Part shown: positions 1 through 45,879 of the stretch, one piece after another | How positions within the stretch are numbered: the stretch's first letter is position 1 | Layout of the letters: each line of letters starts with the position of its first letter | Source: a virus | Taxonomy: Duplodnaviria; Heunggongvirae; Uroviricota; Caudoviricetes | Reading direction: 5' to 3' (one strand) | DNA length: 45,879 bases | IMG/VR virus record: IMGVR_UViG_2541047916_000008 | Position numbers and translations under genes: made by a program | Notes under the pieces: generated by a model | The model's input: the letters and a program-made list of their open reading frames with translations, nothing else | Databases searched by the model: none | Told to the model about the DNA's origin: nothing

Positions 1-435
1 ATGCATCTAGAAGTCTCTATTAATCCAGAAACTAGAGCTGAATTTTTTGATGAAGTTTTTCTCAAATTCCCGGAGCTAGAGTCTTCTATCATTGATGATT
101 TCAAGAGATACAAAGCAACCGGTGAGCTTCCGCATTATTTCGGTAGGGACGTTGCGTATACTCAGCCTTATGGTGCTTTTCGGGCTGGGTTGATGCATAT
201 CCATCTTTGTCTACCGCCAAACAAGTTTCCCGAGAAACTTCCACAACCGGATAGGGTCTGCAAGAAAGGTGATCCTGATAATGATGCTTGTCTTGTGTAT
301 GTCCAAGGTGAGCTTTATGAGAATAAATATTCACTCATTGCTATTATGTATCCCGATGCACATGAAAAAGCAAGAAAACATGATGTGATGAGCTATCTGG
401 CGCGAATTGCCCAGAATTATAAAGATGAAAACTAA
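1..435 (+). CDS. YafO-family type II toxin (ribosome-dependent mRNA interferase family); start may be truncated by window edge
   Basis: Track ORF 1..435; motifs FGRD..Y, HIHL, LVYxQG, LIAI..P..H..AR match my recollection of E. coli YafO; cognate antitoxin would lie upstream, outside the window. Confidence 0.6.
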   Translation: MHLEVSINPETRAEFFDEVFLKFPELESSIIDDFKRYKATGELPHYFGRDVAYTQPYGAFRAGLMHIHLCLPPNKFPEKLPQPDRVCKKGDPDNDACLVYVQGELYENKYSLIAIMYPDAHEKARKHDVMSYLARIAQNYKDEN

Positions 436-456
436 CCCGCCGAAGCGGGTTTTTTG
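436..456 (+). terminator. Rho-independent terminator after toxin gene
   Basis: cccgc-cgaa-gcggg hairpin followed by a T-run, immediately after the stop at 435. Confidence 0.6.
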
Positions 457-461
457 TGAGA

Positions 462-761
462 TTAGTTATTTATTTTCCTATTTGTTCTTACCCTCTCCCA
501 TTCAATTCTGCCTTCTTCACGCCGTTTATCTATATATTCAGCAAGATCCTGAATGTTGATGCAGCGCTTTGCTTTCTGTGATGTACCAACACGATAAGTC
601 GGGATCGGCAACTGGCATGCATTTGCTTTCGCTTCTGCTGTGTTAGGGCTCATACCGAAATACTTTTGGCATACAGCTGACAGCTCAATGTTTGGGGTAT
701 TGAATTCAGCCATCAGTAAAAACAAGGTGTTCATAATTTTCTCCATCAAAACCGGCTGCAC
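462..761 (-). CDS. Small phage regulatory protein, PrtN-like (pyocin-activator family) DNA-binding protein; last gene of leftward early operon
   Basis: Track ORF; N-terminal MNTLFLLMAEF... and overall size recall PrtN-family proteins; assignment from memory only. Confidence 0.35.
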   Translation of the reverse strand: MQPVLMEKIMNTLFLLMAEFNTPNIELSAVCQKYFGMSPNTAEAKANACQLPIPTYRVGTSQKAKRCINIQDLAEYIDKRREEGRIEWERVRTNRKINN

Positions 762-770
762 CCGGGAAAA

Positions 771-1346
771 TCATAATTCTGTGCTGGTGGCAGGAATTAA
801 TTTCTGCCAGATAGCGGAAACATATTTTGCCTGATGACGGGCATCAGCCAGGGCGTTGTGCCGTTCGCCATCGAAAGGCATGTCCATTTTGGGGTCGAAT
901 CCGATGGAACGCCCAAGCGTAACGATCGTGCGTACATCGTGGTCATTCCAGTATGCCCACGGGCAGATTTGTCCTGCTCGCTCATAAGCTCCACGTAAAA
1001 TTACGTTGTCGAAGGTGGCTCCGTTACCCCAGACTTTTAAATATTTCGTATTGTCTGCGTGCCGGTTAATGAAATGATTTAGTTCTGAGAGAGCATCGCT
1101 GATCGACAAAGTATCATCAATACAGATTGCAGCTCGTGCTTCAGGGCTTTGTTTCAACCACCACAGGATGGTATCGCCGTCAGGTGTAGCTCCTAGCTTC
1201 ATAGCACTGTCCAGGCTAACAACCGTATAGAATTCTTGTCCGATGTCTCCGGTTTCTGGAGTGAAGAACACCGCGCCAATGGAAACGATCGGTGCATCCT
1301 TATTTTTCCCCATCGTCTCAAGGTCGATCATTAAGTTGTTCATCAC
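771..1346 (-). CDS. DEDDh/DnaQ-like 3'-5' exonuclease
   Basis: Track ORF; N-terminal IDLETMG (exo I motif), H..ALADA near C-terminus (exo III motif); ATGA overlap with upstream gene. Confidence 0.6.
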   Translation of the reverse strand: MMNNLMIDLETMGKNKDAPIVSIGAVFFTPETGDIGQEFYTVVSLDSAMKLGATPDGDTILWWLKQSPEARAAICIDDTLSISDALSELNHFINRHADNTKYLKVWGNGATFDNVILRGAYERAGQICPWAYWNDHDVRTIVTLGRSIGFDPKMDMPFDGERHNALADARHQAKYVSAIWQKLIPATSTEL

Positions 1347-2152
1347 TTCACCTCTTGTGATGGTTTTGCTGCAAAATACTCGATACCTTTATCCCAGATA
1401 GATTTTATGGTCGACCACGTGACTGGCACTTTAATTTCAATACGTCCGCTCCCGTCACAGGTATCGCAATCATCATCGCCAAAGCATTCCAGGCAGCTTA
1501 TAAACGTAGTTTCTGAAAATTCACCGGATAGCGCCCCCTTAGCGCCGTTCTCGGCTGTTAGTCTCTTCGGCACCATAACCCAACCATCCGGAGTTACCGG
1601 AGAGTTGCCAGACAGTGCGTTCTGCAATCGTTCCAGCTTAACGTATTCCTGAACCCTGTTTCCGTCGCACGCCTGAAGCCATTGCACAGCCTTTTGCGCA
1701 TCAGTGTGAAAGGTACAAGTGCGACCGTCATCAAATTGCATTTCGTAGAGGTCAGCAACCTGTTTAAACTGCGTTTGTGGCAACTTGTAAGCCTGGCTTG
1801 CAGGTACGGCACCATAGAGCATGGCAGCTCGGCAGGCGTTCCAGCCTTCATCAAAACCGACTATGCCATTATTTAAAGATGGACGAGCATCTGGCACCAC
1901 CGGCACTGGCTTGGCTATATATAGCGGCTGAACATACCAGCCCTTTGATAACCAACTGTCAGCAATGTTTTTACTCCTAGTTATTGCCGGAATACCTAAG
2001 CCATTGTCTGAATGCAGCCATGCCACCGGATCCTCTTCCAGCGATGCCAGAGCAATTTCATAAGCACGGCGCTCAACATTGTCTCGCACGTCCATGCTGC
2101 TGATTCGTTCTTTGATTTCTTTAATCAGTTCTTTATCGGTAAATGTGGTCAT
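1343..2152 (-). CDS. Hypothetical phage protein with C-terminal Cys-rich (CxxC...CDTCDGSG) zinc-ribbon-like motif
   Basis: Track ORF, translationally coupled on both sides; no family recognised. Confidence 0.45.
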   Translation of the reverse strand: MTTFTDKELIKEIKERISSMDVRDNVERRAYEIALASLEEDPVAWLHSDNGLGIPAITRSKNIADSWLSKGWYVQPLYIAKPVPVVPDARPSLNNGIVGFDEGWNACRAAMLYGAVPASQAYKLPQTQFKQVADLYEMQFDDGRTCTFHTDAQKAVQWLQACDGNRVQEYVKLERLQNALSGNSPVTPDGWVMVPKRLTAENGAKGALSGEFSETTFISCLECFGDDDCDTCDGSGRIEIKVPVTWSTIKSIWDKGIEYFAAKPSQEVK

Positions 2153-2514
2153 TATGCTCCAGCCTCCGGTGCTTTTGGCATTACTGCCCAGTGAGTGATA
2201 TTGACGTTTTCAAGGTCCCCGACCTGAAATGTCCACTGCCATTCTCCGGTTTCTTTTTGCCCCCATGTATACCAGAGAGAACGCCAGCCAATCAGCCAGC
2301 CTTCTCCATTAGCATCAAATAACAGAATACTTTCATTCGCTGGCGGCAGTTCAGCTGACACTGGTATTACTTTGTTTTCCAGTGCTGCACATTTAGCTTC
2401 AAGCGCATCAAATTTACGCACCAGGTACTCAGCATTTGTTTCATTCACTTTCAGATCTCGTGGTACACATTTCCCGCGAAGAAACCCTTCCATTTCGAAA
2501 ACATTCATGCGCAT
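2152..2514 (-). CDS. DUF551-like phage protein (YfdS-like, 120 aa)
   Basis: Track ORF; Trp-rich C-terminal half typical of DUF551; same length and position as yfdS in the CPS-53-type module. Confidence 0.45.
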   Translation of the reverse strand: MRMNVFEMEGFLRGKCVPRDLKVNETNAEYLVRKFDALEAKCAALENKVIPVSAELPPANESILLFDANGEGWLIGWRSLWYTWGQKETGEWQWTFQVGDLENVNITHWAVMPKAPEAGA

Positions 2515-3041
2515 TTGCGTAACTCCGATAACTCGTTAAAACGTTCCATAAACATCCCATAGGCATGGCCTGGCGACAGTGGAATAACTTTGAACATCTC
2601 TGTTGCCGGGATACCTTCCAGTACAGGCCAGAAAGAGCCATCATCAAGCCCGAGATCGCGGCGTTCGGTTGCCAGCATGATGAGATCGGCATATTTCACG
2701 GGCGTGCTCATAACCGGGGGTAACCCGTATTTCTCACGGATTACGGCGTCTATTTTTTCTTCCATCCGTTTATAGTCAGGAAGAAGGCGTTTCAGTGGCG
2801 CGGGGATGTCCTGGCAATACGCTTCTGTTGCATCATGCATTAATGCTTCAAAAGCAAATTCCTGCGGTACCAGCTGGCTGCAAAGCACCGCATGTTGGGC
2901 GACGCTGTAGAAATGTGAAAGATGTCCTGCAAAGCGACAGATATTTGAAAGAGAAACCGCGATATCGTTAATAACGATGTCGTCTTTATTTATCCTGTCA
3001 TAATAAAAATGCTTCCCGGAAAAAGTTTTAATAAATGACAT
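2505..3041 (-). CDS. HD-domain phosphohydrolase (YfdR-like 5'-deoxynucleotidase family)
   Basis: Track ORF 2505..3068; start moved to second Met (MSFIKTF) which has a GGAG RBS 7 nt upstream; HD-type metal-binding motifs (H..H...HD). Confidence 0.55.
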   Translation of the reverse strand: MSFIKTFSGKHFYYDRINKDDIVINDIAVSLSNICRFAGHLSHFYSVAQHAVLCSQLVPQEFAFEALMHDATEAYCQDIPAPLKRLLPDYKRMEEKIDAVIREKYGLPPVMSTPVKYADLIMLATERRDLGLDDGSFWPVLEGIPATEMFKVIPLSPGHAYGMFMERFNELSELRKCA

Positions 3042-3168
3042 TTTGTTCTCCACGTATATGCGCTGCACCGCGCTGAATTCTGGTAAAAGGAAGCCCTCAC
3101 CATCCGGCGATTATTGAGTTAATTACGTTTCCATAAATGCCCCCGCAGGGGCATTTGCAGTAATGAAA

Positions 3169-3993
3169 TCAGGCGGTGAAAGTACCAATAAAGGTTTCTA
3201 CTTTGCTGTCTTTGAATTTCTCAACAAGCAGATCACGAAATTCGTTAGCCATTTCTTCCTGCACTGCTTCCAGCTGAATAATGCGCAGAACCAGTACAGG
3301 ACGATCGCCAGTGATAATGCTGAGGCGTAATTTAAATGGACGTTCTTTCAGACCTTCAAACGGAACGCATTTAAATTCAAATGCCACTGGCATAATATCT
3401 TTGGTCTTCGCTTCGACAGACTCCATCAGGGAGCGTTTGCCGCTGAAGTCATTATCTTCAAAATCAGCGGTCTGGTTTGCTTCAATCGTGATTTTACGGA
3501 CAGCCGCAGCCGCTTTTGTTGCCTGAATAGCGTCACCATTAGCATCAAAGCCCACAAGGTAGTCGGCCCAGTCTTCAATCCATTCTGCCAGTGACTTCTG
3601 GGAGTTACGCTCGCCATTAACAGACAACAGAGCAGAGAACGGTGCTGTCTTTTTCAGTTTGAGAGTGGCGGTGTTATCTGCGTGACCTGGTTCATCAATA
3701 GTACCCAGGTTAATCACACTGACGGCTCGCATATTATCGGCATCGATAAAGCAGCGGGTGCCTTCATCTGCAAGATCTTTAGAATAACGGGTAAAGTCAT
3801 CGATGCTGGCAGTGGAAAGCGCACCACGGAAACGGAAGCGATTTAAATTAAATTTCTCCAGATCATGAATGCGGAAATTCTCAGGCAATGCCACAGCATC
3901 GGCACCAATCTTACTGATAATTTCATTAACACCCTGAGCAGAAATAAGGGCATGGATTTGATTAATTGCGGTTGCGTCTAAGTTCTGAGACAT
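3169..3993 (-). CDS. YfdQ-like (DUF2303) phage protein, 274 aa
   Basis: Track ORF; GAGG RBS upstream of ATG; length and context (next to HD hydrolase and 120-aa genes) match the yfdP-yfdQ-yfdR-yfdS module of E. coli cryptic prophage CPS-53, from memory. Confidence 0.5.
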
Positions 3994-4058
3994 AATAAGT
4001 CCTCACTATATAAAGATATTCAGTGATGAGATAAATAATCGGTTAATTAAGAACGATA

Positions 4059-4421
4059 TTAATGACCTGCTGCGCGGAGTTTTCCGTCAGGTTCACCGGC
4101 AAGAGTCAGTAATTGTCCCTGGTCTTCCTGCAGAATAGTCAGGCGACCACCGCGATTGACATACATCGGCGTTTCGGTGGTGTCTTCTTCGGAAATTTTC
4201 CCGCGGTTAGTCGGGCGAACATATGAGAGTTTGTGTTTGATTTTCACACGGTTCTCATCAAATGGTTCGATTTCCAGGTTGAGCGAGACCTTACCTTTGG
4301 TTTTCGTGTTCATCACACCGGAAGCGACTTCACTGAGAACAGCGCCGATTTTGGTTTCAAATACGCCGCCGTCCAGCTCCCCGATAAATGCCTGCACATC
4401 AGTACTGCGTTCGCTAGCCAT
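4059..4421 (-). CDS. Hypothetical 120-aa early protein (YfdP-like); first gene of leftward operon
   Basis: Track ORF 4059..4652 trimmed to internal Met (MASERST) preceded by GAGGAG RBS; upstream part of track ORF overlaps RNA hairpins and looks non-coding. Confidence 0.5.
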   Translation of the reverse strand: MASERSTDVQAFIGELDGGVFETKIGAVLSEVASGVMNTKTKGKVSLNLEIEPFDENRVKIKHKLSYVRPTNRGKISEEDTTETPMYVNRGGRLTILQEDQGQLLTLAGEPDGKLRAAGH

Positions 4422-4469
4422 TTTGCTGCTCCTCATCATATCGACCCTGCAAGGTCGGTTGGTTTCTCC

Positions 4470-4558
4470 ACAAAACAGAGAAGAACACCTGCGGTGACTG
4501 CCGCCCGGATGGATTGGGTTATGAGCCCGTCGTCCGGTGATGCTCTTCTCTGTTTTGT
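4470..4558. repeat. Perfect 15-bp inverted repeat (acaaaacagagaaga / tcttctctgttttgt) separated by about 59 nt in the leader of the leftward operon
   Basis: Read directly from sequence; lies 50-130 nt upstream of the first early gene start. Confidence 0.6.
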
Positions 4559-4604
4559 AAAAAGAGCGGTACCAGCCGGAAGCAAGTGTACAAACTGGTA
4601 CCGC
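4557..4604 (-). terminator. Candidate intrinsic terminator in early-left leader (tL-like)
   Basis: 10-bp GC-rich stem gcggtaccag/ctggtaccgc with 19-nt loop; on the minus-strand transcript it is followed by UCUUUUU. Confidence 0.4.
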
Positions 4605-5029
4605 CAAAGCAGTGGCTGTTGTGGTGGGGTTGTCACTCAGGCGTATGGTCAACCTGACAATCCGGTGTCCTCAACGGGGAAAGAGTAACCCCGCCATACT
4701 TACCGCCGCGCCATTTCGCGGATTACCACAACGCTGAGAGCACTTAGCCAGTTACGGCACCACACTTTGTCGCGGTTCCATAAATGCCCTCATCGTTGCA
4801 CCCTGGTCTCTTCCCAGGCGTCAAACCGGATCGCCACGCTGGTTAGGCGTCTTATCAGCATCCTCATTGACTTGCACATTCCGGCTACCTGGTTTGTTTG
4901 CCCGAGCAAGGAGTGGATTGTCCCCTTTAACGTCCCCAGACCGCTAACGACGCATGTGCCATACGCCGTGTTACAACCAAATTTTGTTAGTACCTTGTTT
5001 GTAGGTCTGGAGAGAAAGATAAAATGAAG

Positions 5030-5067
5030 TTGCGCATTATGCAAGTGTTTTATTGCGAGATAAGCAA
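5030..5067. promoter_or_regulatory. OL-like operator pair (two 15-bp TTGCG-N6-GCAA sites) with presumed leftward promoter
   Basis: ttgcgcattatgcaa (5030-5044) and ttgcgagataagcaa (5053-5067), centres about 23 bp apart, just downstream of the repressor gene terminator. Confidence 0.5.
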
Positions 5068-5079
5068 TTTGGTGGGTAA

Positions 5080-5101
5080 TGAAAAGCCACCTTCTGGTGG
5101 C
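5080..5101 (-). terminator. Terminator of repressor gene
   Basis: gccacc-ttct-ggtggc hairpin; A-run on plus strand gives a U-run after the stem on the minus transcript; about 25 nt past the cI-like stop. Confidence 0.55.
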
Positions 5102-5123
5102 TAATTGATGTTGAGGTAGGGGG

Positions 5124-5816
5124 TTAATTGTGTCGCTTAAGGGTCTGTGACTGACTGATTAAGACCTTTCCAAAGACCATAAACCGGTGTTCGTTTTCGC
5201 TGGTAATTCCCCATTCGCGGTAAATCTGATTATCAGAAATTACCAGCAGTTTATCAGGTATCATTTGCAGTCGTTTGACGTAAATTTTATCATCAAAACC
5301 AAATACATATATACCATCCCCATCAAACTGATTGATACTGATATCAACGAAGATGAGATCTCCTGGCTCAATGGTTGGACACATACTGTCCCCACGAACG
5401 TTGATAACTTTAATGTGATTTGCTGGTCGTCCACCAAACATCGATACAGCATTATCAGTTCTGTATTCAATGGCATGAATCACATCAATGACATCACCGC
5501 CCTGGATAAGGCCATTTCCCGCACTGGCACTGACATCCAGCATTTCAATACGGAATACATCCTTCACCTGCGCAACATCCTCACTAATACTGTTTTTACA
5601 TACAGTATTACTTTTGAGGTCTGAGGTAAAGAGATCAGCAATATCAACACCTAAGCTCCTGGCAATATTACTCAGGGCTTGTTCAGTGAATTGTTTCTGC
5701 TTACCTGTTTCGAGGCGCGAGATATTCGCCGCATCCACTCCTATTGCTTCAGCGAGATCGGCGATTTTCATGTTCTTCGCCTGGCGAAGTTGTCTGACTC
5801 GATTTCCTATGTTCAT
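5124..5816 (-). CDS. CI-like prophage repressor (HTH_XRE N-terminal domain plus S24 LexA-like autopeptidase C-terminal domain)
   Basis: Track ORF; HTH motif IADLAEAIGVDAANISRLETG; C-terminal G-DSM...K motif of S24 peptidases; divergent from cro-like gene. Confidence 0.8.
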   Translation of the reverse strand: MNIGNRVRQLRQAKNMKIADLAEAIGVDAANISRLETGKQKQFTEQALSNIARSLGVDIADLFTSDLKSNTVCKNSISEDVAQVKDVFRIEMLDVSASAGNGLIQGGDVIDVIHAIEYRTDNAVSMFGGRPANHIKVINVRGDSMCPTIEPGDLIFVDISINQFDGDGIYVFGFDDKIYVKRLQMIPDKLLVISDNQIYREWGITSENEHRFMVFGKVLISQSQTLKRHN

Positions 5817-5836
5817 GCGTTTATTACATTTCTTTA

Positions 5837-5878
5837 TTGCGCGTTAAGCAAATCAACTTGCGCAAAATATTTGCGTGA
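5837..5878. promoter_or_regulatory. OR-like operator region between repressor and cro
   Basis: ttgcgcgttaagcaa (5837-5851) matches the TTGCG-N6-GCAA motif seen at OL; further TTGCG half-sites at 5858 and 5871. Confidence 0.45.
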
Positions 5879-5913
5879 AATAATATGCTCATCACGCAAT
5901 ATGTGGAGGTTAT

Positions 5914-6174
5914 ATGCAATCACCATTACGGAATGTGCGTAAGGCGCACGGATTTACTTTGCAGCATGTTGCTGCGGGCGTTCAGGTCAATCCAGCGACG
6001 CTGAGTCGTATTGAAAGACTGGAACAAATTCCATCTATCGATCTTGCAGAACGTCTGGCCAATTTTTTTAAGGGTGAAATCAGCGAAATGCAGATTCTTT
6101 ATCCGGCACGTTTTCAATCTAGCCAAAACCAGAATGGGTTTAAACCACAGGAACAGGAGGTAAGCCGTGGGTAA
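5914..6174 (+). CDS. Cro-like HTH regulator
   Basis: Track ORF; GGAGG RBS; HTH FTLQHVAAGVQVNPATLSRIE; divergent from repressor. Confidence 0.65.
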   Translation: MQSPLRNVRKAHGFTLQHVAAGVQVNPATLSRIERLEQIPSIDLAERLANFFKGEISEMQILYPARFQSSQNQNGFKPQEQEVSRG

Positions 6175-6718
6175 GCATCATTGGAAAGTGGAAAAACAAC
6201 CTGAGTGGTACGTGAAAGCTGTCAGAAAAACTATCGCGGCATTGCCTGGGGGTTACGCTGAAGCTGCTGACTGGCTGGATGTAACAGAGAACGCTTTATT
6301 CAACCGCCTTCGTGCAGATGGCGATCAGATTTTCCCGCTGGGATGGGCAATGGTTTTACAGCGCGCGGCTGGCACTCACTACATTGCGGATGCTGTCGCA
6401 CAGTCTGCTGGTGGGGTGTTCGTATCGCTTCCTGAAATTGAGGAAGTAGAGAACGCCGATATAAACCAGCGCCTGCTGGAAGTCATCGAACAGATCGGGA
6501 ATTACTCAAAGCAGATTCGTTCGGCAATCGAAGATGGGGTCGTGGAGCCACACGAGCAGACAGCAATTAATGATGAGTTGTATCTGTCAATTTCGAAGCT
6601 CCAGGAGCATGCAGCACTGGTCTACAAAATCTTCTGCGCTCCAGAAAAGAGTGACGCCCGCGAGTGTGCAGCTCCGGGCGTCGTGGCGTTTTGTGTCTGT
6701 GGAGAAACTAACGCATGA
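6167..6718 (+). CDS. CII-like phage regulatory protein (CP76-type family), tentative
   Basis: Track ORF immediately after cro-like gene; size (about 180 aa) and position fit enterobacterial CII/CP76-family proteins; family assignment from memory. Confidence 0.4.
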   Translation: MGKHHWKVEKQPEWYVKAVRKTIAALPGGYAEAADWLDVTENALFNRLRADGDQIFPLGWAMVLQRAAGTHYIADAVAQSAGGVFVSLPEIEEVENADINQRLLEVIEQIGNYSKQIRSAIEDGVVEPHEQTAINDELYLSISKLQEHAALVYKIFCAPEKSDARECAAPGVVAFCVCGETNA

Positions 6719-6863
6719 ACAGTTTAACGGCAAATAACCGTTTGTCGCAACAGCTGGTGGTCAGTGTCGCTGAACACCTGTTGTTACGGTATGAATGCAG
6801 ATTACCAAATCACCTGGCTGTAAGTAACCACAGAGAACTTTACCTGACTGTGGGGGGCGAGTT

Positions 6864-7043
6864 GTGCAGGAACTTAACCGCTGGTTTCGTGACGGAAGAG
6901 GGCTTTATGTCCATGTTATTCGTTGGGAGCCAGAAACACAGCGCGTTATCTATCTTCGCAAAGACTACCCGCATGAGTGCTTTAGTCCTTTGTGGAAATT
7001 CAGGCATGATTTTGTTGAGTGTGAAGGACCACCAGCACATTGA
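6864..7043 (+). CDS. Small hypothetical ORF (59 aa, GTG start) not in the 60-aa track
   Basis: Own translation of the frame offset from the track ORF: VQELNRWFRDGRGLYVHVIRWEPETQRVIYLRKDYPHECFSPLWKFRHDFVECEGPPAH; G-rich RBS-like run upstream; terminator about 90 bp downstream. Confidence 0.3.
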   Translation: MQELNRWFRDGRGLYVHVIRWEPETQRVIYLRKDYPHECFSPLWKFRHDFVECEGPPAH

Positions 7044-7128
7044 TTCTGCCATTCCGGGACGTTACACTGTTCAGGCACCTTATAAAGCGGGTGCCGGGCG
7101 TGGAAACCCGGAATTCACCAAAGCGCAC

Positions 7129-7151
7129 AACCGCGCTCTTGCGGTTTTTTT
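7129..7151 (+). terminator. Rho-independent terminator inside the apparent N-terminal extension of the Rha ORF
   Basis: aaccgc-gctctt-gcggtt hairpin followed by T7. Confidence 0.55.
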
Positions 7152-7320
7152 GTGTAATGAGCAGCATTACGCCCAAATTATGGTGGGGCGTGCAGGGCCA
7201 ACTTCGGTTGGGCCGGGTTCTTTGGTGACCGGTATTTCCACCCCTGTACGTCTCACCACCAATAAGGTCGTGGAAAGCCTTGGTGGTGAGTTATTAAAAA
7301 TCACCAAAGAGGCTGCCATC

Positions 7321-7866
7321 ATGGCTACGATCCCAACCCTCACTCAACCTGAAATTGCCATCGTTGATGGTCAGGCTGTTACTTCATCCCTGGCTGTTGC
7401 CAACTTCTTCTCCAAACGTCATGACGATGTACTGAAAAAGATCCGCACGCTTGAATGCTCTGCATCATTCACTGCCCGCAATTTTTCGGTGAGTGATTAC
7501 ACCGATTGCACAGGCCGCAAACTACCTTGCTATCAAATAACCCGCGACGGCTTTGCGTTTCTTGCTATGGGGTTCACGGGTAAACGTGCTGCCCAGTTCA
7601 AAGAGGCATACATCAATGCCTTTAACCAGATGGAGAAACAGCTTTCAAATCCCTCTGTACTGAGCGACGTTGCACATAACGCCAGCGTTCTCTATTCCTA
7701 CATTTCATCAATTCATCAGGTCTGGCTGCAGCAGCTTTATCCTATGTTGGCAAAAGCCGAATCTCCGCTGGCTGTTAGCTTGTATGACTATATTAATGAT
7801 GCTTCGGCACTGGCCTGCCTCATAAATTTGTCGCTGAACCCTTCAGAGGTAAGGGGGCGCAAATGA
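7321..7866 (+). CDS. Rha-family phage regulatory protein
   Basis: Track ORF 6715..7866 trimmed to Met at 7321 (AGAGG RBS); N-terminal Phage_pRha-like segment (VDGQAVTSSLAVANFFSKRHDDVLKKIR). Confidence 0.6.
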   Translation: MATIPTLTQPEIAIVDGQAVTSSLAVANFFSKRHDDVLKKIRTLECSASFTARNFSVSDYTDCTGRKLPCYQITRDGFAFLAMGFTGKRAAQFKEAYINAFNQMEKQLSNPSVLSDVAHNASVLYSYISSIHQVWLQQLYPMLAKAESPLAVSLYDYINDASALACLINLSLNPSEVRGRK

Positions 7867-8087
7867 TCCGGAATATTTTCAAACGGTTTACCAATCAGAC
7901 TTTCCGTTGTCCTCGTCCTGGTCAGTGGTACACCACGCCTGCAGGGCATGTTCTACGTGTCAGCCTGGTTGACCGTGAATGTCAGAAGGTGATTTGTGAA
8001 CCGCTGGGCCGTAATTACCGCATCAGTATGCCGCTTATAGCCTTTTGCTCCGGAAAAAACATGAAGCATCTCGGAGGTGCAGCATGA
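7863..8087 (+). CDS. Small hypothetical protein (74 aa)
   Basis: Track ORF with ATGA overlaps on both sides (translational coupling). Confidence 0.35.
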   Translation: MIRNIFKRFTNQTFRCPRPGQWYTTPAGHVLRVSLVDRECQKVICEPLGRNYRISMPLIAFCSGKNMKHLGGAA

Positions 8088-8902
8088 GTATGGAGCTGAT
8101 GGTTAAAGCGATGAAAATTCGAGTGGGTAATCCATTGCGAAAACTGGTTCTGATCAAGCTGGCTGATAACGCCAGCGATCAGGGTGAGTGCTGGCCCAGC
8201 TACCAGCATATTGCTGACCAGTGCGAGATTAGCAAACGTTCTGTGATGAATCATATTGCGGCTCTTTGTGATTCCGGACTGGTAAAAAAAGTCACCCGGA
8301 AAGGTGAAAAAGGTAACTCAAGTAATATCTATCTCCTTCATCTTGATGGTGCAGGAGATTCACTAGGGGGTAGTGCAAATAATTCACTATCTGGTGCAGC
8401 AAATTCACCAGGTAGTGCAGGAGTTGCACCAGGGGGTGGTGCAGGAGATTCACCCAGAACCAGTCACTCTTTTGAACCAGTCAAAGAACCAGTCAATGAA
8501 CCAATAGCTGTTGGTGCATCTGCTGATGAGTCTGTGCGAGTTCGTTCAAACCGACCGGAATACTCTCCGGAGTTTGAGCAGGCATGGCTGGCATACCCCA
8601 AACGTGCTGGTGGCAATTCAAAATCTGCAGCCTTCAAAGCCTGGAAAGCCCGTTTGAATGAGGGGGTAAACCCCGAAACCATGCTGGAAGGTGTGAAACG
8701 CTATGCGGGCTGGGTATCTGCGATGGGTAACAGCGGCACACAATTTGTGAAACAGGCTGTCACGTTCTTTGGTCCGGATCGTCATTTCGAAGAATCCTGG
8801 GAAGTTCCTGCGGTATCTGCAGCCAGACGTGAGGATCCGTACTTCAAAGCCAGTTACGACAACGTGGACTACAGCCAGATCCCGGCAGGATTCAGGGGGT
8901 GA
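8084..8902 (+). CDS. Replication initiator (O-like; N-terminal winged-helix/HTH, Gly/Ser-rich linker)
   Basis: Track ORF 8045..8902 trimmed to ATG overlapping upstream stop; HTH-like segment YQHIADQCEISKRSVMNHIAAL; iteron-like DNA repeats embedded in the linker-coding part. Confidence 0.5.
   Translation: MSMELMVKAMKIRVGNPLRKLVLIKLADNASDQGECWPSYQHIADQCEISKRSVMNHIAALCDSGLVKKVTRKGEKGNSSNIYLLHLDGAGDSLGGSANNSLSGAANSPGSAGVAPGGGAGDSPRTSHSFEPVKEPVNEPIAVGASADESVRVRSNRPEYSPEFEQAWLAYPKRAGGNSKSAAFKAWKARLNEGVNPETMLEGVKRYAGWVSAMGNSGTQFVKQAVTFFGPDRHFEESWEVPAVSAARREDPYFKASYDNVDYSQIPAGFRG
8348..8510. repeat. Iteron-like direct repeats (putative ori) inside the replication initiator gene
   Basis: Five copies of GGT(G/A)GTGCA(G/A)GAGATTCAC-like units at about 8348, 8368, 8392, 8411, 8436, then three to four GAACCAGTCA units at 8456-8507. 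Confidence 0.45.
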
Positions 8903-8904
8903 TC

Positions 8905-9393
8905 ATGAGTCTTTTGAATGAAGTTCAGAAATTCATTGAAGCCCATCCGGGGTGTACTTCCGGAGACATTGCGGATGCTTTTGCAGGTTACTCACGGCAG
9001 CGCGTTCTGCAGTCAGCAAGCAAGTTACGTCAGAGTGGGCGTGTGGCTCACCGTTGTGAAGGAGATACACGCAGACATTTCCCGCGCCTGACTGAGAGAG
9101 CGCAGGAGCCGGAACCACAACCAGTTCGTGAAACCAGACCTGTGCGCAATTTCTATGTCGGCACTAACGATCCCCGGGTGATTTTGTGCCTGACCCGCCA
9201 GGCTGAAGAACTGGAGTCAAGGGGCTTATACCGTCGTGCTGCAACCGTGTGGATGGCGGCATTCCGTGAAAGCCACTCCCAGCCAGAACGAAACAATTTT
9301 CTGACGCGTCGTGAGCGGTGCTTACGGAAAAGCAGCAAGCGCGCTGCATCGGGTGAAGAGTGGTATCTGTCAGGGAATTACGTGGGGGCTTAA
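8905..9393 (+). CDS. Putative transcriptional regulator (C-terminal half resembles PerC-family activators), tentative
   Basis: Track ORF 8899..9393; segment LTRQAEELESRGLYRRAATVWMAAF resembles PerC-type proteins from memory. Confidence 0.3.
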   Translation: MSLLNEVQKFIEAHPGCTSGDIADAFAGYSRQRVLQSASKLRQSGRVAHRCEGDTRRHFPRLTERAQEPEPQPVRETRPVRNFYVGTNDPRVILCLTRQAEELESRGLYRRAATVWMAAFRESHSQPERNNFLTRRERCLRKSSKRAASGEEWYLSGNYVGA

Positions 9394-10046
9394 TGAGTAA
9401 TAAATATTGCCAGGCGCTGGTGGAACTGCGGAACAAACCAGCCCATGAACTGAAGGAAGTGGGCGATCAGTGGCGCACGCCGGACAACATTTTCTGGGGA
9501 ATTAACACCCTGTTTGGCCCGTTTGTTCTGGATCTGTTCACTGACGGTGATAACGCCAAATGTGCTGCGTATTACACGGCGGAAGACAACGCGCTGGCGC
9601 ATGACTGGTCAGAACGTCTTGCGGAGCTTAAAGGGGCTGCCTTTGGTAATCCCCCATACAGCCGCGCCAGTCAGCATGAGGGGCAATACATCACCGGCAT
9701 GCGTTACATCATGAAACATGCCAGTGCCATGCGTGATAAGGGTGGGCGCTATGTTTTCCTGATCAAAGCTGCCACCAGCGAAGTGTGGTGGCCGGAAGAT
9801 GCAGACCATATTGCTTTTATTCGCGGGCGTATTGGTTTTGAACTGCCTGCCTGGTTTATCCCGAAGGATGAGAAGCAGGTGCCGACAGGCGCTTTCTTCG
9901 CTGGTGCTATTGCTGTTTTCGACAAGACCTGGAAGGGACCGGCAATCAGCTACATCGGGCGCGATGAACTTGAGGCATGTGGTGAGGCGTTTTTGGCGCA
10001 GGTTCGCCAGCAGGCAGAAAAACTTGTCAGGGAGATGGCGGCATGA
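9393..10046 (+). CDS. Phage Dam-like N6-adenine DNA methyltransferase
   Basis: Track ORF 9360..10046 trimmed to ATG overlapping upstream stop; NPPY catalytic motif (FGNPPYS). Confidence 0.65.
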   Translation: MSNKYCQALVELRNKPAHELKEVGDQWRTPDNIFWGINTLFGPFVLDLFTDGDNAKCAAYYTAEDNALAHDWSERLAELKGAAFGNPPYSRASQHEGQYITGMRYIMKHASAMRDKGGRYVFLIKAATSEVWWPEDADHIAFIRGRIGFELPAWFIPKDEKQVPTGAFFAGAIAVFDKTWKGPAISYIGRDELEACGEAFLAQVRQQAEKLVREMAA

Positions 10047-10369
10047 CGACGTTAACTCAATGCCAGCAGCAGGTGCTGGATATGCTGATTTCTTACCAGC
10101 AAGAGCGTGGCTTTCCGCCAACCAATCAGGAGGTGGCAACCATGCTGGGATACCGTTCAGTGAATGCAGCGGTGGAGCATCTTCGCGCACTGGAGAAAAA
10201 AGGCGTCATCACGATAAAGCGTGGCGTGGCCCGGGGGATAACGCTTCATACCGCAGTGAAGGACGACGACAGCGAAGCGGTCGGTATCATCCGCGCACTG
10301 CTTGCCGGTGAGGAGAACGCCAGGCTGCGTGCAGCCCACTGGTTACATGAGAGGGGCCTGAAAGTATGA
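10043..10369 (+). CDS. LexA-like N-terminal DNA-binding domain protein (no S24 peptidase domain)
   Basis: Sequence parallels LexA residues 1-70 (Q..QVLDMI....GFPPT..E.A..LG.RS.NAAVEHL.ALEKKGVI); 108 aa total so the cleavage/dimerisation domain is absent. Confidence 0.55.
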   Translation: MTTLTQCQQQVLDMLISYQQERGFPPTNQEVATMLGYRSVNAAVEHLRALEKKGVITIKRGVARGITLHTAVKDDDSEAVGIIRALLAGEENARLRAAHWLHERGLKV

Positions 10370-10755
10370 AGTTGATCCTGCCTTTCCCGCCCAGTGTGAA
10401 CACGTACTGGCGACACCCCAACAAAGGGGCATTTGCTGGTAAGAGCCTGATAAGCGAGGCGGGGCGAAAATTTCAGAGCGCGGCGTGCGCAGCAATAGTT
10501 GAGCAGTTACGTCGTCTGCCGAAACCAACGTCGGCACCTGCTTCAGTGGAGATCGTGTTGTTTCCTCCGGATAACCGGATCCGCGATCTGGACAACTATA
10601 ACAAGGCGCTGTTTGACGCCCTGACCCACGCGGGTGTGTGGGAAGACGACAGACAGGTGAAAAGAATGCTGGTGGAGTGGGGACCGGTTATCCCGAAAGG
10701 GAAGGTCGAGATCACTATCAGTAAGTATGAGAAACCGGCGGGTGCAGCCGCCTGA
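10366..10755 (+). CDS. rusA: RusA Holliday-junction resolvase
   Basis: Track ORF; RusA motifs (PPSVNTYW, RDLDN, ALFDAL). Confidence 0.75.
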   Translation: MKLILPFPPSVNTYWRHPNKGAFAGKSLISEAGRKFQSAACAAIVEQLRRLPKPTSAPASVEIVLFPPDNRIRDLDNYNKALFDALTHAGVWEDDRQVKRMLVEWGPVIPKGKVEITISKYEKPAGAAA

Positions 10756-10774
10756 TTAAGAGGAGAAACGAAGT

Positions 10775-11584
10775 ATGAATAATCTGATGGTCATTGATGG
10801 TATTGAAGTTCGTCGTGATGCTTATGGGCGTTACAGCCTGAACGATCTGCATCGCGCAGCAGTAGCATCTGGTGCAAATGCCAGAACCAAGGAGCCAGGA
10901 AAGTTTCTTTCCAGCCAACAAACTGTTGAGCTTGTTCATGAATTGACCAACACCCAGAATTTGGGTGTTGACCCGGTGAGTGTGATTCATGGGGGAAATG
11001 AACGGGGAACGTATGTCTGCAAGGAACTGGTGTATGCCTATGCAATGTGGATCAGCCCGTCATTCCATCTGAAGGTGATCCGTACTTTCGACATGGTAAC
11101 CAGCGCACCGGAAAAATTATCCGGACAGGCTGCTGACAAGATGCAGGCTGGTGTGATTCTGCTGGACTTTATGCGCCGGGAATTAAACCTGTCTAACTCT
11201 TCAGTGCTTGGTGCCTGTCAGAAACTCCAGGAGGCTGTTGGCTTACCGAATCTGGCACCGCGCTATGCCATTGATGCTCCTGCTGACGCGCCTGATGGCT
11301 CAAGTCGTCCTACGCTGTCGCTGAGTGCACTGCTGAAACAGTATGGTATCCGCCTTACGGCTAATCAGGCATATCACCAGATGGCGAAGCTGGGGATCGT
11401 TGAACAACGCGAACGATACAGCCGTACCGCGATTAACAACATCAAAAAATTCTGGTCGCTGACAGCGAAAGGTTGCATGTTCGGCAAGAACATCACCAGT
11501 CCCGCAAATCCGCGCGAGACGCAGCCGCATTTCTTCGAATCCCGATTCCCTGAGCTGTTAAAGCTGCTCGATACCGTTCATTGA
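10775..11584 (+). CDS. KilA-N domain protein (antirepressor-like)
   Basis: Track ORF; N-terminal KilA-N-type region (YSLNDLHRA ... YVCKELVYAYAMWISPSFHLKVI). Confidence 0.5.
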   Translation: MNNLMVIDGIEVRRDAYGRYSLNDLHRAAVASGANARTKEPGKFLSSQQTVELVHELTNTQNLGVDPVSVIHGGNERGTYVCKELVYAYAMWISPSFHLKVIRTFDMVTSAPEKLSGQAADKMQAGVILLDFMRRELNLSNSSVLGACQKLQEAVGLPNLAPRYAIDAPADAPDGSSRPTLSLSALLKQYGIRLTANQAYHQMAKLGIVEQRERYSRTAINNIKKFWSLTAKGCMFGKNITSPANPRETQPHFFESRFPELLKLLDTVH

Positions 11585-11585
11585 G

Positions 11586-12581
11586 GTGACCGTGAGAGCA
11601 CTACTGACCCCTGAAATTGCCCCGCGTATGGGGATCGTATTGTTCAGGCCAGGTTCAGAGCTGATGCCCCTGTTTATGCAGGGGCGTGTCCTGCTGGAGC
11701 CTGAGCCGGAACGTTATTCATCTTTCGCCAGTGGTGTCGTTCCGGCGGCATCACAACCGCTGGCGGATGATCCTGCCGTTCGGGCCGTGTTCCGCAATGA
11801 GGAAGTGATCCGTCGTGCTGGTGGCGTGGAATGTCTTGAAAGCTGGTTACTTCGTGAAAAAGGCTGCCAGTGGCCTCATTCCGACTGGCACAGCGAGAAC
11901 ATGACAACAATGCGACACGCGCCGGGCGCAATCCGTCTGTGCTGGCACTGCGATAACCAGCTGCGCGATCAGTTCACGGAACGGCTGGAATCAATGGCAA
12001 CGGATAACTGTGCCCGCTGGGTGTTGTCTGTTGTGCGTCGGGATCTCGGTTTTGATGATAGTCACGTTGTGACAATGCCGGAACTGTGCTGGTGGCTGAT
12101 TCGTAATGACCTGGCGGATGCCTTACCGGAAAGTGCAGCCCGTAAGGCACTGAGATTACCGAAGCCTGTTGTGCCGTCTGTCACCCGGGAAAGTGACCTT
12201 GTGCCTTCGGTTCCTGCCACCAGCATCATCCAGGATAAGGCGAAAAAGGTGCTGGCGCTGAAAGTGGATCCGGAGTCGCCGGAGTCTTTTATGTTACGCC
12301 CAAAACGTCGCCGCTGGGTTAATGAAAAGTACACACGCTGGGTTAAGACACAGCCGTGTGCATGTTGTGGAAAGCCTGCTGATGATCCCCACCACCTGAT
12401 AGGCCACGGTCAGGGGGGAATGGGTACAAAAGCGCATGACCTCTTTGTGTTGCCTTTGTGCAGAAAGCATCACGACGAGCTGCATGCGGATACCGTGGCA
12501 TTTGAAGAGAAGTATGGCTCCCAGCTGGAGCTGATATTTCGTTTTATCGATCGTGCGCTGGCAATTGGCGTGCTGGCCTGA
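11586..12581 (+). CDS. DUF968-family phage protein with C-terminal Cys/His (HNH-like) motif
   Basis: Track ORF (GTG start; alternative GTG at 11592); C-terminal CACCGK...HHLIGHGQ...CRKHHDELH. Confidence 0.45.
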
Positions 12582-12598
12582 TTTTGTGGAGAACGTTG

Positions 12599-12964
12599 AT
12601 GCGTGATATTCAAATGGTTCTTGAACGTTGGGGGGCATGGGTGGCAAATAATCACGAGGATGTCACCTGGTCGTCTATTGCTGCAGGATTTAAAGGACTA
12701 ATCCCTTCAAAAGTAAAATCCCGCCCGCAATGTTGTGACGATGATGCGATGATCATTTGTGGGTGCATGGCTCGCCTGAAAAAGAACAACAGCGATTTGC
12801 ACGATTTATTAGTGGATTATTATGTAGGTGGTATGACGTTTATGGCGCTTGCCCGTAAACATGGGCGTTCTGATTGCTGGGTTGGGCGTTTATTGCAAAA
12901 GGCTGAAGGTGTAGTTGATGGCATGTTAATGATGTTAGAAATTGAGCTAGAGATGGATCGTTAG
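12599..12964 (+). CDS. Late-gene antiterminator Q (QuuD-like)
   Basis: Track ORF 12584..12964 trimmed to ATG ([14 protein letters not shown]); near-identical in recollection to DLP12 QuuD-type antiterminators. Confidence 0.75.
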
Positions 12965-13004
12965 AAGACCTCTTATTGAGGGGGTAATTGAATCAGTTTA
13001 ATGT

Positions 13005-13037
13005 GTGGGGAGTCGATTTATTCTCCCCATTTTATTT
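13005..13037 (+). terminator. Hairpin plus T-rich tract downstream of Q
   Basis: ggggag-N10-ctcccc followed by attttattt. Confidence 0.35.
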
Positions 13038-13048
13038 AATTAATTTAC

Positions 13049-13495
13049 TTAAGGTTTTAATTCATCAAGACGTTGTTGGATAGTGTTTTTGCTTGCGTTG
13101 TCTGTTATAGCCATTTGTTGTACTTGCCCCATTGCCATTTGAGTTTCCATCCACATATCGGCCCACACTTTTGTATCGTTATTAACTTGAGCGATAGTAA
13201 ATCTGACTTTTGATACCGGGGTTGTTGAATAGGCATTGCCGATTAACATTTGTCCAAAAACAGCAGACCCGCCTTCCAGTTCTTTACCACATATAACACT
13301 GCTGTTATCAGCGTTGTAAATTATCAACCCTCTACTATTGCAGTAATTCACAAGGGCATCTTTGACTTTATCTTTTGTCGTATTTTGATAAACCCCCTCA
13401 GGTTTTCCTGATTGAGTTTTTTTTATCAATGGTACGGAAGAAGTACAACCTGAAATGATAGTTGCGCTAAGTAATAGTACAGTCATTTTATTCAT
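13049..13495 (-). CDS. Lipoprotein of unknown function (moron, AT-rich, opposite strand to late operon)
   Basis: Track ORF; signal peptide with lipobox LLSATIISGC; locally AT-rich; sits between terminator-like hairpins. Confidence 0.5.
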   Translation of the reverse strand: MNKMTVLLLSATIISGCTSSVPLIKKTQSGKPEGVYQNTTKDKVKDALVNYCNSRGLIIYNADNSSVICGKELEGGSAVFGQMLIGNAYSTTPVSKVRFTIAQVNNDTKVWADMWMETQMAMGQVQQMAITDNASKNTIQQRLDELKP

Positions 13496-13560
13496 GTTTC
13501 TTATCCATTGTTAAGGGCATACCTACACAATTATTTTTATTGGAGATGAATAATCAACCG

Positions 13561-13588
13561 TTTACAATCGTAAAAAATCAAATATGCT
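13561..13588 (+). promoter_or_regulatory. Candidate late promoter PR' (TTTACA-N16-TATGCT)
   Basis: Sigma70-like -35/-10 with 16-bp spacer, about 30 bp upstream of a short hairpin/T7 terminator, resembling the PR'-tR' arrangement on which Q acts. Confidence 0.3.
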
Positions 13589-13620
13589 GTTAAGAGTGGT
13601 TACTTCGCCACACAACTTAA

Positions 13621-13646
13621 ACCCGCCGCTGAGCGGTTTTTTTGTA
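13621..13646 (+). terminator. Candidate tR' terminator
   Basis: cccgccgc-tgag-gcgg short GC hairpin followed by T7. Confidence 0.45.
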
Positions 13647-13741
13647 CCTGTAAACTTGGTGCAGTACAGTAAACACGCTGGTGGTCGTGAATACTGACCT
13701 TTTATCTTGCTGGCTTTTTAGACAAGAGTTATTGGTATGTC

Positions 13742-13969
13742 ATGTTAACCAGAAGGGAAAAAGACATGCTAAAACAGCAAGATATGACAGAAACCGCCGC
13801 CGCAGTCCTTCATTTCTTACCTGCTGACAAGTGGGTAACGCCACGCATGATGACGAGAACTACCGGAGTAAGCGAAGCCCGGTGCCAGTTAATACTGACT
13901 CAGTTAGTTCTGGCGGGTCTGGCGAAGGATAACGGCGGGTACGGGAATAAATTCAGACGCTGCCAGTAA
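13742..13969 (+). CDS. Small hypothetical protein (75 aa), possibly DNA-binding
   Basis: Track ORF upstream of the late-region methyltransferase; no family recognised. Confidence 0.35.
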   Translation: MLTRREKDMLKQQDMTETAAAVLHFLPADKWVTPRMMTRTTGVSEARCQLILTQLVLAGLAKDNGGYGNKFRRCQ

Positions 13970-14119
13970 TGGCGGTTTCCTGCTGTGAAAATGGGCGGCT
14001 GGTGGGTGTTGGTAGCACCTGCCAGCCATTCGCTCATGCCTACTGGTCACAAGCGAACCACGGCCCACTGCTTTAGCGCAAAAGCAGAGTGAGCCTACCA
14101 GAGTTACGCTTACTGATCC

Positions 14120-15172
14120 ATGAAAAATACTGTAAAAATAAACAGTGTTGATTTAATCAACGCTGATTGCCTGCATTTTATTCAGTCCCTGCCTGATGAT
14201 TCCATTGACCTGATTGTTACCGATCCGCCTTACTTCAAGGTGAAACCCAACGGCTGGGACAATCAGTGGAAAGGGGACGAAGATTACCTTAAGTGGCTGG
14301 ACCACTGTCTGGCCCAGTTCTGGCGGGTGTTGAAACCTGCCGGAAGCCTTTACCTGTTCTGTGGGCATCGCCTGGCATCTGATATTGAGATCATGATGCG
14401 TGAACGTTTCAACGTGCTTAACCATATCATCTGGGCGAAGCCGTCCGGACGTTGGAATGGGTGTAATAAAGAAAGTCTGCGCGCATATTTTCCTGCCACA
14501 GAGCGCGTTCTGTTTGCTGAACATTACCAGGGGCCATATCGCGGCAAAAGTGACGGCTATGCGGCAAAAGAAAGGGAACTCAAACAGCACATAATGGCAC
14601 CGCTGATATCGTATTTCAGGGATGCTCGTGCCGAACTGGGTATAACGGCAAAACAGATTGCCGAAGCCACTGGTAAGAAAAATATGGTTTCCCACTGGTT
14701 TGGTGCCAGTCAGTGGCAGTTGCCGAATGAGGCTGACTACCGGAAGTTGCAGGCACTGTTTTCCCGTATAGCGGCAGAGAAGTTTCAGGAAAAACAACTG
14801 GAACAACCACACCACCAGCTGGTGGCATCTTATGATTCACTGAATCGCAAATATTATGAATTGCTGGATGAGTTTAAAACTCTCCGGCGCTATTTCTCCG
14901 TATCAGTTTCCGTGCCTTATACCGACGTCTGGATGCATAAACCCGTTCAGTTCTACCCGGGGAAACATCCGTGTGAGAAACCGGCGGATATGCTCAGGCA
15001 AATAATCAATGCCAGTAGTCGACCAGGTGATCTGGTTGCTGATTTTTTTATGGGCTCCGGTTCCACAATAAAAGCAGCAATGGCGCTGGGGCGTCGGGCC
15101 TTAGGTGTTGAGCTTGAGTCAGAGCGGTTTAACCAGACAGTGAAAGAGATAAACGAGCTGGTGGGGAAATAA
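14120..15172 (+). CDS. DNA methyltransferase, beta-class N6A/N4C type (DPPY motif IV N-terminal, FxGSG motif I C-terminal); no adjacent restriction gene
   Basis: Track ORF; [10 protein letters not shown] near N-terminus and DFFMGSGST near C-terminus. Confidence 0.7.
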
Positions 15173-15239
15173 TCTGGTGGCCACGTCAGGTGGCCTTTTT
15201 ATTTCCATTACACAGCACCCGCATCTGCGAGGTGGGGTT

Positions 15240-15455
15240 ATGAAATCCATGGATAAGTTAACAACGGGTGTCGCCTATGGCACCTCAGCAGGTAGTGCCG
15301 GGTACTGGTTTTTACAGTTGCTCGATAAAGTCACGCCCTCACAGTGGGCGGCAATAGGTGTGCTGGGTAGTCTGGTATTTGGCTTGCTGACGTATCTGAC
15401 AAACCTTTATTTCAAGATTAAAGAAGACAAGCGTAAGGCTGCACGGGGAGAGTAA
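15240..15455 (+). CDS. Phage-21-type class II holin (pinholin S21-like) with dual-start motif MKSM
   Basis: Track ORF 15177..15455 trimmed to Met at 15240 (GAGGTGGGG RBS); 71 aa; close match in recollection to S21 ([14 protein letters not shown]...[12 protein letters not shown]...[19 protein letters not shown]). Confidence 0.7.
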
Positions 15456-15459
15456 TTCA

Positions 15460-15810
15460 ATGACTCAAAACTATGAACTGATTGTGAAAGGGATCCGCAA
15501 TTTTGAGAATAAAGTTACGGTAACTGTAGCGTTACGGGACAAAAAACGCTTTGACGGTGAAATTTTTGACCTGGACATCTCGCTGGACCGTGTTGAAGGT
15601 GCCGCGCTGGAGTTTTATGAGGCAGCAGCCAGAAGGAGCATCAGACAGGTCTTCCTGGATGTTGCTGCCGGGTTATGTGAAGGGGATGAGCAGTCGCCGG
15701 AAAAGCGCCCCGTAATTTTAGATGCGCAGAATGTGTGGATAACCTACAAAGGAAAGCTACCAGGAAGAATTACTGGTTCTCTGAAGACTCCTCCGGAATC
15801 ACAACCTTAA
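15460..15810 (+). CDS. Hypothetical soluble acidic protein (116 aa) inserted between holin and endolysin
   Basis: Track ORF; RBS GAGAG; 4 bp after holin stop and 63 bp before endolysin start; no TM segment; no family recognised. Confidence 0.45.
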   Translation: MTQNYELIVKGIRNFENKVTVTVALRDKKRFDGEIFDLDISLDRVEGAALEFYEAAARRSIRQVFLDVAAGLCEGDEQSPEKRPVILDAQNVWITYKGKLPGRITGSLKTPPESQP

Positions 15811-15873
15811 GTCACTGACCGGAACAGATAAACCTGTCCGTGGGCAGAAACCGATAAATCCTGATAAATATCC

Positions 15874-16407
15874 ATGAACGCAAAAATCAGATACGGCCTG
15901 TCGGCTGCCGTTCTGGCGCTGATTGCTGCAGGCTCGTCTGCTCCTCAAATACTTGACCAGTTTCTGGATGAAAAAGAGGGTAACCACACTACGGCATACC
16001 GCGATGGTTCCGGTATATGGACCATCTGTCGTGGTGCCACAATGGTGGATGGTAAGCCCGTCATACCGGGAATGAAGCTGTCGAAGGAAAAATGCGACCA
16101 GGTTAACGCTATTGAACGTGATAAGGCGCTGGCATGGGTGGAGCGCAATATTAAAGTACCACTGACCGAACCACAGAAAGCGGGTATAGCGTCATTTTGT
16201 CCCTATAACATTGGCCCCGGTAAGTGTTTCCCGTCGACGTTTTATAAGCGGCTGAATGCCGGTGATCGTAAGAGTGCATGCGAGGCGATTCGCTGGTGGA
16301 TAAAAGATGGTGGGCGCGATTGCCGCATACGTTCAAATAACTGCTATGGACAGGTTATTCGTCGTGACCAGGAAAGCGCATTAGCCTGTTGGGGGATAGA
16401 TCAGTGA
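15874..16407 (+). CDS. SAR endolysin (GH24 T4-lysozyme-like with N-terminal signal-anchor-release segment)
   Basis: Track ORF; N-terminal hydrophobic [17 protein letters not shown]; catalytic E...D...T spacing ([16 protein letters not shown]). Confidence 0.75.
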
Positions 16408-16871
16408 GCAGAGTTGCCGCGATTATTTATGCTCTGGTTATCTGCATCATCGTCTGCCTGTCGTGGGCGGTCAATCATTACCGTGATAACGCCATCGCCT
16501 ACAAAGAACAGCGTGATAAAAAAGTCAGTGAGCTGAAGCAGGCGACCGCCACCATTACTGACATGCAGCAACGCCAGCGTGCTGCTGATGTACTCGATGC
16601 TAAATACACGAAGGAGTTGGCTGATGCGAAAGCTGAAAATGATGCTCTTCGGCGCAAGCTTGATAATGGTGGTCGGGTGCTCGTCAAAGGAAAATGCTCT
16701 GTGCCATCCTCAGCCGAAACCTCCAGCGCCTCCGGCATGGGCAATGATGCCACCGTCGAACTCTCTCCAGTTGCTGGACGAAACGTTCTCGGTATCCGGG
16801 ACGGAATCATCAGAGACCAGACAGCACTGAGAACGCTTCAGGAATATATCAGGACGCAATGCCTTCGATGA
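16404..16871 (+). CDS. Rz-like i-spanin
   Basis: Track ORF 16389..16871; GTG at 16404 overlaps endolysin stop; N-terminal TM segment then coiled-coil-like region. Confidence 0.6.
16624..16830 (+). CDS. Rz1-like o-spanin lipoprotein embedded in Rz in the +1 frame
   Basis: Track ORF 16579..16830 trimmed to Met with AAGGAG RBS; lipobox MVVGC; Pro-rich mature region. Confidence 0.55.
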
Positions 16872-17044
16872 TAGCGATAATTTTACTCATCATCCTTCAC
16901 ATCTGGCTCTGTAGACAGGGTGGTGATCACTTCTGGAGTGAATCCAGATTAAACATCTCATTGCTGATGCTTGAAGTTGAGCATCTGGCGCGCGGTAAGG
17001 GGCTGCGTTGAAATAAGAGCCAGTCATTACAAATACCAGGATTT

Positions 17045-17070
17045 AGCCTCGTATTCGCGGGGCTTTTTAT
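17045..17070 (+). terminator. Hairpin/T-run terminator downstream of lysis genes
   Basis: 7-bp stem agcctcg...cgggggct followed by ttttat. Confidence 0.4.
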
Positions 17071-17494
17071 TGCCATTACAAAAGCCACTCCCTACAGAGT
17101 GGCTTTGATAATGGCTTATACCCTACACGGGATAACTTAACTGATATCCCTTTTAACGGATAAAGGTATTCAAGCCTGACACATCATGCGCTGTATCGTC
17201 GCCGTATTCCCGTATTAACAGAGACCGTAGCCCGACGGGGAACTCCTTCTGCGAGAGTGTGCGGGAATAATCAAAAACGATGCACACCGGGTTTTTACCG
17301 CGTTTATGGTTCGCGGGTTTGTCCCTCATGCTCGCCAGTCCTGTGCGGGGGTGGAAGAAACAGGATACTCACACAGATTCTTGTGGGCACGATGCTATTC
17401 CTTTCTGGATTATCCCGATGCCATTCATGCAAGGCGCTGTATCAGACGTTCGTCATGGCTGTCAGGCTGACGGGTCCTCCCGGTGGGGTGGCCT

Positions 17495-17525
17495 GCCACG
17501 GGGCGGGAGCGTCGCGGAAAAAGGC
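17495..17525. other. Candidate cosN region (lambda-like cohesive-end site)
   Basis: GC-rich GGGGCGGGAGCGTCGCGG followed by A/T-rich tract, about 170-190 bp upstream of terminase small subunit; resembles lambda cos (GGGCGGCGACCT...) from memory. Confidence 0.3.
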
Positions 17526-17686
17526 TAGTTTTTGCATTTTTATCGGCCACCATCATCTTTGCATCTTATTGATTATTAATGGTTATTTGTTTTTTGCATG
17601 TCGAATTGAGTGTTTTTTGTTCGACATCGAACGCGTTTTCTTAAAGTTGTTCGCACGATGCATGTTTAAAGCTCTCCGGAGGAAAT

Positions 17687-18178
17687 ATGGATCATGAGTT
17701 GAAAAACCTGGTGCTGAATATTAATCAACTGGCGGCTTTATCTGGTCTGCACCGCCAGACTGTCGTGGCAAGACTGAAAAACATTCGTCCCGCTGGTGGA
17801 CATGACAAACTCAAGCTATACCGGTTGACCGATATTCTGACTGAATTTATGGGGTTACCACCGCCGGTTGCTGAGGGCGAAATGGATCCACATGAACGCA
17901 AAGCCTGGTATCAGTCTGAACGTGAGCGTCTTAAGTTCGAACAGGAAACGGCACAACTCATTCCGGCCAGTGATGTCAGACGGGAGTTTGCCATCTGGGC
18001 AAAAGCGGTCGTGCAGGTGCTGGAGACATTACCGGATATTCTGGAACGTGACTGCGGTCTGCAGCCTGCCGCTGTGAGCCGTGTTCAGTCCATTATTGAT
18101 GATCTGCGCGATCAGATAGCCCTGCGGGTGACCGAAGCAGGTGCGGATGATGAGGAGGAATTACAGCAGGAGGAGTAA
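17687..18178 (+). CDS. Terminase small subunit (Nu1-like)
   Basis: Track ORF; GGAGG RBS; N-terminal HTH (LNINQLAALSGLHRQTV); directly precedes large terminase. Confidence 0.65.
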   Translation: MDHELKNLVLNINQLAALSGLHRQTVVARLKNIRPAGGHDKLKLYRLTDILTEFMGLPPPVAEGEMDPHERKAWYQSERERLKFEQETAQLIPASDVRREFAIWAKAVVQVLETLPDILERDCGLQPAAVSRVQSIIDDLRDQIALRVTEAGADDEEELQQEE

Positions 18179-20280
18179 TGCTGAATCAGGAAACCGCAAA
18201 GGCAGCACGAACCGATTCAGGTTATATCCTTCGCGCACCGAGACGAATGCGGGTTGCTGATGCCGTTGCTCAGTATATGCGGGTGCCCATGGGGGCAGGG
18301 AACTCAGTCCCGTGGGATCCGCTGGTGGCACCGTATGTTATTGAGCCGATGAACTGCCTGGCCTCGCGTGAATACGACGCAGTGATATTTGTTGGCCCGG
18401 CACGAACCGGCAAGACTATCGGCCTGATTGACGGCTGGGTGATTTACAACGTGATTTGCGATCCTGCTGATATGCTGATCATTCAGATGACGGAGGAAAA
18501 AGCCCGCGAACACTCCAAAAAACGACTCGCCAGAACGTTTCGCGTCAGCCCGGAAGTGGTCAGTCGCCTGAGTCCGAACAAAAATGACAACAACGTTTAT
18601 GACAGAACATTCCTTGCTGGTAACTACCTGAAAATCGGCTGGCCGTCAGTCAATATCATGTCCTCATCAGATTATAAATGCGTCGCGCTGACGGATTATG
18701 ACCGTTTTCCGGAAGATATTGATGGCGAGGGGGATGCTTTCTCTCTTGCCTCAAAACGTACCACCACATTTATGTCCAGTGGTATGACGCTGGTGGAGAG
18801 TTCCCCCGGCAGGGATGTGAAGGATGTGAAATGGCGACGGACTTCACCGCATGAGGCTCCACCAACCACGGGGATCCTGTCGCTCTATAACCGTGGTGAT
18901 CGCCGTCGCTGGTACTGGCCCTGTCCACACTGTGGTGAGTATTTTCAGCCCTGCGGCGATGTGGTTGCTGGTTTCCGTGATATTGCCGATCCCGTGCTGG
19001 CAAGTGAGGCGGCTTATATTCAGTGTCCTTCCTGTTCAGGACGGATTATGCCTGAACAAAAACGTGAGCTGAACGGACGTGGGGTCTGGTTGCGGGATGG
19101 TGAATCCATCAATGCGGATGGCAGTCGTTATGGTGATCCCCGACGCTCACGTATTGCGTCATTCTGGATGGAGGGTCCGGCAGCTGCTTACCAGACACTC
19201 TCGCAACTCGTTTACAAACTGCTTACTGCAGAACAGGAATACGAGACAACCGGAAGTGAAGAAACACTCAAGACGGTTATCAATACCGACTGGGGATTAC
19301 CTTATCTTCCCCGCGCCAGCATGGAGCAACGAAAAAGTGAACTGCTTGAGCAGCGGGCAGAGCCAGTTCCTTCCCGCAGTGTGCCGGATGGCGTTAATTT
19401 CCTTGTGGCGACAGTGGATGTGCAGGCGGGACGTCATCGCCGTTTTGTGGTTCAGGTAACGGGCTATGGCAGCCGTGGCGAACGCTGGATTATTGATCGT
19501 TACAACATCACGCAGTCATTGCGCGGTGACAGTGACGGGGAGAGCCAGCGAATTGATCCGGCCAGCTATCCGGAAGACTGGGATGTCCTGCTGACGGATG
19601 TTTTTCATAAAAGCTGGCCGCTGGCCTCCGATCCTTCTCAACAAATGCGACTGATGGCAATGGCGGTGGACTCCGGCGGTGAAGACGGGGTCACTGATAA
19701 TGCCTATAAATTCTGGCGTCGTTGCCGTCGTGATGGCCTTGGTAAACGTATTTACCTGTTTAAGGGCGACAGCATCCGGCGCGCAAAACTGATCACCCGT
19801 ACATTCCCTGATAACACCGGACGAACGGGCCGACGGGCGCAGGCCGCAGGTGATGTGCCGCTCTGGCTTCTTCAGACGGATGCACTGAAAGACCGGGTGA
19901 ATAACGCGTTATGGCGTGACTCGCCAGGTCCCGGCTATGTGCATTTCCCTGACTGGCTGGGGAGCTGGTTTTACGACGAACTGACGTATGAAGAGCGGAG
20001 CAGTGACGGGAAATGGAGTAAGCCGGGTCGCGGTGCCAACGAAGCTTTTGACCTGATGGTGTATGCCGAGGCTCTGGTCATTCTGCATGGATACGAAAAG
20101 ATCCGCTGGCCGGATGCACCGGAGTGGGCGAGCCGGGAAACCTGGCTGGAGTGTGTCCAGGACAGTACCGAACCGTCATCCTCACCGGAACCGGTATCCA
20201 CGCCTGTTAAAAAACAAAAACGGAAGAAAACAGTAACTGACGATGTTAACCCCTGGCTGACTTCCGGAGGATGGTTATGA
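18178..20280 (+). CDS. Terminase large subunit (lambda gpA family)
   Basis: Track ORF, 700 aa; Walker A-like VGPARTGKT; CPHC...CPSC zinc motif; size and position. Confidence 0.85.
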   Translation: MLNQETAKAARTDSGYILRAPRRMRVADAVAQYMRVPMGAGNSVPWDPLVAPYVIEPMNCLASREYDAVIFVGPARTGKTIGLIDGWVIYNVICDPADMLIIQMTEEKAREHSKKRLARTFRVSPEVVSRLSPNKNDNNVYDRTFLAGNYLKIGWPSVNIMSSSDYKCVALTDYDRFPEDIDGEGDAFSLASKRTTTFMSSGMTLVESSPGRDVKDVKWRRTSPHEAPPTTGILSLYNRGDRRRWYWPCPHCGEYFQPCGDVVAGFRDIADPVLASEAAYIQCPSCSGRIMPEQKRELNGRGVWLRDGESINADGSRYGDPRRSRIASFWMEGPAAAYQTLSQLVYKLLTAEQEYETTGSEETLKTVINTDWGLPYLPRASMEQRKSELLEQRAEPVPSRSVPDGVNFLVATVDVQAGRHRRFVVQVTGYGSRGERWIIDRYNITQSLRGDSDGESQRIDPASYPEDWDVLLTDVFHKSWPLASDPSQQMRLMAMAVDSGGEDGVTDNAYKFWRRCRRDGLGKRIYLFKGDSIRRAKLITRTFPDNTGRTGRRAQAAGDVPLWLLQTDALKDRVNNALWRDSPGPGYVHFPDWLGSWFYDELTYEERSSDGKWSKPGRGANEAFDLMVYAEALVILHGYEKIRWPDAPEWASRETWLECVQDSTEPSSSPEPVSTPVKKQKRKKTVTDDVNPWLTSGGWL

Positions 20281-20489
20281 ACCAGAATGATATCGAAGCC
20301 ATGATTCAGCGTTATATGGAAGCTGAAATGGCGGTGCTGGACGGAAAATCCGTCACCTTTAATGGTCAGCAGATGACCATGGAAAACTTATCTGAGATCC
20401 GGCAGGGACGGCAGGAGTGGGAGCGCCGCCTTGCGGCTCTGATTACACGACGACGGGGGCATCCCGGGTACCGGCTGGCGAGGTTCTGA
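20271..20489 (+). CDS. gpW-like head-tail joining protein
   Basis: Track ORF, about 70 aa, between terminase and portal, overlapping both. Confidence 0.55.
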   Translation: MVMNQNDIEAMIQRYMEAEMAVLDGKSVTFNGQQMTMENLSEIRQGRQEWERRLAALITRRRGHPGYRLARF

Positions 20490-21997
20490 TGGCAATTCTT
20501 GATGATGTGATTGGCGTTTTTTCACCTGGATGGAAAGCGGCAAGGCTGCGTTCCCGTGCGGTGATCCAGGCTTATGAAGCCGTAAAAACGACGCGGACAC
20601 ACAAAGCCCGACGGGAGAACCGAACTGCCGACCAGCTAAGCCAGTACGGGGCCGTGTCGTTACGTGAGCAGGCCCGTTACCTTGATAACAACCACGATCT
20701 GGTTATTGGTGTATTTGACAAGCTGGAAGAACGGGTGGTGGGGAAAAACGGGATTATTGTCGAGCCACATCCGGTATTACGCAATGGGGCCATTGCCCGT
20801 GATCTGGCAGCGGAGATTCGCACCCGATGGAGTGAATGGTCTGTCAGCCCGGAAGTCACCGGGCAGTTTACCCGTCCGATGCTGGAACGTCTGATGCTGC
20901 GTACCTGGCTGCGCGATGGTGAGGTGTTTGCCCAGATGGTTTCCGGGCGCATAAACAGCCTGACGCCTTCTGCCGGTGTTCATTTCTGGCTGGAGGCGCT
21001 CGAGCCAGACTTTATTCCCATGACCAGTGATGAGAGCAACAGGCTGAATCAGGGCGTGTTTGTTGATGACTGGGGGCGTCCCGAAAAATATCTGGTGTAT
21101 AAAAGCCGTCCCGTATCCGGACGGCAGATGGAAACCAAAGAAGTGGATGCAGAGCGAATGCTGCATCTTAAATTTGTTCGCCGTCTGCACCAGATACGCG
21201 GGACGTCTTTGTTGTCCGGTGTGCTGATCCGCCTCAGTGCCCTGAAAGATTATGAAGATTATGAGCTGACTGCAGCAAGGATCGCCGCTGCTCTGGGGAT
21301 GTACATCCGCAAAGGCGACGGGCAGAGCTATGAACCGGATGGTAATGGCAGCAAGGATAAGGAACGCGAGCTTACCATTCAGCCAGGCATTATTTACGAC
21401 GATCTGAAACCCGGCGAAGAAATCGGAATGGTGAAGTCGGATCGCCCCAATCCTAACCTTGAAACTTTTCGTAATGGTCAGTTGCGTGCCGTGGCGGCGG
21501 GCAGTCGTCTGAGTTTTTCCAGTACAGCGCGCAACTATAACGGCACTTACAGCGCCCAGCGTCAGGAGCTGGTTGAATCTACTGATGGCTACCTGATCCT
21601 GCAGGACTGGTTTATTGGTGCCGTCACCCGCCCGATGTATCGTGCCTGGCTGAAACAGGCTGTGGCATCCGGTGTTATCAGGCTACCCCGCGATCTTGAC
21701 CGTTCTTCACTGTATACCGCGGTGTATTCCGGACCAGTGATGCCGTGGATTGACCCTGTTAAGGAGGCTGAGGCCTGGAAAATCCAGATTCGTGGTGGAG
21801 CGGCGACAGAATCAGACTGGGTACGTGCTGGTGGTCGTAATCCGGATGATGTCAAACGTCGGCGCAAGGCCGAAATTGATGAAAACCGCAAGCTGGATCT
21901 GGTATTTGATACCGATCCGGCCAGTGATAAAGGAGGCAGCAGTGCCGCAACGAAACGACAGGAGCCGCAGCACACCGACGACCAGTCCGAAGAATAA
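20489..21997 (+). CDS. Portal protein (lambda gpB family)
   Basis: Track ORF 20417..21997 trimmed to ATG overlapping W stop; size about 500 aa and position. Confidence 0.75.
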   Translation: MAILDDVIGVFSPGWKAARLRSRAVIQAYEAVKTTRTHKARRENRTADQLSQYGAVSLREQARYLDNNHDLVIGVFDKLEERVVGKNGIIVEPHPVLRNGAIARDLAAEIRTRWSEWSVSPEVTGQFTRPMLERLMLRTWLRDGEVFAQMVSGRINSLTPSAGVHFWLEALEPDFIPMTSDESNRLNQGVFVDDWGRPEKYLVYKSRPVSGRQMETKEVDAERMLHLKFVRRLHQIRGTSLLSGVLIRLSALKDYEDYELTAARIAAALGMYIRKGDGQSYEPDGNGSKDKERELTIQPGIIYDDLKPGEEIGMVKSDRPNPNLETFRNGQLRAVAAGSRLSFSSTARNYNGTYSAQRQELVESTDGYLILQDWFIGAVTRPMYRAWLKQAVASGVIRLPRDLDRSSLYTAVYSGPVMPWIDPVKEAEAWKIQIRGGAATESDWVRAGGRNPDDVKRRRKAEIDENRKLDLVFDTDPASDKGGSSAATKRQEPQHTDDQSEE

Positions 21998-22010
21998 TTC
22001 CTGGTTCAGG

Positions 22011-23969
22011 ATGCAGGCTGGTCACCAGAGTGACGCGGATATTTATATTTATGACGAGATTGGTTTCTGGGGTGTTACAGCGAAGCAGTTTATCAGTGAT
22101 CTGAATGCACTGGGCGATATCACCCACATTAATCTCCATATCAATTCACCGGGTGGCGATGTCTTTGAAGGCATCGCCATTTTTAATGCGCTGAAAACAC
22201 ATGGTGCGTCCATTACCGTTTATGTCGACGGTGTGGCGGCGTCAATGGCGTCGGTCATTGCGATGGTGGGAAACCCGGTCATTATGCCGGAAAACACCTT
22301 CATGATGATTCATAAACCATTTGGCTTTACGGGCGGTGATGCGGAGGACATGCGCACCTATGCCGACCTGCTCGATAAGGTTGAGGCGGTTCTGTTACCC
22401 GCTTATGCACAGAAAACCGGGAAAACCACCGATGAAATTGCTGCCATGCTGGCGGATGAGACCTGGATGTCCGGTGCCGAATGTCTGGCACATGGATTTG
22501 CTGATCAGGTGACGCCAGCCGTTAAGGCAATGGCATGTATTCAGTCAAAACGTACAGAGGAATTTAAAAAGATGCCGGAATCCATTCGAAACATGATTAC
22601 TCCGCCACGCAACAGTGCTCCACGCGTACAGGATGATGAACCTGCAGCCTCCCGGACGCCAGTGCAGGCAGCAGCACCCGTGGTGGATGAAAACAGTATC
22701 CGTGCGCAGGTACTGGCAGAGCAAAAAGCGCGTGTAAACGGTATTAATGATCTGTTTGCCATGTTTGGCGGGCGTTATCAGACGCTGCAGGCTCAGTGTC
22801 TTGCCGATCCTGAATGTTCGCTGGAGCAGGCCCGCGAAAAGCTGTTGAACGAGATGGGGCGCGAGTCCACGCCATCCAATAAAAATACACCGGCTCATAT
22901 TTATGCCGGTAACGGTAATTTTGTGGGGGACGGGATCCGCCAGGCGCTGATGGCGCGTGCCGGATTTGAAAAAACCGAACGTGATAATGTCTACAACGGG
23001 ATGACCCTGCGTGAATATGCCCGTATGTCACTGACTGAACGGGGTATTGGGGTTTCCAGTTATAACCCGATGCAGATGGTCGGTGCGGCGTTCACACACA
23101 GTACGTCTGACTTCGGTAATATTCTGCTGGATGTTGCGAACAAAGCCATTCTGCAGGGCTGGGAAGATGCTCCTGAAACCTATGAACAGTGGACGCGGAA
23201 AGGTCAGTTGTCTGATTTTAAAATTGCCCATCGTGTGGGTATGGGGGGCTTCAGTGCTCTGCGTCAGGTGCGTGAAGGGGCGGAATATAAATACGTCACC
23301 ACCGGAGATAAACAGGCCACTATTGCACTGGCGACCTATGGCGAGCTGTTCAGTATCACCCGTCAGGCCATTATCAATGATGATCTGAATATGCTGACCG
23401 ATGTCCCGATGAAACTGGGCCGTGCGGCGAAATCCACTATTGCCGATCTGGTTTATGCCATTCTGACGTCTAACCCGAAAATCTCCACAGATAATGTAAG
23501 TCTGTTCGATAAAGCGAAACATGCAAACGTACTGGAGAGCGCTGCAATGGACGTGGCATCGCTGGATAAAGCCCGCCAGTTGATGCGCGTTCAGAAAGAG
23601 GGGGAGCGTCATCTGAATATTCGTCCTGCGTTCGTACTGGTACCGACGGCGATGGAGTCTGTTGCTAACCAGGTCATTCGCTCCTCAAGTGTCAAGGGGG
23701 CTGACATTAACGCCGGTATTATTAACCCGGTGAAAGATTTTGCGACCGTTATTGCAGAGCCTCGTCTTGATGATAACAGCCAGACCACCTTCTACCTGGC
23801 TGCGTCAAAAGGCTCCGATACGATTGAAGTGGCTTATCTCAACGGTGTGGATACGCCATATATTGATCAGATGGAGGGCTTCAGTGTGGATGGCGTGACA
23901 ACGAAAGTGCGTATTGACGCCGGTGTCGCGCCAGTTGATCACCGCGGTCTGGTGAAATGTACGGCGTAA
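22011..23969 (+). CDS. ClpP-like prohead protease fused to HK97-fold major capsid protein
   Basis: Track ORF 21750..23969 trimmed to Met just after portal stop; N-terminal ClpP/S14-like region (INSPGG...GVAASMASVIA); long C-terminal capsid-like domain. Confidence 0.65.
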   Translation: MQAGHQSDADIYIYDEIGFWGVTAKQFISDLNALGDITHINLHINSPGGDVFEGIAIFNALKTHGASITVYVDGVAASMASVIAMVGNPVIMPENTFMMIHKPFGFTGGDAEDMRTYADLLDKVEAVLLPAYAQKTGKTTDEIAAMLADETWMSGAECLAHGFADQVTPAVKAMACIQSKRTEEFKKMPESIRNMITPPRNSAPRVQDDEPAASRTPVQAAAPVVDENSIRAQVLAEQKARVNGINDLFAMFGGRYQTLQAQCLADPECSLEQAREKLLNEMGRESTPSNKNTPAHIYAGNGNFVGDGIRQALMARAGFEKTERDNVYNGMTLREYARMSLTERGIGVSSYNPMQMVGAAFTHSTSDFGNILLDVANKAILQGWEDAPETYEQWTRKGQLSDFKIAHRVGMGGFSALRQVREGAEYKYVTTGDKQATIALATYGELFSITRQAIINDDLNMLTDVPMKLGRAAKSTIADLVYAILTSNPKISTDNVSLFDKAKHANVLESAAMDVASLDKARQLMRVQKEGERHLNIRPAFVLVPTAMESVANQVIRSSSVKGADINAGIINPVKDFATVIAEPRLDDNSQTTFYLAASKGSDTIEVAYLNGVDTPYIDQMEGFSVDGVTTKVRIDAGVAPVDHRGLVKCTA

Positions 23970-23990
23970 ACGTCGCAGATAACAACTCTG

Positions 23991-24012
23991 ATGGCCCGTA
24001 AGGGCTTTTTTT
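23991..24012 (+). terminator. Terminator-like hairpin after capsid gene
   Basis: gccc-gtaa-gggc followed by T7. Confidence 0.5.
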
Positions 24013-24055
24013 GTACCTGAAATCAGCCCCTGAACGGGGCTGTGCGGAGACAGTT

Positions 24056-24379
24056 ATGGCAAAGAATTTTGTAGAAGAAGGAAAAACGGTGGCGATTGTT
24101 GCCAGTGCAGCCATCAGCAGCGGAGATCTGGTGCAGGTGGGTGATGTTTTTGCGGTGGCGCTGACCGATATTCCACAGGGTGAAACAGGCGACGGCATGA
24201 CCGAAGGTGTGTTTATGCTGCCTAAGCTGAAAACGGATGATATGAAAACGGGTAAGAAGGTTTATCTGAAGTCCGGAAAAGTTCAGCTGACTAACAGCGG
24301 CTCTGATCCGCTGGTCGGGGTTGTCTGGGCAGATGCCGGAACCAGTGCAGAAGAAGTGCCGGTAAAACTCAATGTCTGA
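24056..24379 (+). CDS. Putative head decoration/completion protein (DUF2190-like), tentative
   Basis: Track ORF 24011..24379 trimmed to Met (MAKNFVEEG); position directly after capsid. Confidence 0.35.
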   Translation: MAKNFVEEGKTVAIVASAAISSGDLVQVGDVFAVALTDIPQGETGDGMTEGVFMLPKLKTDDMKTGKKVYLKSGKVQLTNSGSDPLVGVVWADAGTSAEEVPVKLNV

Positions 24380-24647
24380 TCCCTTTTCCCGGCTGGCAGC
24401 GCGTATGGATGCGATCACGGTCAGAAAGATGGGAAAGACAGCCTCGATTAATGATGTCGATATGACTGTGATCCCGGGAGAAACACTGGCAGAGCTGAAT
24501 GCTCTGTCCGGACCTGCGGTCTCTCTGGTGGTGTTTTCTTCGGGATACCGCCCACGGCGCGGGGATCGCGTTGTTTATGACGGACAACAATGGACGGTCA
24601 CACGGCATGAACGCTTTAACGGTAAACCAATGATCTTTATTGAGTAA
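24372..24647 (+). CDS. FII-like head-tail joining protein
   Basis: Track ORF; position and RRGD-containing pattern similar to lambda FII. Confidence 0.45.
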   Translation: MSDPFSRLAARMDAITVRKMGKTASINDVDMTVIPGETLAELNALSGPAVSLVVFSSGYRPRRGDRVVYDGQQWTVTRHERFNGKPMIFIE

Positions 24648-24658
24648 AGAGGTGTGGG

Positions 24659-25249
24659 ATGAAGGGGCTTGAGAATGCCATCCGCAATCTGAACAGCCTT
24701 GATACCCGTATGGTGCCACAGGCCAGCGCATGGGCGATAAACCGTGTGGCACAGAAAGCGGTCTCGGTTGCCACCCGGAAGGTTGCCGGGAATACCGTTG
24801 CGGGAGATAACCAGGTGAAAGGGATCCCCCTGAAACTGGTACGTCAGCGTGTCCGGGTGTTTAAAGCCAGTCCGTCAGGAAAAATGACGGCCAGGATCCG
24901 CGTTAACCGGGGCAATCTGCCCGCCATCAAACTGAACACAACACGGCGGCGTGCTGGTGAAGGACTGAGAGTGGGAAAATACTTTTTCCGGGGGGCATTT
25001 GTTCAGCAACTGGCGAATGGCCGCTGGCATGTTCTGAGGCGTCTTCCTGAAGCGCGTTTTGCAACAGGGCATGACCATCAGGGCAGGCCAAGAAAAAATC
25101 GTCTTCCTGTGGAGGTAGTGAAAATCCCGCTGTCCGGACCGCTGACACAGGCATTTGAAGATGCCCGCGACCGCATCATTGCTGCGGAAATGCCGAAACA
25201 GCTGGGGTATGCACTGAAACAACAACTGAGATTATGGCTGACCCGATGA
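24659..25249 (+). CDS. Z: Minor tail protein Z-like
   Basis: Track ORF; strong match in recollection to lambda Z (MxIKGLE...AINRVA...NGRWHV...VVKIP...LGYAL). Confidence 0.7.
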   Translation: MKGLENAIRNLNSLDTRMVPQASAWAINRVAQKAVSVATRKVAGNTVAGDNQVKGIPLKLVRQRVRVFKASPSGKMTARIRVNRGNLPAIKLNTTRRRAGEGLRVGKYFFRGAFVQQLANGRWHVLRRLPEARFATGHDHQGRPRKNRLPVEVVKIPLSGPLTQAFEDARDRIIAAEMPKQLGYALKQQLRLWLTR

Positions 25250-25647
25250 ACCGACATACACAAATCCGCCAGGTCGTACTGGCACGCCTTCGGGAACAGT
25301 GTGGAGACAGCGCCACGTTTTTTGACGGGCTTCCGGCATTTATTGATGCGCAGGAACTGCCTGCCGTGGCGGTGTGGCTGAGTGATGCTCAGTACACCGG
25401 AAAAATGACGGATGAAGATGACTGGCAGGCTGTTCTGCATATTGCTGTCTTCATCCGGGCACAGGCACCGGATTCAGAGCTGGATATGTGGATGGAGAGC
25501 ACCATTTTCCCGGCCCTGAATGATGTACCGGCACTTTCCGGACTCATCGACACCCTGATCCCACTCGGTTTTAACTATCAACGTGATAATGAGATGGCCA
25601 CCTGGGCGATGGCGGAAATCACGTACCAGATCACGTACACGAATTAA
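25234..25647 (+). CDS. U: Tail terminator U-like
   Basis: Track ORF; matches lambda U pattern (ATFFDG.PA..D....PAVAV.L....YTG...D.....A.LHI.VF..AQ.PDSELD.WMES). Confidence 0.7.
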   Translation: MADPMNRHTQIRQVVLARLREQCGDSATFFDGLPAFIDAQELPAVAVWLSDAQYTGKMTDEDDWQAVLHIAVFIRAQAPDSELDMWMESTIFPALNDVPALSGLIDTLIPLGFNYQRDNEMATWAMAEITYQITYTN

Positions 25648-25657
25648 GGAGGTGGTA

Positions 25658-26401
25658 ATGACCACACCAAATCCACTGGCAAAGACGAAAGGTGCGGGGA
25701 CGACGTTCTGGATGTATACCGGCAACGGCGATGCGTTTGCGAACCCTTTGTCGGACACTGACTGGCTGCGTCTTGCGATGGTGAAGGATCTGCAACCTGG
25801 CGAAATGACCGCTGATGCAGAAGATGACACTTATCTCGATGATGAAGATGCAGACTGGAAAACGACAACCCAGGGGCAGAAATCCGTTGGTGATACTTCG
25901 GCGACGCTGGCCTGGCGTCCGGGTGACAGCGGGCAGAAAAAACTGGTTCAGTTGTTCGACTCCGGTGAAGTCTGCGCGTTTCGTATCAAATATCCCAACG
26001 GCACTGTTGATGTTTTCCGTGGCTGGCTGAGCTCACTGGGTAAAACCATTGCCTCAAAAGACGTGATGACCCGCACTGTGAAAATCAGCGGTGTGGGGCG
26101 TCCGTATCTGGCAGAGGAAGGCACTGAAACCGTGAGCGTTACCGGGCTGACAGTATCACCGGCGTCTGCCAGTGTAAAAGTGGGAGCAACCACCACGCTG
26201 ACCTTTACAGTAAAACCTGACGGAGCCAGTGACAAAGCGATCAGTGTGCATTCGTCAGATCCACAGACTGCCACGGTTACCCTGAACGGACTTGTGGCCA
26301 CGGTAAAAGGCGTGAAGCAGGGCAGTGTCAGCATTGTGGGCATGACCGCTGACGGGAATTTTGTGGCTGTGACTGCGGTGACTGTCAGCGCAGCAGGTTA
26401 A
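25658..26401 (+). CDS. V: Major tail protein V-like with C-terminal Ig-like domain
   Basis: Track ORF 25583..26401 trimmed to Met after AGGAGG RBS; close to lambda V (KGAGTT.W.Y.G.GD..ANPLSD.DW.RLA.VKDL.PGE.TA). Confidence 0.8.
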   Translation: MTTPNPLAKTKGAGTTFWMYTGNGDAFANPLSDTDWLRLAMVKDLQPGEMTADAEDDTYLDDEDADWKTTTQGQKSVGDTSATLAWRPGDSGQKKLVQLFDSGEVCAFRIKYPNGTVDVFRGWLSSLGKTIASKDVMTRTVKISGVGRPYLAEEGTETVSVTGLTVSPASASVKVGATTTLTFTVKPDGASDKAISVHSSDPQTATVTLNGLVATVKGVKQGSVSIVGMTADGNFVAVTAVTVSAAG

Positions 26402-26458
26402 CAGGACGATACTCATCATTTGCCCCGGTTATGCGGGGCTTTTTTGCAGGTGGAGAAC

Positions 26459-26848
26459 ATGATGTTTCTGAAACAGGACACGTTTAATTATGAAAAACAG
26501 TCCGTGGTGCTCAGTGAGCTGTCCGGGCTGCAGAGAATTGAATATCTGACGTTTGTTCAGCAGCGAACGGCAAAGTTTGATGCCGGGGAGGGAGAACTGC
26601 CGGAGGCTGAACGACAGATTGCTTTTCTGCGGATGGGGATGGATATCAATGCCTGGCTGGTTTCCCGCTCACTGTGGAATGCGGATCAGTCTAAGGATGT
26701 AGAGACGCTTTGCGCATCCGTTATTACAACATGGTCGTATGATGCCCTGGGTGCGGGGGCGGAGATGGTTCTGTCGCTGAGCGGTATGGGGGCCATTGAT
26801 AATGCCGTGGATGATGAGCATGAGGCGCTGACGCCGGAAAAGTCCTGA
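26459..26848 (+). CDS. G: Tail assembly chaperone G
   Basis: Track ORF 26420..26848 trimmed to MMFLK (GGTGGAG RBS); similar to lambda G N-terminus. Confidence 0.7.
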   Translation: MMFLKQDTFNYEKQSVVLSELSGLQRIEYLTFVQQRTAKFDAGEGELPEAERQIAFLRMGMDINAWLVSRSLWNADQSKDVETLCASVITTWSYDALGAGAEMVLSLSGMGAIDNAVDDEHEALTPEKS

Positions 26849-26856
26849 CGCGGGAA

Positions 26857-27186
26857 ATGCAGTTTGTCATGCGGCTTGCCCGGGAGTTCCGGCGGGCAGA
26901 CTGGCGGCGGATGCTGTCGGAAATGTCGGCCACTGAGCTTGGTGAGTGGGGCGATTATTTCCGGATGCAGAGCTTCAGTGATGTGTGGATGGATGCGCAG
27001 TTTGCCTCGCTGAAGGCATTGATCGTGAGAATGGTGTCCGGCAGCAGTGATGCTGCGGTGGCTGATTTCAGCCTTTTACCGGAAGAGAACGGGATACCGG
27101 AGCGAACGGACGAAGAACTGATGCATCTTGGGGAAGGTATTTCCGGAGGTGTGCGTTATGGACCAGATAGCCAACCTGGTCATTGA
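26857..27186 (+). CDS. T: T-segment of G-T tail assembly chaperone (expressed by -1 frameshift from G)
   Basis: Track ORF in the -1 frame relative to G and open back across the G stop; slippery-like ccg-gaa-aag near 26837-26843. Confidence 0.5.
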   Translation: MQFVMRLAREFRRADWRRMLSEMSATELGEWGDYFRMQSFSDVWMDAQFASLKALIVRMVSGSSDAAVADFSLLPEENGIPERTDEELMHLGEGISGGVRYGPDSQPGH

Positions 27187-30100
27187 TTTGGGGATTGATG
27201 CGGCAGAGTTTAAAAATGAAATTCCCCGTATCAAAAACCTTCTGAATGGTGCAGTCAGCGATGCAGAACGGTCTTCTGCCCGTATGCAGCGTTTTATGGA
27301 GCGTCAGACTCAGGCCGCCCGGCAGACAACGCAGGCAGCTTCTTCGGCTGCAACAGCCGCATCCGTCCATGCGCAGACGGTGGAGAAGAACGCACAGGCT
27401 CATGAACGCATGGCCCGCGAGGTGGAGAAAACCCGCCAGCGCATGGAGGCACTGAGCCAGAAAATGCGCGAGGAACAGGCGCAGGCCATGGCTCTGGCGG
27501 AGGCTCAGGATAAAGCGGCTGCTGCGTTTTATCGTCAGATTGACAGTGTGAAACAGGCCAGTGCGGGGCTGCAGGAATTACAGCGTATTCAGCAGCAGAT
27601 CCGACAGGCCAGAAACAGTGGCGGGATTGGTCAGCAGGATTATCTGGCGCTGATTTCTGAGGTTACTGCGAAAACCCGTGTTCTTACACAGGCTGAGGAA
27701 GAGGCTACCCGACAGAAAGTGGCGTTTATCCGTCAGCTTAAAGAGCAGGCAACCCGCCTGAATCTTTCATCTTCTGAGTTGCTTCGTGCTAAGGCAGCCC
27801 AGCTGGGGGTAAGCAGTGCTGCAGAAGTGTATATCCGCAAAATGGAGCAGGCAGGAAAAGCCACGCATTCGCTGGGTCTGAAAAGTGCAGCAGCCCGCCA
27901 GGAGATAGGCGTTCTGATAGGTGAACTGGCCCGCGGCAATTTAGGGGCGCTGAGGGGATCCGGGATAACGCTGGCTAACCGTGCCGGATGGATAGACACA
28001 CTAATGTCACAGAAAGGCATGATGCTTGGCGGGGTTATTGGCGGTATTGCCGCGGCCGTCTATGGTCTGGGTAAAGCCTGGTATGACGGTCAGAAGGAGG
28101 GGGAAGAATTTAACCGCCAGTTGTCGCTGACGGGGCATTATGCCGGAGTCACTGCCGGGCAGCTGTGGACGCTCAGTCGTGCTATTTCCGGGAATGGTAT
28201 CACGCAACATGCTGCAGCCGGTGCGCTGGCTCAGGTGGTGGGGAGTGGTGCATTTCGTGGAAACGATATCGGTATGGTGGCGAGAGCTGCCGCACAGATG
28301 GAGCGATCGGTTGGCCAGTCGGTCAGCGATACCATAAATCAGTTTAAGCGGCTGAAGGATGATCCTGTAAATGCCGCGAAGGCTCTGGACAATGAGCTGC
28401 ATTTTCTTACTGCCACTCAGCTTGAGCAGATACGCGTCCTTGGGGAGCAGGGGCGGTCCAGTGATGCTGCACGGATAGCCATGTCTGCACTGGCAGAGGA
28501 AACCGGTCGGCGTACTGCGGATATTGATAATAACCTCAATGCGCTTGGCAGTACGCTGAAGTATCTGTCTGATTTGTGGAGTCGTTTCTGGGATGCGGCC
28601 ATGAATATTGGTCGTGAAGACTCGCTGGATGAACAGATTGCCGCTTTACAGGAGAAAGTGTCGCGGGCGAAAAGACTCCCCTGGACGGCATCATCTTCTC
28701 AGGTTGAATACGATCAGCAGCGTCTTAACGATCTTCAGGAGAAAAAACGCCAGAAGGATTTGCAGGATGCAAAAGAGCAGGCAGAGCGGAATTATCAGGA
28801 GCAACAGAAACGCCGTAATGCTGAAAATGCTGCACTGAACCGGATGAATGAAACGGAAGCTGCACGACATCAGCGTGAAATTGCGCGTATTAATGCCATG
28901 CAGTACGCCGATCAGGCTGTCAGGGATGCGGCGATACAACGTGAAAATGAACGTTACGAGAAAGCCCTGGCATCCGGTAAGAAAAAAACACGCGAAACCC
29001 GTAATGATGAGGCCACCCGGTTATTGCTGCAGTACAGTCAGCAACAGGCACAGGTGGAAGGACAGATTGCTGCTGCAAGACAGTCAGCAGGCATTGCCAC
29101 TGAAAAGATGACAGAAGCGCATAAACAGCTTCTGGCTCTGCAGCAGCGCATCAGCGATCTGGACGGGAAAAAACTGACGGCAGATGAAAAGAGTGTGCTG
29201 GCCCGTAAAGATGAACTGATTCAGGCACTGACGCTGCTGGATGTAAAACAGCAGGAGCTTCAGAAACAGACGGCACTCAACGATCTGAAGAAAAAAACAA
29301 TTCAGCTGACCAGTCAACTGGCTGAAGAAGAGCGCGCTCAGCGTCAGCAACATGACCTGGATATCGCCACGGTTGGTATGGGTGATCAGCAGCGGCAGCG
29401 ATATCAGGTACAACTGAGTCTTCGCCAGAAATACCAGCAACAGCTGGAGCAGTTGAGGCGGGATAGTGAGCAGAAAGGGACATATAACACGGATGACTAC
29501 AGAAAGGCCGAGCAGGCGCTGACGGAGAGTCTGAACCGACAACTGAATGAGAATCGCCGTTACTGGCAACAGCTTGAAATTGCTCAGGGTAACTGGAAAA
29601 ACGGAGTCCTGCGTGCACTCCAGAATGTCACTGAGAATGCGGATAACACAGCCGGGACAGTGGAACAGTTGTTCACGTCTGCGTTCAGTAGCATGAGTGA
29701 CTGGCTGGCGACATTCTGTACTACAGGCAAACTCAATTTCAAATCTTTTACTTCTTCTGTGCTGTCAGATATGTCCAGAATCATGGCTCAGATAGCTTTA
29801 ATGAAAGCGGTAAAAGGCATTGCTTCCGCGCTGCCTTTTGATTTTGTAGCCAATGCTGATGGCGGTGTTTATCAGTCGGCTGATTTGAGTCGCTACAGTG
29901 GCACGGTGGTTAACCGTCCGACGTTTTTTGCTTTTGCAAAAGGCGCGGGTGTGATGGGGGAAGCTGGACCTGAAGCCATTCTGCCACTGCGTCGTGGTGC
30001 TGACGGTAAGCTGGGGGTTGTGGCGGATATTGGTGGTTCAGGTATGGCGATGTTTGCCCCGCAGTACAACATCGAGATCAATAACGATGGCACGAACGGG

Positions 30101-30214
30101 CAGATAGGTCCGGCTGCCCTGAAGGTGGTTTATGATCTCGGGAAAAAAGCGGCAGCGGACTTTATGCAACAGCAGGCCCGTGATGGTGGTCGGTTAAGTG
30201 GAGCATATCGGTAA
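27158..30214 (+). CDS. H: Tail tape-measure protein H-like
   Basis: Track ORF 27128..30214; N- and C-terminal segments (LVIDL..DAA.F; INNDGTNGQIGPAALK.VYD) match lambda H from memory; long coiled-coil middle. Confidence 0.8.
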   Translation: MDQIANLVIDLGIDAAEFKNEIPRIKNLLNGAVSDAERSSARMQRFMERQTQAARQTTQAASSAATAASVHAQTVEKNAQAHERMAREVEKTRQRMEALSQKMREEQAQAMALAEAQDKAAAAFYRQIDSVKQASAGLQELQRIQQQIRQARNSGGIGQQDYLALISEVTAKTRVLTQAEEEATRQKVAFIRQLKEQATRLNLSSSELLRAKAAQLGVSSAAEVYIRKMEQAGKATHSLGLKSAAARQEIGVLIGELARGNLGALRGSGITLANRAGWIDTLMSQKGMMLGGVIGGIAAAVYGLGKAWYDGQKEGEEFNRQLSLTGHYAGVTAGQLWTLSRAISGNGITQHAAAGALAQVVGSGAFRGNDIGMVARAAAQMERSVGQSVSDTINQFKRLKDDPVNAAKALDNELHFLTATQLEQIRVLGEQGRSSDAARIAMSALAEETGRRTADIDNNLNALGSTLKYLSDLWSRFWDAAMNIGREDSLDEQIAALQEKVSRAKRLPWTASSSQVEYDQQRLNDLQEKKRQKDLQDAKEQAERNYQEQQKRRNAENAALNRMNETEAARHQREIARINAMQYADQAVRDAAIQRENERYEKALASGKKKTRETRNDEATRLLLQYSQQQAQVEGQIAAARQSAGIATEKMTEAHKQLLALQQRISDLDGKKLTADEKSVLARKDELIQALTLLDVKQQELQKQTALNDLKKKTIQLTSQLAEEERAQRQQHDLDIATVGMGDQQRQRYQVQLSLRQKYQQQLEQLRRDSEQKGTYNTDDYRKAEQALTESLNRQLNENRRYWQQLEIAQGNWKNGVLRALQNVTENADNTAGTVEQLFTSAFSSMSDWLATFCTTGKLNFKSFTSSVLSDMSRIMAQIALMKAVKGIASALPFDFVANADGGVYQSADLSRYSGTVVNRPTFFAFAKGAGVMGEAGPEAILPLRRGADGKLGVVADIGGSGMAMFAPQYNIEINNDGTNGQIGPAALKVVYDLGKKAAADFMQQQARDGGRLSGAYR

Positions 30215-30543
30215 TGGAGACGTTTCACTGGAAAGTGCGCCCGGATATGAATGTGGTATCAGAGCCGAAAGTGGTGACAGTGAAGCTGGGCGATGGTTAT
30301 GAACAGCGTCGTGCGGCGGGACTGAATAACCAGTTGTCGACTTACAGCGTGACGATACGTGTTCGTAAATGTGAACACCCATCTTTAAAAGCCTTTCTGG
30401 AACGGCACGGTGGCGTCCGCGCATTTCAGTGGACGCCACCTTATGACTGGAAGCCGATCAGGGTGGTTTGTCGTAAATGGTCGGCAAGCGTGGGGGCGCT
30501 GTGGGTAACCATAACGGCAGATTTTGAACAGGTCGTGGCATAG
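30214..30543 (+). CDS. M: Minor tail protein M
   Basis: Track ORF, 109 aa; close to lambda M. Confidence 0.8.
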   Translation: METFHWKVRPDMNVVSEPKVVTVKLGDGYEQRRAAGLNNQLSTYSVTIRVRKCEHPSLKAFLERHGGVRAFQWTPPYDWKPIRVVCRKWSASVGALWVTITADFEQVVA

Positions 30544-30552
30544 GAGGCCCTG

Positions 30553-31251
30553 ATGCAGGATATTCCACAGGAAACACATCATGAGACGACACGCCTCACT
30601 CAGTCAGCCCAGGTGGTGCTCTGGGAAATCGATCTGACAGAGGTCGGTGGTGAACGTTATTTTTTCTGTAATGAGCAGAACGAAAAAGGTGAGCCGGTCA
30701 CCTGGCAGGGGCGGCAGTATCAGGCATACCCCATTCAGGGGACAGGATTTGAACTGAACGGCAAGGGCAGTGCTGCCCGTCCGACACTGACGGTTTCTAA
30801 CCTGCACGGTATGGTCACCGGTATGGCGGAAGATCTGCAGAGTCTGGTCGGCGGAACGGTGGTCCGGCGTAAGGTTTACGCCCGTTTTCTGGATGCGGTG
30901 AACTTCGTCAACGGAAACAGTGATGCCGACCCGGAGCAGGAGGTGATCAGCAGCTGGCGCATCGAGCAGTGCAGTGAACTGAGTGCGGTCAGTGCTTCTT
31001 TTGTACTGTCCACGCCGACGGAAACGGATGGTGCTGTTTTTCCGGGGCGCATCATGCTGGCCAACACCTGCACCTGGACCTATCGCGGTGATGAGTGCGG
31101 TTATAGCGGTCCGGCGGTCGCGGATGAATATGACCAGCCGACGTCCGATATCACGAAGGATAAATGCAGCAAATGCCTGAGCGGCTGTAAGTTTCGCAAT
31201 AACGTCGGCAACTTTGGCGGCTTCCTTTCCATTAACAAACTTTCGCAGTAA
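30553..31251 (+). CDS. L: Minor tail protein L
   Basis: Track ORF, 232 aa; C-terminal Cys cluster (CSKCLSGCKF). Confidence 0.8.
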   Translation: MQDIPQETHHETTRLTQSAQVVLWEIDLTEVGGERYFFCNEQNEKGEPVTWQGRQYQAYPIQGTGFELNGKGSAARPTLTVSNLHGMVTGMAEDLQSLVGGTVVRRKVYARFLDAVNFVNGNSDADPEQEVISSWRIEQCSELSAVSASFVLSTPTETDGAVFPGRIMLANTCTWTYRGDECGYSGPAVADEYDQPTSDITKDKCSKCLSGCKFRNNVGNFGGFLSINKLSQ

Positions 31252-31256
31252 ATCCC

Positions 31257-32000
31257 ATGACAGAGACAGAATCAGCGATTCTGGCGCACGCCCTGCGATG
31301 TGCGCCAGCGGAGTCGTGCGGCTTCGTGGTGAGAGCGCCGGAGGGGGAAAGATATTTTCCCTGCGTGAATATTTCCGGTGAGCCGGAGGATTATTTCCGG
31401 ATGGCTCCGGAGGACTGGCTGCAGGCAGAGATGCAGGGTGAGATTGTGGCACTGGTCCACAGTCATCCCGGTGGTCTGCCCTGGCTGAGTGAGGCTGACC
31501 GGCGGCTGCAGGTGCAGAGTGATTTGCCGTGGTGGCTGGTCTGCCGGGGGGCGATTCACAAGTTCCGCTGTGTGCCACATCTTACCGGGCGTCGCTTTGA
31601 GCACGGGGTGACGGACTGTTACACGCTGTTCCGGGATGCTTATCATCTGGCGGGGATTGAGATGCCGGATTTTCATCGCGGGGATGACTGGTGGCGTAAC
31701 GGTCAGAATCTCTATCTTGGCAATATGGAGGCGACTGGTTTTTACCGTGTCGCACTGACAGAGGCGCAGCCTGGCGACGTGCTGCTGTGCTGCTTTGGTT
31801 CATCGGTGCCGAATCATGCCGCAATTTACTGCGGCGACGGCGAGCTGCTGCACCATATTCCTGAACAACTGAGTAAACGAGAGAGGTATACCGACAAATG
31901 GCAGCGACGCACACACTCCCTCTGGCGTCACCGGGAATGGCACGCATCTGCCTTTACGGGGATTTACAACGATTTGGCCGCCGCATCGACCTTCGTGTGA
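31257..32000 (+). CDS. K: Tail assembly protein K (MPN/JAMM plus NlpC/P60-like)
   Basis: Track ORF; JAMM-like HSHP motif; C-terminal NlpC/P60-like Cys/His. Confidence 0.75.
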   Translation: MTETESAILAHALRCAPAESCGFVVRAPEGERYFPCVNISGEPEDYFRMAPEDWLQAEMQGEIVALVHSHPGGLPWLSEADRRLQVQSDLPWWLVCRGAIHKFRCVPHLTGRRFEHGVTDCYTLFRDAYHLAGIEMPDFHRGDDWWRNGQNLYLGNMEATGFYRVALTEAQPGDVLLCCFGSSVPNHAAIYCGDGELLHHIPEQLSKRERYTDKWQRRTHSLWRHREWHASAFTGIYNDLAAASTFV

Positions 32001-32545
32001 AAACGGGGGCTGAAGCCATCCGGGCGCTGGCCACGCAGCTTCCGTCGTTTCGCCAGAAACTGAATGAGGGCTGGTATCAGGTGCGCATTGCCGGGCGTGA
32101 TGCAGGCGAAAATGAATTATCTGCCCGTCTTAATGAGCCGCTGGAAAATGGTGCCGTGATTCACATCGTGCCGCGTATGGCGGGAGCTAAAAGTGGCGGT
32201 GTGTTTCAGGTGGTGCTGGGGGCGGCGCTGATTGCGGTGGCATGGTGGAACCCTGTGGGCTGGCTGGGTGCTGCGGCTGTATCGGGCATGTATGCGGCAG
32301 GGGCCGGTATGATTCTGGGTGGTGTGGCCCAGATGCTGGCACCGAAAGCCAGGACGCCCACGGCAGCCAGTACAGATAACGGCAAACAGAACACCTATTT
32401 CTCCTCACTGGATAACATGGTTGCTCAGGGCAATGTTCTGCCTGTTCTGTACGGTGAAATGCGTGTGGGGTCGCGGGTGGTTTCTCAGGAGATCAGCACG
32501 GCAGACGAAGGTGACGGTGGTCAGGTTGTGGTGATTGGTCGCTGA
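31898..32545 (+). CDS. I: Tail assembly protein I
   Basis: Track ORF overlapping K 3' end as in lambda; hydrophobic Gly/Ala-rich middle; true start may be internal Met at about 31937. Confidence 0.65.
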   Translation: MAATHTLPLASPGMARICLYGDLQRFGRRIDLRVKTGAEAIRALATQLPSFRQKLNEGWYQVRIAGRDAGENELSARLNEPLENGAVIHIVPRMAGAKSGGVFQVVLGAALIAVAWWNPVGWLGAAAVSGMYAAGAGMILGGVAQMLAPKARTPTAASTDNGKQNTYFSSLDNMVAQGNVLPVLYGEMRVGSRVVSQEISTADEGDGGQVVVIGR

Positions 32546-32605
32546 TGCAAAATGTTTTATGTGAAACCGCCTGCGGGCGGTTTTGTCGTTTATGGAGCAT
32601 GACGA

Positions 32606-33793
32606 ATGGGTAAAGGCAGCAGTAAGGGGCATACCCCGCGCGAAGCGAAGGACAACCTGAAGTCCACGCAGTTGCTGAGTGTGATCGATGCCATCAGCGA
32701 AGGGCCGGTTGAAGGTCCGGTGGATGGGTTAAAAAGCGTGCTGCTGAACAGTACGCCGGTGCTGGACAGTGAGGGGAATACCAATATCTCCGGTGTCACG
32801 GTGGTGTTCCGGGCAGGTGAGCAGGAGCAGACACCGCCGGAGGGGTTTGAATCCTCCGGCTCCGAGACGGTGCTGGGTACGGAAGTGAAATATGACACGC
32901 CGATCACCCGGACCATCACGTCGGCAAACATCGACCGTCTGCGCTTTACCTTCGGTGTACAGGCACTGGTGGAAACCACCTCAAAGGGAGACAGGAATCC
33001 GTCGGAAGTTCGCCTGCTGGTTCAGATACAGCGTAACGGTGGCTGGGTGACGGAAAAAGACATCACCATTAAGGGCAAAACCACCTCGCAGTATCTGGCC
33101 TCGGTGGTGGTGGATAACCTGCCTCCGCGCCCGTTCAATATCCGGATGCGCAGGATGACACCGGACAGCACCACAGACCAGCTGCAGAACAAAACGCTCT
33201 GGTCGTCATACACCGAAATCATCGATGTGAAACAGTGCTACCCGAACACGGCACTGGTCGGCGTGCAGGTGGATTCGGAGCAGTTCGGCAGCCAGCAGGT
33301 GAGCCGTAATTATCATCTGCGCGGGCGTATTCTGCAGGTGCCGTCGAATTATAACCCGCAGACGCGGCAATACAGCGGTATCTGGGACGGAACGTTAAAA
33401 CCAGCATACAGCAACAACATGGCCTGGTGTCTGTGGGATATGCTGACCCACCCGCGCTACGGCATGGGGAAACGTCTTGGTGCGGCGGATGTGGACAAAT
33501 GGGCGCTGTATGTCATCGGCCAGTACTGCGACCAGTCAGTGCCGGACGGCTTTGGCGGCACGGAGCCGCGCATCACCTGTAATGCGTACCTGACCACACA
33601 GCGCAAGGCGTGGGATGTGCTCAGTGATTTCTGCTCGGCGATGCGCTGTATGCCGGTATGGAACGGGCAGACGCTGACGTTCGTGCAGGACCGACAGTCG
33701 GATAAGGTGTGGACCTATAACCGCAGTAATGTGGTGATGCCGGATGATGGCGCGCCGTTCCGCTACAGCTTCAGCGCCCTGAAGGACCGCCTA
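32606..33793 (+). pseudogene. J: Tail tip/host-specificity gene J, N-terminal fragment (interrupted by IS insertion)
   Basis: Near-identical in recollection to lambda J residues 1 to about 395 (MGKGSSKGHTPREAKDNLK...FRYSFSALKDR), then reading frame leaves J after Arg codon 33788-33790. Confidence 0.8.
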
Positions 33794-33884
33794 TGAGACG
33801 ACAATAACTCAGTCCGCCTGGCGCCGATTATTCTGGCCGGTTTTGTAACCTGAGTGTCATTTACATGATCCAACAGGAAATGGC

Positions 33885-35384
33885 GTGACGCTCAATACTT
33901 CTCAGGTCAGTTACTATATGACTCAGCGTAAGAAAGGTATAACTCAGCATATCTCGGCCATGAAGGCTGGTATCTCAGTCCGTTCTGGTCGTCGGATCGA
34001 AAAAGGAGAGTGGGCAAAAAACAGTGTTCGGCACTGGCGCACACGCAAAGATCCTCTGGAAGCTGTGTGGGACAGCATGCTTGTTCCTCTGTTGAAAGAG
34101 AGGCCGGCTCTGACACCAACAACTCTGCTGGAGATGCTACAGGATAAATATCCCGGCCAGTACCCCAACAGCCTTCGAAGAACAATGCAACGGCGGGTCC
34201 GCGAATGGAAGCTACAGTATGGTGCAGAGCAGGAGGTCATGTTCCGCCAGCGACATCAGCCCGGTCTGCGAGGTCTGTCGGACTTTACTGAACTGAAAGG
34301 TGTAGTTGTCACCATCGCCGGTAAGTTGTTGGCGCATAAGTTGTATCACTTCCGTCTGGAATGGAGCCACTGGAGCTGGATGCGGGTTGTGCTGGGTGGT
34401 GAGAGCTTCTCTGCTCTGGCTGAAGGTCTGCAGGAAGCCCTCGGACAACTGGGCGGAGTGCCGGTAGAACATAAAACGGACAGCCTGAGGGCAGCATGGA
34501 AACAACAGGGCGAAGATGGACGCCGCGAGCTGACTGAGCGTTATGCTGCTCTCTGTCAGCACTACGGAATGCAGGGCGTACACAATAATGCCGGTCGGGG
34601 CCACGAAAATGGCTCGGTTGAAAGTGCCCACGGACATCTGAAAAGGCGTATCTGTCAGGCGCTGATACTGCGGGGCAGTAACGACTTCAGCACCATAGAA
34701 GAATATCAGGCCTTCATCACTCAGCAGGTTATGCGGCACAACCGTAACAATCAGGATCTGGTCAAGGAAGAACGTCTTCATCTGAAACCGCTGCCGCTTC
34801 GTCGCAGTGCTGACTATGATGAGCTGACTGTGAGGGTTAGCCGCAGCAGTACCATCAATGTGAAGCACGTCGTCTACAGCGTACCTTCCCGGCTTGTAGG
34901 TCAACTGTTACGGGTCCGGTTATGGGACGATCGTCTGAGCTGTTACGTTGGCAGCAGCGAGGTCATGAGCTGCCCACGTGTCAGACCAGAAAAAGGGAAG
35001 ACGCGGGCCCGTCGTATCGACTTCCGACATGTGATCGACAGTCTGGCAAAAAAGCCCGGTGCGTTCTGCCATGCAACGCTGAGAAATGACATCCTGCCAG
35101 ACGATGAATGGCGGAGGCTGTGGCGTCGCTTATGTAATCATCTGGAACCCGACATGGCAGGCAGGCTGATGGTACATGCTCTGAAACTGGCTGCAGGATA
35201 CGACGATATCTCAGTCGTGGCAAAAGGTATGGAGCAGATGCTGAATACCCCGGGAAACGTGGATCTGCACCGGCTGATGCGCTTCCTGGGTATAAAGGAA
35301 AAGGCGTTGCCGGTAGTCAATGTGAAACAGCATAACCTGAGCAGTTATGAGCAACTACTGCGTGGCAAGGGAGGTTCGCAGTGA
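33885..35384 (+). CDS. istA: IS21-family transposase IstA
   Basis: Track ORF, 499 aa, N-terminal HTH and DDE-type integrase core typical of IstA; GTGA overlap with istB. Confidence 0.75.
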   Translation: MTLNTSQVSYYMTQRKKGITQHISAMKAGISVRSGRRIEKGEWAKNSVRHWRTRKDPLEAVWDSMLVPLLKERPALTPTTLLEMLQDKYPGQYPNSLRRTMQRRVREWKLQYGAEQEVMFRQRHQPGLRGLSDFTELKGVVVTIAGKLLAHKLYHFRLEWSHWSWMRVVLGGESFSALAEGLQEALGQLGGVPVEHKTDSLRAAWKQQGEDGRRELTERYAALCQHYGMQGVHNNAGRGHENGSVESAHGHLKRRICQALILRGSNDFSTIEEYQAFITQQVMRHNRNNQDLVKEERLHLKPLPLRRSADYDELTVRVSRSSTINVKHVVYSVPSRLVGQLLRVRLWDDRLSCYVGSSEVMSCPRVRPEKGKTRARRIDFRHVIDSLAKKPGAFCHATLRNDILPDDEWRRLWRRLCNHLEPDMAGRLMVHALKLAAGYDDISVVAKGMEQMLNTPGNVDLHRLMRFLGIKEKALPVVNVKQHNLSSYEQLLRGKGGSQ

Positions 35385-36136
35385 GCAATATCCATCACCT
35401 TGAACGCAGCCTGCGTAAACTACGCCTGACACGAGTTGGAGCTGAATGGCACGCTCTGGAAAAACGAGCACTGGCAGAAGGCTGGACACCATCGCGCTAT
35501 CTTCTGACGCTATGCAATGAAGAACTCCTGTGGCGCGAGAGTGAAAAACTGCGTCGTTATAAAAAGGAGGCCCGGTTGCCAGTTGCCAAAACGCTAAGCG
35601 AATACGACTTCAGTCAGGTGCCGGAACTGAATGGAGCTCAGTTCCGGCAACTCTGTGAAACGACAGACTGGGTTGATGCAGGAGAAAACGTTCTGCTGTT
35701 CGGAGCCAGCGGGTTGGGGAAAAGCCATCTGGCGGCAGCGATCGTGGATGGCGTAGTAGGCCAGGGCTACCGGGCCCGGTTCTACAGCGCAGGAGAGTTG
35801 TTGCAGGAACTACGTAAAGCCAGAGCGCAGTTGAAACTGAATGAGCTGCTACTGAAACTGGATCGCTACCGGGTGATAGTGGTGGATGATCTTGGCTATG
35901 TCAAACGCGACAGCGCCGAAACGGGAGTACTGTTCGAGTTAATAGCGCATCGCTATGAACGTGGGAGCCTGGTGATAACCAGTAACCATCCGTTCAGCAT
36001 GTGGGGCAGCATCTTCGTGGATGAGACTATGGCGGTGGCGGCGGCAGACCGGCTGATCCATCACGGATATATGTTCGAACTGAAAGGTGAAAGCTACAGG
36101 AAAAAGACAGCGAAGGCAGTAACAAGCGCGACTTGA
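35381..36136 (+). CDS. istB: IS21-family helper ATPase IstB
   Basis: Track ORF, 251 aa; Walker A GASGLGKSH and Walker B VIVVDDLG. Confidence 0.8.
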   Translation: MSNIHHLERSLRKLRLTRVGAEWHALEKRALAEGWTPSRYLLTLCNEELLWRESEKLRRYKKEARLPVAKTLSEYDFSQVPELNGAQFRQLCETTDWVDAGENVLLFGASGLGKSHLAAAIVDGVVGQGYRARFYSAGELLQELRKARAQLKLNELLLKLDRYRVIVVDDLGYVKRDSAETGVLFELIAHRYERGSLVITSNHPFSMWGSIFVDETMAVAAADRLIHHGYMFELKGESYRKKTAKAVTSAT

Positions 36137-36203
36137 TGTCGCACTGAAGGGTGCGGCCAGTATAGTTGGCGCGAGTCGGCAAAACTAGTTGACGTCTAAT
36201 AAC

Positions 36204-38501
36204 CGCCATAATGCCGTTGAGGTGAACTGGATTGACCCGAACAACGGCTGGGAGACGGCGACAGAGCTTGTTGAAGATACGCAGGCCATTGCCCGTTACG
36301 GTCGTAATGTTACGAAGATGGATGCCTTTGGCTGTACCAGCCGGGGGCAGGCACACCGCGCCGGGCTGTGGCTGATTAAAACGGAGCTGCTGGAGACGCA
36401 GACCGTGGATTTCAGCGTCGGCGCAGAAGGGCTTCGCCATGTACCGGGCGATGTTATTGAAATCTGCGATGATGACTATGCCGGTATCAGCACCGGTGGT
36501 CGTGTGCTGGCGGTGAACAGCCAGACCCGGACGCTGACGCTCGACCGTGAAATCACGCTGCCATCCTCCGGTACCACGCTGATAAGCCTGGTTGACGGAA
36601 GTGGCAATCCGGTCAGCGTGGAGGTTCAGTCCGTCACCGACGGCGTGAAGGTAAAAGTGAGCCGTGTTCCTGAGGGTGTTGCTGAATACAGCGTATGGGG
36701 GCTGAAGCTGCCGACGCTGCGCCAGCGCCTGTTCCGCTGCGTGAGTATCCGTGAGAACGACGACGGCACGTATGCCATCACCGCCGTGCAGCATGTGCCG
36801 GAAAAAGAGGCCATCGTGGATAACGGGGCGCACTTTGACGGCGAACAGAGTGGCACGGTGAATGGTGTCACGCCGCCAGCGGTGCAGCACCTGACCGCAG
36901 AAGTCACTGCAGACAGCGGGGAATATCAGGTGCTGGCGCGATGGGACACACCGAAGGTGGTGAAGGGCGTGAGCTTCCTGCTTCGCCTGACCGTGGCAGC
37001 GGATGACGGCAGTGAGCGGCTGGTCAGCACGGCCCGGACGACGGAAACCACATACCGCTTCACGCAACTGGCGCTGGGAAACTACAGGCTGACAGTCCGG
37101 GCGGCAAATGCCTGGGGGCAGCAGGGCGATCCGGCATCGGTATCGTTCCGTATTGCCGCACCGGCAGCGCCGTCGCGGATTGAGCTGACGCCGGGCTATT
37201 TTCAGATAACCGCCACGCCCCATCTTGCCGTTTATGATCCGACGGTACAGTTTGAGTTCTGGTTCTCGGAAAAGCGGATTGCAGATATCAGGCAGGTTGA
37301 AACCACAGCACGCTATCTTGGCACGGCGCTGTACTGGATAGCCGCCAGTATCAATATCAAACCGGGCCATGATTATTATTTTTACATTCGCAGTGTGAAC
37401 ACCGTTGGCAAATCGGCATTTGTGGAGGCTGTTGGCCAGCCGAGTGATGATGCATCCGGCTATCTGGATTTTTTCAAAGGAGAGATAGGGAAAACCCATC
37501 TGGCTCAGGAGTTGTGGACGCAGATTGATAACGGTCAGCTTGCGCCTGACCTGGCTGAAATCAGGACGTCCATTACGGATGTCAGCAATGAAATCACGCA
37601 GACCGTCAATAAGAAACTGGAAGACCAGAGTGCAGCGATCCAGCAGATACAGAAGGTTCAGGTTGATACAAATAATAACCTGAACAGCATGTGGGCTGTG
37701 AAGCTGCAGCAGATGCAGGACGGACGCCTTTATATCGCGGGTATTGGTGCCGGTGTTGAGAATACCCCTGACGGTATGCAGAGTCAGGTGCTGCTGGCGG
37801 CGGACAGGATTGCGATGGTTAATCCTGCGAATGGCAACACAAAGCCGATGTTTGTTGGTCAGGGCGATCAGATATTTATGAATGAAGTGTTCCTGAAATA
37901 TCTGACGGCTCCCACCATTACCAGCGGCGGTAATCCTCCGGCATTTTCCCTGACACCGGACGGGCGGCTGACGGCGAAAAATGCCGATATCAGCGGTAAC
38001 GTGAATGCGAACTCCGGGACGCTCAACAACGTCACGATTAACGAGAACTGCCGGGTTCTGGGAAAACTGTCCGCGAACCAGATTGAAGGCGATCTCGTTA
38101 AAACAGTGGGCAAAGCTTTCCCCCGGGACTCCCGTGCACCGGAACGGTGGCCATCAGGGACCATTACCGTCAGGATTTATGACGATCAGCCGTTTGACCG
38201 GCAGATTGTTATTCCGGCGGTGGCATTCAGCGGCGCTAAACATGAGAGAGAGCATACTGATATTTACTCCTCATGCCGTCTGATAGTGCGGAAAAACGGT
38301 GCTGAAATTTATAACCGTACCGCGCTGGATAATACGCTGATTTACAGTGGCGTTATTGATATGCCTGCCGGTCACGGTCACATGACGCTGGAGTTTTCGG
38401 TGTCAGCATGGCTGGTAAATGACTGGTATCCCACAGCAAGTATCAGCGATTTGCTGGTTGTGGTGATGAAGAAAGCCACCGCAGGCATCAGTATCAGCTG
38501 A
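36204..38501 (+). pseudogene. J: Tail tip gene J, C-terminal fragment (resumes after IS)
   Basis: Track ORF 36189..38501; from codon at 36207 ([16 protein letters not shown]...) matches lambda J continuation; extreme C-terminus differs from lambda J (different receptor-binding region). Confidence 0.8.
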
Positions 38502-38568
38502 ATTTTATAACCCCAATACGGGCGTCAGAAATGACGCCTTTTTTATTGCAGAAAAGCGAGAGGTAATT

Positions 38569-39168
38569 ATGCGTAAATTATGTGCTGTTATTCTGTCCGC
38601 AGTAGTCTGGCTGGTTGCCGCTGGTACGCCAGCGAGCGCAGCAGAGCATCAGTCCACACTAAGCGCCGGGTATCTTCAGACCCATACTGATATGCCAGGC
38701 AGCGATGACCTGAAGGGCATTAACGTGAAATACCGTTATGAATTTACGGACACGCTGGGGCTGGTGACGTCATTCAGCTATGCAGGAGACAAGAATCGCC
38801 AGCTTACCCGTTACAGCGATACCCGCAGGCATGAAGATTCCGTTCGTAACCGCTGGTTCAGCGTGATGGCGGGGCCATCTGTACGCGTGAATGAATGGTT
38901 CAGTGCTTATGCGATGGCAGGTGTGGCTTACAGCCGTGTTTCGACGTTCTCCGGGGATTATCTCCGCGTAACTGACAACAAGGGGAAAACGCACGATGTG
39001 CTGACCGGAAGTGATGACGATCGCCACAGCAACACGTCTCTGGCGTGGGGAGCTGGCGTGCAGTTTAACCCGACCGAATCCGTGGCCATTGATATTGCTT
39101 ATGAAGGTTCCGGCAGTGGCGACTGGCGTACTGACGGTTTCATCGTGGGTGTCGGTTATAAATTCTGA
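38569..39168 (+). CDS. lom: Lom-like outer membrane protein (Ail/Lom/OmpX family)
   Basis: Track ORF; signal peptide; close to lambda Lom across the length. Confidence 0.8.
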
Positions 39169-39194
39169 TTAGCCAGGTAACACAGTGTTATTAC

Positions 39195-39222
39195 AGCCCG
39201 CCGGTTCAGGCGGGCTTTTTTG
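39195..39222 (+). terminator. Terminator after lom
   Basis: agcccgcc-ggttcagg-cgggct hairpin followed by T6. Confidence 0.55.
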
Positions 39223-39232
39223 TGGAGTGGAT

Positions 39233-41590
39233 ATGGCAGCAGTAAAAATCTCAGGTGTGCTGAAAGATGGTGCGGGAAAACCAATACAGAACTGCACTAT
39301 TCAACTGAAGGCAAAGCGTAACAGCACCACGGTACTGGTGAACACGGTGGCCTCTGAAAATCCGGATGAAGCCGGGCGTTACAGCATGGATGTTGAGTAT
39401 GGCCAGTACAGCGTCACCCTGCTGGTTGAAGGTTTTCCGCCTTCACATGCCGGGACCATTACCGTCTATGAAGGCTCCAGACCCGGTACGCTGAATGATT
39501 TTCTCGGTGCCATGACGGAAGATGACGTCATGCCGGAGGCATTGCGTCGTTTTGAGGCAATGGTGGAAGAAGCGGCACGCAACGCCGAAGCCGCCTCTCA
39601 GAGCGCAGCGGCGGCAAAGAAATCCGAAACGGCTGCGGCATCATCGAAGAACGCGGCGAAAACCTCAGAAACGAATGCAGCTAACAGCGCACAGGCGGCA
39701 GCGGCCTCGCAGACTGCATCGGCAAACTCCGCGACAGCAGCCAAAAAATCAGAAACCAACGCGAAAAATAGCGAGACAGCCGCAAAGACGAGCGAAACCA
39801 ACGCAAAGTCCAGCCAGACGGCAGCGAAAACCAGCGAAACGAATGCCAAAGCCAGTGAAACTGCGGCGAAAAATAGCCAGAATGCAGCAGCCGAAAGCGA
39901 GAGTGCGGCAGCTGGTTCTGCGACTTCAGCAGCTGGATCAGCAACTGCTGCGGCTAACAGCCAGAAAGCAGCGAAGACGAGCGAAACTAACGCAAAGTCC
40001 AGCCAGACGGCAGCGAAGACCAGCGAAACGAATGCCAAAGCCAGCGAAACTGCGGCGAAAAACAGTCAGGATGCAGCAGCCCAAAGCGAGAGTGCTGCAG
40101 CTGGTTCTGCAACAGCTGCAGCTAATAGCCAAAAAGCTGCAAAAACCAGTGAAACTAACGCAAAGACGAGTGAAACAAAAGCAGCAGCCAGCGAGACAGA
40201 AGCAACGTCAGCCGCAACAAGAGCAGAGAATGCAGCCCGGATTGCAGAAGATGCCGCTGATCCTGCTTCTGTCCCTCCGCTTCCTGATATCTGGCTACCC
40301 TTGAATGATTCTCTGGAAGCGATAACAGGGTATGCCCCGGGCTATAAAACAATAACCATCGGCAGTGATGAAATAACAATGCCTGTTAATGGCATATGCC
40401 AATTTAGCCGGGCTTCATCTGCAACGTATATTGATAAGTCCGGGCATATTACCGTGGCAGGGAATAACGTTCCTCGTTTTGAAAAATATGGTTTGCTGAT
40501 AGAGAATCAGCGAACAAACATGTTCGTAAATAGTTTTAATCCTGATGCCTGGAATAAAAGCGGTGGTATATCTGTAACATCATCAACAGATGAATTTGAG
40601 TTTAAATATGGACGTTTCACGGTAGGAAGCGATATAGCAGGAACGACAACAGGGAGAAATATATGCACAGTTGCTGGTAACAAAGGCATAGATGTGACTG
40701 GCGATGATCAGTACAGTAAAGGTCCGTATGTTACCGCGTCATTCAGGGTAAGAAGTGATCTCAATGTTCGCGCACGTATCCGTTTTGAACGGTATAACTC
40801 GGAAGGATACACCTTCCTTTGCGACGCCTATTTGTCATTACAGACCCATGAACTACAAATTACTGGTGGCAATGCCCAGCTATTAACAGCAAACTTTGAA
40901 ATCGATCCTGGTAGTGGATGGATATACTTTCAGGCAACACTGAAATGTCTGCCAGAATGGGGAATGGTTGGTACGCAGCTGCAAATTGCAGCCGACAGAG
41001 CTGTGGGGTCTTTTGCAACAGGTGACTGGATAGAAGTAACCACCCCGCAATTCGAGTATGGTGCTTGTGCAACTTCCTTCATCATAACGACAACAGAGCC
41101 AGCGACTCGTGCATCAGATTTATGTAAATTTCCGCTGATGAAAAATATGTATACCATGCCTTTTACGTTCATGGTGGAAGTCCATAAAAACTGGTTTATT
41201 TCTCATAATGCTGCACCGCGTGTCATTGATTCAGAAAATCACCAGTCCGGAGGCCCATTTATTATGGGGTTTGGTTCTTCTGGAACTATTAGTCAGGACG
41301 GTTATTCGTATTGCGATATAGGCGGGGCTAACCGACGTGTATATGAATCATGCGGAGTAAGGGATCTCGTTATGGGATTCAGGGTTAAGGCTGACGGCAT
41401 GACATGCTCATTTGCAAATAAGCATATAAGCACTGAAACAAAAACAGTATGGAAATATATTCGTGAAGCAGCCGTGATTCGTATCGGGGGGCAAACGACG
41501 ACAGGATTACGACACCTTAATGGTCATATAAAAAACCTCCGTTTCTGGAACAGAGCATTGTCAGATACGCAGCTTAAGGAATACGTATAA
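39233..41590 (+). CDS. stf: Side tail fibre protein (Stf-like N-terminus, Ala/Ser/Thr-rich repeat region, C-terminal lectin-like domain)
   Basis: Track ORF 39185..41590 trimmed to MAAVKISGVLKDGAGKP (matches lambda Stf N-terminus); C-terminus ends with NLRFWNRALSDTQL, a LamG/ConA-like signature from memory. Confidence 0.75.
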   Translation: MAAVKISGVLKDGAGKPIQNCTIQLKAKRNSTTVLVNTVASENPDEAGRYSMDVEYGQYSVTLLVEGFPPSHAGTITVYEGSRPGTLNDFLGAMTEDDVMPEALRRFEAMVEEAARNAEAASQSAAAAKKSETAAASSKNAAKTSETNAANSAQAAAASQTASANSATAAKKSETNAKNSETAAKTSETNAKSSQTAAKTSETNAKASETAAKNSQNAAAESESAAAGSATSAAGSATAAANSQKAAKTSETNAKSSQTAAKTSETNAKASETAAKNSQDAAAQSESAAAGSATAAANSQKAAKTSETNAKTSETKAAASETEATSAATRAENAARIAEDAADPASVPPLPDIWLPLNDSLEAITGYAPGYKTITIGSDEITMPVNGICQFSRASSATYIDKSGHITVAGNNVPRFEKYGLLIENQRTNMFVNSFNPDAWNKSGGISVTSSTDEFEFKYGRFTVGSDIAGTTTGRNICTVAGNKGIDVTGDDQYSKGPYVTASFRVRSDLNVRARIRFERYNSEGYTFLCDAYLSLQTHELQITGGNAQLLTANFEIDPGSGWIYFQATLKCLPEWGMVGTQLQIAADRAVGSFATGDWIEVTTPQFEYGACATSFIITTTEPATRASDLCKFPLMKNMYTMPFTFMVEVHKNWFISHNAAPRVIDSENHQSGGPFIMGFGSSGTISQDGYSYCDIGGANRRVYESCGVRDLVMGFRVKADGMTCSFANKHISTETKTVWKYIREAAVIRIGGQTTTGLRHLNGHIKNLRFWNRALSDTQLKEYV
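39785..40145. repeat. Tandem duplication (about 170-190 bp units, roughly 90 percent identical) inside stf
   Basis: aagacgagcgaaac(c/t)aacgcaaagtccagccagacggcagcgaa(a/g)accagcgaaacgaatgccaaagccag... occurs twice in tandem (starts about 39785 and 39974); wider low-complexity zone 39590-40230. Confidence 0.7.
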
Positions 41591-41859
41591 TGCGGGATAT
41601 AACATTACGATTCGATAACAGAGAACAGTTTAACGCAATTGTATATGACAGTGGCCTGTTCAGTCTTGAAGAAGAAAACGGGGTTCTTGTTGATGTTATT
41701 GGCTGCATTATCGATTACGAGGAGCCAGAAAACGAAAGATGTACAGGCATTGATCGCGGTGGTTTTTTCGTAAACATGAGGATTGTTGATAGCAGTAAAA
41801 ACATATCTTCTTTAATGCCTTTCATTACGACAGATCAGCATGTAAGGACATGGGCTTAA
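41590..41859 (+). CDS. Small hypothetical protein (89 aa), AT-rich
   Basis: Track ORF immediately after stf stop. Confidence 0.35.
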   Translation: MRDITLRFDNREQFNAIVYDSGLFSLEEENGVLVDVIGCIIDYEEPENERCTGIDRGGFFVNMRIVDSSKNISSLMPFITTDQHVRTWA

Positions 41860-41871
41860 TGGAGTAAGACA

Positions 41872-42555
41872 ATGGTTACAAAAACAGTAATTCCGGGAGA
41901 CATCACCACGCTAAAGGGAGATATTTCCTCAATTAACGGAAAAGTATCAACGCTTCAGACTGAGATGACCAGTGCAAAGCAGGATATCAGCTCCAGATAC
42001 ACAAAAACTGAAGTTGATAATAAGCTGAAAAACAAACTGGAAGTGAATGCTCTCGAAAGCGGTAATTATGGTGGAGATTTTTACCCGCTGACTGGCCGCG
42101 AAGCGTTTTATTTATGGGGGTTGGGCACGACTACTGCGGCGGCAAACCTTTATCTTAATCCTGACCCTGCAATTTCGTCTGTACTGCGGTCAACATCGTC
42201 TATCCGCTATAAACATTCAGTAGAGACGATAGATTCAGAGCACGCCGATGTCATTTTCAGGATGCGCCCTGTGTGGTACAGGTCGCAATGCGAAAATGAC
42301 AGGCGTGACTGGGGGTTCTACGGATTGATTGCCGAGGAAGTAGGAGAAATTGCCCCTCAGTTTGTACACTGGCGACCAGCTAACGAAGATGATGCTCCTG
42401 AAGCTATTTCCAGCAATGGCCTTGTTGCCGAAGGTGTAATGTACGAACGTCTGGTTGTTCCACTGATTCACCATATCCAGAAGCTGACAGAAAGAGTTGA
42501 TGAACTTGAGTCAGAATTAAAGTTGTTATTAACTTCCCGAAGCGATATCGGATAA
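41872..42555 (+). CDS. Tail-fibre-associated protein with C-terminal peptidase-S74-like intramolecular chaperone domain
   Basis: Track ORF; C-terminal pattern SSIRYKHSV...PVWY...GLIAEEV...Y..L.VPLIHHIQKL..R..ELE fits the S74 chaperone consensus as I recall it; N-terminal coiled-coil-like 90 aa. Confidence 0.45.
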   Translation: MVTKTVIPGDITTLKGDISSINGKVSTLQTEMTSAKQDISSRYTKTEVDNKLKNKLEVNALESGNYGGDFYPLTGREAFYLWGLGTTTAAANLYLNPDPAISSVLRSTSSIRYKHSVETIDSEHADVIFRMRPVWYRSQCENDRRDWGFYGLIAEEVGEIAPQFVHWRPANEDDAPEAISSNGLVAEGVMYERLVVPLIHHIQKLTERVDELESELKLLLTSRSDIG

Positions 42556-42558
42556 AGG

Positions 42559-42852
42559 ATGAAAATGGATATAACACCTTTCCTTCATGCACTTTGTGCT
42601 GTGGCTGCGCAGGTACTGGTTGGTCTTTTTACCGGAAACTGGGCTTACGGGGCGATAGCCGGTTGTACATTCTTCATTGCGCGGGAACACACCCAGGCAG
42701 AATATCGCTGGATTGAAATGTTCGGGCATGGCAAGCGTATGAATATGCCGTGGTGGGGCGGTTTTGATCCACGTGCATGGGATGTGGCAAGCCTGATGGA
42801 TTTTGCTGTGCCGGTGGTGGCGTGTCTGCTGATCTGGATGTTGATCCGTTAA
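42559..42852 (+). CDS. Small membrane protein (two predicted TM helices), unknown function
   Basis: Track ORF; hydrophobic segments at both ends. Confidence 0.4.
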   Translation: MKMDITPFLHALCAVAAQVLVGLFTGNWAYGAIAGCTFFIAREHTQAEYRWIEMFGHGKRMNMPWWGGFDPRAWDVASLMDFAVPVVACLLIWMLIR

Positions 42853-42867
42853 ATATAAAAAGTAAAA

Positions 42868-42902
42868 AGCCGCAGTAACTTGTCATGATAGGATACTGCG
42901 GC
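42868..42902 (-). terminator. Terminator of dinI-like gene (may act bidirectionally)
   Basis: agccgcagta ... tactgcggct stem; A-rich tract on plus strand gives a U-run after the hairpin on the minus transcript. Confidence 0.45.
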
Positions 42903-42969
42903 TGGCTGGTTAACTTTCGATAGTGCGAGTATTGAATGATTTCCAGCCGTTACCGATTTTACGTGTTAA

Positions 42970-43218
42970 TTAGTGAACAAACCACTCGTCAGCAGACTCC
43001 CAGGTATCTTTCAGAGTTTCCTGAACAAAAGTTTTAGCTGAATCTTTATCGGCGGTGCGCGTAACAGAAAGGCCATCGTTGCTGGTGGCTTTTACGATCA
43101 CCTCTACATCGTCATAACGTTTACTGATGCGTCGGGTTAATTCTTCCTTTAACGCATCCACAGCACCGGTTGGCATTTTAGTCATTTTTTCTTTGGCTAT
43201 GCAGATTTCAATACGCAT
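42970..43218 (-). CDS. DinI-family DNA-damage-inducible protein
   Basis: Track ORF, 82 aa; MRIEI.IAK...P.GA.DAL..EL..RI......E.........LSV......D......[12 protein letters not shown] matches DinI. Confidence 0.7.
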
Positions 43219-43231
43219 AAAAGTCCCTCTA

Positions 43232-43279
43232 TACTGTGTTTGTATACAGTGTTATTTTTGACTGTATGGATAAACAGTG
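43232..43279. promoter_or_regulatory. Two tandem LexA (SOS) boxes upstream of dinI-like gene
   Basis: tACTGTgtttgtatACAGtg (43232-43251) and gACTGTatggataaACAGtg (43260-43279); both CTGT-N8-ACAG. Confidence 0.65.
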
Positions 43280-44377
43280 TCAAGAGGTCTTATTTCTGCT
43301 CTTTTGGAGCTCTTCAAAACGATTATGTAAAGATTTCGGATACAGTTCGGTATATACCTGCCATAGCACGTTTAATGAACGATGCCCTGTAACTTGGGCG
43401 ACTTCCTCAATACTAAAACCAGCCTCAAATAAGCGACTTGCCCCTTCTCTACGCAAATCATGGTATCGCAGATCTTTAATACCTAATTTGCTTCTTACCC
43501 TCTGAAATCCCGCAGTAACAGAAGTGCTGTTATATGGAAAAATGAATTCCGATTTTTGGGGCTGTCGTTGGACGATATCCCAGGCTTCCCCAAGCAAGGC
43601 TACTTTCATGTGGTTGCCTTCCTTTTTGCGTGGATCTTTCCTGTCTCTTACGAGTATAGATTTTTGTTCCTGGTCGAGATCTTCCCATCGTAACCGGCAT
43701 ACTTCTCCGATTCGCATACAGGACCACACAGAAAATTTGAGGATATCAACGAACGGAATTTTTGAGCATTTATGTGTAGATCGTTGTTGAAGACCTTCAA
43801 TGAGCATGTCCAGTTCATCAGATGCCGGTCTACGATTACGACGGTTTGATTTACCAATCAAACCAAGTTTAAGTAGATATGGACGAGCACTTTTCGCCGG
43901 GTTTGATGTGTAATTAATTCCGTATACAGGTTTGGCCGCATCCAGAACACTGCCAAGATAACTAACATCGTGGCTGACTGTTGCTGGACCTGCACCAGCG
44001 TTGTTTCTTAGCCTACAATGTTCAATTACGTCATTTTCTGTCAGTTCGGATAGTTTGATCGCGGAGATGTCACTATCCATAAGCAGTTCCAGCACATATC
44101 TTTTAGTACGACCTGCTTTACCTCCGGCATTTGGGTCATTTAAATATTTGTGTAGTAAGTCACGGACTGTAAGTCCGTCAACTGCATTTGATGATGGAAT
44201 GCCATATAGATCTAATTCCATCACTTTCTGTGTACCCCATGTTTTGGCATGGGCATGTTTAGGGAATGTTTTGCTTTCCCTGTAAGTGATAACACCTTTT
44301 TCTTTGATAATCACATTACAGCGATAGCGTGGTGTGCCATCGGATTTTAGTCGTTTCTCTATGTTATAGTACGCCAT
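43280..44377 (-). CDS. Tyrosine recombinase (phage integrase), divergent from dusA
   Basis: Track ORF, 365 aa; C-terminal R...HDLR...Y catalytic pattern (RYHDLRREGASR ... LWQVYTELY); AT-rich. Confidence 0.8.
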   Translation of the reverse strand: MAYYNIEKRLKSDGTPRYRCNVIIKEKGVITYRESKTFPKHAHAKTWGTQKVMELDLYGIPSSNAVDGLTVRDLLHKYLNDPNAGGKAGRTKRYVLELLMDSDISAIKLSELTENDVIEHCRLRNNAGAGPATVSHDVSYLGSVLDAAKPVYGINYTSNPAKSARPYLLKLGLIGKSNRRNRRPASDELDMLIEGLQQRSTHKCSKIPFVDILKFSVWSCMRIGEVCRLRWEDLDQEQKSILVRDRKDPRKKEGNHMKVALLGEAWDIVQRQPQKSEFIFPYNSTSVTAGFQRVRSKLGIKDLRYHDLRREGASRLFEAGFSIEEVAQVTGHRSLNVLWQVYTELYPKSLHNRFEELQKSRNKTS

Positions 44378-44395
44378 TACACGACCTCGTTATTT

Positions 44396-44432
44396 CGGGT
44401 TCCCATAAATCGTGGGAACCTGTGCGGGAACC
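44396..44432. promoter_or_regulatory. GGGAACC repeat cluster (one inverted pair plus one direct copy) between integrase and dusA; candidate integrase/att-associated or promoter element
   Basis: ggttccca-taaatcg-tgggaacc palindrome (44398-44420) then cgggaacc (44425-44432). Confidence 0.35.
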
Positions 44433-44465
44433 TAACGCGAGAAAAATAGCCTGAAATGTTCAAAA

Positions 44466-45503
44466 ATGCACGATAATCCTGAAACACAGAAAACTAATCA
44501 AACCAGCGCGATGCCTGAGAAAACTGGCGCTTACGGGAGTTCTCGGTTTAGCATTGCTCCTATGCTTGACTGGACGGACAGACATTGCCGTTATTTCCTG
44601 CGTCTGCTTTCCCGCAATACGTTGCTGTATACCGAAATGGTGACCACAGGGGCGATTATTCACGGTAAAGGTGATTACCTGGCGTACAGTGAAGAAGAAC
44701 ATCCGGTAGCGTTGCAACTCGGGGGTAGCGATCCGGCGGCGCTGGCACAGTGTGCGAAGCTGGCAGAAGCGCGCGGATATGATGAGATCAACCTGAATGT
44801 CGGCTGCCCGTCTGACCGGGTGCAGAACGGCATGTTTGGTGCGTGTCTGATGGGTAATGCGCAGCTGGTTGCCGACTGCGTGAAAGCGATGCGCGATGTG
44901 GTGTCGATTCCGGTGACGGTGAAAACGCGTATTGGCATCGATGATCAGGACAGCTATGAATTTCTCTGCGATTTCATCAACACCGTTTCCGGCAAAGGTG
45001 AGTGTGAGATGTTCATCATCCACGCACGTAAAGCCTGGCTTTCTGGGTTAAGTCCGAAAGAAAACCGTGAGATCCCGCCGCTCGATTATCCGCGTGTGTA
45101 TCAACTGAAGCGTGACTTTCCGCATCTGACGATGTCGATTAACGGTGGTATCAAGTCGCTGGAAGAAGCTAAAGCGCATTTGCAACATATGGATGGCGTG
45201 ATGGTCGGGCGCGAGGCGTATCAGAATCCGGGGATTCTGGCGGCGGTAGACCGAGAGATTTTTGGTTCCTCGGATACCGATGCCGATCCGGTGGCGGTAG
45301 TGCGCGCCATGTATCCGTACATTGAGCGTGAACTCAGCCAGGGTACGTATCTCGGCCATATTACCCGGCATATGCTGGGCTTGTTCCAGGGTATTCCTGG
45401 CGCGCGGCAGTGGCGGCGTTATTTAAGTGAAAATGCCCATAAAGCGGGTGCAGACATTAATGTGCTGGAACACGCGCTCAAACTGGTGGCGGATAAGCGT
45501 TAA
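44466..45503 (+). CDS. dusA: tRNA-dihydrouridine synthase A
   Basis: Track ORF, 345 aa; DusA-type TIM-barrel flavoenzyme sequence (NLNVGCPS, catalytic Cys, FMN-binding motifs); followed by pspG as in E. coli. Confidence 0.9.
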
Positions 45504-45636
45504 CTTTTCACCAAAAAGTAGTCAAATTCACCACGCCCTGCGCACCGTCGCGGGGTGTTTTGCTGTTAAATCAACAGATTATTTTTGGCATGATTCTTGT
45601 AATGCCAGCAAGAGATTTCATATTTGGGAGAGCATC

Positions 45637-45879
45637 ATGCTGGAACTACTTTTTGTAATTGGCTTTTTTGTCATGCTGATGGTCACCGGTGTTTCGTTGC
45701 TGGGTATTATCGCCGCGCTGATTGTGGCGACGGCCTTTATGTTCCTCGGCGGTATGCTGGCATTGATGATTAAGTTGCTGCCGTGGCTGCTGTTGGCGGT
45801 TGCGGTGGTGTGGGTGATCAGGGCAATTAAAGCACCAAAAGTGCCGAAATATCAGCGTTATGACCGCTGGCGTTACTAA
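45637..45879 (+). CDS. pspG: Phage shock protein G
   Basis: Track ORF 45427..45879 trimmed to Met at 45637 (MLELLFVIGFFVMLMVTGVSLLG...); small two-TM membrane protein. Confidence 0.75.
   Translation: MLELLFVIGFFVMLMVTGVSLLGIIAALIVATAFMFLGGMLALMIKLLPWLLLAVAVVWVIRAIKAPKVPKYQRYDRWRY

Follow-up and report, generated by a model that had tools for sequence, protein, structure and literature searches.

In phage lambda, the leader of the N gene carries an RNase III site. The Qin prophage offers a second processed early RNA, in which RNase III releases a 190-nt DicF species and RNase E a 53-nt form from an operon that yields 1,146-nt terminated and 1,608-nt read-through transcripts and has no internal promoter (PMC10448788), the 3' end of a 72-nt DicF also being made by RNase III (PMC5069750). 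How early-left genes are expressed in lambdoid phages without N is a question posed in the literature (PMC12315714). Here we describe a leftward early leader of such a phage, for which no published description was found in the literature searched on yfdP antitermination and STnc100. Its ~590 untranslated bases, running from the leftward early promoter to the first gene, consist of folded RNA modules in series, all of them conserved, and for this phage group the leader resembles the dicF locus, not a put or nut site.

An earlier note, made by reading the DNA alone, had placed PL/OL near 5030, with an intrinsic terminator hairpin and a 15-bp inverted repeat between it and the first early gene, and every element that it listed was recovered at its reported position or a few bases away. 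PL/OL lies at ~5016-5067, with the start of the first early gene at 4421. The features, in coordinates of the window (the whole 45,879-nt stretch analysed), are:

5030-5044 (TTGCGCATTATGCAA) and 5053-5067 (TTGCGAGATAAGCAA), no strand: OL, two operator copies found by pattern search
5085-5102, minus strand: hairpin AGCCACC-AGAA-GGTGGCT followed by TTTTC, at the repressor gene, from the terminator scan
5044-5016, minus strand: inferred PL, with -35 TTGCAT (5044-5039), a 17-nt spacer and -10 TATCTT (5021-5016)
4802-4968, minus strand: module A core, from an 81-sequence alignment and covariation
4728-4799, minus strand: 3' extension of module A (P6), from folding and comparison of variants
4618-4732, minus strand: module B1, from BLAST (89% identity to K-12 Qin) and compensatory changes
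4558-4612, minus strand: T1, DicF-related terminator, from folding and alignment to K-12 B1-dicF
4467-4561, minus strand: H2, long hairpin, from folding, RNAalifold and comparison of arm pairs
4442-4457, minus strand: H3, small hairpin (CGACCU-UGCA-GGGUCG) that follows H2 and precedes the ribosome-binding site, from folding
4059-4434, minus strand: yfdP-like first early-left gene including its Shine-Dalgarno sequence, from the ORF list, Pfam and RefSeq

Four exact copies of TTGCG-N6-GCAA were found by pattern search in the window, three of them flanking cI (identified by its Peptidase_S24 and HTH domains) and the fourth at 7506-7520; the OR operator to the right of cI (5837-5851) is of the same 15-mer type as both OL copies. 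As read from the sequence, the -35 and -10 elements of PL overlap the first OL operator, and transcription is expected to start near A5008. PL is a weak match to the consensus and is not called by a stricter consensus promoter scan; sister phages with other immunity regions carry strong TTGACA promoters at the equivalent position, and the module boundaries with respect to other immunity types fall at 4988/4997, just downstream of PL. The hairpin at 5085-5102, just past the cI stop codon (5124), is read as the repressor-gene terminator and lies outside the PL transcript. The first early-left gene (ATG at 4421, Shine-Dalgarno sequence GAGGAG at 4434-4429) encodes a 120-aa product with no Pfam match and bears the name yfdP in RefSeq; it is followed by yfdQ (DUF2303) and yfdR (HD/YfbR-like).

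Folding and ORF checks both support the view that the leftward early operon has a leader that is untranslated and strongly structured. For the 611-nt stretch the folding z-score relative to shuffles is -6.5, and RNA folding, a check that the earlier note had proposed, finds the hairpin with its U-run and the inverted repeat far more stable than shuffled sequences. That only very short ORFs occur holds for ATG ORFs (≤29 codons) and fails for GTG/TTG frames of 66, 39 and 84 codons. The 66-codon (GTG start, 4636-4436) and 39-codon (TTG start, 4909-4790) frames lie downstream of the transcription start site; the 84-codon frame starts within the operator and is open in only 26 of the 81 variants of the underlying RNA module; none of these leader ORFs is preceded by a Shine-Dalgarno sequence. 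A 29-codon ORF (MCKSMRMLIRRL...) was considered as an N-like gene and rejected, being non-conserved, devoid of a Shine-Dalgarno sequence and located inside the conserved helices of module A. The absence of an N-like gene thus stands: the leader contains no conserved N-like or Arg-rich small ORF, and Pfam shows no N-type domain in any of the seven early-left proteins, cI, cro or the cII-like protein. A tRNA or tmRNA reading of the leader was also dropped, there being no match in the window with ARAGORN or the Rfam tRNA model.

Four conserved RNA modules, A, B1, T1 and H2/H3, make up the leader as a mosaic; the terminator hairpin and the repeat had been noticed before, whereas the two independent, widely conserved structured RNAs in the ~350 nt upstream of the hairpin had been missed. 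Module A (4968-4728 overall, ~240 nt) begins ~40 nt past the PL start. Its core comprises the helices P1, P2, P4, PK2 and P5: P1 is a hairpin with the invariant loop UAUGGCACAUG, P2 a long-range helix closing a variable three-way junction, P4 a 4-bp stem with a 7-nt loop, PK2 the pairing of the P4 loop with a downstream GGUK, and P5 carries the loop GAAGAGA. In the 81-sequence alignment, 97.5% of the cells of its 34 pairs are paired, as against 31-42% with slid partners, with changes on both sides at 13 pairs and a covariation score of 0.272 compared with 0.114 in shuffles (as high in 0 of 500). A further pseudoknot between the P1 loop (GCACAU) and AUGUGC is no more than a candidate: both strands are near-invariant, and the sole two variants, which came from an independent search pattern, break the pairing. 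The P6 extension, present in 59 of 104 variants, pairs GCAACG with CGUUGU and forms a 7-bp acceptor-like stem (GAGGGCA/UGCUCUC) around a variable insert (-33.4 kcal/mol, z = -4.6), which in some relatives contains a tRNA T-arm, GGGGTTCGATTCCCC in relative L294.

More than 100 variants of module A were found in phage P1, epsilon15-like phages and many lambdoid prophages, and 1,833 of 5,426 complete E. coli genomes (34%) contain it, its range, as far as seen, being confined to the Enterobacteriaceae and their phages. tRNA genes adjoin it at 42 of 123 loci, and the genes downstream are mutually unrelated (yfdP, ban, an Sf6 gp66-like gene). Positions 4968-4728 have no match at E ≤ 10 among the 4227 models of Rfam 15, and neither the GenBank phage records nor the RefSeq genomes of E. 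coli annotate a feature under module A. Antisense 'hypothetical proteins', probably spurious, are annotated across it in genome records. Within the databases and genome records searched, module A is an undescribed family of pseudoknotted phage RNA, common and structurally well supported.

Module B1 is 89% identical over 123 nt (4732-4610) to the K-12 Qin DNA directly upstream of dicF. It is homologous to the RNA made there, with which the 190-nt DicF species begins at its 5' end; B1 and DicF together would account for the length of that species. A closing helix (GUUGUGG/CCACAAC) encloses an internal pseudoknot in which GUAUGG/CCAUAC crosses UUGUCA/UGACAA, and each crossing helix carries a compensatory change in P1-type copies. 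A reading of B1 as a simple hairpin was rejected: it folds no better than shuffles (z = -1.06), because crossing helices cannot be scored by the folding program. P6 and the closing stem of B1 compete for the GUUGU segment (4733-4726). The position that B1 occupies before T1 behaves as a slot, in which B1, B2 (STnc100-like), B3 or a tRNA was seen: in sister phages tRNA-Arg(UCU) or STnc100-like RNAs replace B1, and B2 in the slot of ST64B, PPompW and phage P1 gives sub-threshold STnc100 matches (33-39 bits; the gathering score is 47). The STnc100 model itself (Rfam RF02076) has no match in the window.

T1 consists of a short single-stranded 5' part, a 13-bp stem (4605-4593/4577-4565) with a 19-nt loop, and a tail of C-UUUUU (4564-4559) followed by A4558. 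The hairpin with a U-run that had been placed at 4557-4604 is thus real, at 4605-4558 (-21.2 kcal/mol, z = -3.75, 0 of 200 shuffles folding as well), and kept by compensatory changes. Its G+C-rich stem directly followed by a U-run is that of an intrinsic (Rho-independent) terminator, while its loop, 13-43 nt in relatives, is longer than the 3-8 nt of efficient terminators and was too long for the terminator scan, which consequently missed it. Such a long loop is compatible with partial termination. No other convincing minus-strand intrinsic terminator was found from T1 to the end of the early-left genes. In ST64B the stem sequence is wholly replaced, with the pairing fully compensated and the U-run kept, and a hairpin with a U-run is retained in 10 of 12 leader clusters, a pattern that argues for selection on T1 as such a structure.

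As with DicF, T1 directly follows B1 in a repressor-controlled early operon (alignments with K-12 Qin and PPompW), and its 5' arm UUUGGCGGUACCAGUUUGUAC matches DicF UUUGGCGGUAUCAGUUUUAC, as do the CCGCYCUUUUUA tails. In contrast, the loop differs and a 19-nt gap takes out the DicF 5' seed. In DicF itself the 5' end is the seed for xylR, and ftsZ and pykA are addressed by the 3' region. The Rfam DicF model (RF00039), which gives 76.7 bits on the PPompW phage, has no match to T1 at E ≤ 10, even in a search of 341 nt alone. In a crude test, the duplex energy of T1 RNA with the ftsZ leader was no better than that of shuffles, so that T1 as a functional DicF equivalent on ftsZ is unsupported; a DicF-like role in trans is unproven, given the deleted seed and this random-level pairing. 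In phiV10 the arrangement of module A, slot and T1 occurs among structural genes, with tRNA-Arg in the slot and then T1, which shows T1 to be the closing element of a non-coding RNA unit. The intrinsic terminator of the earlier note is accordingly genuine and evolutionarily maintained, but it belongs to a mobile non-coding RNA cassette and not to the yfdP operon as such.

The inverted repeat is equally real (4558-4544/4484-4470, 15/15 bp, 59-nt spacer) and kept by compensatory changes, forming the core of the 23-bp outer stem of H2 (4561-4539/4489-4467; -49.3 kcal/mol, z = -7.3). Across 13 diverse relatives RNAalifold finds 20 pairs in this stem, 5 of them compensated on both sides, and 21 distinct arm pairs were found. 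Within H2 lie an inner hairpin of conserved sequence (CCGGNCGACGGGCUCAUAACCCAAUCCAYCCGG) and a second, small hairpin that varies. At the position of H3, relatives have a hairpin of other sequence, GGCGGUGGCAACCCGCC in ST64B and GGCGGUGGCAGCCGCC in others, and H2/H3 (4561-4442) is always accompanied by yfdP. H2 is a candidate RNase III site and/or regulatory element of the yfdP 5' untranslated region.

Taken together, we consider it rather probable that the leader works as a cassette of non-coding RNA modules, in which a leaky T1 ends stable RNAs and RNase III cuts the read-through RNA, without need of N or put. Transcription from PL would begin near 5008 and produce module A first, so that its RNA would be among the earliest transcribed on induction; B1 and the DicF-related T1 would follow, together corresponding to the 190-nt 'long DicF' RNA that comes from the Qin dicBF operon. 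Many transcripts would stop at T1, giving a ~450-nt leader RNA that may be trimmed to stable small RNAs by RNase E and by RNase III, the latter cutting the B1 stem at its base. Transcripts reading through would contain H2. RNase III would probably cut its 23-bp duplex, which would separate the non-coding part from the yfdPQR message and shape the 5' end of that message. An N-like or put-like device would not be required. The suggestion of an RNase III-processed leader, one of several in the earlier note, gains support from the homology to the RNase III-processed dicBF operon. Against the model stand the 19-nt loop of T1, atypical for an efficient terminator, the lack of a match to the Rfam DicF model and the deleted DicF 5' seed, and it leaves the complexity and conservation of module A unexplained. 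Module A may have an effect on transcription that the model omits.

One such role would be RNA-mediated processive antitermination, in which nascent module A and/or B1 binds RNA polymerase and carries it past T1 and later terminators, working like HK022 put or the Bacillus EAR element while unrelated in sequence to both. The existence of N-less lambdoid phages with yfdPQR operons is a recognized puzzle, and module A lies ~40 nt past the PL start and upstream of the terminator, far exceeds in elaboration and conservation what a passive leader would require, and precedes unrelated genes, as expected for a general elongation element. However, a put covariance model built from HK022 putL and putR, whose own sites score 99 and 93 bits, has no match in 4422-5123 at E ≤ 10 with filters off, and put homology was rejected by eye as well. 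Nor do leader segments recur elsewhere in the window, including the PR operon, beyond chance 10-14-mers, and a search for a twin site in that operon found none. Because the model finds nothing and no module recurs in the window, the HK022 put-like antitermination once proposed for this leader is unsupported. Further points speak against any RNA element of this kind: sister phages keep the T1-H2-yfdP unit wholly without module A and with other cargo in the B slot; in phage P1 a distance of 2.3 kb separates Pban from module A, which directly precedes ban; the tRNA genes that adjoin module A at about one third of loci suit a stable RNA; and in Qin the DicF terminator is read through in the absence of module A. 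We therefore hold antitermination by the nascent RNA to be unlikely. If this undescribed family were a second, put-unrelated class of RNA-only processive antiterminator acting on the transcription machinery, which we doubt, it would explain early-left gene expression in N-less lambdoid phages of the yfdPQR type.

The level of yfdPQR might instead be set in cis by a sensor. B1 and T1 would then work as a riboswitch or attenuator; alternatively, H2/H3 would be a thermosensor or bind a protein within the 5' untranslated region. The cue would be temperature, a ligand, or a protein of phage or host origin. A highly conserved pseudoknotted domain, placed right before an intrinsic terminator where three different early operons begin (Qin dicB, P1 ban and this PL), has the layout of an attenuator, the H2 interior is conserved in sequence as well as in pairing and H2/H3 always accompanies yfdP, and P6 and the B1 closing stem compete for GUUGU. 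Yet the same T1 is preceded by B1, B2, B3 or tRNA, contents so varied that specific coupling of an aptamer to a platform is unlikely; moreover, no antiterminator was found that would pair alternatively with the 5' arm of T1, and no Rfam riboswitch matches, and a sensor seems to us an outside prospect. Least probable, and in our judgement very improbable, is an N analogue encoded elsewhere in the phage that modifies RNA polymerase at a site in the leader. As read from the sequence, CGCUCUUUUUACAA at 4567-4554 resembles boxA, boxA-like strings follow module A in three relatives, and a perfect rrn-type boxA, TGCTCTTTAACAA, comes after it in relative L087. The leader, however, has no conserved boxA of the CGCUCUUA type accompanied by a boxB hairpin: CGCUCUUUUU at 4567-4558 belongs to T1, whose 3' arm and tail it forms, and it is not conserved in other clusters or in ST64B, which has GACCUUUUU. 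A boxA or Nus-factor reading of the T1 tail was rejected, as ST64B and other clusters keep the hairpin and U-run without GCUCUUU. There is likewise no boxB-like partner, no twin site in the PR operon, no Arg-rich small leader ORF and no N-type domain among the proteins checked.

On the favoured reading, the leader would be a leaky terminator closing a non-coding RNA cassette, followed by a probable RNase III site, and the DicF precursor emerges as modular, with B1 as its 5' domain, T1 as a scaffold with varying 5' sequences, and shuffled slot contents. These modules have been exchanged among Qin, P1, epsilon15-like and lambdoid phages, and module A, common as it is, has gone unannotated in the databases and genome records searched.

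Among known systems, module A presumably resembles the tRNA-associated phage RNAs GOLLD and ROOL and the small stable RNAs of the T4 tRNA cluster, a likeness that we take only as a lead. Like them it is a complex conserved phage RNA often beside tRNA genes, and it would be released by tRNA-processing enzymes; it has no Rfam match to GOLLD or ROOL and is much smaller than RNAs of that type. Lambda shares with this leader a long duplex, its RNase III site, that follows the early-left promoter region and precedes the ribosome-binding site of the first gene, but the leader described here lacks both an N gene and a conserved boxA/boxB and is not related in sequence. HK022 is likewise an N-less lambdoid phage with a structured RNA just past PL and upstream of terminators, where put-mediated read-through depends on the zinc-binding domain of RNA polymerase beta' and on no phage protein; its put sites, however, are ~70 nt with two stems, as opposed to modules of 115-240 nt with pseudoknots, share no sequence or structure with them, and have a paired right-operon site that is missing here.

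The ban operon of phage P1, with Pban, a 'dicF-like region', tRNA genes and ban, is closer, having a C1-controlled early promoter followed by a B1-like domain and a terminator-type hairpin within ~45 nt, as well as an STnc100-like element, tRNA genes and a module A (78% identical) that lies directly after tRNA-Ile, before ban, and lacks the P6 extension. Module order and spacing differ, protein genes lie in between, and the hairpin after B1 is of different sequence. Closest of all is the Qin dicF locus. Compared with DicF, T1 is short of 19 nt including the 5' seed, differs in loop and 3' arm, and has neither a match to the Rfam model nor a predicted pairing with ftsZ; in Qin the gene downstream is dicB instead of yfdP, and ydfABC stands upstream in place of module A. 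Both are nevertheless repressor-controlled early operons of lambdoid elements, in which a hairpin of shared 5' arm and U-tail comes after the B1 domain (89% identical), and the long perfect duplex that in Qin closes an STnc100-like domain just downstream has its counterpart here in H2.

The window is a lambdoid prophage of the mEp460 / cdtI / SfV type, and Escherichia phage PhiR40_1 is identical to it across the leader region, the untranslated minus-strand stretch between PL/OL and the yfdP-like gene.

Early region and successive RNA modules of the leader
5914-6174, cro
6167-6718, CII/CP76 protein
5124-5816, minus strand, cI, with Peptidase_S24 and HTH domains
5030-5044, 5053-5067 and, on the opposite side of cI, 5837-5851, exact TTGCG-N6-GCAA operators (pattern search)
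5044-5039 (-35, TTGCAT) and 5021-5016 (-10, TATCTT), minus strand, PL, 17-nt spacing, overlapping the first operator, read from the sequence
4968-4728, minus strand, module A
4732-4558, minus strand, modules B1 and T1, B1 closed by GUUGUGG/CCACAAC
4561-4442, minus strand, modules H2 and H3, always together with yfdP
4434-4429, minus strand, Shine-Dalgarno GAGGAG ahead of the yfdP ATG (4421)
4059-4421, minus strand, yfdP-like gene, first leftward gene, no Pfam match
Other leftward genes: yfdQ (DUF2303), yfdR (YfbR-like HD), and genes for a DUF551 protein, an Rv2179c-like exoribonuclease and a PrtN-like protein

The -35 and -10 elements place the expected PL start at about 5008; PL, a weak consensus match, was not called by the promoter scan. 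The elements described in the earlier note (promoter/operators, U-run hairpin and inverted repeat) were all found: the hairpin pairs 4605-4593 with 4577-4565 in a 13-bp stem around a 19-nt loop and ends in C-UUUUU (-21.2 kcal/mol, z = -3.75), the 15-bp inverted repeat (4558-4544 with 4484-4470, 59-nt spacer) forms the centre of a longer, 23-bp stem (-49.3 kcal/mol, z = -7.3), and the leader as a whole is structured (fold z = -6.5). The absence of an N-like gene from the leader also held in ORF, domain and frame-conservation checks, with no conserved coding potential, ATG ORFs of at most 29 codons lacking a Shine-Dalgarno, and the longest frame across the upstream part interrupted in all but 26 of 81 relatives. 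Given this lack of frame conservation and the covariation-supported RNA structures, the hypothetical proteins that GenBank records place, for the most part on the opposite strand, over modules A, B1 and T1/H2 (window 4422-5044; records L002, mEp460_036 and mEp460_037; L003, cdtI orf40; L001, SfII_36), are probably spurious.

By BLAST against phage records, the leader consists of three blocks, each with its own distribution: 4982-4726 in P1/P7 and epsilon15-like phages, 4732-4610 in Rac/Qin-like phages, and 4606-4400 in SfV, SfII, SfIV and ST64B. Sharp breakpoints lie at 4606/4607, 4626 and 4988/4997 among 77 distinct leaders, all upstream of one identical yfdP allele. A short hairpin motif, conserved as CCACC-GAGCCUGA(A/U)G-UGGUG and followed by AAAAGACAGGCA, recurs in leaders with extra small ORFs after PL (records L131, L135, L297, L302, L308 and others of SfV type), immediately upstream of either module A or the slot filled by the STnc100-like cargo B2.

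Searching with a 16-nt core motif yielded 120 viral contigs with more than 100 distinct variants of module A, whose fold of five helices and a pseudoknot is strongly supported in an 81-sequence alignment: 97.5% of helix cells are paired, versus 31-42% with partners slid by one to three columns, both sides have changed in 13 of 34 pairs, and the covariation score is 0.272 versus 0.114 in shuffles (0/500 reaching 0.272). The loop of helix P4 pairs with a downstream GGUK, as C-G in 60 sequences and A-U in 21. An extra loop-to-AUGUGC pairing is possible; its strands are invariant, and it is broken in two variants retrieved with an independent pattern. Helix P6, a 3' extension (z = -4.6), ends in a 7-bp acceptor-like stem, which in one relative (L294, Phytobacter sp.) encloses a perfect tRNA T-arm. 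Variable P6 inserts of some relatives contain tRNA-like pieces, in L294 about 130 nt downstream of the core (GGGGTTCGATTCCCC) and in record L193 at 600-790 (GGTTCAATTCC and GTTCGATTC), suggesting that a tRNA slot, either decayed or alternative, follows the core. At window positions 4726-4733, CGUUGUGG can pair with upstream GCAACG (4794-4799), closing P6, or with downstream CCACAAC (4618-4624), closing B1; only one of these helices can form at a time, and the predicted alternative may be a folding switch or just mark the processing site between the module A and B1 RNAs.

Module A is present in 1,833 of 5,426 complete E. coli genomes, and further hosts are Klebsiella, Citrobacter, Enterobacter, Kosakonia, Kluyvera, Phytobacter and a candidate Erwinia species. 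It has no match in Rfam 15 at E <= 10, and no GenBank/RefSeq annotation besides opposite-strand hypothetical ORFs. Among 123 loci, tRNA-Arg(UCU) directly follows it in 25 and tRNA-Ile(CAU) directly precedes it in 17, as in P1, where it lies between trnI and ban. A complete copy in a 'Bacillota bacterium' MAG (L309, 1753-bp contig) has enterobacterial-type flanks, and this assignment is probably a binning or contamination artefact. In some phages (L087, about 3335-3400; also L030 and L044) a hairpin and then a perfect rrn-type boxA (TGCTCTTTAACAA) come after the core, a possible nut-like site in phages that do use Nus factors; in L087 these are followed by a convergent gene for a membrane protein.

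The slot before T1 is filled here by B1, elsewhere by tRNA-Arg (phiV10), by a domain with sub-threshold STnc100 matches (SfV, ST64B, P1) or by a third type (mEp460). B1 shares 89% identity with the K-12 Qin DNA immediately upstream of dicF, and contains two crossing helices with one compensatory change each in P1-type copies. The alignment with Qin extends into DicF except for a different loop and a 19-nt gap in T1, which removes the 5' seed of DicF; T1 does not match the Rfam DicF model, and a crude duplex test predicted no pairing of its RNA with ftsZ. T1 is a relative of DicF through descent and position, rather than a demonstrated equivalent. Its hairpin and U-run are kept in 10 of 12 leader clusters, and in ST64B the stem is wholly different (GUCGGCGUC/GACGCCGAC) with the tail unchanged (CUUUUUACA), a pattern indicating that T1 is preserved in its hairpin-plus-U-run form; a boxA-like reading of the tail was rejected on these grounds. 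In phiV10, module A, tRNA-Arg and a T1-like terminator (GGCGGTGATGG...CTATCACCGCC-CTTTTTACAG) recur in that order amid structural genes, so that A - slot - T1 behaves as a self-contained cassette of non-coding RNA. At 1501-1616 of Actinobacillus phage vB_Apl-pPE4 (L289), recorded from Actinobacillus pleuropneumoniae, there is a B1 domain with 85% identity to that of E. coli, within an early region (DicA / YdaT / Kil / exonuclease VIII) of the kind typically seen in E. coli Rac-like prophages; it is either an unexpectedly close cross-family match or a misassigned host.

Downstream of T1, the outer stem of H2 comprises 20 pairs across 13 diverse relatives, with compensation on both sides in 5, and 21 distinct arm pairs were found; in the inner hairpin the sequence itself is conserved, and at the H3 position relatives carry hairpins of different sequence. 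Besides T1, no further convincing minus-strand intrinsic terminator was found in the early-left operon. This operon also encodes an Rv2179c-like 3'-5' exoribonuclease (771-1346, minus strand; Pfam E = 3e-75), of note in that the leader would, by analogy, be a set of processed RNAs. In the rightward operon, an isrK RNA (7075-7151, plus strand; 67 bits, Rfam) is directly followed by a C4 antisense RNA (7176-7263, plus strand; 83.6 bits), both inside a mechanical 383-codon ORF (6715-7866) whose 3' part is Rha/Ant antirepressor-like in related phages; the arrangement would amount to an immI (c4-ant) module of the P1 type within a lambdoid phage's rightward operon, and the 5' third of the ORF is probably RNA rather than protein.

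The homologies and structures are shown here, whereas termination efficiency, processing and RNA function are inferred, and the account we favour, with somewhat better than even confidence, is that PL makes stable non-coding RNAs ending at a leaky terminator. Transcription would yield first the module A RNA and then B1-T1, with the 3' end at DicF-type T1, and read-through RNA would be cut at H2 to give the yfdPQR message. That module A is instead an RNA-only antiterminator seems improbable, since sister phages carry the T1-H2-yfdP unit without it, it is associated with tRNA genes, and in phage P1 it lies far from the promoter. The put-like antitermination proposed earlier found no backing: a covariance model built from HK022 putL and putR, which recovers both put sites, matched neither this leader nor four related ones, and no leader module has a second copy elsewhere in the window.

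Another of the proposals, an RNase III-processed leader, is supported by homology with the dicBF operon. In Qin, RNase III makes a 190-nt DicF species, which agrees with B1 plus DicF in length and at its 5' end, and RNase E a 53-nt form; a terminated transcript of 1,146 nt and a read-through one of 1,608 nt are both present, an internal promoter being absent (PMC10448788); a 72-nt form arises from an RNase III cut just past the terminator (PMC5069750). At that cut, following the DicF terminator, Qin has a perfect duplex of about 14 bp, much as H2 follows T1 here. The P1 ban operon opens, some 45 nt downstream of Pban, with a domain resembling B1 and a terminator hairpin.

Follow-up and report, generated by a model that had tools for sequence, protein, structure and literature searches.

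The window, the whole 45,879-nucleotide stretch of DNA that was analysed, was an mEp460/CPS-53-like lambdoid prophage integrated at dusA, and the integrase gene lay at its right end. The gene of interest encoded a small LexA-like protein and lay in the early rightward operon. The features of the locus and the LexA-type sites elsewhere in the window were as follows.

5124..5816, minus strand: CI-like repressor with HTH and S24 domains
5588-5607: near-perfect LexA box inside the cI-like gene (score 25.6), candidate target only
8045..12964, plus strand: early rightward (nin-like) operon (replication protein, PerC-like, Dam, LexA-like, RusA, KilA-N, DUF968, Q)
9393..10046, plus strand: Dam-type N6-adenine methyltransferase, its stop codon overlapping the LexA-like start (ATGA)
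10043..10369, plus strand: LexA-DBD-only gene, ATG start, 108 aa plus stop; PHROG 362; identical to the RefSeq 'LexA family transcriptional regulator'
10043..10246, plus strand: LexA-type winged helix-turn-helix, residues 1-68, three helices and a two-strand wing by Pfam, structure model and 3jso
10157..10198, plus strand: recognition helix SVNAAVEHLRALEK, residues 39-52, with S39, N41, A42 and E45 as in LexA and E44 replaced by V
10262..10351, plus strand: two-helix hairpin, residues 74-103, conserved, pLDDT ~88; proposed dimerisation or partner-binding element
10366..10755, plus strand: RusA Holliday-junction resolvase, its start codon overlapping the LexA-like stop (ATGA)
14128-14147: LexA box of the late-region methyltransferase, 8 nt past the start codon (score 22.6), candidate target only
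42970..43218, minus strand: dinI-like gene (Pfam DinI, E=1e-19)
43232-43251, minus strand: LexA box of the dinI-like promoter (score 21.8), candidate target only
43260-43279, minus strand: LexA box of the dinI-like promoter (score 19.3), candidate target only

A YafO-family toxin gene was present at the left end of the prophage (1-435), and the integrase region adjoined dusA (43280-45503). In strain E138, which carries a near-identical prophage, the gene order was lexA-dinF-yjbJ-zur-prophage-dusA, and the first annotated prophage gene was only ~2.7 kb from the end of host lexA (locus L001, 6702 versus 9403). This proximity is probably coincidental and follows from where the dusA attachment site lies.

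The sequence-only reading had likened the 108-aa protein to the N-terminal winged-helix domain of LexA, and had described it as lacking the S24 domain and being uncleavable. Each of these points was borne out. Pfam LexA_DNA_bind (PF01726) matched at E=2.6e-19 with 69 bits (cut-off 23.7) over its entire profile (1-65/65), and phmmer against the PDB recovered E. coli LexA chains at about E=1e-15, with residues 2-70 aligned position for position. The AlphaFold2 monomer model (mean pLDDT 78.7, pTM 0.53) had the LexA fold of three helices and a two-strand wing, and superposed on DNA-bound LexA (3jso) at 1.4 Å over 68 residues with 50% identity. Pfam found no Peptidase_S24 in the protein; the chain ends at residue 108, and rusA begins at the stop codon. 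The NCBIfam lexA equivalog TIGR00498 reached 70.3 bits, under its cut-off of 110.95, and only profile positions 1-91 of 203 were matched. Since the S24 domain is absent, the protein is unable to self-cleave and RecA cannot inactivate it. PHROG 362 ("transcriptional repressor") spanned the whole protein (E=2.6e-59, residues 1-108 against profile positions 1-106/106), and the PADLOC defence models gave no meaningful match.

Length and substitution patterns were compared across relatives, as the sequence-only reading had left room for an N-terminal fragment of a longer, disrupted gene. The length was 104-108 aa among close relatives from Escherichia, Shigella, Citrobacter, Salmonella and Hafnia, and the full-length relatives recovered by exhaustive profile search were 104-116 aa at 35-50% identity, with both the winged helix and the C-terminal segment kept. 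Against the Shigella, SfV and Kosakonia copies, dN/dS was 0.11-0.23 in the winged helix and in the C-terminal 40 residues alike; against the Citrobacter copy it was 0.10 for the winged helix only, dS being saturated in the C-terminal part. These ratios indicate purifying selection on both the winged helix and the C-terminal half. A gene fragment or pseudogene was rejected, given the length conservation, the dN/dS and the intact copies. Residues 86-90 (LLAGE, 10298-10312, with A88-G89) aligned with VAAGE of LexA, which holds the self-cleavage site Ala84-Gly85. This segment was not conserved in distant relatives and was helical in the predicted structure; it is a possible trace of the ancestral LexA linker.

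At the C-terminus, the model predicted helices at residues 74-87 and 93-103 (pLDDT ~88). The hydrophobic positions I82, I83, L86, L87, A93, A97, W100 and L101 were conserved, and the hairpin was kept down to 35-40% identity. A hairpin profile searched against PDB sequences found no relative of solved structure, only artefactual 10-residue matches to designer repeat proteins. The LexA DNA-binding domain alone is an ineffective operator repressor but becomes effective when fused to any dimerising module (PMC12369361, PMC7102963). The combination of this domain with an interacting module is the principle of LexA two-hybrid systems (PMC12369361), and LexA-based light switches give >500-fold regulation (PMC7102963). 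From the monomer model (pTM 0.53), the hairpin could be such a dimerising module. Proteins P0126, P0128, P0129, P0134, P0136, P0137 and P0140 each gave two separate LexA-head profile matches per chain and may be tandem 'pseudo-dimer' LexA-head proteins.

The DNA-contact residues of E. coli LexA are listed as S39, N41, A42, E44 and E45 in a 2026 paper citing Knegtel 1995. By that second-hand list, four of the five (S39, N41, A42 and E45) were kept in the LexA-like protein, with V in place of E44; LexA R28 was replaced by N. In the wide family alignment, S39 was invariant, N41 nearly so and E45 mostly kept, and Glu never occurred at position 44. Some enterobacterial relatives had changed contact positions (SVNTITGH in Citrobacter, SPNAAVAH in Enterobacter), and the host SOS boxes were invariant where these changes occurred. 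From the recognition helix, the winged helix probably reads CTGT-type half-sites, and the occupation of SOS boxes by the protein, as the sequence-only reading proposed, is plausible.

Transcription of the gene was considered from its surroundings. The module around it contained almost no intergenic DNA, and the scan of positions 8000-10800 found no promoter-like site upstream of or within the gene and no terminator-like site on the plus strand; the single weak promoter-like match was downstream of it, at 10756-10783. Given the overlapping start and stop codons and the lack of such sites in the scanned region, the gene is a translationally coupled, internal cistron of the early rightward operon. 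A separate promoter for dam and the LexA-like gene, annotated in SfV, was rejected, as its hexamers were weak (TTGCGC-15-TACGGA) and the −35 was altered in the window. Because the gene sits in the early operon without its own promoter, it is probably silent in the lysogen, and production of the protein most likely starts with that of the delayed-early genes, upon induction or infection.

Two further elements were seen in this part of the window. At 13561-13637, a pR'-like promoter (TTTACA-16-TATGCT) preceded a strong intrinsic terminator (GCCGCTGAGCGGT and a run of T), and the two look like a Q-dependent late promoter and tR' pair. Rfam matches at gathering level to isrK (7075-7151) and C4 antisense RNA (7176-7263) both fell inside the Ash+Rha ORF called at 6715..7866. 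The 7075-7263 segment resembles the antirepressor control elements of the P1 immI/Gifsy-1 IsrK type, and part of the ORF called over it may be wrong.

The gene itself is an already known and very common nin-region gene, so that its recognition as LexA-like is a correct re-discovery of a homology annotation. Of 5426 complete E. coli genomes, 2233 contained it, under the PGAP name "LexA family transcriptional regulator/protein". At 95-100% identity it also occurred in SfV (orf42), SfII, SfIV, mEp460, cdtI, Ayreon, 1720a-02 and many Stx2a and Stx2c phages, annotated variously as "LexA DNA binding domain protein", "LexA-like protein", "LexA family protein" and "repressor, lexA family". Viral structure databases held many further LexA-head-only phage proteins. 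A full-text literature search found no functional study of the enterobacterial LexA-DBD-only family. The gene lay directly 5' of rusA in the window, SfV, mEp460 and cdtI, and held the same position in Citrobacter (67% identity), Kosakonia (~51%), Enterobacter (42%) and mEp390 (47%, Dam absent). The sole neighbour common to all relatives examined was rusA.

LexA boxes were scored with a position matrix trained on E. coli SOS boxes. When the lexA operators were removed from the training set, both host lexA operators were still recovered (17.4 and 18.1). Apart from these, the matrix matched only the copies of the four prophage boxes, at 21.4-25.5, in ~60 kb covering the near-identical E138 prophage with its flanks (L001/L002); the boxes therefore outscored the host lexA operators left out of training. 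The scores listed above for the boxes in the window itself come from a separate version of the matrix. The motif CTGT-N8-ACAG occurred five times in the window against 0.6-0.7 expected, and other spacings were not enriched. A dedicated operator of non-canonical spacing was rejected, as the counts of CTGT-N(0-20)-ACAG and of the inverse arrangement were enriched at N=8 only. No non-SOS palindrome was shared by at least four of the window, Citrobacter, Kosakonia, Enterobacter and mEp390 loci, by exact matches, which could miss degenerate sites. Palindromes common to three of these lineages were coding or terminator sequences, or of SOS type. Near the late promoter or the module, exact matching likewise found no gp6-type or other shared palindrome.

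The dinI-like gene behind two LexA boxes in 43232-43279 and the CI-like HTH+S24 repressor, both noted from the sequence beforehand, were confirmed. Their proposed union with the LexA-like gene in a dedicated phage module was not supported. The LexA-like and dinI-like genes are 33 kb apart; SfV has the LexA-like gene and lacks both dinI and its boxes; and SfV and cdtI carry the gene alongside a different cI allele without the internal box. Phage records with the boxed late methylase also had the LexA-like gene in 27 of 28 cases. This co-occurrence was rejected as a functional link and attributed to linkage, since the 27 records are at least 99% identical in that segment, the two features are only 4 kb apart, and Citrobacter phage phiNP keeps the exact methylase box with the LexA-like gene and rusA absent. 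The prophage boxes are real LexA-type sites, independent of the phage LexA-like protein, and host LexA explains them well enough.

The box inside the cI-like gene (TACTGTTTTTACATACAGTA) codes for NTVCKNSI, the linker that joins the HTH domain to the S24 domain. The box was conserved in mEp460 and in two prophages, one of Citrobacter (L005) and one of Shigella (L003), and only its spacer had drifted. No promoter-like hexamers were found beside it, and it might serve as a roadblock or as an internal or antisense promoter. The boxed late-region N6/N4 DNA methyltransferase (14120..15172) sits where Stx phages carry toxin genes. Its box was conserved in SfV, mEp460, cdtI and phiNP, and in Kosakonia (L007 6794) the palindrome was kept despite different codons, which implies selection at the DNA level. 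The ~130 nt 5' of this methyltransferase (~13985-14118) look structured and were conserved among phages of E. coli, Kosakonia and Citrobacter; Rfam and tRNA searches of the region gave no matches.

Taken as a whole, our best explanation, which we hold tentatively, is that enterobacterial lambdoid phages derived a sequence-specific DNA-binding regulator from the N-terminal domain of enterobacterial LexA. In its specific form, which we also favour with less than even confidence, the protein is a RecA-proof, SOS-box-type repressor that dimerises through its hairpin. Its dimerisation, DNA target, direction of regulation and purpose are what we infer in this proposal. The protein would appear after infection or induction from the coupled Dam, LexA-like and RusA cistrons. 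Its winged helix, with the key base-reading residues of LexA, would read CTGT-type half-sites, and the C-terminal two-helix hairpin would substitute for the S24 domain of LexA by pairing two heads. Lacking the cleavage domain, the protein would be RecA-proof, and once host LexA was destroyed it would keep or restore repression at LexA-boxed promoters. It would act on the SOS regulon of the host and on boxed genes of the phage itself (the dinI-like gene, the late methylase and the site inside cI).

This repressor proposal is favoured by the LexA winged helix-turn-helix with four of five contact residues, by the selection on both halves and the conserved hairpin, by half-site enrichment at the canonical 8-bp spacing only with no other palindrome across the divergent loci, by the scores of the four boxes, which exceed those of the host lexA operators, by the placement of the gene within the early operon, and by the ability of a LexA DNA-binding domain fused to a dimerising module to repress operators. 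It is weakened by the constant absence of Glu at position 44, the loss of R28 and the contact-position changes in enterobacterial members, and also by LexA boxes that do not co-travel with the gene. A further weakness is that the sole studied analogue, gp6 of the Bacillus phage GIL01, evolved a new site and activates transcription.

That analogue suggests the main alternative, in which the protein has drifted to a phage-specific site and switches a phage promoter (e.g., in late or accessory timing), leaving the host SOS regulon untouched. In GIL01, the truncated LexA homologue gp6 binds GaCACAnnTGTGaC, at about −43.5 of the late promoter P3, and acts as an activator of this promoter (PMC6182141). 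A similar role would fit the replacement of E44 in every member, the variability of positions 42-45 among the enterobacterial ones, and the location of the gene just upstream of Q and the late region. However, exact matching revealed no alternative conserved palindrome in or near the module across five divergent lineages, and the module is almost without intergenic DNA. Furthermore, gp6 is much more distant from the LexA of its host, in the recognition helix, than the window protein is from E. coli LexA (50% identity, with S39, N41, A42 and E45). We regard this alternative as possible but doubtful.

A role outside transcription was considered improbable. Here the protein would be a DNA-handling accessory that binds DNA with low specificity, or that recruits or limits RusA or the neighbouring methylase. 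The suggestion comes from linkage only: all relatives examined have rusA next to the gene, with overlapping codons, at identities as low as 42% and also where Dam is missing (mEp390). Unrelated nin-region genes are, however, commonly tightly linked, and the strong conservation of the base-reading residues S39 and N41 argues for sequence-specific reading. RusA is also present in other lambdoid phages and DLP12, where it is not known to have a LexA-like partner, which counts against an accessory function. Finally, a non-functional remnant of a captured or truncated lexA would account for a lexA equivalog match confined to profile positions 1-91 and for the alignment of LLAGE with the LexA cleavage-site region. 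It is very hard to reconcile with a length of 104-116 aa held across genera down to 35-40% identity, with dN/dS of 0.1-0.2 for both halves, with an intact ORF in the 2233 E. coli genomes and with the conserved codon overlap with rusA, and we consider it highly improbable.

About two-fifths of sequenced E. coli genomes carry the gene, as do Shiga-toxin, cytolethal-distending-toxin and Shigella serotype-converting phages, all of them elements that the SOS response and SOS-triggering antibiotics induce. If the protein is an uncleavable stand-in for LexA, induced prophages would actively reshape the host damage response, which could have consequences for mutagenesis and toxin release, for the way co-resident prophages compete and for antibiotic outcomes. 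A broader conjecture, which we think possible but doubtful, is that lambdoid phages (Stx2 phages among them), when induced or infecting, produce a LexA surrogate that is RecA-proof and re-silences the host SOS regulon after LexA is lost, together with SOS-controlled rivals (LexA-dependent prophages, colicins and SOS toxins). If true, this would be a widespread phage-driven SOS shut-off, in ~40% of E. coli genomes. If the protein is instead a gp6-like regulator, it would be a second, independent case of a phage re-using the LexA head.

Among known systems, the window gene is a member of the group formed by the PHROG 362 and RefSeq 'LexA family protein' phages and shares their Dam, LexA-like, RusA position; the names in that group were assigned from homology only. 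GIL01 gp6 is the closest studied analogue. Both are phage-encoded LexA DNA-binding domains without a protease domain, located among early genes. In contrast, gp6 is 66 aa long, stops after the wing and so lacks the hairpin, and its key residue K38 aligns with N41 of the LexA-like protein. The site and the activator role are established for gp6. BLASTP gave no alignment between the two proteins, and orthology was rejected on that result. The lack of pairwise similarity points to independent captures, with gp6 coming from a different host LexA.

Engineered LexA-DBD fusions (the bacterial two-hybrid and LEVI/LexRO systems) join a LexA head to a heterologous dimerising module to give an uncleavable operator-bound repressor, which is the architecture proposed here (PMC12369361, PMC7102963). 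Those constructs are artificial and their dimerisation has been demonstrated, whereas in the LexA-like protein the partner module is natural and would dimerise by inference from the model. With E. coli LexA itself (1lea, 1jhh and 3jso), the protein shares S39, N41, A42 and E45 of the recognition helix and an alignment that extends into the linker and cleavage-site region. It differs in having no S24 protease/dimerisation domain, and so no RecA-stimulated self-cleavage, and in the E44 to V and R28 to N replacements. In place of the C-terminal domain of LexA it carries a 35-residue helical hairpin, and it is encoded by a phage, in an early lytic operon.

Follow-up and report, generated by a model that had tools for sequence, protein, structure and literature searches.

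Organization of the methylase locus

We analyzed a phage genome of the Caudoviricetes (IMG/VR record IMGVR_UViG_2541047916_000008), the whole 45,879-nt stretch of which is referred to here as the window. Between a candidate late promoter-terminator pair, pR'/tR', and the holin gene, the window carries a gene for a 350-aa DNA methyltransferase (hereafter, the methylase), preceded by a structured RNA leader and by a small gene for a predicted winged-helix protein. The window is 100% identical to Escherichia phage PhiR40_1 across this stretch. The features of the locus are as follows:

12599–12964, + strand: antiterminator Q, which controls late transcription (PF06530, E = 2.1e-51; antitermination protein Q in PhiR40_1; alternative start at 12584)
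13049–13495, − strand: lipoprotein-like ORF, between Q and the small ORF
13561–13588, + strand: candidate late promoter pR' (TTTACA-16 nt-TATGCT), inferred from a promoter-like match and a comparative boundary
13589–13645, + strand: initial transcribed region with a tR'-like intrinsic terminator (hairpin at about 13620–13637, then seven T residues), conserved
13766–13969, + strand: gene for a predicted small winged-helix protein, 67 aa (75 aa if read from 13742), assigned by phrog_331 and AlphaFold2
13959–13987, + strand: hairpin over the stop codon of the small ORF, then a U-rich tract, read off the sequence
13982–14122, + strand: structured RNA leader of the methylase, about 140 nt, delineated by fold energy, covariation and covariance-model searches
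14120–15172, + strand: M.EcoGII-family methylase gene, 350 aa, assigned by PF01555, motifs and identity to M.EcoGII, Anc291 and SUPREM
15179–15205, + strand: hairpin resembling an intrinsic terminator (GGCCACGTCAGGTGGCC, then a T-run), in the gap from methylase stop to holin start
15240–15455, + strand: holin S (PF04971, E = 3.6e-35; holin in PhiR40_1)

The promoter and terminator calls combine consensus matches with comparative boundaries and denote candidates. In alignment A5, the sequence upstream of position 13589 differs among phages whose Q genes differ, and conservation sets in right after the -10 element of pR'. The terminator-like site that follows (13625–13637 plus TTTTTTT) lies in a region kept in phages 1720a-02, WGPS2 and phiP27. 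The hairpin over the small-ORF stop codon is weaker in the window than its equivalent in phiP27, L014, L019 and others, where hairpin and T-run have the clear look of a terminator. Because tR' and at least one further terminator-like hairpin precede the methylase gene, it would be transcribed by Q-modified RNA polymerase only, and its assignment in the sequence-only reading to the late region, between the candidate pR'/tR' and the holin, was borne out. A promoter of the methylase's own, an extended -10 element at 13984–13992 (TGTGAAAAT) that has the needed A and T in the window, was set aside because it is not conserved, many relatives reading TGTGGAAAT or missing one A.

Holin S is the first gene of the lysis cassette and the downstream boundary of the inserted methylase cassette. 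Among the neighbors of the methylase (Q, the lipoprotein-like ORF, the winged-helix ORF, the holin, DUF1327 and lysozyme), Pfam and PHROGs revealed no recognizable restriction nuclease, and PADLOC, run on the window, returned generic methyltransferase models only, with no other defense-system match. With no adjoining gene for a cognate endonuclease, a classical type II restriction-modification (R-M) system was rejected, and the methylase is, as originally claimed, an orphan with no linked restriction gene recognized nearby.

The methylase belongs to the M.EcoGII family

The sole Pfam match of the methylase, to PF01555 (N6_N4_Mtase), spans residues 29–341 (E = 1.9e-42). The DPPY motif occupies residues 35–38 and FMGSG residues 310–314, in beta-class order; both motifs are intact rather than degenerate, in full agreement with the initial description of a 350-aa beta-class enzyme with an N-terminal DPPY and a C-terminal FxGSG. 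The methylase aligned with M.EcoGII over its full length at 80.5% identity (349 columns, 2 gaps), the target-recognition region (residues ~160–237) being free of gaps, and showed 88.5% identity to the resurrected ancestor Anc291 and 70.7% to SUPREM in pairwise alignments. Across the set of M.EcoGII, Anc291, Anc289 and Anc284, the pairwise identities were 88.5%, 86.5%, 80.5% and 70.7%; all these values are lower bounds because the references were extracted by machine from a PDF supplement, leaving small errors in the alignment. By these identities, the methylase is placed inside the clade bounded by the experimentally non-specific M.EcoGII, Anc291, Anc289 and Anc284. We thus predict an M.EcoGII-family beta-class N6-adenine DNA methyltransferase that is not site-specific, and its target specificity is probably known already in effect, through kinship to M.EcoGII and Anc291, a point missed in the sequence-only reading. 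The AlphaFold2 model of the methylase had a mean pLDDT of 66, with several segments below 50, and places a helical insert (residues 146–255) between the two halves of the core.

The prototype of the M.EcoGII family is sold as a commercial reagent. M.EcoGII and M.EcoGI come from E. coli O104:H4 strain C227-11, and M.EcoGII is a non-specific adenine methyltransferase (Murray et al. 2018, PMC5778455). M.EcoGII (Murray et al. 2018, PMC5778455), Anc291 and the deeper ancestors were found experimentally to lack site specificity, methylating both DNA and RNA without a motif, and enzymes of the family modify almost every adenine. On DNA, M.EcoGII shows full activity by itself and is reported to need no other proteins. 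Homologues of M.EcoGI and M.EcoGII produced no detectable methylation in lysogens, and their overexpression slows growth (PMC5778455).

The window enzyme shares with M.EcoGII the beta-class architecture, a length of 349–350 aa, the N-terminal DPPY and C-terminal FxGxG, a central target-recognition region, predicted to be helical, and the status of a prophage-borne orphan. It is, however, a distinct allele, nearer to the reconstructed Anc291. Phage 1720a-02 carries a very close relative within this same cassette, together with winged-helix ORF and leader; in the M.EcoGII-family literature, we found no description of either element. Promiscuous adenine methylases that are likewise phage-associated, with relaxed or absent sequence specificity, are attributed to Drozdz et al. 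(2012), but these belong to the alpha class, with the motif order reversed, and thus represent an independent architecture.

A small winged-helix gene precedes the methylase

A 75-aa ORF had been noted upstream of the methylase, and an ORF at 13742–13969 indeed exists, but its start required revision. Close relatives have ACG in place of the ATG at 13742, whereas the ATG at 13766 is conserved, preceded by AAGGGA and annotated as the start in PhiR40_1, so that the product is most likely 67 aa long. It matches phrog_331 (E = 3e-26), and its AlphaFold2 model (pLDDT 86.6) has the H1-S-H2-H3-S-S topology of a winged helix; accordingly named here, it is a predicted winged-helix protein. A Foldseek search with the model returned generic winged-helix matches only, with no specific structural relative and no DpnI, and there was no significant PDB sequence match. 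On these grounds, a DpnI-like reader of m6A was rejected. A controller (C) protein of an R-M system was rejected as well, given that the predicted winged helix is not of the Xre type and that an R gene is absent; the locus also showed no conspicuous C-box-like palindrome. Helix 3 (RCQLILTQL) does not vary, a hint that its target is conserved.

A homologue of the small ORF lies directly upstream of the methylase, in the same orientation, at 60 of 85 loci and at 96 of 113 metagenome loci (about 75–85%). In the other 15–25% or so, the small ORF is missing, and leader and methylase are kept.

A conserved structured RNA leads into the methylase gene

The leader (+ strand) comprises five helices:

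P1, 13992–13996 with 14063–14067, + strand: encloses P2 and P3 in a three-way junction
P2, 13997–14027, + strand: inside P1
P3, 14029–14057, + strand: inside P1
P4, 14068–14087, + strand: 3' of the P1 closure
P5, 14088–14094 with 14108–14114, + strand: 3' arm stops 5 nt short of the AUG

The nucleotides of the P1-P2-P3 junction are near-invariant, and P5 pairs the region just 5' of the methylase AUG, where no Shine-Dalgarno sequence is visible. The minimum-free-energy fold has −57.8 kcal/mol (z = −3.42). Compensatory changes were present at 19 of 43 pairs, against 9.9 ± 1.9 in shuffled alignments, and 81% of the alignment cells were paired, against at most 50% in slid controls; when the alignment was fitted to the model, 30 of 42 pairs were compensatory. 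The covariance model found a single match per locus, every one of them 5' of a methylase. Conversely, searching from the leader, a methylase followed all 103 genuine leader matches (103/103) in a metagenome scan, which served for this reverse test; a scan of IMG/VR by leader pattern had yielded 1 locus.

Searches of Rfam 15 assigned the leader to no family: nothing reached E ≤ 1 in 12900–15500, and a chance microRNA match in 13940–14140 had E = 9.1. ARAGORN detected no tRNA in the window, which led us to reject an intact or remnant tRNA in the interval from small ORF to methylase. No searchable paper contained sequence strings taken verbatim from the leader or the pR'-tR' transcript. Both the leader and the small winged-helix gene look undescribed.

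An alternative helix, GGCCCA/UGAGCC, that would compete with P1 and P5 is formable, with 78% of cells paired; it is almost invariant, and one pair only is compensatory. A pseudoknot between the P3 loop and CCUACCAG was rejected on inspection of alignment A3 by eye, where the loop varies and the partner is constant.

Distribution of the cassette

In its common order, the cassette consists of the small winged-helix gene, a hairpin or terminator, the leader of about 140 nt, the methylase and a terminator. Leader and methylase gene were identified in 1276 of 5426 complete E. coli genomes (~24%), with up to 8 copies per genome, and the cassette is absent from many Stx phages. The order Q, winged-helix gene, methylase, then lysis genes or tRNA/stx, recurs in 1720a-02, WGPS2, phiP27, PY54, Hafnia phage yong2 and Citrobacter phiNP, and the genes upstream of the cassette are entirely different in other phages. 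The closest copies, 96–100% identical in DNA over small ORF, leader and methylase, are those of SfV (orf47/orf48), Stx2c-converting phages, mEp460, the cdtI phage and PhiR40_1; in the literature, we found annotations only ("unknown," "DNA methylase") and no functional work.

The cassette resembles the morons that lie downstream of Q and pR' in lambdoid phages, such as stx and tRNA genes, in its insertion site between pR'/tR' and the lysis cassette, its predicted dependence on Q read-through and its flanking candidate terminators. It differs in that its methylase cargo would modify the phage's own DNA and is not a host-directed toxin.

A proposed role in late hypermethylation of phage DNA

Taken as a whole, the following account appears probable: an M.EcoGII-family methylase in a late, Q-dependent cassette hypermethylates phage DNA before packaging and is silent in the lysogen. 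The cassette, an insertion that separates pR'/tR' from the lysis genes in lambdoid phages, would have its methylase transcribed only late in lytic growth, under Q antitermination. The enzyme would then modify adenines in essentially any sequence context, hypermethylating replicated phage DNA ahead of packaging, and progeny genomes could withstand the numerous restriction enzymes of types I, II and III that fail to cut sites carrying m6A. Since blanket methylation harms the host, the gene would be kept silent in the lysogen. Family membership, cassette anatomy, conservation and RNA covariation come from the present analysis, and non-specific activity, silence in lysogens and toxicity were reported for close relatives. 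We infer the late timing, the protection from restriction and a regulatory function of leader and winged-helix protein.

Anti-restriction self-protection, one of two roles envisaged in the sequence-only reading, matches the shielding of phage DNA proposed for the M.EcoGII family (Murray et al. 2018, PMC5778455). Our literature search found no paper demonstrating methylation of virion DNA by a family member, or better plating on restricting hosts thanks to one. The benefit of hypermethylation depends on context because m6A-dependent type IV nucleases cut hypermethylated DNA better.

The methylase itself adds little that is new, being another copy of a known family for which blanket protection has already been suggested, except that roughly one in four complete E. 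coli genomes probably carries a wrong RefSeq label for it, "site-specific DNA-methyltransferase." What stands out is that the methylase is never alone: it is always accompanied by the covarying, conserved leader and usually by the small winged-helix gene, both absent from Rfam and from the literature searched. We tentatively raise the possibility that the leader represents a cis-regulatory RNA of a new class, which controls the output of a toxic, non-specific DNA/RNA methylase by limiting its translation to defined conditions of late infection. Its ligand could be a small molecule, SAM or SAH, or the leader could instead bind a protein, either the methylase itself, in a feedback loop, or the winged-helix protein encoded upstream. 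Should the leader control expression, it would explain how prophages keep a dangerous enzyme silent and would offer a natural off-switch to engineers using M.EcoGII.

Alternative functions of the methylase

It is unlikely that the methylase acts mainly on RNA, or that the 67-aa winged-helix partner steers it, in a complex, to rRNA, mRNA or the leader. M.EcoGII and relatives do methylate RNA in vitro, the small ORF with its invariant helix 3 is co-oriented with the methylase at most loci, and there is a precedent in M.EcoPA8orf6770P–PNB-2, a two-subunit Stx-phage methyltransferase (Gong, Chakraborty and Koudelka 2023, PMC10810198) that forms a 1:1 complex preferring 16S rRNA. There, too, the gene of a phage methylase shares its transcript with that of a small winged-HTH protein encoded upstream, and a terminator precedes the pair (PMC10810198). 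However, M.EcoPA8orf6770P is an M.EcoGV-like member of the MT-A70 family, whereas the window methylase is a PF01555 beta-class enzyme, and the M.EcoPA8orf6770P–PNB-2 genes lie at the other end of the prophage and are reported to be transcribed in lysogens nearing stationary phase (PMC10810198). With no MT-A70 match and a different locus, the window pair was rejected as a direct PNB-2-type homologue or rRNA methyltransferase. Furthermore, the self-sufficiency of M.EcoGII on DNA, the loci that retain leader and methylase without the small ORF, and the generic nature of the winged-helix fold all argue against a partner-directed enzyme.

Late hypermethylation might instead serve phage DNA metabolism, as a packaging mark, by blocking MutH-, SeqA- or Dam-dependent processes of the host, or by shutting down host transcription before lysis. 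The position of this late-operon methylase directly upstream of the lysis genes, the harm that blanket methylation does to cells and the fact that the same phage already has an early Dam-type enzyme of its own are compatible with such a function. Nevertheless, we consider it improbable: the literature searched offered no support for it, and many lambdoid phages lack the cassette, which fits an accessory gene better than a core function.

Epigenetic gene control in the lysogen by a site-specific orphan methylase, in the manner of Dam or CcrM, had been the second suggestion of the sequence-only reading. The gene is an orphan, widespread and well conserved, and CcrM is a distant beta-class relative. 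This role is, however, very unlikely for an enzyme 80–88% identical to ones shown to lack site specificity, the more so because M.PflMI, the nearest site-specific relative named in the literature, falls outside the M.EcoGII clade, homologues are silent in lysogens and harmful when expressed, and the gene resides in the late operon, behind terminators.

Finally, that the methylase is half of an R-M system whose nuclease escaped recognition, such as the DUF968/HNH-like ORF at 11586–12581 (a weak HNHc_6 match of 26.9 bits against a cut-off of 26.6, labeled "HNH endonuclease" in PHROGs), is extremely improbable, given that this ORF, located upstream of Q at a distance of 1.5 kb, belongs to another transcription unit and has no PADLOC defense-system match, that the cassette has entirely different upstream genes in other phages, and that a non-specific methylase could not mark self versus non-self for a cognate nuclease.

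A separate early Dam-type methylase

The early region of the window encodes a second methylase:

9393–10046, + strand: Dam-type N6-adenine methyltransferase (PF05869, TIGR01712, NPPY at residue 86)

The original identification of a Dam-like NPPY enzyme here was confirmed by the matches to PF05869 (Dam; E = 9.7e-46; 156 bits, cut-off 28.1) and TIGR01712 (255.6 bits, cut-off 97), and its product is 99% identical to the "dam" product of SfV. It is a separate methylase, probably specific for GATC. Given that SfV and Stx2c phages carry this early enzyme as well, at 99–100% identity, the two-methylase layout was already present in sequenced phages; it also occurs in PY54, 1720a-02 and Hafnia phage yong2 and is not unusual.

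A late-region methylase of the M.EcoGII family

The window carries a lambdoid prophage. Its segment 12900-15500 matches Escherichia phages PhiR40_1 and PhiR55_1 at 100% identity, as it does several E. coli chromosomes. A sequence-only reading of this DNA had named an orphan methylase and a small upstream ORF in the late region, and both are present, with one correction concerning the start of the small ORF. The promoter and terminator assignments listed here derive from consensus matches and comparative boundaries.

Table. Features of the methylase region and the early methylase
9393-10046: phage Dam-type methylase, early region (PF05869, TIGR01712)
Upstream of the methylase, first in the local order: Q antiterminator (PF06530)
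13007-13026: hairpin and T-run 3' of Q, possibly a bidirectional terminator
13049-13495, minus: 148-aa ORF with a lipoprotein-type signal sequence (..LLSATIISGC..); phrog_3152, function unknown
13514-13485, minus: promoter-like site, good match, for the 148-aa lipoprotein-like gene
13561-13588: candidate pR', TTTACA-16-TATGCT (consensus and alignment boundary)
~13620-13645: candidate tR', hairpin and T7, at the end of a conserved block
13766-13969: small ORF, between the 148-aa minus-strand ORF and the methylase
13959-13976: hairpin over the small-ORF stop codon, then a U-rich tract
13982-14122, plus: structured RNA leader, ~140 nt
14120-15172, plus: methylase, 350 aa (PF01555)
15179-15195 and T-run: terminator-like site between methylase and holin
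Downstream of the methylase: holin (PF04971)
15460-15810, plus: DUF1327/YdfR-family ORF between holin and lysozyme, function unknown
After the DUF1327/YdfR-family ORF: lysozyme

The methylase matches the Pfam family N6_N4_Mtase (PF01555, E=1.9e-42, residues 29-341), with DPPY at residue 35 and FMGSG at residue 310, which is the beta-class motif order. Its PDB relatives are all distant (an unnamed beta-class methyltransferase, M.RsrI, M.MboIIA and CcrM). M.EcoGII, a 349-aa beta-class enzyme from an E. coli O104:H4 prophage, likewise has DPPY, a central recognition domain and FxGxG, and methylates adenine in any context (PMC5778455). The methylase is at least 80.5% identical to M.EcoGII and, among resurrected ancestors, at least 88.5% to Anc291, 86.5% to Anc289, 70.7% to Anc284 (SUPREM) and 62% to Anc250, all lower bounds because the references (Supplementary Table S1, PMC11551740) were machine-read from a PDF. 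M.PflMI, the nearest named site-specific enzyme, lies outside the range of M.EcoGII and the ancestors. Methylation by M.EcoGII, Anc291 and SUPREM lacks a sequence motif, and all resurrected ancestors methylate both DNA and RNA (ancestor sequences: PMC11551740). We assign the methylase to the M.EcoGII family with high confidence on sequence grounds, and it most probably forms m6A without site specificity; family membership thus already answers the question of target specificity, which the sequence-only reading would have approached through the recognition domain. The enzyme is of a known kind, and its exact sequence had been deposited and annotated before. In the sequences P0008, P0047 and P0117, a 98-99% identical methylase is fused to unrelated domains (e.g. 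PF03245, PF26078/PF26079, PF06316/PF13505), probably through gene-calling or assembly artefacts.

Proposed late transcription and role

Like family membership, the anatomy of the cassette (small ORF, terminator-like hairpin, leader, methylase, terminator-like site) is observed directly. When the region 5' of the small ORF is aligned across phages with different Q genes, the sequence is variable up to a -10-like hexamer. Directly after it begins a conserved block (GTTAAGAGTGGTTACTTCGCCACAC...), closing with a hairpin and T7; this pattern is the anatomy expected of a putative pR' with its Q-specific part, followed by tR'. The hairpin over the small-ORF stop codon is an obvious terminator in relatives such as phiP27. 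At Photorhabdus and Xenorhabdus loci (L046-L078), the interval from the winged-helix ORF to the methylase has a short GC-rich hairpin with a T-run in place of the long leader. What all loci seem to share is a terminator before the methylase. The cassette looks like a moron readable by Q-modified polymerase only, which fits the reported silence and toxicity of the M.EcoGII family: M.EcoGII goes unexpressed in the lysogen, its overexpression slows growth (PMC5778455), and methylome work on STEC lists M.EcoGI/GII homologues as 'nonspecific' and sees none of their methylation in lysogens (PMC6602927).

Anti-restriction self-protection, one of two functions proposed by the sequence-only reading, holds up as the best-supported account, in the form of late anti-restriction hypermethylation. 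The methylase would be silent in the lysogen and expressed late and Q-dependently; phage DNA would be hypermethylated before packaging, and progeny thereby protected against m6A-sensitive restriction. Activity, silence and toxicity are taken from experiments on relatives 80-88% identical; timing and biological role are inferred.

A covarying RNA leader precedes the methylase

In a synteny check, ~150 nt 5' of the methylase ATG proved to be kept even in loci without the small ORF. Positions 13983-14122 fold at -57.8 kcal/mol (z=-3.42), with helix P1 (UGGGC/GCCCA) closing a junction that bears the long hairpin P2 and P3, followed by P4 and by P5, whose 3' arm ends 5 nt before the methylase AUG. 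No Shine-Dalgarno sequence is visible before this AUG.

In a MAFFT alignment of 42 non-redundant leader sequences, made independently of the structure model, 19 of 43 leader pairs show compensatory changes compared to 9.9±1.9 in shuffles (0/500 reach 19), and 81% of cells are paired versus at most 50% with partners slid. One P3 pair occurs as CG (18), UA (9), AU (6) and UG (3), and a P1 pair switches from C-G to G-C in Gilliamella sequences. The model-fitted alignment, which leans towards the structure, has compensatory changes at 30/42 pairs. The many G-U pairs are consistent with the plus strand. A covariance model made from the 42-sequence alignment matched exactly once per locus in 51 loci and the window (E 1e-11 to 1e-38), always on the methylase strand and immediately 5' of the gene, with no other match in 760 kb. 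A metagenome scan by leader DNA pattern yielded 111 loci with enough downstream sequence, 103 of them with a methylase start within 200 nt; the other 8, lacking a covariance-model match, were rejected as chance matches. We consider the RNA structure very probably real. The leader has no match in Rfam 15, its sequence is printed in no searchable paper, and it was apparently undescribed before.

The most economical idea is that the leader gates translation of a toxic enzyme. A competing helix (GGCCCA/UGAGCC) may also form. Positions 14110-14122 (CTTACTGATCYATG) hardly vary among Enterobacteriaceae loci and include a GATC 1 nt ahead of the methylase ATG; pairing of UGAUC with the 16S rRNA 3' end could substitute for a Shine-Dalgarno sequence. 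Alternatively, the GATC could be a Dam target.

A predicted winged-helix companion

The small ORF had been given 75 aa. As ATG 13742 is unconserved (ACG in close relatives), while ATG 13766, with AAGGGA upstream, opens the conserved N-terminus MLKQQDMTE and is the annotated start in PhiR40_1, its product is most likely 67 aa long. The ORF belongs to phrog_331 (function unknown) and has only sub-threshold Pfam matches (MarR_2, TrmB and similar families); RefSeq names some homologues 'TrmB family' or 'DprA-like winged helix'. An AlphaFold2 model (20 homologues, pLDDT 86.6) has the canonical winged-helix order H1-S1-H2-H3-S2-S3. Foldseek returned only generic winged-helix matches (E ~6e-3), namely Z-alpha, IclR and TrmBL2 N-termini and O-methyltransferase N-terminal domains, with no DpnI-like reader among them. 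In the protein alignment, helix 3 (RCQLILTQL) is invariant and the protein is a mosaic around it: there are two allelic forms of residues 12-38 and two of the C-terminal wing, and they recombine freely.

A homologue lies directly 5' of the methylase in 60/85 loci collected via the methylase and in 96/113 collected via the leader; conversely, the methylase comes next in all 7 phage records with the small ORF that were checked. The small ORF is thus a frequent but dispensable companion. A suggestive precedent for a partner role comes from an MT-A70 Stx-phage enzyme, unrelated to the methylase, which the upstream winged-HTH partner PNB-2 redirects to 16S rRNA (PMC10810198). Partner-directed or RNA-directed methylation nevertheless appears unlikely here, given a dispensable partner and an enzyme active alone, M.EcoGII being active without the small-ORF protein (PMC5778455). 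With the apparently undescribed covarying leader and the conserved companion, the question of how a dangerous enzyme is controlled comes within reach of experiment.

Distribution of the cassette

By megablast, leader and methylase occur in 1276 of 5426 complete E. coli genomes, in up to 8 copies per genome. Protein relatives of 56-93% identity are found in Enterobacteriaceae, Erwiniaceae, Morganellaceae, Yersinia phage PY54 and Gilliamella. The order Q, small ORF, methylase, lysis genes (or tRNAs and stx) is shared by 1720a-02, Stx2a_WGPS2, phiP27, PY54, yong2 (Hafnia) and phiNP (Citrobacter), which differ in Q genes and holins. The accessory distribution argues against the idea that the methylase serves phage DNA metabolism or shuts off the host, which is about as improbable as partner-directed or RNA-directed methylation.

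E. coli E1620 (NZ_CM180509.1, 4415567-4415785) holds only the first 219 nt, leader and methylase start, at 99.5% identity, adjoining a terminase gene; this copy is apparently truncated or rearranged. In other phages, reverse-strand genes differ at the spot between Q and candidate pR' (e.g. comparison locus L003, 1345-2908). In phiP27, the gene that separates Q from the winged-helix ORF (L004, 1708-2937) encodes a 409-aa member of the GIY-YIG nuclease family; it has the same orientation as the cassette and adjoins it.

Rival functions and the early methylase

Epigenetic control, the second function proposed by the sequence-only reading, fares worse: a site-specific epigenetic regulator runs against both the family data and the gene position, and we regard it as very unlikely. 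The absence of an adjacent restriction endonuclease was borne out, as no neighbour is recognisable as a nuclease partner and PADLOC returned methyltransferase models only. Just 5' of Q lies a 331-aa DUF968/YdfU-family ORF (11586-12581, plus). Its HNHc_6 score barely passes the threshold (26.9 bits, cut-off 26.6), and it has the PHROGs label HNH endonuclease and no PADLOC match. A hidden R-M system formed with this HNH-like ORF is scarcely credible, since the ORF sits unlinked in a different operon and self cannot be marked by a methylase that lacks specificity.

The early Dam-like NPPY methylase of the sequence-only reading is corroborated by PF05869 (E=9.7e-46) and TIGR01712 (255.6 bits, cut-off 97) matches, with NPPY at residue 86, and its product shares 99% identity with that of SfV 'dam'. 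Since SfV and Stx2c phages carry the methylase cassette and the same early Dam-type gene together, two orphan methylases per lambdoid phage are a known layout.

Follow-up and report, generated by a model that had tools for sequence, protein, structure and literature searches.

A DUF1327/YdfR-family gene between the pinholin and SAR endolysin genes of a lambdoid lysis cassette, and its possible function

Known lysis cassettes and the gene order of the window

Two described arrangements of lysis genes come closest to the locus analysed here. The first is the cassette of phage 21 and DLP12 (S21-R21-Rz/Rz1; essD-rrrD); in its DLP12-type layout the lysozyme gene adjoins or overlaps the holin gene, and a 216-nt holin query covers both. 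The Qin cryptic prophage of E. coli K-12 instead shows the order essQ-ydfR-rrrQ-rzpQ/rzoQ, in which 4 nt separate the holin stop from the start of ydfR (b1555, P76160), whose own stop overlaps the rrrQ start. YdfR belongs to the Pfam family PF07041 (DUF1327), a name found in one paper, in passing, and a single study with functional data on ydfR was found (PMC13232886).

The stretch of DNA analysed here, 45,879 nucleotides of a tailed phage (IMG/VR record IMGVR_UViG_2541047916_000008; hereafter the window), shows the Qin gene order, and the whole region matches the phages PhiR40_1 and PhiR55_1 at 100% identity. Its lysis genes form a single late-operon block 2.3 kb downstream of Q (12584-12964) and, like all features located below, lie on the + strand. 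The ORF positions and the cassette type given by an earlier sequence-only reading were confirmed. The block begins with an S21-type pinholin of 71 aa (15240..15455; PF04971 'P21 holin S', E 2e-35; holin families phrog_9876/phrog_20), which is 94% identical to K-12 EssQ, has a basic C-terminus and carries dual start codons (MKSM, with M1 at 15240 and M4 at 15249). It is followed by the ydfR-family ORF of 116 aa (15460-15810; PF07041, E 2.4e-43) and by a SAR endolysin of 177 aa (15874..16407; PF00959, E 2.2e-24; 94% identical to K-12 RrrQ, likewise of 177 aa) with a Gly/Ala/Ser-rich N-terminal segment predicted to be the SAR segment and the triad E35, D44 and T50. The GTG start of the Rz i-spanin (16404..16871; PF03245, E 9e-29; phrog_13), placed according to the PhiR40_1 annotation, overlaps the endolysin stop. 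Rz1, an o-spanin lipoprotein of 68 aa with lipobox VVG/C and a proline-rich mature part, is embedded in the +1 frame inside Rz (16624..16830), is preceded by the Shine-Dalgarno sequence AAGGAG and matches the rzoQ-in-rzpQ arrangement. The window shares with the phage-21-type cassette the dual-start class II pinholin, the lysozyme domain with a predicted SAR segment and E-D-T triad, and the embedded Rz1; in place of the adjoining or overlapping holin and endolysin genes that also define this type, it has an interval of 418 nt (15456-15873), in which a 351-nt gene and the 63 nt behind it separate the two.

The block is flanked by hairpins on both sides. A terminator-like GC hairpin with T-run is situated at 15179..15205 (GGCCACGTCAGGTGGCC TTTTTATTTC; the hairpin part, 15179-15195, is GGCCACGTCAGGTGGCC and is followed by TTTTT), between the stop of a DNA methyltransferase gene (15172) and the holin start. 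A second one, found by sequence scan at 17045..17074, ends the lysis block. Within the cassette itself neither promoter-like nor terminator-like sites were found, and an Rfam scan gave no match. The Q-modified polymerase presumably reads through the first hairpin, and the ydfR-family gene would then be transcribed together with the pinholin, SAR endolysin and spanin genes on a Q-antiterminated late transcript. The sequence-only reading had let the cassette begin at 15177, from where a GTG-extended holin of 92 aa can be read; since this extension runs through the terminator-like hairpin, the longer form was rejected and the holin start assigned to 15240.

The 116-aa protein and its family

The inserted ORF had been left unrecognised by the sequence-only reading. 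A profile search assigns it to DUF1327 with 146.7 bits (cut-off 25), residues 1-112 aligning to profile positions 1-92 of 93, and identical copies are named 'YdfR family protein' in RefSeq. Gene, family and position are thus already known from Pfam, RefSeq and K-12. The description of the product as soluble, mildly acidic and tightly packed behind the holin gene was borne out: the ATG follows the holin stop after 4 nt, with the Shine-Dalgarno sequence GGGGAGAG 7 nt upstream, the pI is 5.5, the highest 19-residue Kyte-Doolittle mean is 0.7, and no signal peptide, membrane or other hydrophobic segment was found in the 116 residues. Judged by these properties, the protein should stay in the cytoplasm.

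The ORF and the DNA behind it can be divided into four parts. The N-terminal domain (codons 1-74; 15460..15681), of which 72 aa are the sole part conserved over the entire DUF1327 family, is acidic (pI 5.1) and 82% identical and 96% similar to residues 1-74 of K-12 YdfR; Y53-E54 is invariant in an alignment of 21 diverse members. An AF2 model predicts a three-stranded sheet and a helix (strands 5-14, 18-27 and 34-43, helix 50-72; beta-beta-beta-alpha) with pLDDT 66-84. Behind it lies a conserved tail module of approximately 40 aa (codons 75-112; 15682..15795; CEGDEQSPEKRPVILDAQNVWITYKGKLPGRITGSLKTPP), which is modelled with pLDDT below 50 and was also found behind an unrelated N-terminus in another protein (P0153). 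It is missing from K-12 YdfR, a protein of 103 aa that continues past residue 74 with an unrelated C-terminal segment, whereas the 116-aa protein carries the SPEKRP...KTPP tail. Then follows a variable slot (15796..15848), recognised by comparison with other phages: in the window it holds four further codons (ESQP), the stop (15808-15810) and unique filler, and in other phages in-frame modules of 0.4-0.9 kb, resulting in ORFs of 176-329 aa. The right-hand border of the slot is an AT-rich element of 25 nt, AACCGATAAATCCTGATAAATATCC (15849..15873), which directly precedes the endolysin ATG, holds no Shine-Dalgarno match and, in a blastn comparison with six other cassette forms, is 93-100% identical in five; forms such as L180, L207 and L208 have a different sequence in front of the endolysin ATG. 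The protein consists of two modules, the N-domain and the conserved tail, with a slot behind them that sister phages fill by in-frame modules. The 63-nt spacer, made up in part by this element, distinguishes the window from the overlapping ydfR and rrrQ of K-12.

On the evidence of related loci, the ORF is a genuine, probably translated gene, far beyond chance. Its reading frame is conserved over 203 related IMG/VR loci. In 196 of these, the gap between the holin stop and its start is 4 nt (in five more it is 6-12 bases, and in two the holin was not found), and wherever a locus reaches far enough to reveal the order, the endolysin gene lies downstream of the ORF. The N-domain evolves with dN/dS 0.25 at a saturated synonymous divergence (dS approximately 1.3), the tail with dN/dS 0.45 at a dS of only 0.17. 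The forms of 114 and 116 aa are the commonest, together 150 of 204 ORFs with the window copy counted in, a number that leans to short forms because the loci were fetched with three 116-aa queries.

The insert is also ordinary in its occurrence among E. coli prophage cassettes. DNA similar to ydfR is present in 4349 of 5426 complete E. coli genomes (approximately 80%), where 8617 ydfR-like places stand against 16913 S21-type holin places, so that the split layout is as common as the adjacent essD/rrrD layout of the DLP12 type. The statement that pinholin and endolysin genes are normally adjacent therefore holds for about half of the S21-type loci only. The order holin-ydfR-lysozyme was found in 101 deposited phage genomes, and many Stx1a and Stx2c phages carry a gene of the family. 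The range of the family is narrow, with 88 representatives at E<=1e-3 among 1.84 billion proteins and, among 185,579 species genomes, occurrence in Escherichia and Shigella plus two MAGs only. As a sequence feature the insert changes nothing; its interest lies in its function.

Distant family members occupy another place. Salmonella phage ES18 gp24 and vB_SosS_Oslo gp23 are late-operon products too, but their genes stand outside the lysis cassette, flanked by the tail genes M and L, and in L003 the gene of a DUF1327 protein lies between tape-measure and M-like genes. Moreover, other phage lineages conserve proteins of 72-76 aa that consist of the N-domain only. Since distant homologues sit among tail genes, the DUF1327 domain is not specific to lysis.

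Possible functions of the insert

No function emerged from database searches with the 116-aa protein. The five PHROG matches are all of 'unknown function' and none is an annotated antiholin or lysis regulator, NCBIfam gave no match, and homology to a known lysis accessory protein was thus found in neither collection. PADLOC gave no match at E<=1 for the 116-aa and 176-aa forms, a profile of the family alignment had 0 hits at E<=10 among all PDB chains, and hence none to a phage modulator of RNase E or the degradosome with a solved structure such as phiKZ Dip, and no significant match came from the structure-based search. The C-terminal modules of the longer forms matched only unknown-function families when compared with Pfam, PHROGs and the PDB; a Pcc1 match was dismissed as chance-level, and a single-sequence AF2 model of the 287-aa form reached pLDDT 48.

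The experimental link to RNase E comes from one study of a homologue, the 103-aa K-12 protein with its different C-terminus (Gopel et al. 2026, PMC13232886). In that study, a two-hybrid screen baited with RNase G yielded YdfR(1-72) three times, the full-length protein gave a two-hybrid signal with Rne1-597 alone, and Strep-YdfR co-purified Rne1-598-FLAG together with DNase-resistant nucleic acid; the co-purification could be bridged by RNA. Overproduction of YdfR was non-toxic and changed few transcripts (PMC13232886). EHEC with a combined deficiency in RNase E and RNase G showed delayed lysis and a lower yield of Stx2 phage (PMC8443680), which makes a phage protein acting on these enzymes plausible.

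The N-domain shares 82% identity with those 72 residues of K-12 YdfR that bind the catalytic N-terminal half of RNase E, as well as RNase G, and co-purify RNA. We therefore propose that the 116-aa protein may have the same binding and, at a late stage of infection, tune or redirect what RNase E/G does to transcripts of phage or host. We regard such a late accessory acting on RNase E/G as a reasonable working assumption, put forward tentatively. Its role would be that of a late-expressed, moron-like accessory on host RNA metabolism rather than a part of the envelope-breaking machinery. Among the three roles suggested by the sequence-only reading, lysis regulator, late-expressed moron and anti-defence or defence factor, the moron-like one fits best, as distant homologues lie in tail modules and the ES18 gene is annotated as 'possible moron'. 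If the RNase E link of K-12 YdfR holds in lytic growth, host RNA decay would be tied to late expression in lambdoid and Stx phages.

A more far-reaching version, which we consider rather speculative, sees the DUF1327 N-domain as a phage 'RNase E/G handle' that would capture the catalytic half of RNase E or G and that temperate enterobacterial phages would place in their late operons, beside the pinholin gene in lambdoid and Stx phages of Escherichia and among tail genes in ES18-like phages of Salmonella, with the tail and the exchangeable modules choosing the RNAs that are protected or destroyed. If true, no RNA-decay modulator would have been described before it for the late development of lambdoid phages, and it could influence how stable late mRNAs are, when lysis occurs and how much Shiga toxin or how many virions are produced. 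Experiments may take advantage of the 72-aa core, the separate tail, the variable slot and the tail-module homologues in Salmonella phages.

Other functions have to be weighed against an action on RNase E/G. The protein might be a cytoplasmic regulator of lysis timing that binds the S21 pinholin from the cytoplasmic side, at its basic C-terminal tail for instance, and delays or sharpens triggering in the way of P1 LydB or of T4 RIII, a small antiholin cofactor. The constant place 4 nt behind the holin gene, always followed by the endolysin, is in agreement with such a role, as is the pairing of an acidic N-domain with a basic holin C-terminus; furthermore, the holin allele and the 5' half of the gene vary together whereas the tail follows the endolysin module, and deletion of ydfR from K-12 gave a hit in a CPRG screen for envelope integrity. 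However, linkage at 4-nt spacing would by itself yield the co-variation with the holin, and the kan cassette may have caused the CPRG phenotype through polarity on the downstream lysozyme gene rrrQ. In addition, about half of the S21-type cassettes work without ydfR, the distant family members in tail modules have no holin near, and similarity to annotated antiholin or regulator families is missing among the PHROGs. Hence, of the lysis-regulator role suggested by the sequence-only reading the positional argument stands, no other support was found for it, and we consider such a function unlikely.

The same low likelihood is given to a moron for host takeover or anti-defence that has nothing to do with RNase E; its N-domain would bind another host or defence protein as an inhibitor or adaptor, and the variable C-terminal modules would diversify the targets. 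The location at module junctions, seen at two different places of late operons, the very narrow range, the strong mosaicism with modular in-frame C-terminal extensions, and the pairing with a convergent gene of approximately 95-104 aa in ES18-like phages all suit such a moron. Nevertheless, neither PADLOC nor structural comparison gave a significant match, late expression would be an odd timing for counter-defence, and the sole reported experimental partner is RNase E. No promoter-like site was found upstream of the ydfR-family gene, which is therefore probably silent in the prophage, and this counts against a role in lysogen defence. Given this and the PADLOC result, the defence factor suggested by the sequence-only reading finds no support.

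Finally, it is very improbable that the 116-aa form is a functionless decaying remnant or recombination linker, a truncated leftover of the 268-329-aa genes retained only for its place between two conserved recombination boundaries: the window ORF does stop four codons past the point where longer forms run on in frame, the tail diverges as recently exchanged DNA would, and many frameshifted variants exist in databases, but the purifying selection on the N-domain at saturated synonymous divergence, the prevalence of the short forms even with the lean of that count, the conserved stand-alone N-domain proteins and the retained good Shine-Dalgarno sequence all speak against it.

Comparison with small phage proteins of similar setting

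ES18 gp24 is a distant relative of the 116-aa protein, with 30.7 bits to the Pfam DUF1327 profile (cut-off 25) and 25% identity over 65 residues. It consists of 86 aa and is essentially the N-domain alone. While gp24 is paired with the convergent gp25 (phrog_10490), neither a gp25-like partner nor a second DUF1327 copy was found elsewhere in the window.

P1 LydB, encoded directly after the holin gene lydA, and T4 RIII are cytoplasmic holin antagonists or cofactors. They resemble the 116-aa protein in being small and soluble and in being encoded beside a holin gene, but share no detectable similarity with it, its PHROG matches all being families of unknown function.

With regard to the proposed action on RNase E/G, T4 Srd offers a functional analogy only, as a small cytoplasmic protein of a phage for which contact with the catalytic half of RNase E is reported. 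According to the citation of Qi et al. (2015) in PMC13232886, Srd binds RNase E in its N-terminal half and promotes the decay of host mRNA. However, Srd is made early by a virulent phage; the ydfR-family gene of the window belongs to the late genes of temperate lambdoid phages.

The lysis cassette and its surroundings

The sequence-only reading had described the cassette as a phage-21-type unit of pinholin, SAR endolysin and Rz/Rz1, and the domain matches, all on the plus strand, confirm this identity. The 71-aa S21-type pinholin (15240-15455) has an MKSM start and matches PF04971 ('Bacteriophage P21 holin S', E 2e-35). Position 15177, formerly taken as the left edge, was rejected as holin start because the GTG-extended ORF passes through a terminator-like hairpin at 15179-15195. 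A similar hairpin at 17045-17064 flanks the lysis block on the other side, and no promoter-like or terminator-like site was found within the block. As had been read from the sequence, the 116-aa ORF starts 4 bases past the holin stop at 15460 with its own ribosome-binding site (GGGGAGAG, 7 nt upstream of the ATG). A 63-nt spacer separates it from the 177-aa lysozyme (15874-16407, PF00959), which carries Glu35, Asp44 and Thr50 as read from its sequence and has an N-terminus that looks like a signal-anchor-release (SAR) segment. No Shine-Dalgarno match was found for the endolysin start; directly 5' of its ATG lies a 25-nt element, AT-rich and containing a GATAAAT repeat (AACCGATAAATCCTGATAAATATCC, 15849-15873, +), and five of the six other cassette forms aligned by blastn retain it at 93-100% identity. 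The loci L180, L207 and L208 are among the forms with a different sequence at this place. Rz (PF03245) starts at GTG 16404 as annotated in PhiR40_1, overlapping the endolysin stop, and Rz1 (16624-16830) is embedded in its +1 frame with a lipobox (VVG|C) and an AAGGAG Shine-Dalgarno sequence. Furthermore, a 50-aa ORF with hydrophobic N-terminus (16859-17011, +) begins just within the 3' end of Rz and terminates ahead of the hairpin at 17045; it is hypothetical in the PhiR40_1 annotation, has no Pfam match and could be a small membrane protein co-expressed with the lysis genes.

The lysis block is situated 2.3 kb downstream of antiterminator Q (12584-12964, PF06530). Between them lies a gene for a 350-aa N6/N4 DNA methyltransferase (14120-15172, +, PF01555), an inserted segment of which holds a weak HTH match; late expression is expected from this position. 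Just downstream of Q, the opposite strand bears a 148-aa ORF (13049-13495, -) without Pfam match, directly preceded by the best promoter-like site of the region (13514-13485, -, 10/12); this ORF looks like an independently transcribed moron at the cargo position of Stx phages. Outside this region, Rfam models detected two adjoining RNAs, isrK (7075-7151, +, 67 bits) and C4 antisense RNA (7176-7263, +, 83.6 bits), within or just upstream of an Ash/Rha-family ORF (6715-7866, PF10554 and PF09669). Together they form a P1/P7-type antisense immunity module, here in a lambdoid prophage and directed at an antirepressor-like gene. At its left end, the window encodes a YafO-family type II toxin (1-435, +, PF13957, E 1.9e-21), where the PhiR40_1 annotation has a YafM/YafO pair.

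Family, conservation and modular structure of the 116-aa protein

The gene regarded as unknown in the sequence-only reading belongs to the DUF1327 family, with 146.7 bits against the Pfam model (cut-off 25). Its product also has matches in five PHROG families, none with an assigned function. The Escherichia phages PhiR40_1 and PhiR55_1 carry the 1695-bp region with 100% identity and mEp460 with 98.7%; several E. coli chromosomes likewise have it at 100%, and there RefSeq names the product 'YdfR family protein'. Family and arrangement were already known, also from the Qin prophage of K-12; the insert is not a new gene, nor is its presence unusual. The range of the family is very narrow, comprising 343 clusters among 5.8 billion proteins searched and 88 representatives at E<=0.001 among 1.84 billion. 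In the phage collection searched, the cassette DNA is matched by 569 records and a ydfR relative is encoded in 101, all of them Escherichia, Stx or 'Enterobacteria' phages including H-19B and BP-4795. Among 185,579 species, each represented by one genome, the Escherichia-type ydfR occurs only in E. coli, E. ruysiae, E. albertii, Shigella and two MAGs. The latter, Firmicutes assigned to Veillonella parvula (L214) and Bacillota (L216), encode N-domains with 74-82% identity to that of E. coli, most likely on mis-binned Escherichia prophage contigs.

Three family members served as queries to fetch 203 IMG/VR loci, in which the layout was followed. In 196 of them, 7 bases (stop plus 4 nt) separate the last aligned holin residue from ydfR; five others have 6-12 bases, and in the remaining two the holin was not found. 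In every locus of sufficient length, ydfR is upstream of the endolysin. Pairwise Nei-Gojobori estimates for 103 distinct sequences gave a dN/dS of 0.25 at a mean dS of about 1.3 for the N-domain (codons 1-74), which is hence old and under purifying selection. For the tail (codons 75-112), dN/dS is 0.45 and mean dS 0.17, so this DNA was shared between phages much more recently. The fixed position and the selection mark ydfR as a real gene.

This division is also seen in the protein. AlphaFold2, using a 33-sequence alignment, predicted antiparallel strands (5-14, 18-27, 34-43) and a helix (50-72) for the N-domain with pLDDT 66-84, and residues 73-116 remained below 50; a 287-aa relative modelled without alignment showed the same N-domain fold. 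An exhaustive search found stand-alone 71-76-aa proteins consisting of the N-domain only, in which, initiator Met apart, only Y53 and E54 at the helix start are invariant. The tail SPEKRPVILDAQNVWITYKGKLPGRITGSLKTPP forms a module of its own: it hardly varies even where the N-domains share only ~60% DNA identity, and it also occurs in P0153 behind an unrelated N-terminus.

All ydfR forms are colinear to codon 112, and colinearity resumes at the AT-rich element in five of six forms compared (blastn); the slot in between ranges from 53 nt in the window to >1 kb. Among 204 ORFs (203 loci and the window copy), 92 have 116 aa, 58 have 114, 22 have 268, 12 have 176, five have 183, four have 211, and two each have 296 and 329, the other seven having 110, 148, 162, 213 or 260 aa. 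The window protein ends after four codons of slot sequence and, having just the N-domain and the tail, represents the minimal form. For the additional modules of the longer ORFs, Pfam and PDB gave no match, and the PHROGs that they hit all lack an assigned function. When alleles are followed across the cassette, ydfR tracks the holin in its 5' half and the endolysin module in its tail, which places a recombination junction inside ydfR.

Moreover, the domain is not tied to lysis, since homologues exist among tail genes. DUF1327 proteins are encoded between tail genes M and L in the Salmonella phages ES18 (gp24, annotated 'possible moron') and vB_SosS_Oslo, and between the tape-measure and an M-like gene in the SRA contig L003. 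Wherever the short DUF1327 gene occurs in such ES18-like surroundings, the next gene is convergent, encodes ~95-104 aa and has no assigned function (phrog_10490 or phrog_25324), as in L005 (ES18, 4962-5514), L006, L003 (446-992) and L004 (93-649). The pair therefore looks like a two-gene cassette that was inserted into the tail region; its second member has no counterpart in the window.

Possible functions

The profile and structure searches proposed earlier revealed the family but no function, as the window protein matched nothing in PDB, NCBIfam or PADLOC, and Foldseek against viral models returned nothing at E<=0.001. Being mildly acidic (pI 5.5) and devoid of a hydrophobic segment, it should stay in the cytoplasm. 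In the only experimental study, on K-12 YdfR, RNase G used as bait for bacterial two-hybrid screening recovered residues 1-72 three times, signals were obtained with RNase E constructs that include the catalytic half, and Strep-YdfR co-purified Rne(1-598), an association that RNA could have bridged, and DNase-resistant nucleic acid; overproduction was not toxic and changed few transcripts, and the authors likened such binders to T4 Srd and RapZ (Gopel et al., RNA Biology 2026, PMC13232886). Residues 1-74 are 82% identical between K-12 YdfR and the window protein, the remainder being unrelated, and because this stretch covers the 72 interacting residues, the window protein might engage RNase E/G as well. 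In EHEC, combined deficiency of RNase E and RNase G delayed lysis and lowered the Stx2-phage yield (PMC8443680). The reading we tentatively favour, judging from the homologue, is that the window protein would be a late-expressed cytoplasmic accessory protein engaging RNase E/G and RNA. This RNase E lead is now testable.

P1 LydB and T4 RIII are cytoplasmic holin antagonists or cofactors, and a comparable regulation of the pinholin would fit the fixed position of ydfR beside the holin and its co-variation with the holin allele. Nevertheless, such a role appears unlikely: half of the cassettes lack ydfR, homologues reside in tail modules, similarity to annotated lysis regulators is absent, and linkage alone accounts for the co-variation. 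Also in favour of this role, the Keio ydfR deletion scored in the CPRG screen for envelope integrity (supplementary files 2 and 5 of PMC3879167), but ydfR is directly upstream of the SAR lysozyme gene rrrQ, which makes read-through from the kan cassette a plausible artefact, and the score may reflect a polar effect on this lysozyme. An anti-defence or other host-takeover moron would agree with a family that is narrow in range, mosaic and equipped with exchangeable C-terminal modules, but direct support is missing and we consider it improbable. That the gene is a non-functional remnant is very doubtful, given that the N-domain is under purifying selection and that short forms predominate.

Comparison with the Qin and DLP12 cassettes

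Pinholin and endolysin genes had been assumed to be normally adjacent. In 5426 complete E. coli genomes, ydfR-like genes were found at 8617 places (4349 genomes) and S21-type holins at 16913 places (5166 genomes), so at least half of the S21-type cassettes carry ydfR; adjacency holds for the remaining ones, whose layout is of the DLP12 type, in which essD abuts rrrD. The window has the same gene order as K-12 Qin, i.e. essQ, ydfR, rrrQ and rzpQ with embedded rzoQ, and there, too, ydfR starts 4 nt past the holin stop. EssQ and RrrQ each share 94% identity with their counterparts in the window, the holin and the endolysin. The two cassettes differ before the endolysin, where the ydfR stop overlaps the rrrQ start in Qin, whereas the AT-rich element precedes the endolysin ATG in the window.

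Follow-up and report, generated by a model that had tools for sequence, protein, structure and literature searches.

Interruption of the tail-tip gene J by ISEc10 in a lambda-like prophage related to PhiR55.1

The tail-tip gene J of a lambda-like prophage is interrupted by the insertion sequence ISEc10. The prophage was examined in a 45,879-nucleotide stretch of DNA (virus record IMGVR_UViG_2541047916_000008), referred to here as the window, and the insertion lies in draft genome GCA_000460815.1, scaffold KE702044.1. The sequence is very probably explained by a simple insertion of ISEc10 into codon 396 of J in a PhiR55.1-like prophage, which terminates J and would almost certainly leave the prophage unable to form infectious particles unaided. 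An intact version of the same phage, found in strain ECAMP047 and as the plaque-forming phage PhiR55.1, served for comparison.

The interrupted gene and the inserted element

Gene J spans positions 32606-38501, and the list of open reading frames and the sequence itself place ISEc10 after codon 395. J has no single continuous reading frame in the window. Since it is interrupted at codon 396, J is a pseudogene. The features of the region are listed below.

32606-33796, + strand: J N-terminal fragment, 395 J codons followed by Leu and TGA from the end of the IS; 396 aa
33786-33791, no strand: left target-site duplication ACCGCC, present only once in the ECAMP047 empty site
33792-36201, + strand: ISEc10 (IS21 family), 2,410 bp, oriented as the phage late operon
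33792-33839, no strand: left terminal inverted repeat (IRL), 48 nt, 71% complementary to 36154-36201
33885-35384, + strand: istA, transposase, 499 aa, GTG start; NCBIfam NF033546, 227 bits against a cut-off of 160
35381-36136, + strand: istB, 251-aa AAA+ helper ATPase; GTG start, overlapping the stop codon of istA within GTGA
36154-36201, no strand: right terminal inverted repeat (IRR), containing TTGACG, which ends 7 nt from the tip
36202-36207, no strand: right target-site duplication ACCGCC, read from the sequence
36208-38501, + strand: J remainder, codon 396 to the stop, with neither a start codon nor a ribosome-binding site of its own
36311-36728, + strand: patch of 8 SNPs relative to the ECAMP047/PhiR55.1 J allele, all at third codon positions
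38106-38498, + strand: J C-terminal receptor-binding domain (Pfam Ig_GpJ_C), divergent from lambda

The final whole J codon before the element is CGC (33788-33790, codon 395). Codon 396 (CAT) is cut after its first base, so the fragment has Leu in its place and stops at TGA (33794-33796). Translation stops two codons inside ISEc10, leaving a 396-aa fragment that ends within the Phage-tail_3 hub domain. A preliminary description of this DNA had J matching lambda J up to the same codon and then a 2.4-kb istA/istB element, and both the reading frames and the sequence agree. It had J resume at 36204. The in-frame repeat of codon CGC does begin there, but the duplicated bases start at 36202 and unique J sequence at 36208. 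The hexamer ACCGCC, also described as duplicated around the insertion, was found at both junctions and singly in the empty site of ECAMP047, which reads ...GAAGGACCGCCATAATGCC....

The N-terminal fragment is ∼98% identical to lambda J at the amino acid level and matches Pfam FNIII-A_GpJ together with profile positions 1-65 only of Phage-tail_3. Phage-tail_3 is thus divided between the two fragments; the remainder contains its positions 64-162, followed by Ig_J, Ig_J_second, Phage_Tail_Tip and Ig_GpJ_C. Across both fragments the J domain series is complete (FNIII-A, Phage-tail_3, two Ig_J, Phage_Tail_Tip and Ig_GpJ_C). Neither half has a frameshift or stop of its own, and in-silico removal of ISEc10 and one ACCGCC generates a continuous J reading frame of 3,480 nt (1,159 aa). 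The other 764 J codons have no start signal. Restart of translation for the C-terminal part at TTG 36189, GTG 36222 or ATG 36318 is unlikely, as none has a properly spaced Shine-Dalgarno sequence. An outward hybrid promoter reading into J was also rejected: TTGACG (36189-36194) is only 12 nt before CATAAT, and a consensus scan identified no promoter there. Nor were promoters or terminators in excess within ISEc10 by that scan.

The inserted element is 100% identical over positions 1-2410 to many copies annotated as ISEc10 under RefSeq/PGAP naming. The product of istA occurs at the same position in other ISEc10 copies as RefSeq WP_000174402.1, and that of istB as WP_000065240.1. IstB scored 209 bits with Pfam IstB_IS21 and 266.7 bits with NCBIfam NF038214 (cut-off 200). 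It has a Walker A motif, GASGLGKS, at residue 108 and a Walker B motif, VIVVDD, at residue 165. Candidate catalytic residues D133, D199 and E246 of IstA were read from the sequence; a sequence search of the PDB returned no solved IstA structure. The earlier assignment to the IS21 family holds, with both proteins above the cut-offs of the NCBI IS21 models and the DNA that of ISEc10.

A repeat search placed the longest inverted repeat of the region exactly on the ISEc10 termini. The imperfect terminal inverted repeats described earlier are therefore genuine, 48 nt long and 71% complementary, at termini that six other copies define independently. Those six independent copies, in unrelated flanking DNA, have identical ends and a 6-bp duplication each of their own. 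All seven copies compared, including the one in J, end 5'-TATGAG...CTAATA-3'. IS21 elements usually end 5'-TG...CA-3' according to the ISfinder family description, a tendency and not a defining rule. The ISEc10 ends finish in TA and depart from this tendency, which is a property of ISEc10 itself, common to the seven copies.

Intact relatives, distribution and age of the insertion

Window positions 1-33791 match the ECAMP047 prophage at 100.000%, without a single mismatch in 33.8 kb. Positions 36202-45879 differ by 11 SNPs over 9.7 kb, with no gaps. The ECAMP047 prophage adjoins dusA and has an intact J. By BLAST and partial alignment, PhiR55_1 (PV340571.1) is 100% identical over window positions 1-24000 and 99.8% identical over the rest excluding ISEc10; its J is likewise intact at 3,480 bp. 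PhiR55.1 forms plaques in efficiency-of-plaquing assays (10.1101/2025.11.03.685801). E. coli C is given as the host of PhiR55_1. The ECAMP047 prophage and PhiR55_1 are the same phage, sharing gene order and integrase with the window prophage. They differ from it in their intact J and lack of an IS, and the window J adds a short recombination patch. The host prophage is a lambda-like element that sits at dusA and is in essence plaque-forming PhiR55.1.

The preliminary description called the phage otherwise intact. This is borne out by the absence of gaps relative to ECAMP047 or PhiR55.1 and by the protein-level differences, which amount to two substitutions, both in J. All other genes are identical or carry synonymous or intergenic SNPs only; the comparison covers the phage map apart from its first 761 bp, which fall beyond the window. 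The annotation of the ECAMP047 reference prophage marks none of its essential genes as a pseudogene.

Differences within J fall in two places. The first is the patch of 8 SNPs, 7/8 of them synonymous. The segment 36250-36790 is 100% identical to gpJ alleles of other E. coli prophages. Third-position SNPs together with identity to other J alleles argue for recombination, and mutational decay was rejected as the source of the cluster on the same grounds. The patch probably arose by gene conversion, with another lambdoid J as donor.

The second is the receptor-binding end. The window J shares with lambda gpJ the same Pfam domain series, in the same H-M-L-K-I-J-lom-stf gene order, and its best PDB match is lambda J, 8iyk. 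Over residues 1-800 it is ∼98% identical to lambda J at the amino acid level. It differs, apart from the interruption of the gene, by 27 extra residues and by divergence at 800-950. The last ∼160 aa are only ∼45% identical to lambda J, in keeping with the earlier remark that this end is unlike lambda's, and the C-terminal domain scores better against PDB 9wca ('A8 gpJ') than against lambda J. Because the J end diverges from lambda J, the receptor may be other than LamB.

The element itself is widespread, found in 899/5,426 complete E. coli genomes with 7 copies in CFT073. The insertion in J is not. The ISEc10-J junction did not occur in any of the 5,426 complete E. coli genomes, nor in the metagenome contigs and species-representative genomes scanned, and a 153-billion-gene index has the truncated J protein on a single contig. 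Only a single draft genome or strain has the insertion, which supports a recent event. The initial impression of a recent insertion agrees with the identity of the IS to other copies, the undecayed J halves and the truncated protein on a single contig.

Expected phenotype and other explanations

Insertion into J would have proceeded as follows. IstA, a DDE transposase, and IstB, an AAA+ target-capture ATPase, would join the IS ends to a 6-bp staggered cut, and repair of the cut would generate the ACCGCC duplication. These steps are drawn from knowledge of the IS21 family. New ISEc10 insertions arise in CFT073 under laboratory conditions (PMC7482066).

In lambda, assembly of the tail begins with J (PMC3224144). 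Because of this role of J, the induced prophage should be able to excise, replicate, fill its heads and lyse the host, but its own genes should yield neither tails nor infectious particles. We infer that the prophage is tail-defective on its own genes. The tail deficiency could be masked by a second J gene in the same cell.

Such help is the alternative that survives best, and we regard it as unlikely. A co-resident lambdoid prophage would supply J or tails in trans, or repair J by recombination, and the genome would still spread, maybe with ISEc10. E. coli genomes have J-like genes at 2-3 places (median), and the 8-SNP patch matching other prophage J alleles shows past exchange among J genes; another J could therefore supply the protein or repair the gene. 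In O157 Sakai, lambdoid prophages defective in morphogenesis still undergo packaging and transfer (PMC2669165), and at 45.3 kb the genome with the IS is within the 44.5-47.0 kb spanned by the sequenced relatives mEp460 and cdtI. Against this, the genome of the source strain is known here from this window alone, the patch exchange may be older than the insertion, and a foreign J would alter the host range. A stronger version of this scheme is decidedly improbable: the phage with the J lesion, helped by a co-resident prophage, would be packaged and would spread ISEc10, with induction setting off bursts of transposition. Late read-through from the Q-dependent promoter would enter the co-oriented istAB and could trigger such a burst on induction.

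We felt that the source of the sequence, a 2013-era draft scaffold (KE702044.1), made an assembly error worth weighing. ISEc10 is multi-copy in related strains, a multi-copy IS is a classic source of assembly errors, and a repeat copy could have been misplaced in J during draft scaffolding. A misplaced copy would not generate an exact 6-bp target duplication, and the one found here is precise and has the same length as in the six other copies. Not a base is missing from either IS end, and the window contains no Ns. An artefact is very improbable on this evidence.

That J is naturally two genes, or that the prophage was already defective elsewhere and the IS incidental, is hardly credible, with no evidence found in its favour, and is refuted by the intact alleles: the ECAMP047 prophage and plaque-forming PhiR55.1 each have a single 3,480-bp J, the other genes are identical or show only synonymous or intergenic SNPs, and the essential reference genes include no annotated pseudogene. 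The intact J of both relatives therefore indicates that J is not naturally split and that the prophage is otherwise intact; the two-gene arrangement, which the preliminary description had named as one finding that would overturn its reading, is ruled out.

Simple insertion into an otherwise intact phage remains the preferred explanation. J should be annotated as an ISEc10-disrupted pseudogene, and the prophage as 'intact apart from one lesion', not plainly 'intact'. The case is a clean single step in which an active IS turns a functional temperate phage non-transmissible, with host lysis probably retained. With a functional phage, PhiR55.1, available as reference, the strain could be used as a naturally occurring J-null control. 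The finding raises no new question.

Comparison with known insertions

ISEc10 in CFT073, ST131 strains and many plasmids has the same 2,410 bp, termini and duplication length as the copy in J, and only the site differs. ISEc10 was found in or beside the J region in 3 complete genomes: in lom, in the gap between I and J, and, going by the genome scan, near gpJ. The copies in lom (strain Ecol_316) and between I and J (strain 06-00048) match ours in the IS, its orientation to the late operon and the neighbourhood, but leave J intact. A preference of ISEc10 for lambdoid tail regions was rejected, with 3 cases seen against ∼4 expected by chance. This is a rough estimate from 1,132 ISEc10 places and ∼3 J regions of 6 kb per 5.1-Mb genome.

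The event is already known in kind; it is real but ordinary. IS-disrupted lambdoid prophages of O157 Sakai likewise have an IS in a single essential late gene of a lambda-like prophage, as in Sp4, where nu1 is disrupted by an IS (PMC2669165). They differ in the IS and the gene, and usually have several defects, whereas the window prophage has a single lesion.

The interrupted J gene and its insertion element

An IS21-family element had been reported within the lambda-type tail-tip gene J (32606-38501), and the reading frames bear this out.

32606-33796, plus strand: ORF of 396 aa, N-terminal part of J (ORF list and raw sequence)
33885-35384, plus strand: ORF of 499 aa, istA (ORF list; NCBIfam IS21 transposase)
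35381-36136, plus strand: ORF of 251 aa, istB, overlapping the stop of the 499-aa ORF in GTGA (Pfam IstB_IS21)
Stop at 38501, plus strand: ORF for the rest of J (ORF list and Pfam)

Using Pfam, FNIII-A_GpJ and Phage-tail_3 profile positions 1-65, the N-terminal part of lambda J, were located in the first ORF, while Phage-tail_3 positions 64-162, Ig_J, Ig_J_second, Phage_Tail_Tip and Ig_GpJ_C, the remaining J, were located in the last. A single domain is therefore cut in two. The J reading ends two codons inside the element, and for the 764 J codons downstream there is no start codon provided with a ribosome-binding site. Removal in silico of the element and one ACCGCC restored an ORF of 3,480 nt (1,159 codons), and secondary damage was absent from both J halves.

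In NCBIfam the 499-aa product scored 227 bits against the IS21 transposase family (cut-off 160) and the 251-aa product 266.7 bits against the IstB helper family (cut-off 200); Walker A and Walker B motifs were found in IstB. The element comprises the 2,410 bp between two copies of ACCGCC (33786-33791 and 36202-36207), with TATGAG as its first and CTAATA as its last bases. The imperfect terminal inverted repeats reported previously are the longest inverted repeat of the region, 48 nt with 71% complementarity, placed exactly at the element's ends. The interval 33792-36201 was compared by megablast with 5,426 complete E. coli genomes. ISEc10 matches occurred in 899/5,426 genomes, with 7 copies in CFT073. 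Many were full-length at 100% identity, on both chromosomes and plasmids, and these were all annotated 'IS21-like element ISEc10 family'. The element is accordingly classed as ISEc10 itself.

Six ISEc10 copies from unrelated contexts were aligned at both ends. Identity begins and ends at exactly the same bases, and each copy has its own 6-bp direct repeat (GTCTTC, GGCTCC, CCTGGT, GGGATT, GGTGCC, CTGATC), which establishes the limits of the element and the 6-bp duplication independently of the J locus. At the level of sequence, simple transposition with target duplication is shown. IstA (DDE) and IstB (AAA+) perform IS21-family transposition, and would have carried ISEc10 into J. ISEc10 is active, with new insertions arising in CFT073 under selection (PMC7482066).

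At the right end of the element (36189-36201) TTGACG ends 7 nt from the tip, and at the left end (33792-33805) GACAAT occupies element positions 9-14. A head-to-tail junction would place the two 17-18 nt apart, which we take to resemble the junction promoter described for IS21.

The host prophage and the age of the insertion

E. coli strain ECAMP047 carries the same prophage between zur and dusA, its tyrosine integrase adjoining dusA. Window positions 1-33791 match it with 0 mismatches, and positions 36202-45879 differ by 11 substitutions without gaps. The non-J SNPs are one synonymous and one intergenic, and the J proteins differ only by E551D and V912I. The sequenced phages PhiR55_1 and PhiR40_1 match window 1-24000 at 100% identity. 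Over the remaining window PhiR55_1 is 99.8% identical excluding the element, the match ending at about 44571, within the 5' end of dusA. Efficiency-of-plaquing assays used PhiR55.1 and PhiR40.1 (10.1101/2025.11.03.685801), so the phage type is viable. We classify the phage as PhiR55.1-like. That it is otherwise intact is well supported by the ECAMP047 prophage and PhiR55.1, for the phage map beyond its first 761 bp, which lie outside the window.

Several other features of the prophage were recorded. The tyrosine integrase gene (43280-44377, minus strand) abuts dusA (44466-45503), and this dusA-integrating phage apparently provides a substitute for the 5' end of dusA. A phage-borne YafO-family type II toxin gene occupies 1-435; its partner, a YafM antitoxin by the annotation of PhiR55_1, falls just outside the window on the upstream side. 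Rfam placed isrK (7075-7151) and C4 antisense RNA (7176-7263) inside the Rha-family regulator gene region (6715-7866), a P1/P7-style antisense control module inside a lambdoid early region. A 350-aa DNA methyltransferase gene (14120-15172) separates the Q antiterminator from the lysis cassette, occupying the slot where Stx phages carry toxin genes. The side-tail-fibre gene (39185-41590) contains an internal tandem-like duplication of 168-bp segments (39767-39934 and 39956-40123, ~90% identical).

The exact 396-aa truncated product was found on one contig only, KE702044.1 of GCA_000460815.1, the scaffold that includes the window sequence itself. The same insertion was not found in any of the 5,426 complete E. 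coli genomes searched, and a 31-nt junction probe had no match in metagenome or species-representative collections. With the element identical to other ISEc10 copies and the J halves undamaged, these comparisons mark the insertion as recent, as first suggested, and private to one strain. Independent ISEc10 insertions, in the same orientation as here, occur in related lambdoid prophages: one splits lom in E. coli Ecol_316 (locus L002, 6464-9479) and one lies between tail genes I and J in E. coli 06-00048 (locus L003, about 2990-5460). By a rough estimate, insertions at these two places are no commoner than random insertion predicts.

Consequences for the tail and alternative explanations

Lambda tail assembly begins on J (PMC3224144), and by analogy the J-null prophage should therefore fill heads and lyse the cell without making tails. 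No outward promoter created by the element was found. The element has the same orientation as the late transcripts, and these, being antiterminated, are therefore expected to continue across it; expression of lom and of the side-tail-fibre genes may persist.

The only serious qualifier is rescue of the J defect by another lambdoid prophage. J-like genes occur at a median of 2-3 per E. coli genome. Eight SNPs relative to the ECAMP047/PhiR55.1 J cluster in 420 bp (36311-36728) just downstream of the element, 8/8 at third codon positions and 7/8 synonymous, and other prophages, for example in O26 STEC, have gpJ alleles that match 36250-36790 at 100% identity. This patch resembles a tract of gene conversion with another lambdoid J as donor and is evidence of exchange between J genes. 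Defective Sakai prophages, moreover, were transferred with the help of co-resident prophages (PMC2669165). Misplacement of a repeat copy of ISEc10 in J during assembly is unlikely, because it would not yield the 6-bp duplication. Intact relatives exclude both an earlier defect elsewhere in the prophage and a J that is naturally split. An uninterrupted gpJ, exactly 3,480 bp long, is present in many E. coli genomes; the nearest (ECAMP047, 99.7% identical) reads ...GAAGGACCGCCATAATGCC... at the site.

The preliminary description was thus correct in its finding, and its interpretation is supported. Decay of prophages through IS disruption of their late genes is well known. What is new is the strain-specific annotation only; the element, the phage type and the decay route were already known.

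Comparison with lambda J

Repaired J shares ~98% identity with lambda J across residues 1-800. The stretch 800-950 is divergent and contains 27 additional residues, and conservation returns at ~950-1000. Over the last ~160 residues identity falls to ~45%, in agreement with the difference reported for the receptor-binding end. Among solved structures the C-terminal 300 residues scored higher against 'A8 gpJ' (PDB entry 9wca) than against lambda J, as did the receptor-binding domain itself (38106-38498), which may point to a receptor other than LamB. Such C-terminal variation in J is usual among lambdoid phages.

Follow-up and report, generated by a model that had tools for sequence, protein, structure and literature searches.

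We propose here that the S74-domain protein encoded behind the side tail fibre gene of a lambdoid prophage is probably an intact, self-contained and optional accessory mini tail fibre, and neither a leftover of a longer gene nor a chaperone of the side tail fibre Stf. The prophage is integrated at dusA and is about identical to phage PhiR55_1; the window, i.e. the whole stretch of DNA analysed, comprises 45,879 nucleotides. Our reading of the protein, termed ORF227, builds on its domain identity, its catalytic motif and the purifying selection acting on it, together with the boundaries of the cassette, the polymorphism of the slot and the homology to the tip of a long fibre. From these we infer that ORF227 trimerises, is cleaved, enters the virion at a docking partner and binds a receptor. 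A preliminary description of the locus was right to involve a second fibre. Overall, the locus reflects ordinary phage mosaicism and is not a new kind of system. The ORF227 gene is well conserved but fairly ordinary, and its swappable slot is located in a common E. coli prophage.

Results

Three tightly packed ORFs lie 3' of Stf (39233..41590, plus strand; 785 aa from the ATG at 39233), exactly where the preliminary description had placed them. All are on the plus strand: ORF89 (41590-41859), a small acidic protein of 89 aa, ORF227 (41872-42555), the candidate mini-fibre of 227 aa and a type A allele, and ORF97 (42559-42852), a small membrane protein of 97 aa. The ATG of ORF89 overlaps the Stf stop codon as ATGA, so that the two are translationally coupled. 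ORF227 has its own Shine-Dalgarno sequence (GGAG, 8 nt upstream) and ATG, and for ORF97 a start at 42565 (95 aa) is favoured by Shine-Dalgarno spacing and by PGAP. Between ORF97 and the convergent dinI the sequence itself shows a 9-bp inverted repeat, GCCGCAGTA...TACTGCGGC (42869..42902, assigned to no strand), with a T-run after it on the minus strand. It is therefore likely the dinI terminator and the 3' boundary of the fibre operon; the terminator scan missed it because its loop is longer than 8 nt. Compared to the tail genes (GC 0.536), ORF89 (0.393) and ORF227 (0.453) are indeed AT-rich as had been described, but ORF97 (0.514) is not, and the low-GC block already starts within Stf, at about 40300, the C-terminal half of Stf having a GC content of 0.432. 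The absence of a tfa gene had been noted correctly, since none of the three ORFs gave a tail-fibre-assembly match in Pfam, NCBIfam or PHROG.

Stf residues are numbered here along the 801-aa mechanical ORF that begins with the GTG at 39185. The protein consists of a PF08400 N-terminal anchor, Ala-rich helical repeats and a lectin-like C-terminal half. Its framework, residues 352-445 and 765-801, is conserved, and residues 450-610 and 680-760 are hypervariable; over the C-terminal 420 aa, alleles share only 34-51% identity. Residues 438-643 match NF048003 GTA_spike_fiber, and Stf also matches the RcGTA head spike fibre 6tb9 (E 5.8e-4). Neither a C-terminal S74 domain in Stf nor a Tfa homologue downstream of it was found with Pfam and NCBIfam. 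ORF89, the next gene, is a member of phrog_1361 ("unknown function") and has no match to a Tfa family profile in Pfam, NCBIfam or annotated PHROGs. Its family falls into two classes, of 89 aa and of 92-93 aa, which are about 31% identical to one another. The gene is kept whether the following slot is filled or empty, and members of the 93-aa class remain 87-90% identical where the Stf tip has diverged to 40-70%. We infer that ORF89 belongs functionally with Stf, either as an assembly factor or as a distal component or subunit.

The S74 domain that had been suspected in the 227-aa protein, outside a long fibre, is genuine according to Pfam, fold and cleavage motif. The profile search gave a significant match of residues 109-165 to PF13884 (26.8 bits, E 6.6e-6; gathering cutoff 22 bits). 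In the AF2 monomer model residues 110-227 reach a pLDDT above 90, and residues 60-76 are of low confidence. The best Foldseek match in the PDB is the MyRF ICA (7dc3, E 4e-5), followed by the intramolecular chaperones (IMCs) of phi29 gp12 (3gud) and endoNF (3gw6) at E values of about 0.1-0.35, and almost all of the 144 BFVD matches at E <= 1e-3 are to the C-termini of long fibres. T108 and K114 do not vary among 81 homologues, and at least 90% of these also keep S109. The motif T108-S109-x4-K114 has the same spacing as the cleavage motif T1263-S1264...K1269 of T5 pb1 (PMC4690869), and its sequence predicts autocleavage at T108|S109 with K114. The domain is not the C-terminus of a long fibre or spike: ORF227 has 227 aa, about 108 of them before the cleavage site, and typical S74 carriers in BFVD have 400-1300 aa.

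The S74 intramolecular chaperone (residues 109-227) is preceded by a conserved N-terminal anchor of about 20 residues (MVTKTVIPGDITTLKGD), by a coiled coil of 3-4 heptads (11-39) with Ile, Leu or Val in 3-4 spacing at positions 11, 14, 18, 21, 25, 28, 32 and 39, and by a fibre-tip segment (43-108). Alleles of 227, 234 and 241 aa differ by exact 7-aa insertions. PF08400 or another recognised virion-attachment domain was not found in ORF227 with Pfam. On the phrog_3299 profile (1385 columns) ORF227 aligns at columns 1147-1383, and over its residues 43-217 it shares 58% identity with the extreme C-terminus (747-927, the last 181 residues) of a 931-aa fibre of an E. coli phage-plasmid. Hence, ORF227 is best read as anchor, trimeric coiled coil, tip and cis-acting IMC. 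The gene is intact in 80 of 80 related IMG/VR loci (227-241 aa), and its 51 DNA alleles have a median dN/dS of 0.17; the tip is conserved and not diversified (dN/dS 0.15). All 109 homologues detected are between 124 and 397 aa long, the full-length ones 221-269 aa.

Among 5,426 E. coli genomes, the slot between the ~90-aa gene and ORF97 exists in three states. It is empty in about 1,128 genomes, as it is in phage mEp460, where Stf and the ~90-aa gene likewise occur without an S74 gene; it holds type A in about 740 (746 genomes carry it at >=90% identity) and a 346-aa type B protein in about 470. Type B (Tritos gp21) has its own body of about 190 aa, which is beta-rich and different from that of type A, and its own S74 domain (52.8 bits). 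Common to all slot alleles are the N-terminal ~15-20 residues, which read MxTxTVIPxDIxTLK in types A and B, and the first four residues follow the class of the upstream ORF89. In the sister phage PhiR47_1, Stf (98.5%) and ORF89 (96.6%) are nearly the same, yet the slot contains a type B body. DNA homology ends 44 nt into ORF227 and returns at the stop codon, so that the swapped cassette body corresponds to 41916..42555 (plus strand) of the window. The type B allele of PhiR47_1 is frameshifted (294 + 37 aa).

Outside the lambdoid phages, a separate gene of about 225 aa, 55-61% identical to ORF227, is present in the T1-like Drexlerviridae, where the order fibre-tip, 92 aa, 225 aa is conserved. 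Near-full-length matches in a tblastn search of 50,697 phage genomes are confined, among the matches listed, to lambdoid and Drexlerviridae phages; T5-like phages, which encode LtfB, do not appear among the listed matches and tallies of this search, in which LtfB itself was not directly compared. Stf is 38% identical to the lateral tail fibre of the Drexlerviridae phage KarlJaspers. The only proteome found for a phage with an ORF227 homologue, that of swan01, is too shallow to reveal even the main fibre.

ORF97, described before as a two-TM protein, does have two strong hydrophobic segments, but a weaker one lies between them and AF2 places three helices (6-25, 28-54 and 76-96). Its 464 relatives share an almost invariant 35-residue loop, AREHTQAEYRWI..FG.GKR.NMPWWGGFD.RAWD, and ORF97 matches nothing in Pfam or NCBIfam. 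The family is found in 1,918 of the 5,426 E. coli genomes and is 57-95% identical across gamma- and beta-proteobacteria; in other Proteobacteria it is chromosomal, and its alphaproteobacterial members sit among housekeeping genes such as those for NAD-dependent DNA ligase and pirin. An S74 gene lies directly upstream in only 5 of 59 diverse loci. An Aeromonas myophage encodes an ORF97 homologue that overlaps with the stop codon of an S74 fibre gene. A promoter scan detected no promoter of its own. ORF97 is an independent mosaic unit, a conserved and unrelated cargo gene for a membrane protein. The family is uncharacterised and worth attention in its own right.

Discussion

If ORF227 is an accessory mini tail fibre, three chains would associate via the C-terminal S74 chaperone (109-227), which would nucleate folding of the short beta-structured tip (about 43-108) and of an N-terminal three-stranded coiled coil (11-53). 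The chaperone would then remove itself by a cut of the T108-S109 bond mediated by Ser109 and Lys114, as in T5 pb1 and endosialidase, leaving a trimer of about 108 residues per chain. The conserved N-terminal ~20 residues might dock non-covalently to the virion, most plausibly at the conserved framework of Stf, and the outcome would be a branched fibre comparable to LtfA/LtfB of the T5-like phage DT57C.

Several observations speak against a fibre. The mature part would be tiny (~108 aa), and a conserved tip is unusual for a host-range determinant. A recognised virion-attachment domain is lacking, and in the BASEL collection the KarlJaspers homologue is labelled "putative lateral tail fiber chaperone". 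Furthermore, the common N-terminus could in part consist of recombination linkers rather than a docking site, as its first four residues go with the ORF89 class.

Some of these observations would suit a fibritin-like role, in which a coiled-coil trimer serves as an assembly or sensor whisker that positions or retracts Stf or helps to attach it, without binding a receptor. T4 fibritin has a trimeric coiled coil that ends in a trimerisation unit at the C-terminus, and ORF227 resembles it in architecture; the undiversified tip of ORF227 and the varying number of heptads, suggestive of a spacer, point in the same direction. LtfB of DT57C appears folded back onto the tail tip, and a sensor role has been proposed for it (PMC10713586). 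However, ORF227 has no sequence similarity to fibritin, the type B protein has a large, variable body of the kind typically seen in receptor-binding domains, and the segment shared with the 931-aa fibre is its distal-most tip, the usual place of receptor binding. We therefore consider a fibritin-like role unlikely.

It had also been suggested that the protein is a trans-acting fibre chaperone, which would stay in the cell and use its S74 domain or coiled coil to aid trimerisation or folding of Stf. Besides the BASEL label and the very small mature part, this would explain why Stf manages without a C-terminal S74 domain and without Tfa, why ORF227 always shares an operon with Stf and why its conservation (88-100%) far exceeds that of the Stf C-terminus (34-100%). 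Yet S74 chaperones are described as intramolecular in action, and T108, S109 and K114, required only for release in cis, are conserved. In the long fibre, the homologue of residues 43-108 is the substrate tip in front of the IMC. Moreover, Stf and the ~90-aa gene do without an S74 gene in mEp460 and the roughly 1,128 genomes with an empty slot, and the slot can instead hold the 346-aa protein with a beta-rich body and IMC of its own. An action on Stf in trans is thus distinctly unlikely.

We regard as quite improbable a superinfection-exclusion cassette, as had further been suggested, or a lysogenic-conversion cassette, in which ORF97, possibly with its neighbours, would alter the envelope and keep related phages from adsorbing to the lysogen or the lysing cell. 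The end of the fibre operon beside the attachment site is a typical moron position, and ORF97 is a small, very widespread membrane protein whose Aeromonas homologue overlaps an S74 fibre gene. But PADLOC found no defence system, Pfam and NCBIfam were equally without a match and a promoter was not detected; the conservation of ORF97 across genera and its housekeeping neighbours are unlike fast-evolving exclusion proteins, its family rarely follows an S74 gene, and such a role would leave ORF227 and ORF89 unexplained. The last proposal, a remnant of a displaced second fibre, taken here as a long fibre in decay whose pieces or debris would be the three ORFs, is very improbable and largely refuted: ORF227 does look like a cut-off end of a long fibre and aligns near the end of phrog_3299, the region is low in GC and one relative has a tfa fragment and pinQ 3' of ORF97, but the gene is intact in all related loci compared and under purifying selection, has its own start and an N-terminus common to type B and Drexlerviridae, stands as a separate gene in the latter, has only short homologues, is frequent in E. 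coli, and in relatives the ORFs do not appear as pieces of one disrupted gene.

Returning to the accessory mini-fibre, it is conceivable, though we advance this only tentatively, that the side fibres of many lambdoid prophages and T1-like phages are branched organelles with two specificities. With its conserved N-terminal peptide of ~20 residues, the S74-released 108-residue mini-fibre would dock, perhaps by way of the ~90-aa protein, on the conserved framework of Stf (352-445 or 765-801), and the three-state slot would tune adsorption independently of the hypervariable lectin domain of Stf. If ORF227 is indeed a mini-fibre, about 14% of complete E. coli genomes would carry, for the side fibres of lambdoid phages, an additional exchangeable determinant of adsorption, to which type B adds roughly 9-13%. 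At present, genes of the slot bear no label beyond "tail fiber domain-containing protein" or "chaperone". This would matter for host-range prediction of prophages and for lambda-based delivery particles, in which only Stf and gpJ are swapped now, and a very small natural substrate of about 108 residues would become available for studies of S74 chaperone-assisted trimer folding.

The known systems place ORF227 among familiar elements. With known S74/IMC carriers it shares the Pfam family, the fold, the T-S-x4-K motif, the terminal coiled-coil helix and an IMC directly after a short beta-structured tip. Those carriers, in contrast, have about 850-1400 aa and large receptor-binding or enzymatic bodies, while the mature part of ORF227 is predicted at ~108 aa and its cleavage is a prediction as well. 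SSU5-like E. coli phage-plasmids encode a 931-aa tail fibre (NZ_LR882992, WP_251121189) that has tip and IMC in common with ORF227. It is a long fibre of the canonical kind and contains GNAATATKLQTAR-type repeats; in place of its long body, ORF227 has a 42-aa anchor and coiled coil. ORF89 sits, like lambda Tfa and Caudo_TAP, directly after Stf and is translationally coupled, but is half the size and without sequence similarity to any Tfa family. Gene order is also shared with the Drexlerviridae fibre locus (KarlJaspers Bas06 gp37-gp36-gp35; swan01 SWAN_00002-4), which has the same three genes, the ATGA overlap of fibre and small ORF, and identities of 38% (fibre C-half), 31% (~90-aa protein) and 61% (S74 protein); unlike here, the fibre has another N-terminal anchor, no ORF97 homologue follows and the phages are virulent. 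Lateral fibres that are branched or made of two parts, each part with an IMC of its own, have precedent in DT57C LtfA/LtfB and in the T5-like BASEL phage IrisVonRoten, with a galectin-like-domain proximal and an IMC-bearing distal fibre (PMC4728585, PMC10713586, PMC11990801). As in the LtfA/LtfB type, the first fibre ends in lectin-like domains, and the second, ORF227, is encoded next to it, lacks a tail-attachment domain, has its own IMC and is dispensable or variable. ORF227 differs in showing no detectable sequence homology to LtfB among the matches listed in the tblastn search, in its host phages, which are lambdoid and T1-like siphoviruses, in being far shorter and in the conserved ~90-aa gene between the two fibre genes, and its attachment to the first fibre is putative.

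Results

The side tail fibre gene stf (39233-41590; 785 aa, or 801 aa counted from an upstream GTG) of the lambdoid prophage in the window follows J, which ends at 38501, and lom (38569-39168). Three ORFs lie behind it where the preliminary description had placed them, ORF89 (41590-41859), ORF227 (41872-42555) and ORF97 (42559-42852), followed on the minus strand by dinI (42970-43218) and the integrase gene (43280-44377), and then by dusA (from 44466), the integration site of the prophage. Stf and the three ORFs are closely packed in one operon: the stf stop overlaps the ORF89 ATG as ATGA, ORF89 and ORF227 are 12 nt apart with a GGAG 8 nt 5' of the ORF227 ATG, and only 3 nt separate ORF227 from ORF97. 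The cluster had been called AT-rich, which holds for ORF89 and ORF227 (GC content 0.393 and 0.453, compared to 0.536 in the tail genes) but not for ORF97 (0.514), and the low-GC block starts already within stf, near 40300. A gene for a tail fibre assembly protein (Tfa) is indeed absent from its expected place, as no Tfa homologue was found for the three ORFs. Over the compared fibre-to-dinI segment (41400-43000), the window shares 99.9% identity with Escherichia phage PhiR55_1 (PV340571), which comes from the ECOR collection, can be induced and forms plaques. PhiR55.1 reportedly stems from the work of Brenes and Laub in 2025. A promoter and terminator scan of 38400-43400 gave counts not above those of shuffled sequence and none within the cluster. 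A strong terminator-like hairpin is located between lom and stf (39195-39216; 8 bp, 7 of them GC, followed by TTTTTT). It coincides with the first codons of the 801-aa ORF counted from the GTG and thereby supports the ATG at 39233 as true Stf start. It also implies that the fibre operon is reached by antiterminated read-through. The spacer between ORF97 and dinI contains a very small RefSeq pseudogene annotation, a 'capsid protein' fragment (42893-42973), that overlaps the region of the dinI terminator hairpin and looks like an annotation artefact.

The C-terminus of ORF227 had been likened to the S74 intramolecular chaperone (IMC) domain, and Pfam, fold and motif all identify this domain as real. 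PF13884 matches residues 109-165 with 26.8 bits (gathering score 22), and residues 110-227 reach pLDDT values >90 in an AlphaFold2 model built from 81 homologues. The best fold matches in the PDB, led by the MyRF ICA domain (7dc3, E 4e-5), include the IMCs of phi29 gp12 (3gud) and K1F endosialidase (3gw6). Among predicted viral structures the model has 144 matches (E <= 1e-3), nearly all of them to the C-termini of fibre or spike proteins that are 400-1300 aa long. The ORF227 alignment shows no variation at R106, T108 and K114, and conservation of 90% or more at S107, S109 and S110. T5 pb1 has a scissile Thr1263-Ser1264 pair and an activating Lys1269 (PMC4690869), and the motif T108-S109-x4-K114 reproduces both. 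Therefore, cleavage of ORF227 is predicted and would leave a mature chain of residues 1-108. A PDB profile match of the ORF227 family (A1) to Bdellovibrio fibre repeats came only via inserted columns from distant homologues and is not relevant to ORF227 itself.

The N-terminal part carries Ile, Leu, Val or Met at positions 11, 14, 18, 21, 25, 28, 32 and 39, a 3-4 heptad pattern spanning residues 11-39, and the length steps between alleles (227, 234 and 241 aa) are whole heptads, such as a VSKAKED insertion. A 931-aa tail fibre of SSU5-like E. coli phage-plasmids has 58% identity to residues 43-217 over its residues 747-927, where this canonical long fibre has its distal tip and cis IMC. ORF227 thus consists of a 42-residue anchor and coiled coil, joined to a fibre tip with its own chaperone. 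It presumably attaches and trimerises.

The position of ORF227 is polymorphic. In the sister phage PhiR47_1, whose Stf and ORF89 are 98.5% and 96.6% identical to those of the window, it is occupied by a frameshift-split gene with 84% identity to Tritos gp21 (346 aa); DNA homology stops 44 nt into ORF227 (41915) and restarts exactly at the stop codon (42556). Tritos gp21 and ORF227 have only the N-terminus in common (MATSTVIPDDIKTLKSDVS vs MVTKTVIPGDITTLKGDIS), and gp21 continues with a different body (~190 residues) and has a separate, strongly matching S74 domain at residues 227-278 (52.8 bits). Phage mEp460 encodes Stf, the 92-aa gene and an ORF97 homologue with nothing between the last two. 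Among complete E. coli genomes, at a coverage of at least 80% for each state, the slot is empty in ~1,128, contains the ORF227 allele in ~740 and the Tritos-type allele in ~470. The frameshift in PhiR47_1 (locus 3973-5013; 294 + 37 aa) lies within the S74 domain, and since this phage forms plaques, an intact copy is dispensable for growth on the laboratory host. In the lambda recombinant Lambda_4C10 (1139-3555, 4399-7848), an IS-like insertion with three genes annotated 'mobile element protein' separates the fibre gene from the 92-aa gene, and the manganese transporter genes sitABCD are found just 3' of the ORF97 homologue. No paper describing this slot or a lambdoid S74 mini-fibre was found in the literature.

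Stf has a match to the GTA head-spike-fibre domain in its C-terminal half (NF048003 at residues 438-643; PDB 6tb9, E 5.8e-4). Among 14 representatives with <75% identity to one another, residues 352-445 and 765-801 are conserved and residues 450-610 and 680-760 hypervariable; therefore Stf, and not ORF227, is the diversifying element. Its shaft (39600-40250) consists of Ala/Ser/Thr/Lys-rich repeats (AAKTSETNAK...) that cause the extreme AT skew of this stretch (0.52) and, in the other frames, long spurious ORFs. In strain CU39ES-1 the gene is intact but was broken up by PGAP into two 'pseudogene' fragments. ORF89 falls into phrog_1361, a family annotated as 'unknown function', and very few relatives of it can be detected. 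A word-index search returned 4 fragments, and phmmer in a full scan of 1.8 billion representatives gave 6 matches: two same-locus fragments, one frameshifted read-through of the locus, one true 88-aa homologue, and a cadherin-like and an archaeal surface repeat protein that were considered compositional or weak. The protein occurs in size classes of 89 aa and 92-93 aa. Identity within the latter class is 87-90% even where Stf tips are down to 40-70%, hence there is no tight co-variation and ORF89 was rejected as a co-varying Tfa analogue. Its presence with or without an S74 gene indicates that it goes with Stf, for which it may serve as assembly factor, adaptor or distal subunit.

ORF97 represents a very conserved family of ~97-aa membrane proteins in phages of Enterobacteria, Aeromonas and Comamonas that has no Pfam entry. 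Its 464 relatives of 95-100 aa come from Escherichia, Salmonella, Leclercia, Aeromonas and Comamonas, and distant ones from Desulfovibrio and alphaproteobacteria; in the alphaproteobacteria they are chromosomal and adjoin, for example, NAD-dependent DNA ligase or pirin. The central loop is almost invariant, and D4, H10, Q18, R42, E43, Q46, E48, Y49, R50, W51, R60, P64, W66, G67, G68, F69, W74, D81 and P85 are invariant in the family. The model has three helices (pLDDT 90), and its fold search gave no informative matches. Shine-Dalgarno spacing (from AGGA it is 0-1 nt to the first ATG and 6-7 nt to the second), RefSeq (PGAP) annotation and most homologues favour the second Met (42565, 95 aa) as start. 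The ORF opens with MKM (42559-42567), like the dual-start motif of lambda S. A lambda S-like holin, considered for this motif and the three helices, was rejected because of the highly conserved loop, the chromosomal distribution and the second-Met starts of most homologues. In many lambda-like phages this is the only gene in common with the window, and homology breaks off at the ORF227 stop; ORF97 is a separate mosaic unit, found in 1,918 E. coli genomes. An Aeromonas media P2/HP1-like myophage (3107-6309) has a 964-aa fibre (PF12571 and S74) and an ORF97-family gene whose start overlaps the fibre stop codon, a juxtaposition like that in the window, although the phage type is unrelated. A general tie of ORF97 to S74 fibres was rejected, because a survey of 67 GTDB loci found S74 in only 5 of the 59 ORFs upstream and placed many loci in chromosomal housekeeping regions. 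S74 was scored here by Pfam; a narrow custom HMM that missed even the Aeromonas fibre was dropped.

Discussion

The first three genes of this arrangement recur in the same order in T1-like Drexlerviridae, such as KarlJaspers (Bas06) and swan01; ORF97 is not part of that module. The C-terminal ~540 residues of their lateral tail fibre are 38% identical to Stf, with a weak Laminin_G_3 match in the counterpart of the Stf C-terminal half, a 92-aa gene, again with the ATGA overlap, has 31% identity to ORF89, and a ~225-aa S74 protein has 61% identity to ORF227. Virion proteomics of swan01 detected just 5 proteins. The BASEL authors labelled the S74 gene 'putative lateral tail fiber chaperone', in line with the earlier proposal that ORF227 acts as a chaperone in trans. 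However, loci with Stf and the 92-aa gene can do without ORF227, or carry in its stead a protein with a body and an IMC of its own, which makes an obligatory Stf chaperone unlikely; ORF227 is probably no trans-acting chaperone. The preliminary description also considered the remnant of a displaced second fibre. A second fibre does seem to be involved, but it is intact and optional. The 109 homologues found in a set of 5.8 billion proteins are without exception short, at 124-397 aa, with 221-269 aa for full-length relatives, and the gene is intact in 80 of 80 IMG/VR prophage loci, with 88-100% identity to the window copy and 227-241 aa where the contig spans the whole gene. The median pairwise dN/dS of 51 distinct DNA alleles is 0.17 (N-terminus 0.31, middle 0.15, IMC 0.12), and the gene body is found at >=90% identity in 746 of 5,426 complete E. 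coli genomes. A superinfection-exclusion cassette, the third proposal, is probably not encoded by ORF227 either, and ORF97 has no defence-family match.

The ORF227 family is common and already annotated, and ORF227 is best read as an intact accessory fibre. Among known architectures, the branched or two-part lateral fibres of T5-like phages come nearest. One is LtfA/LtfB of DT57C, although no sequence homology of ORF227 to LtfB was found. A similar arrangement exists in the T5-like IrisVonRoten, in which a proximal fibre with a galectin-like end is combined with a distal, IMC-bearing fibre.
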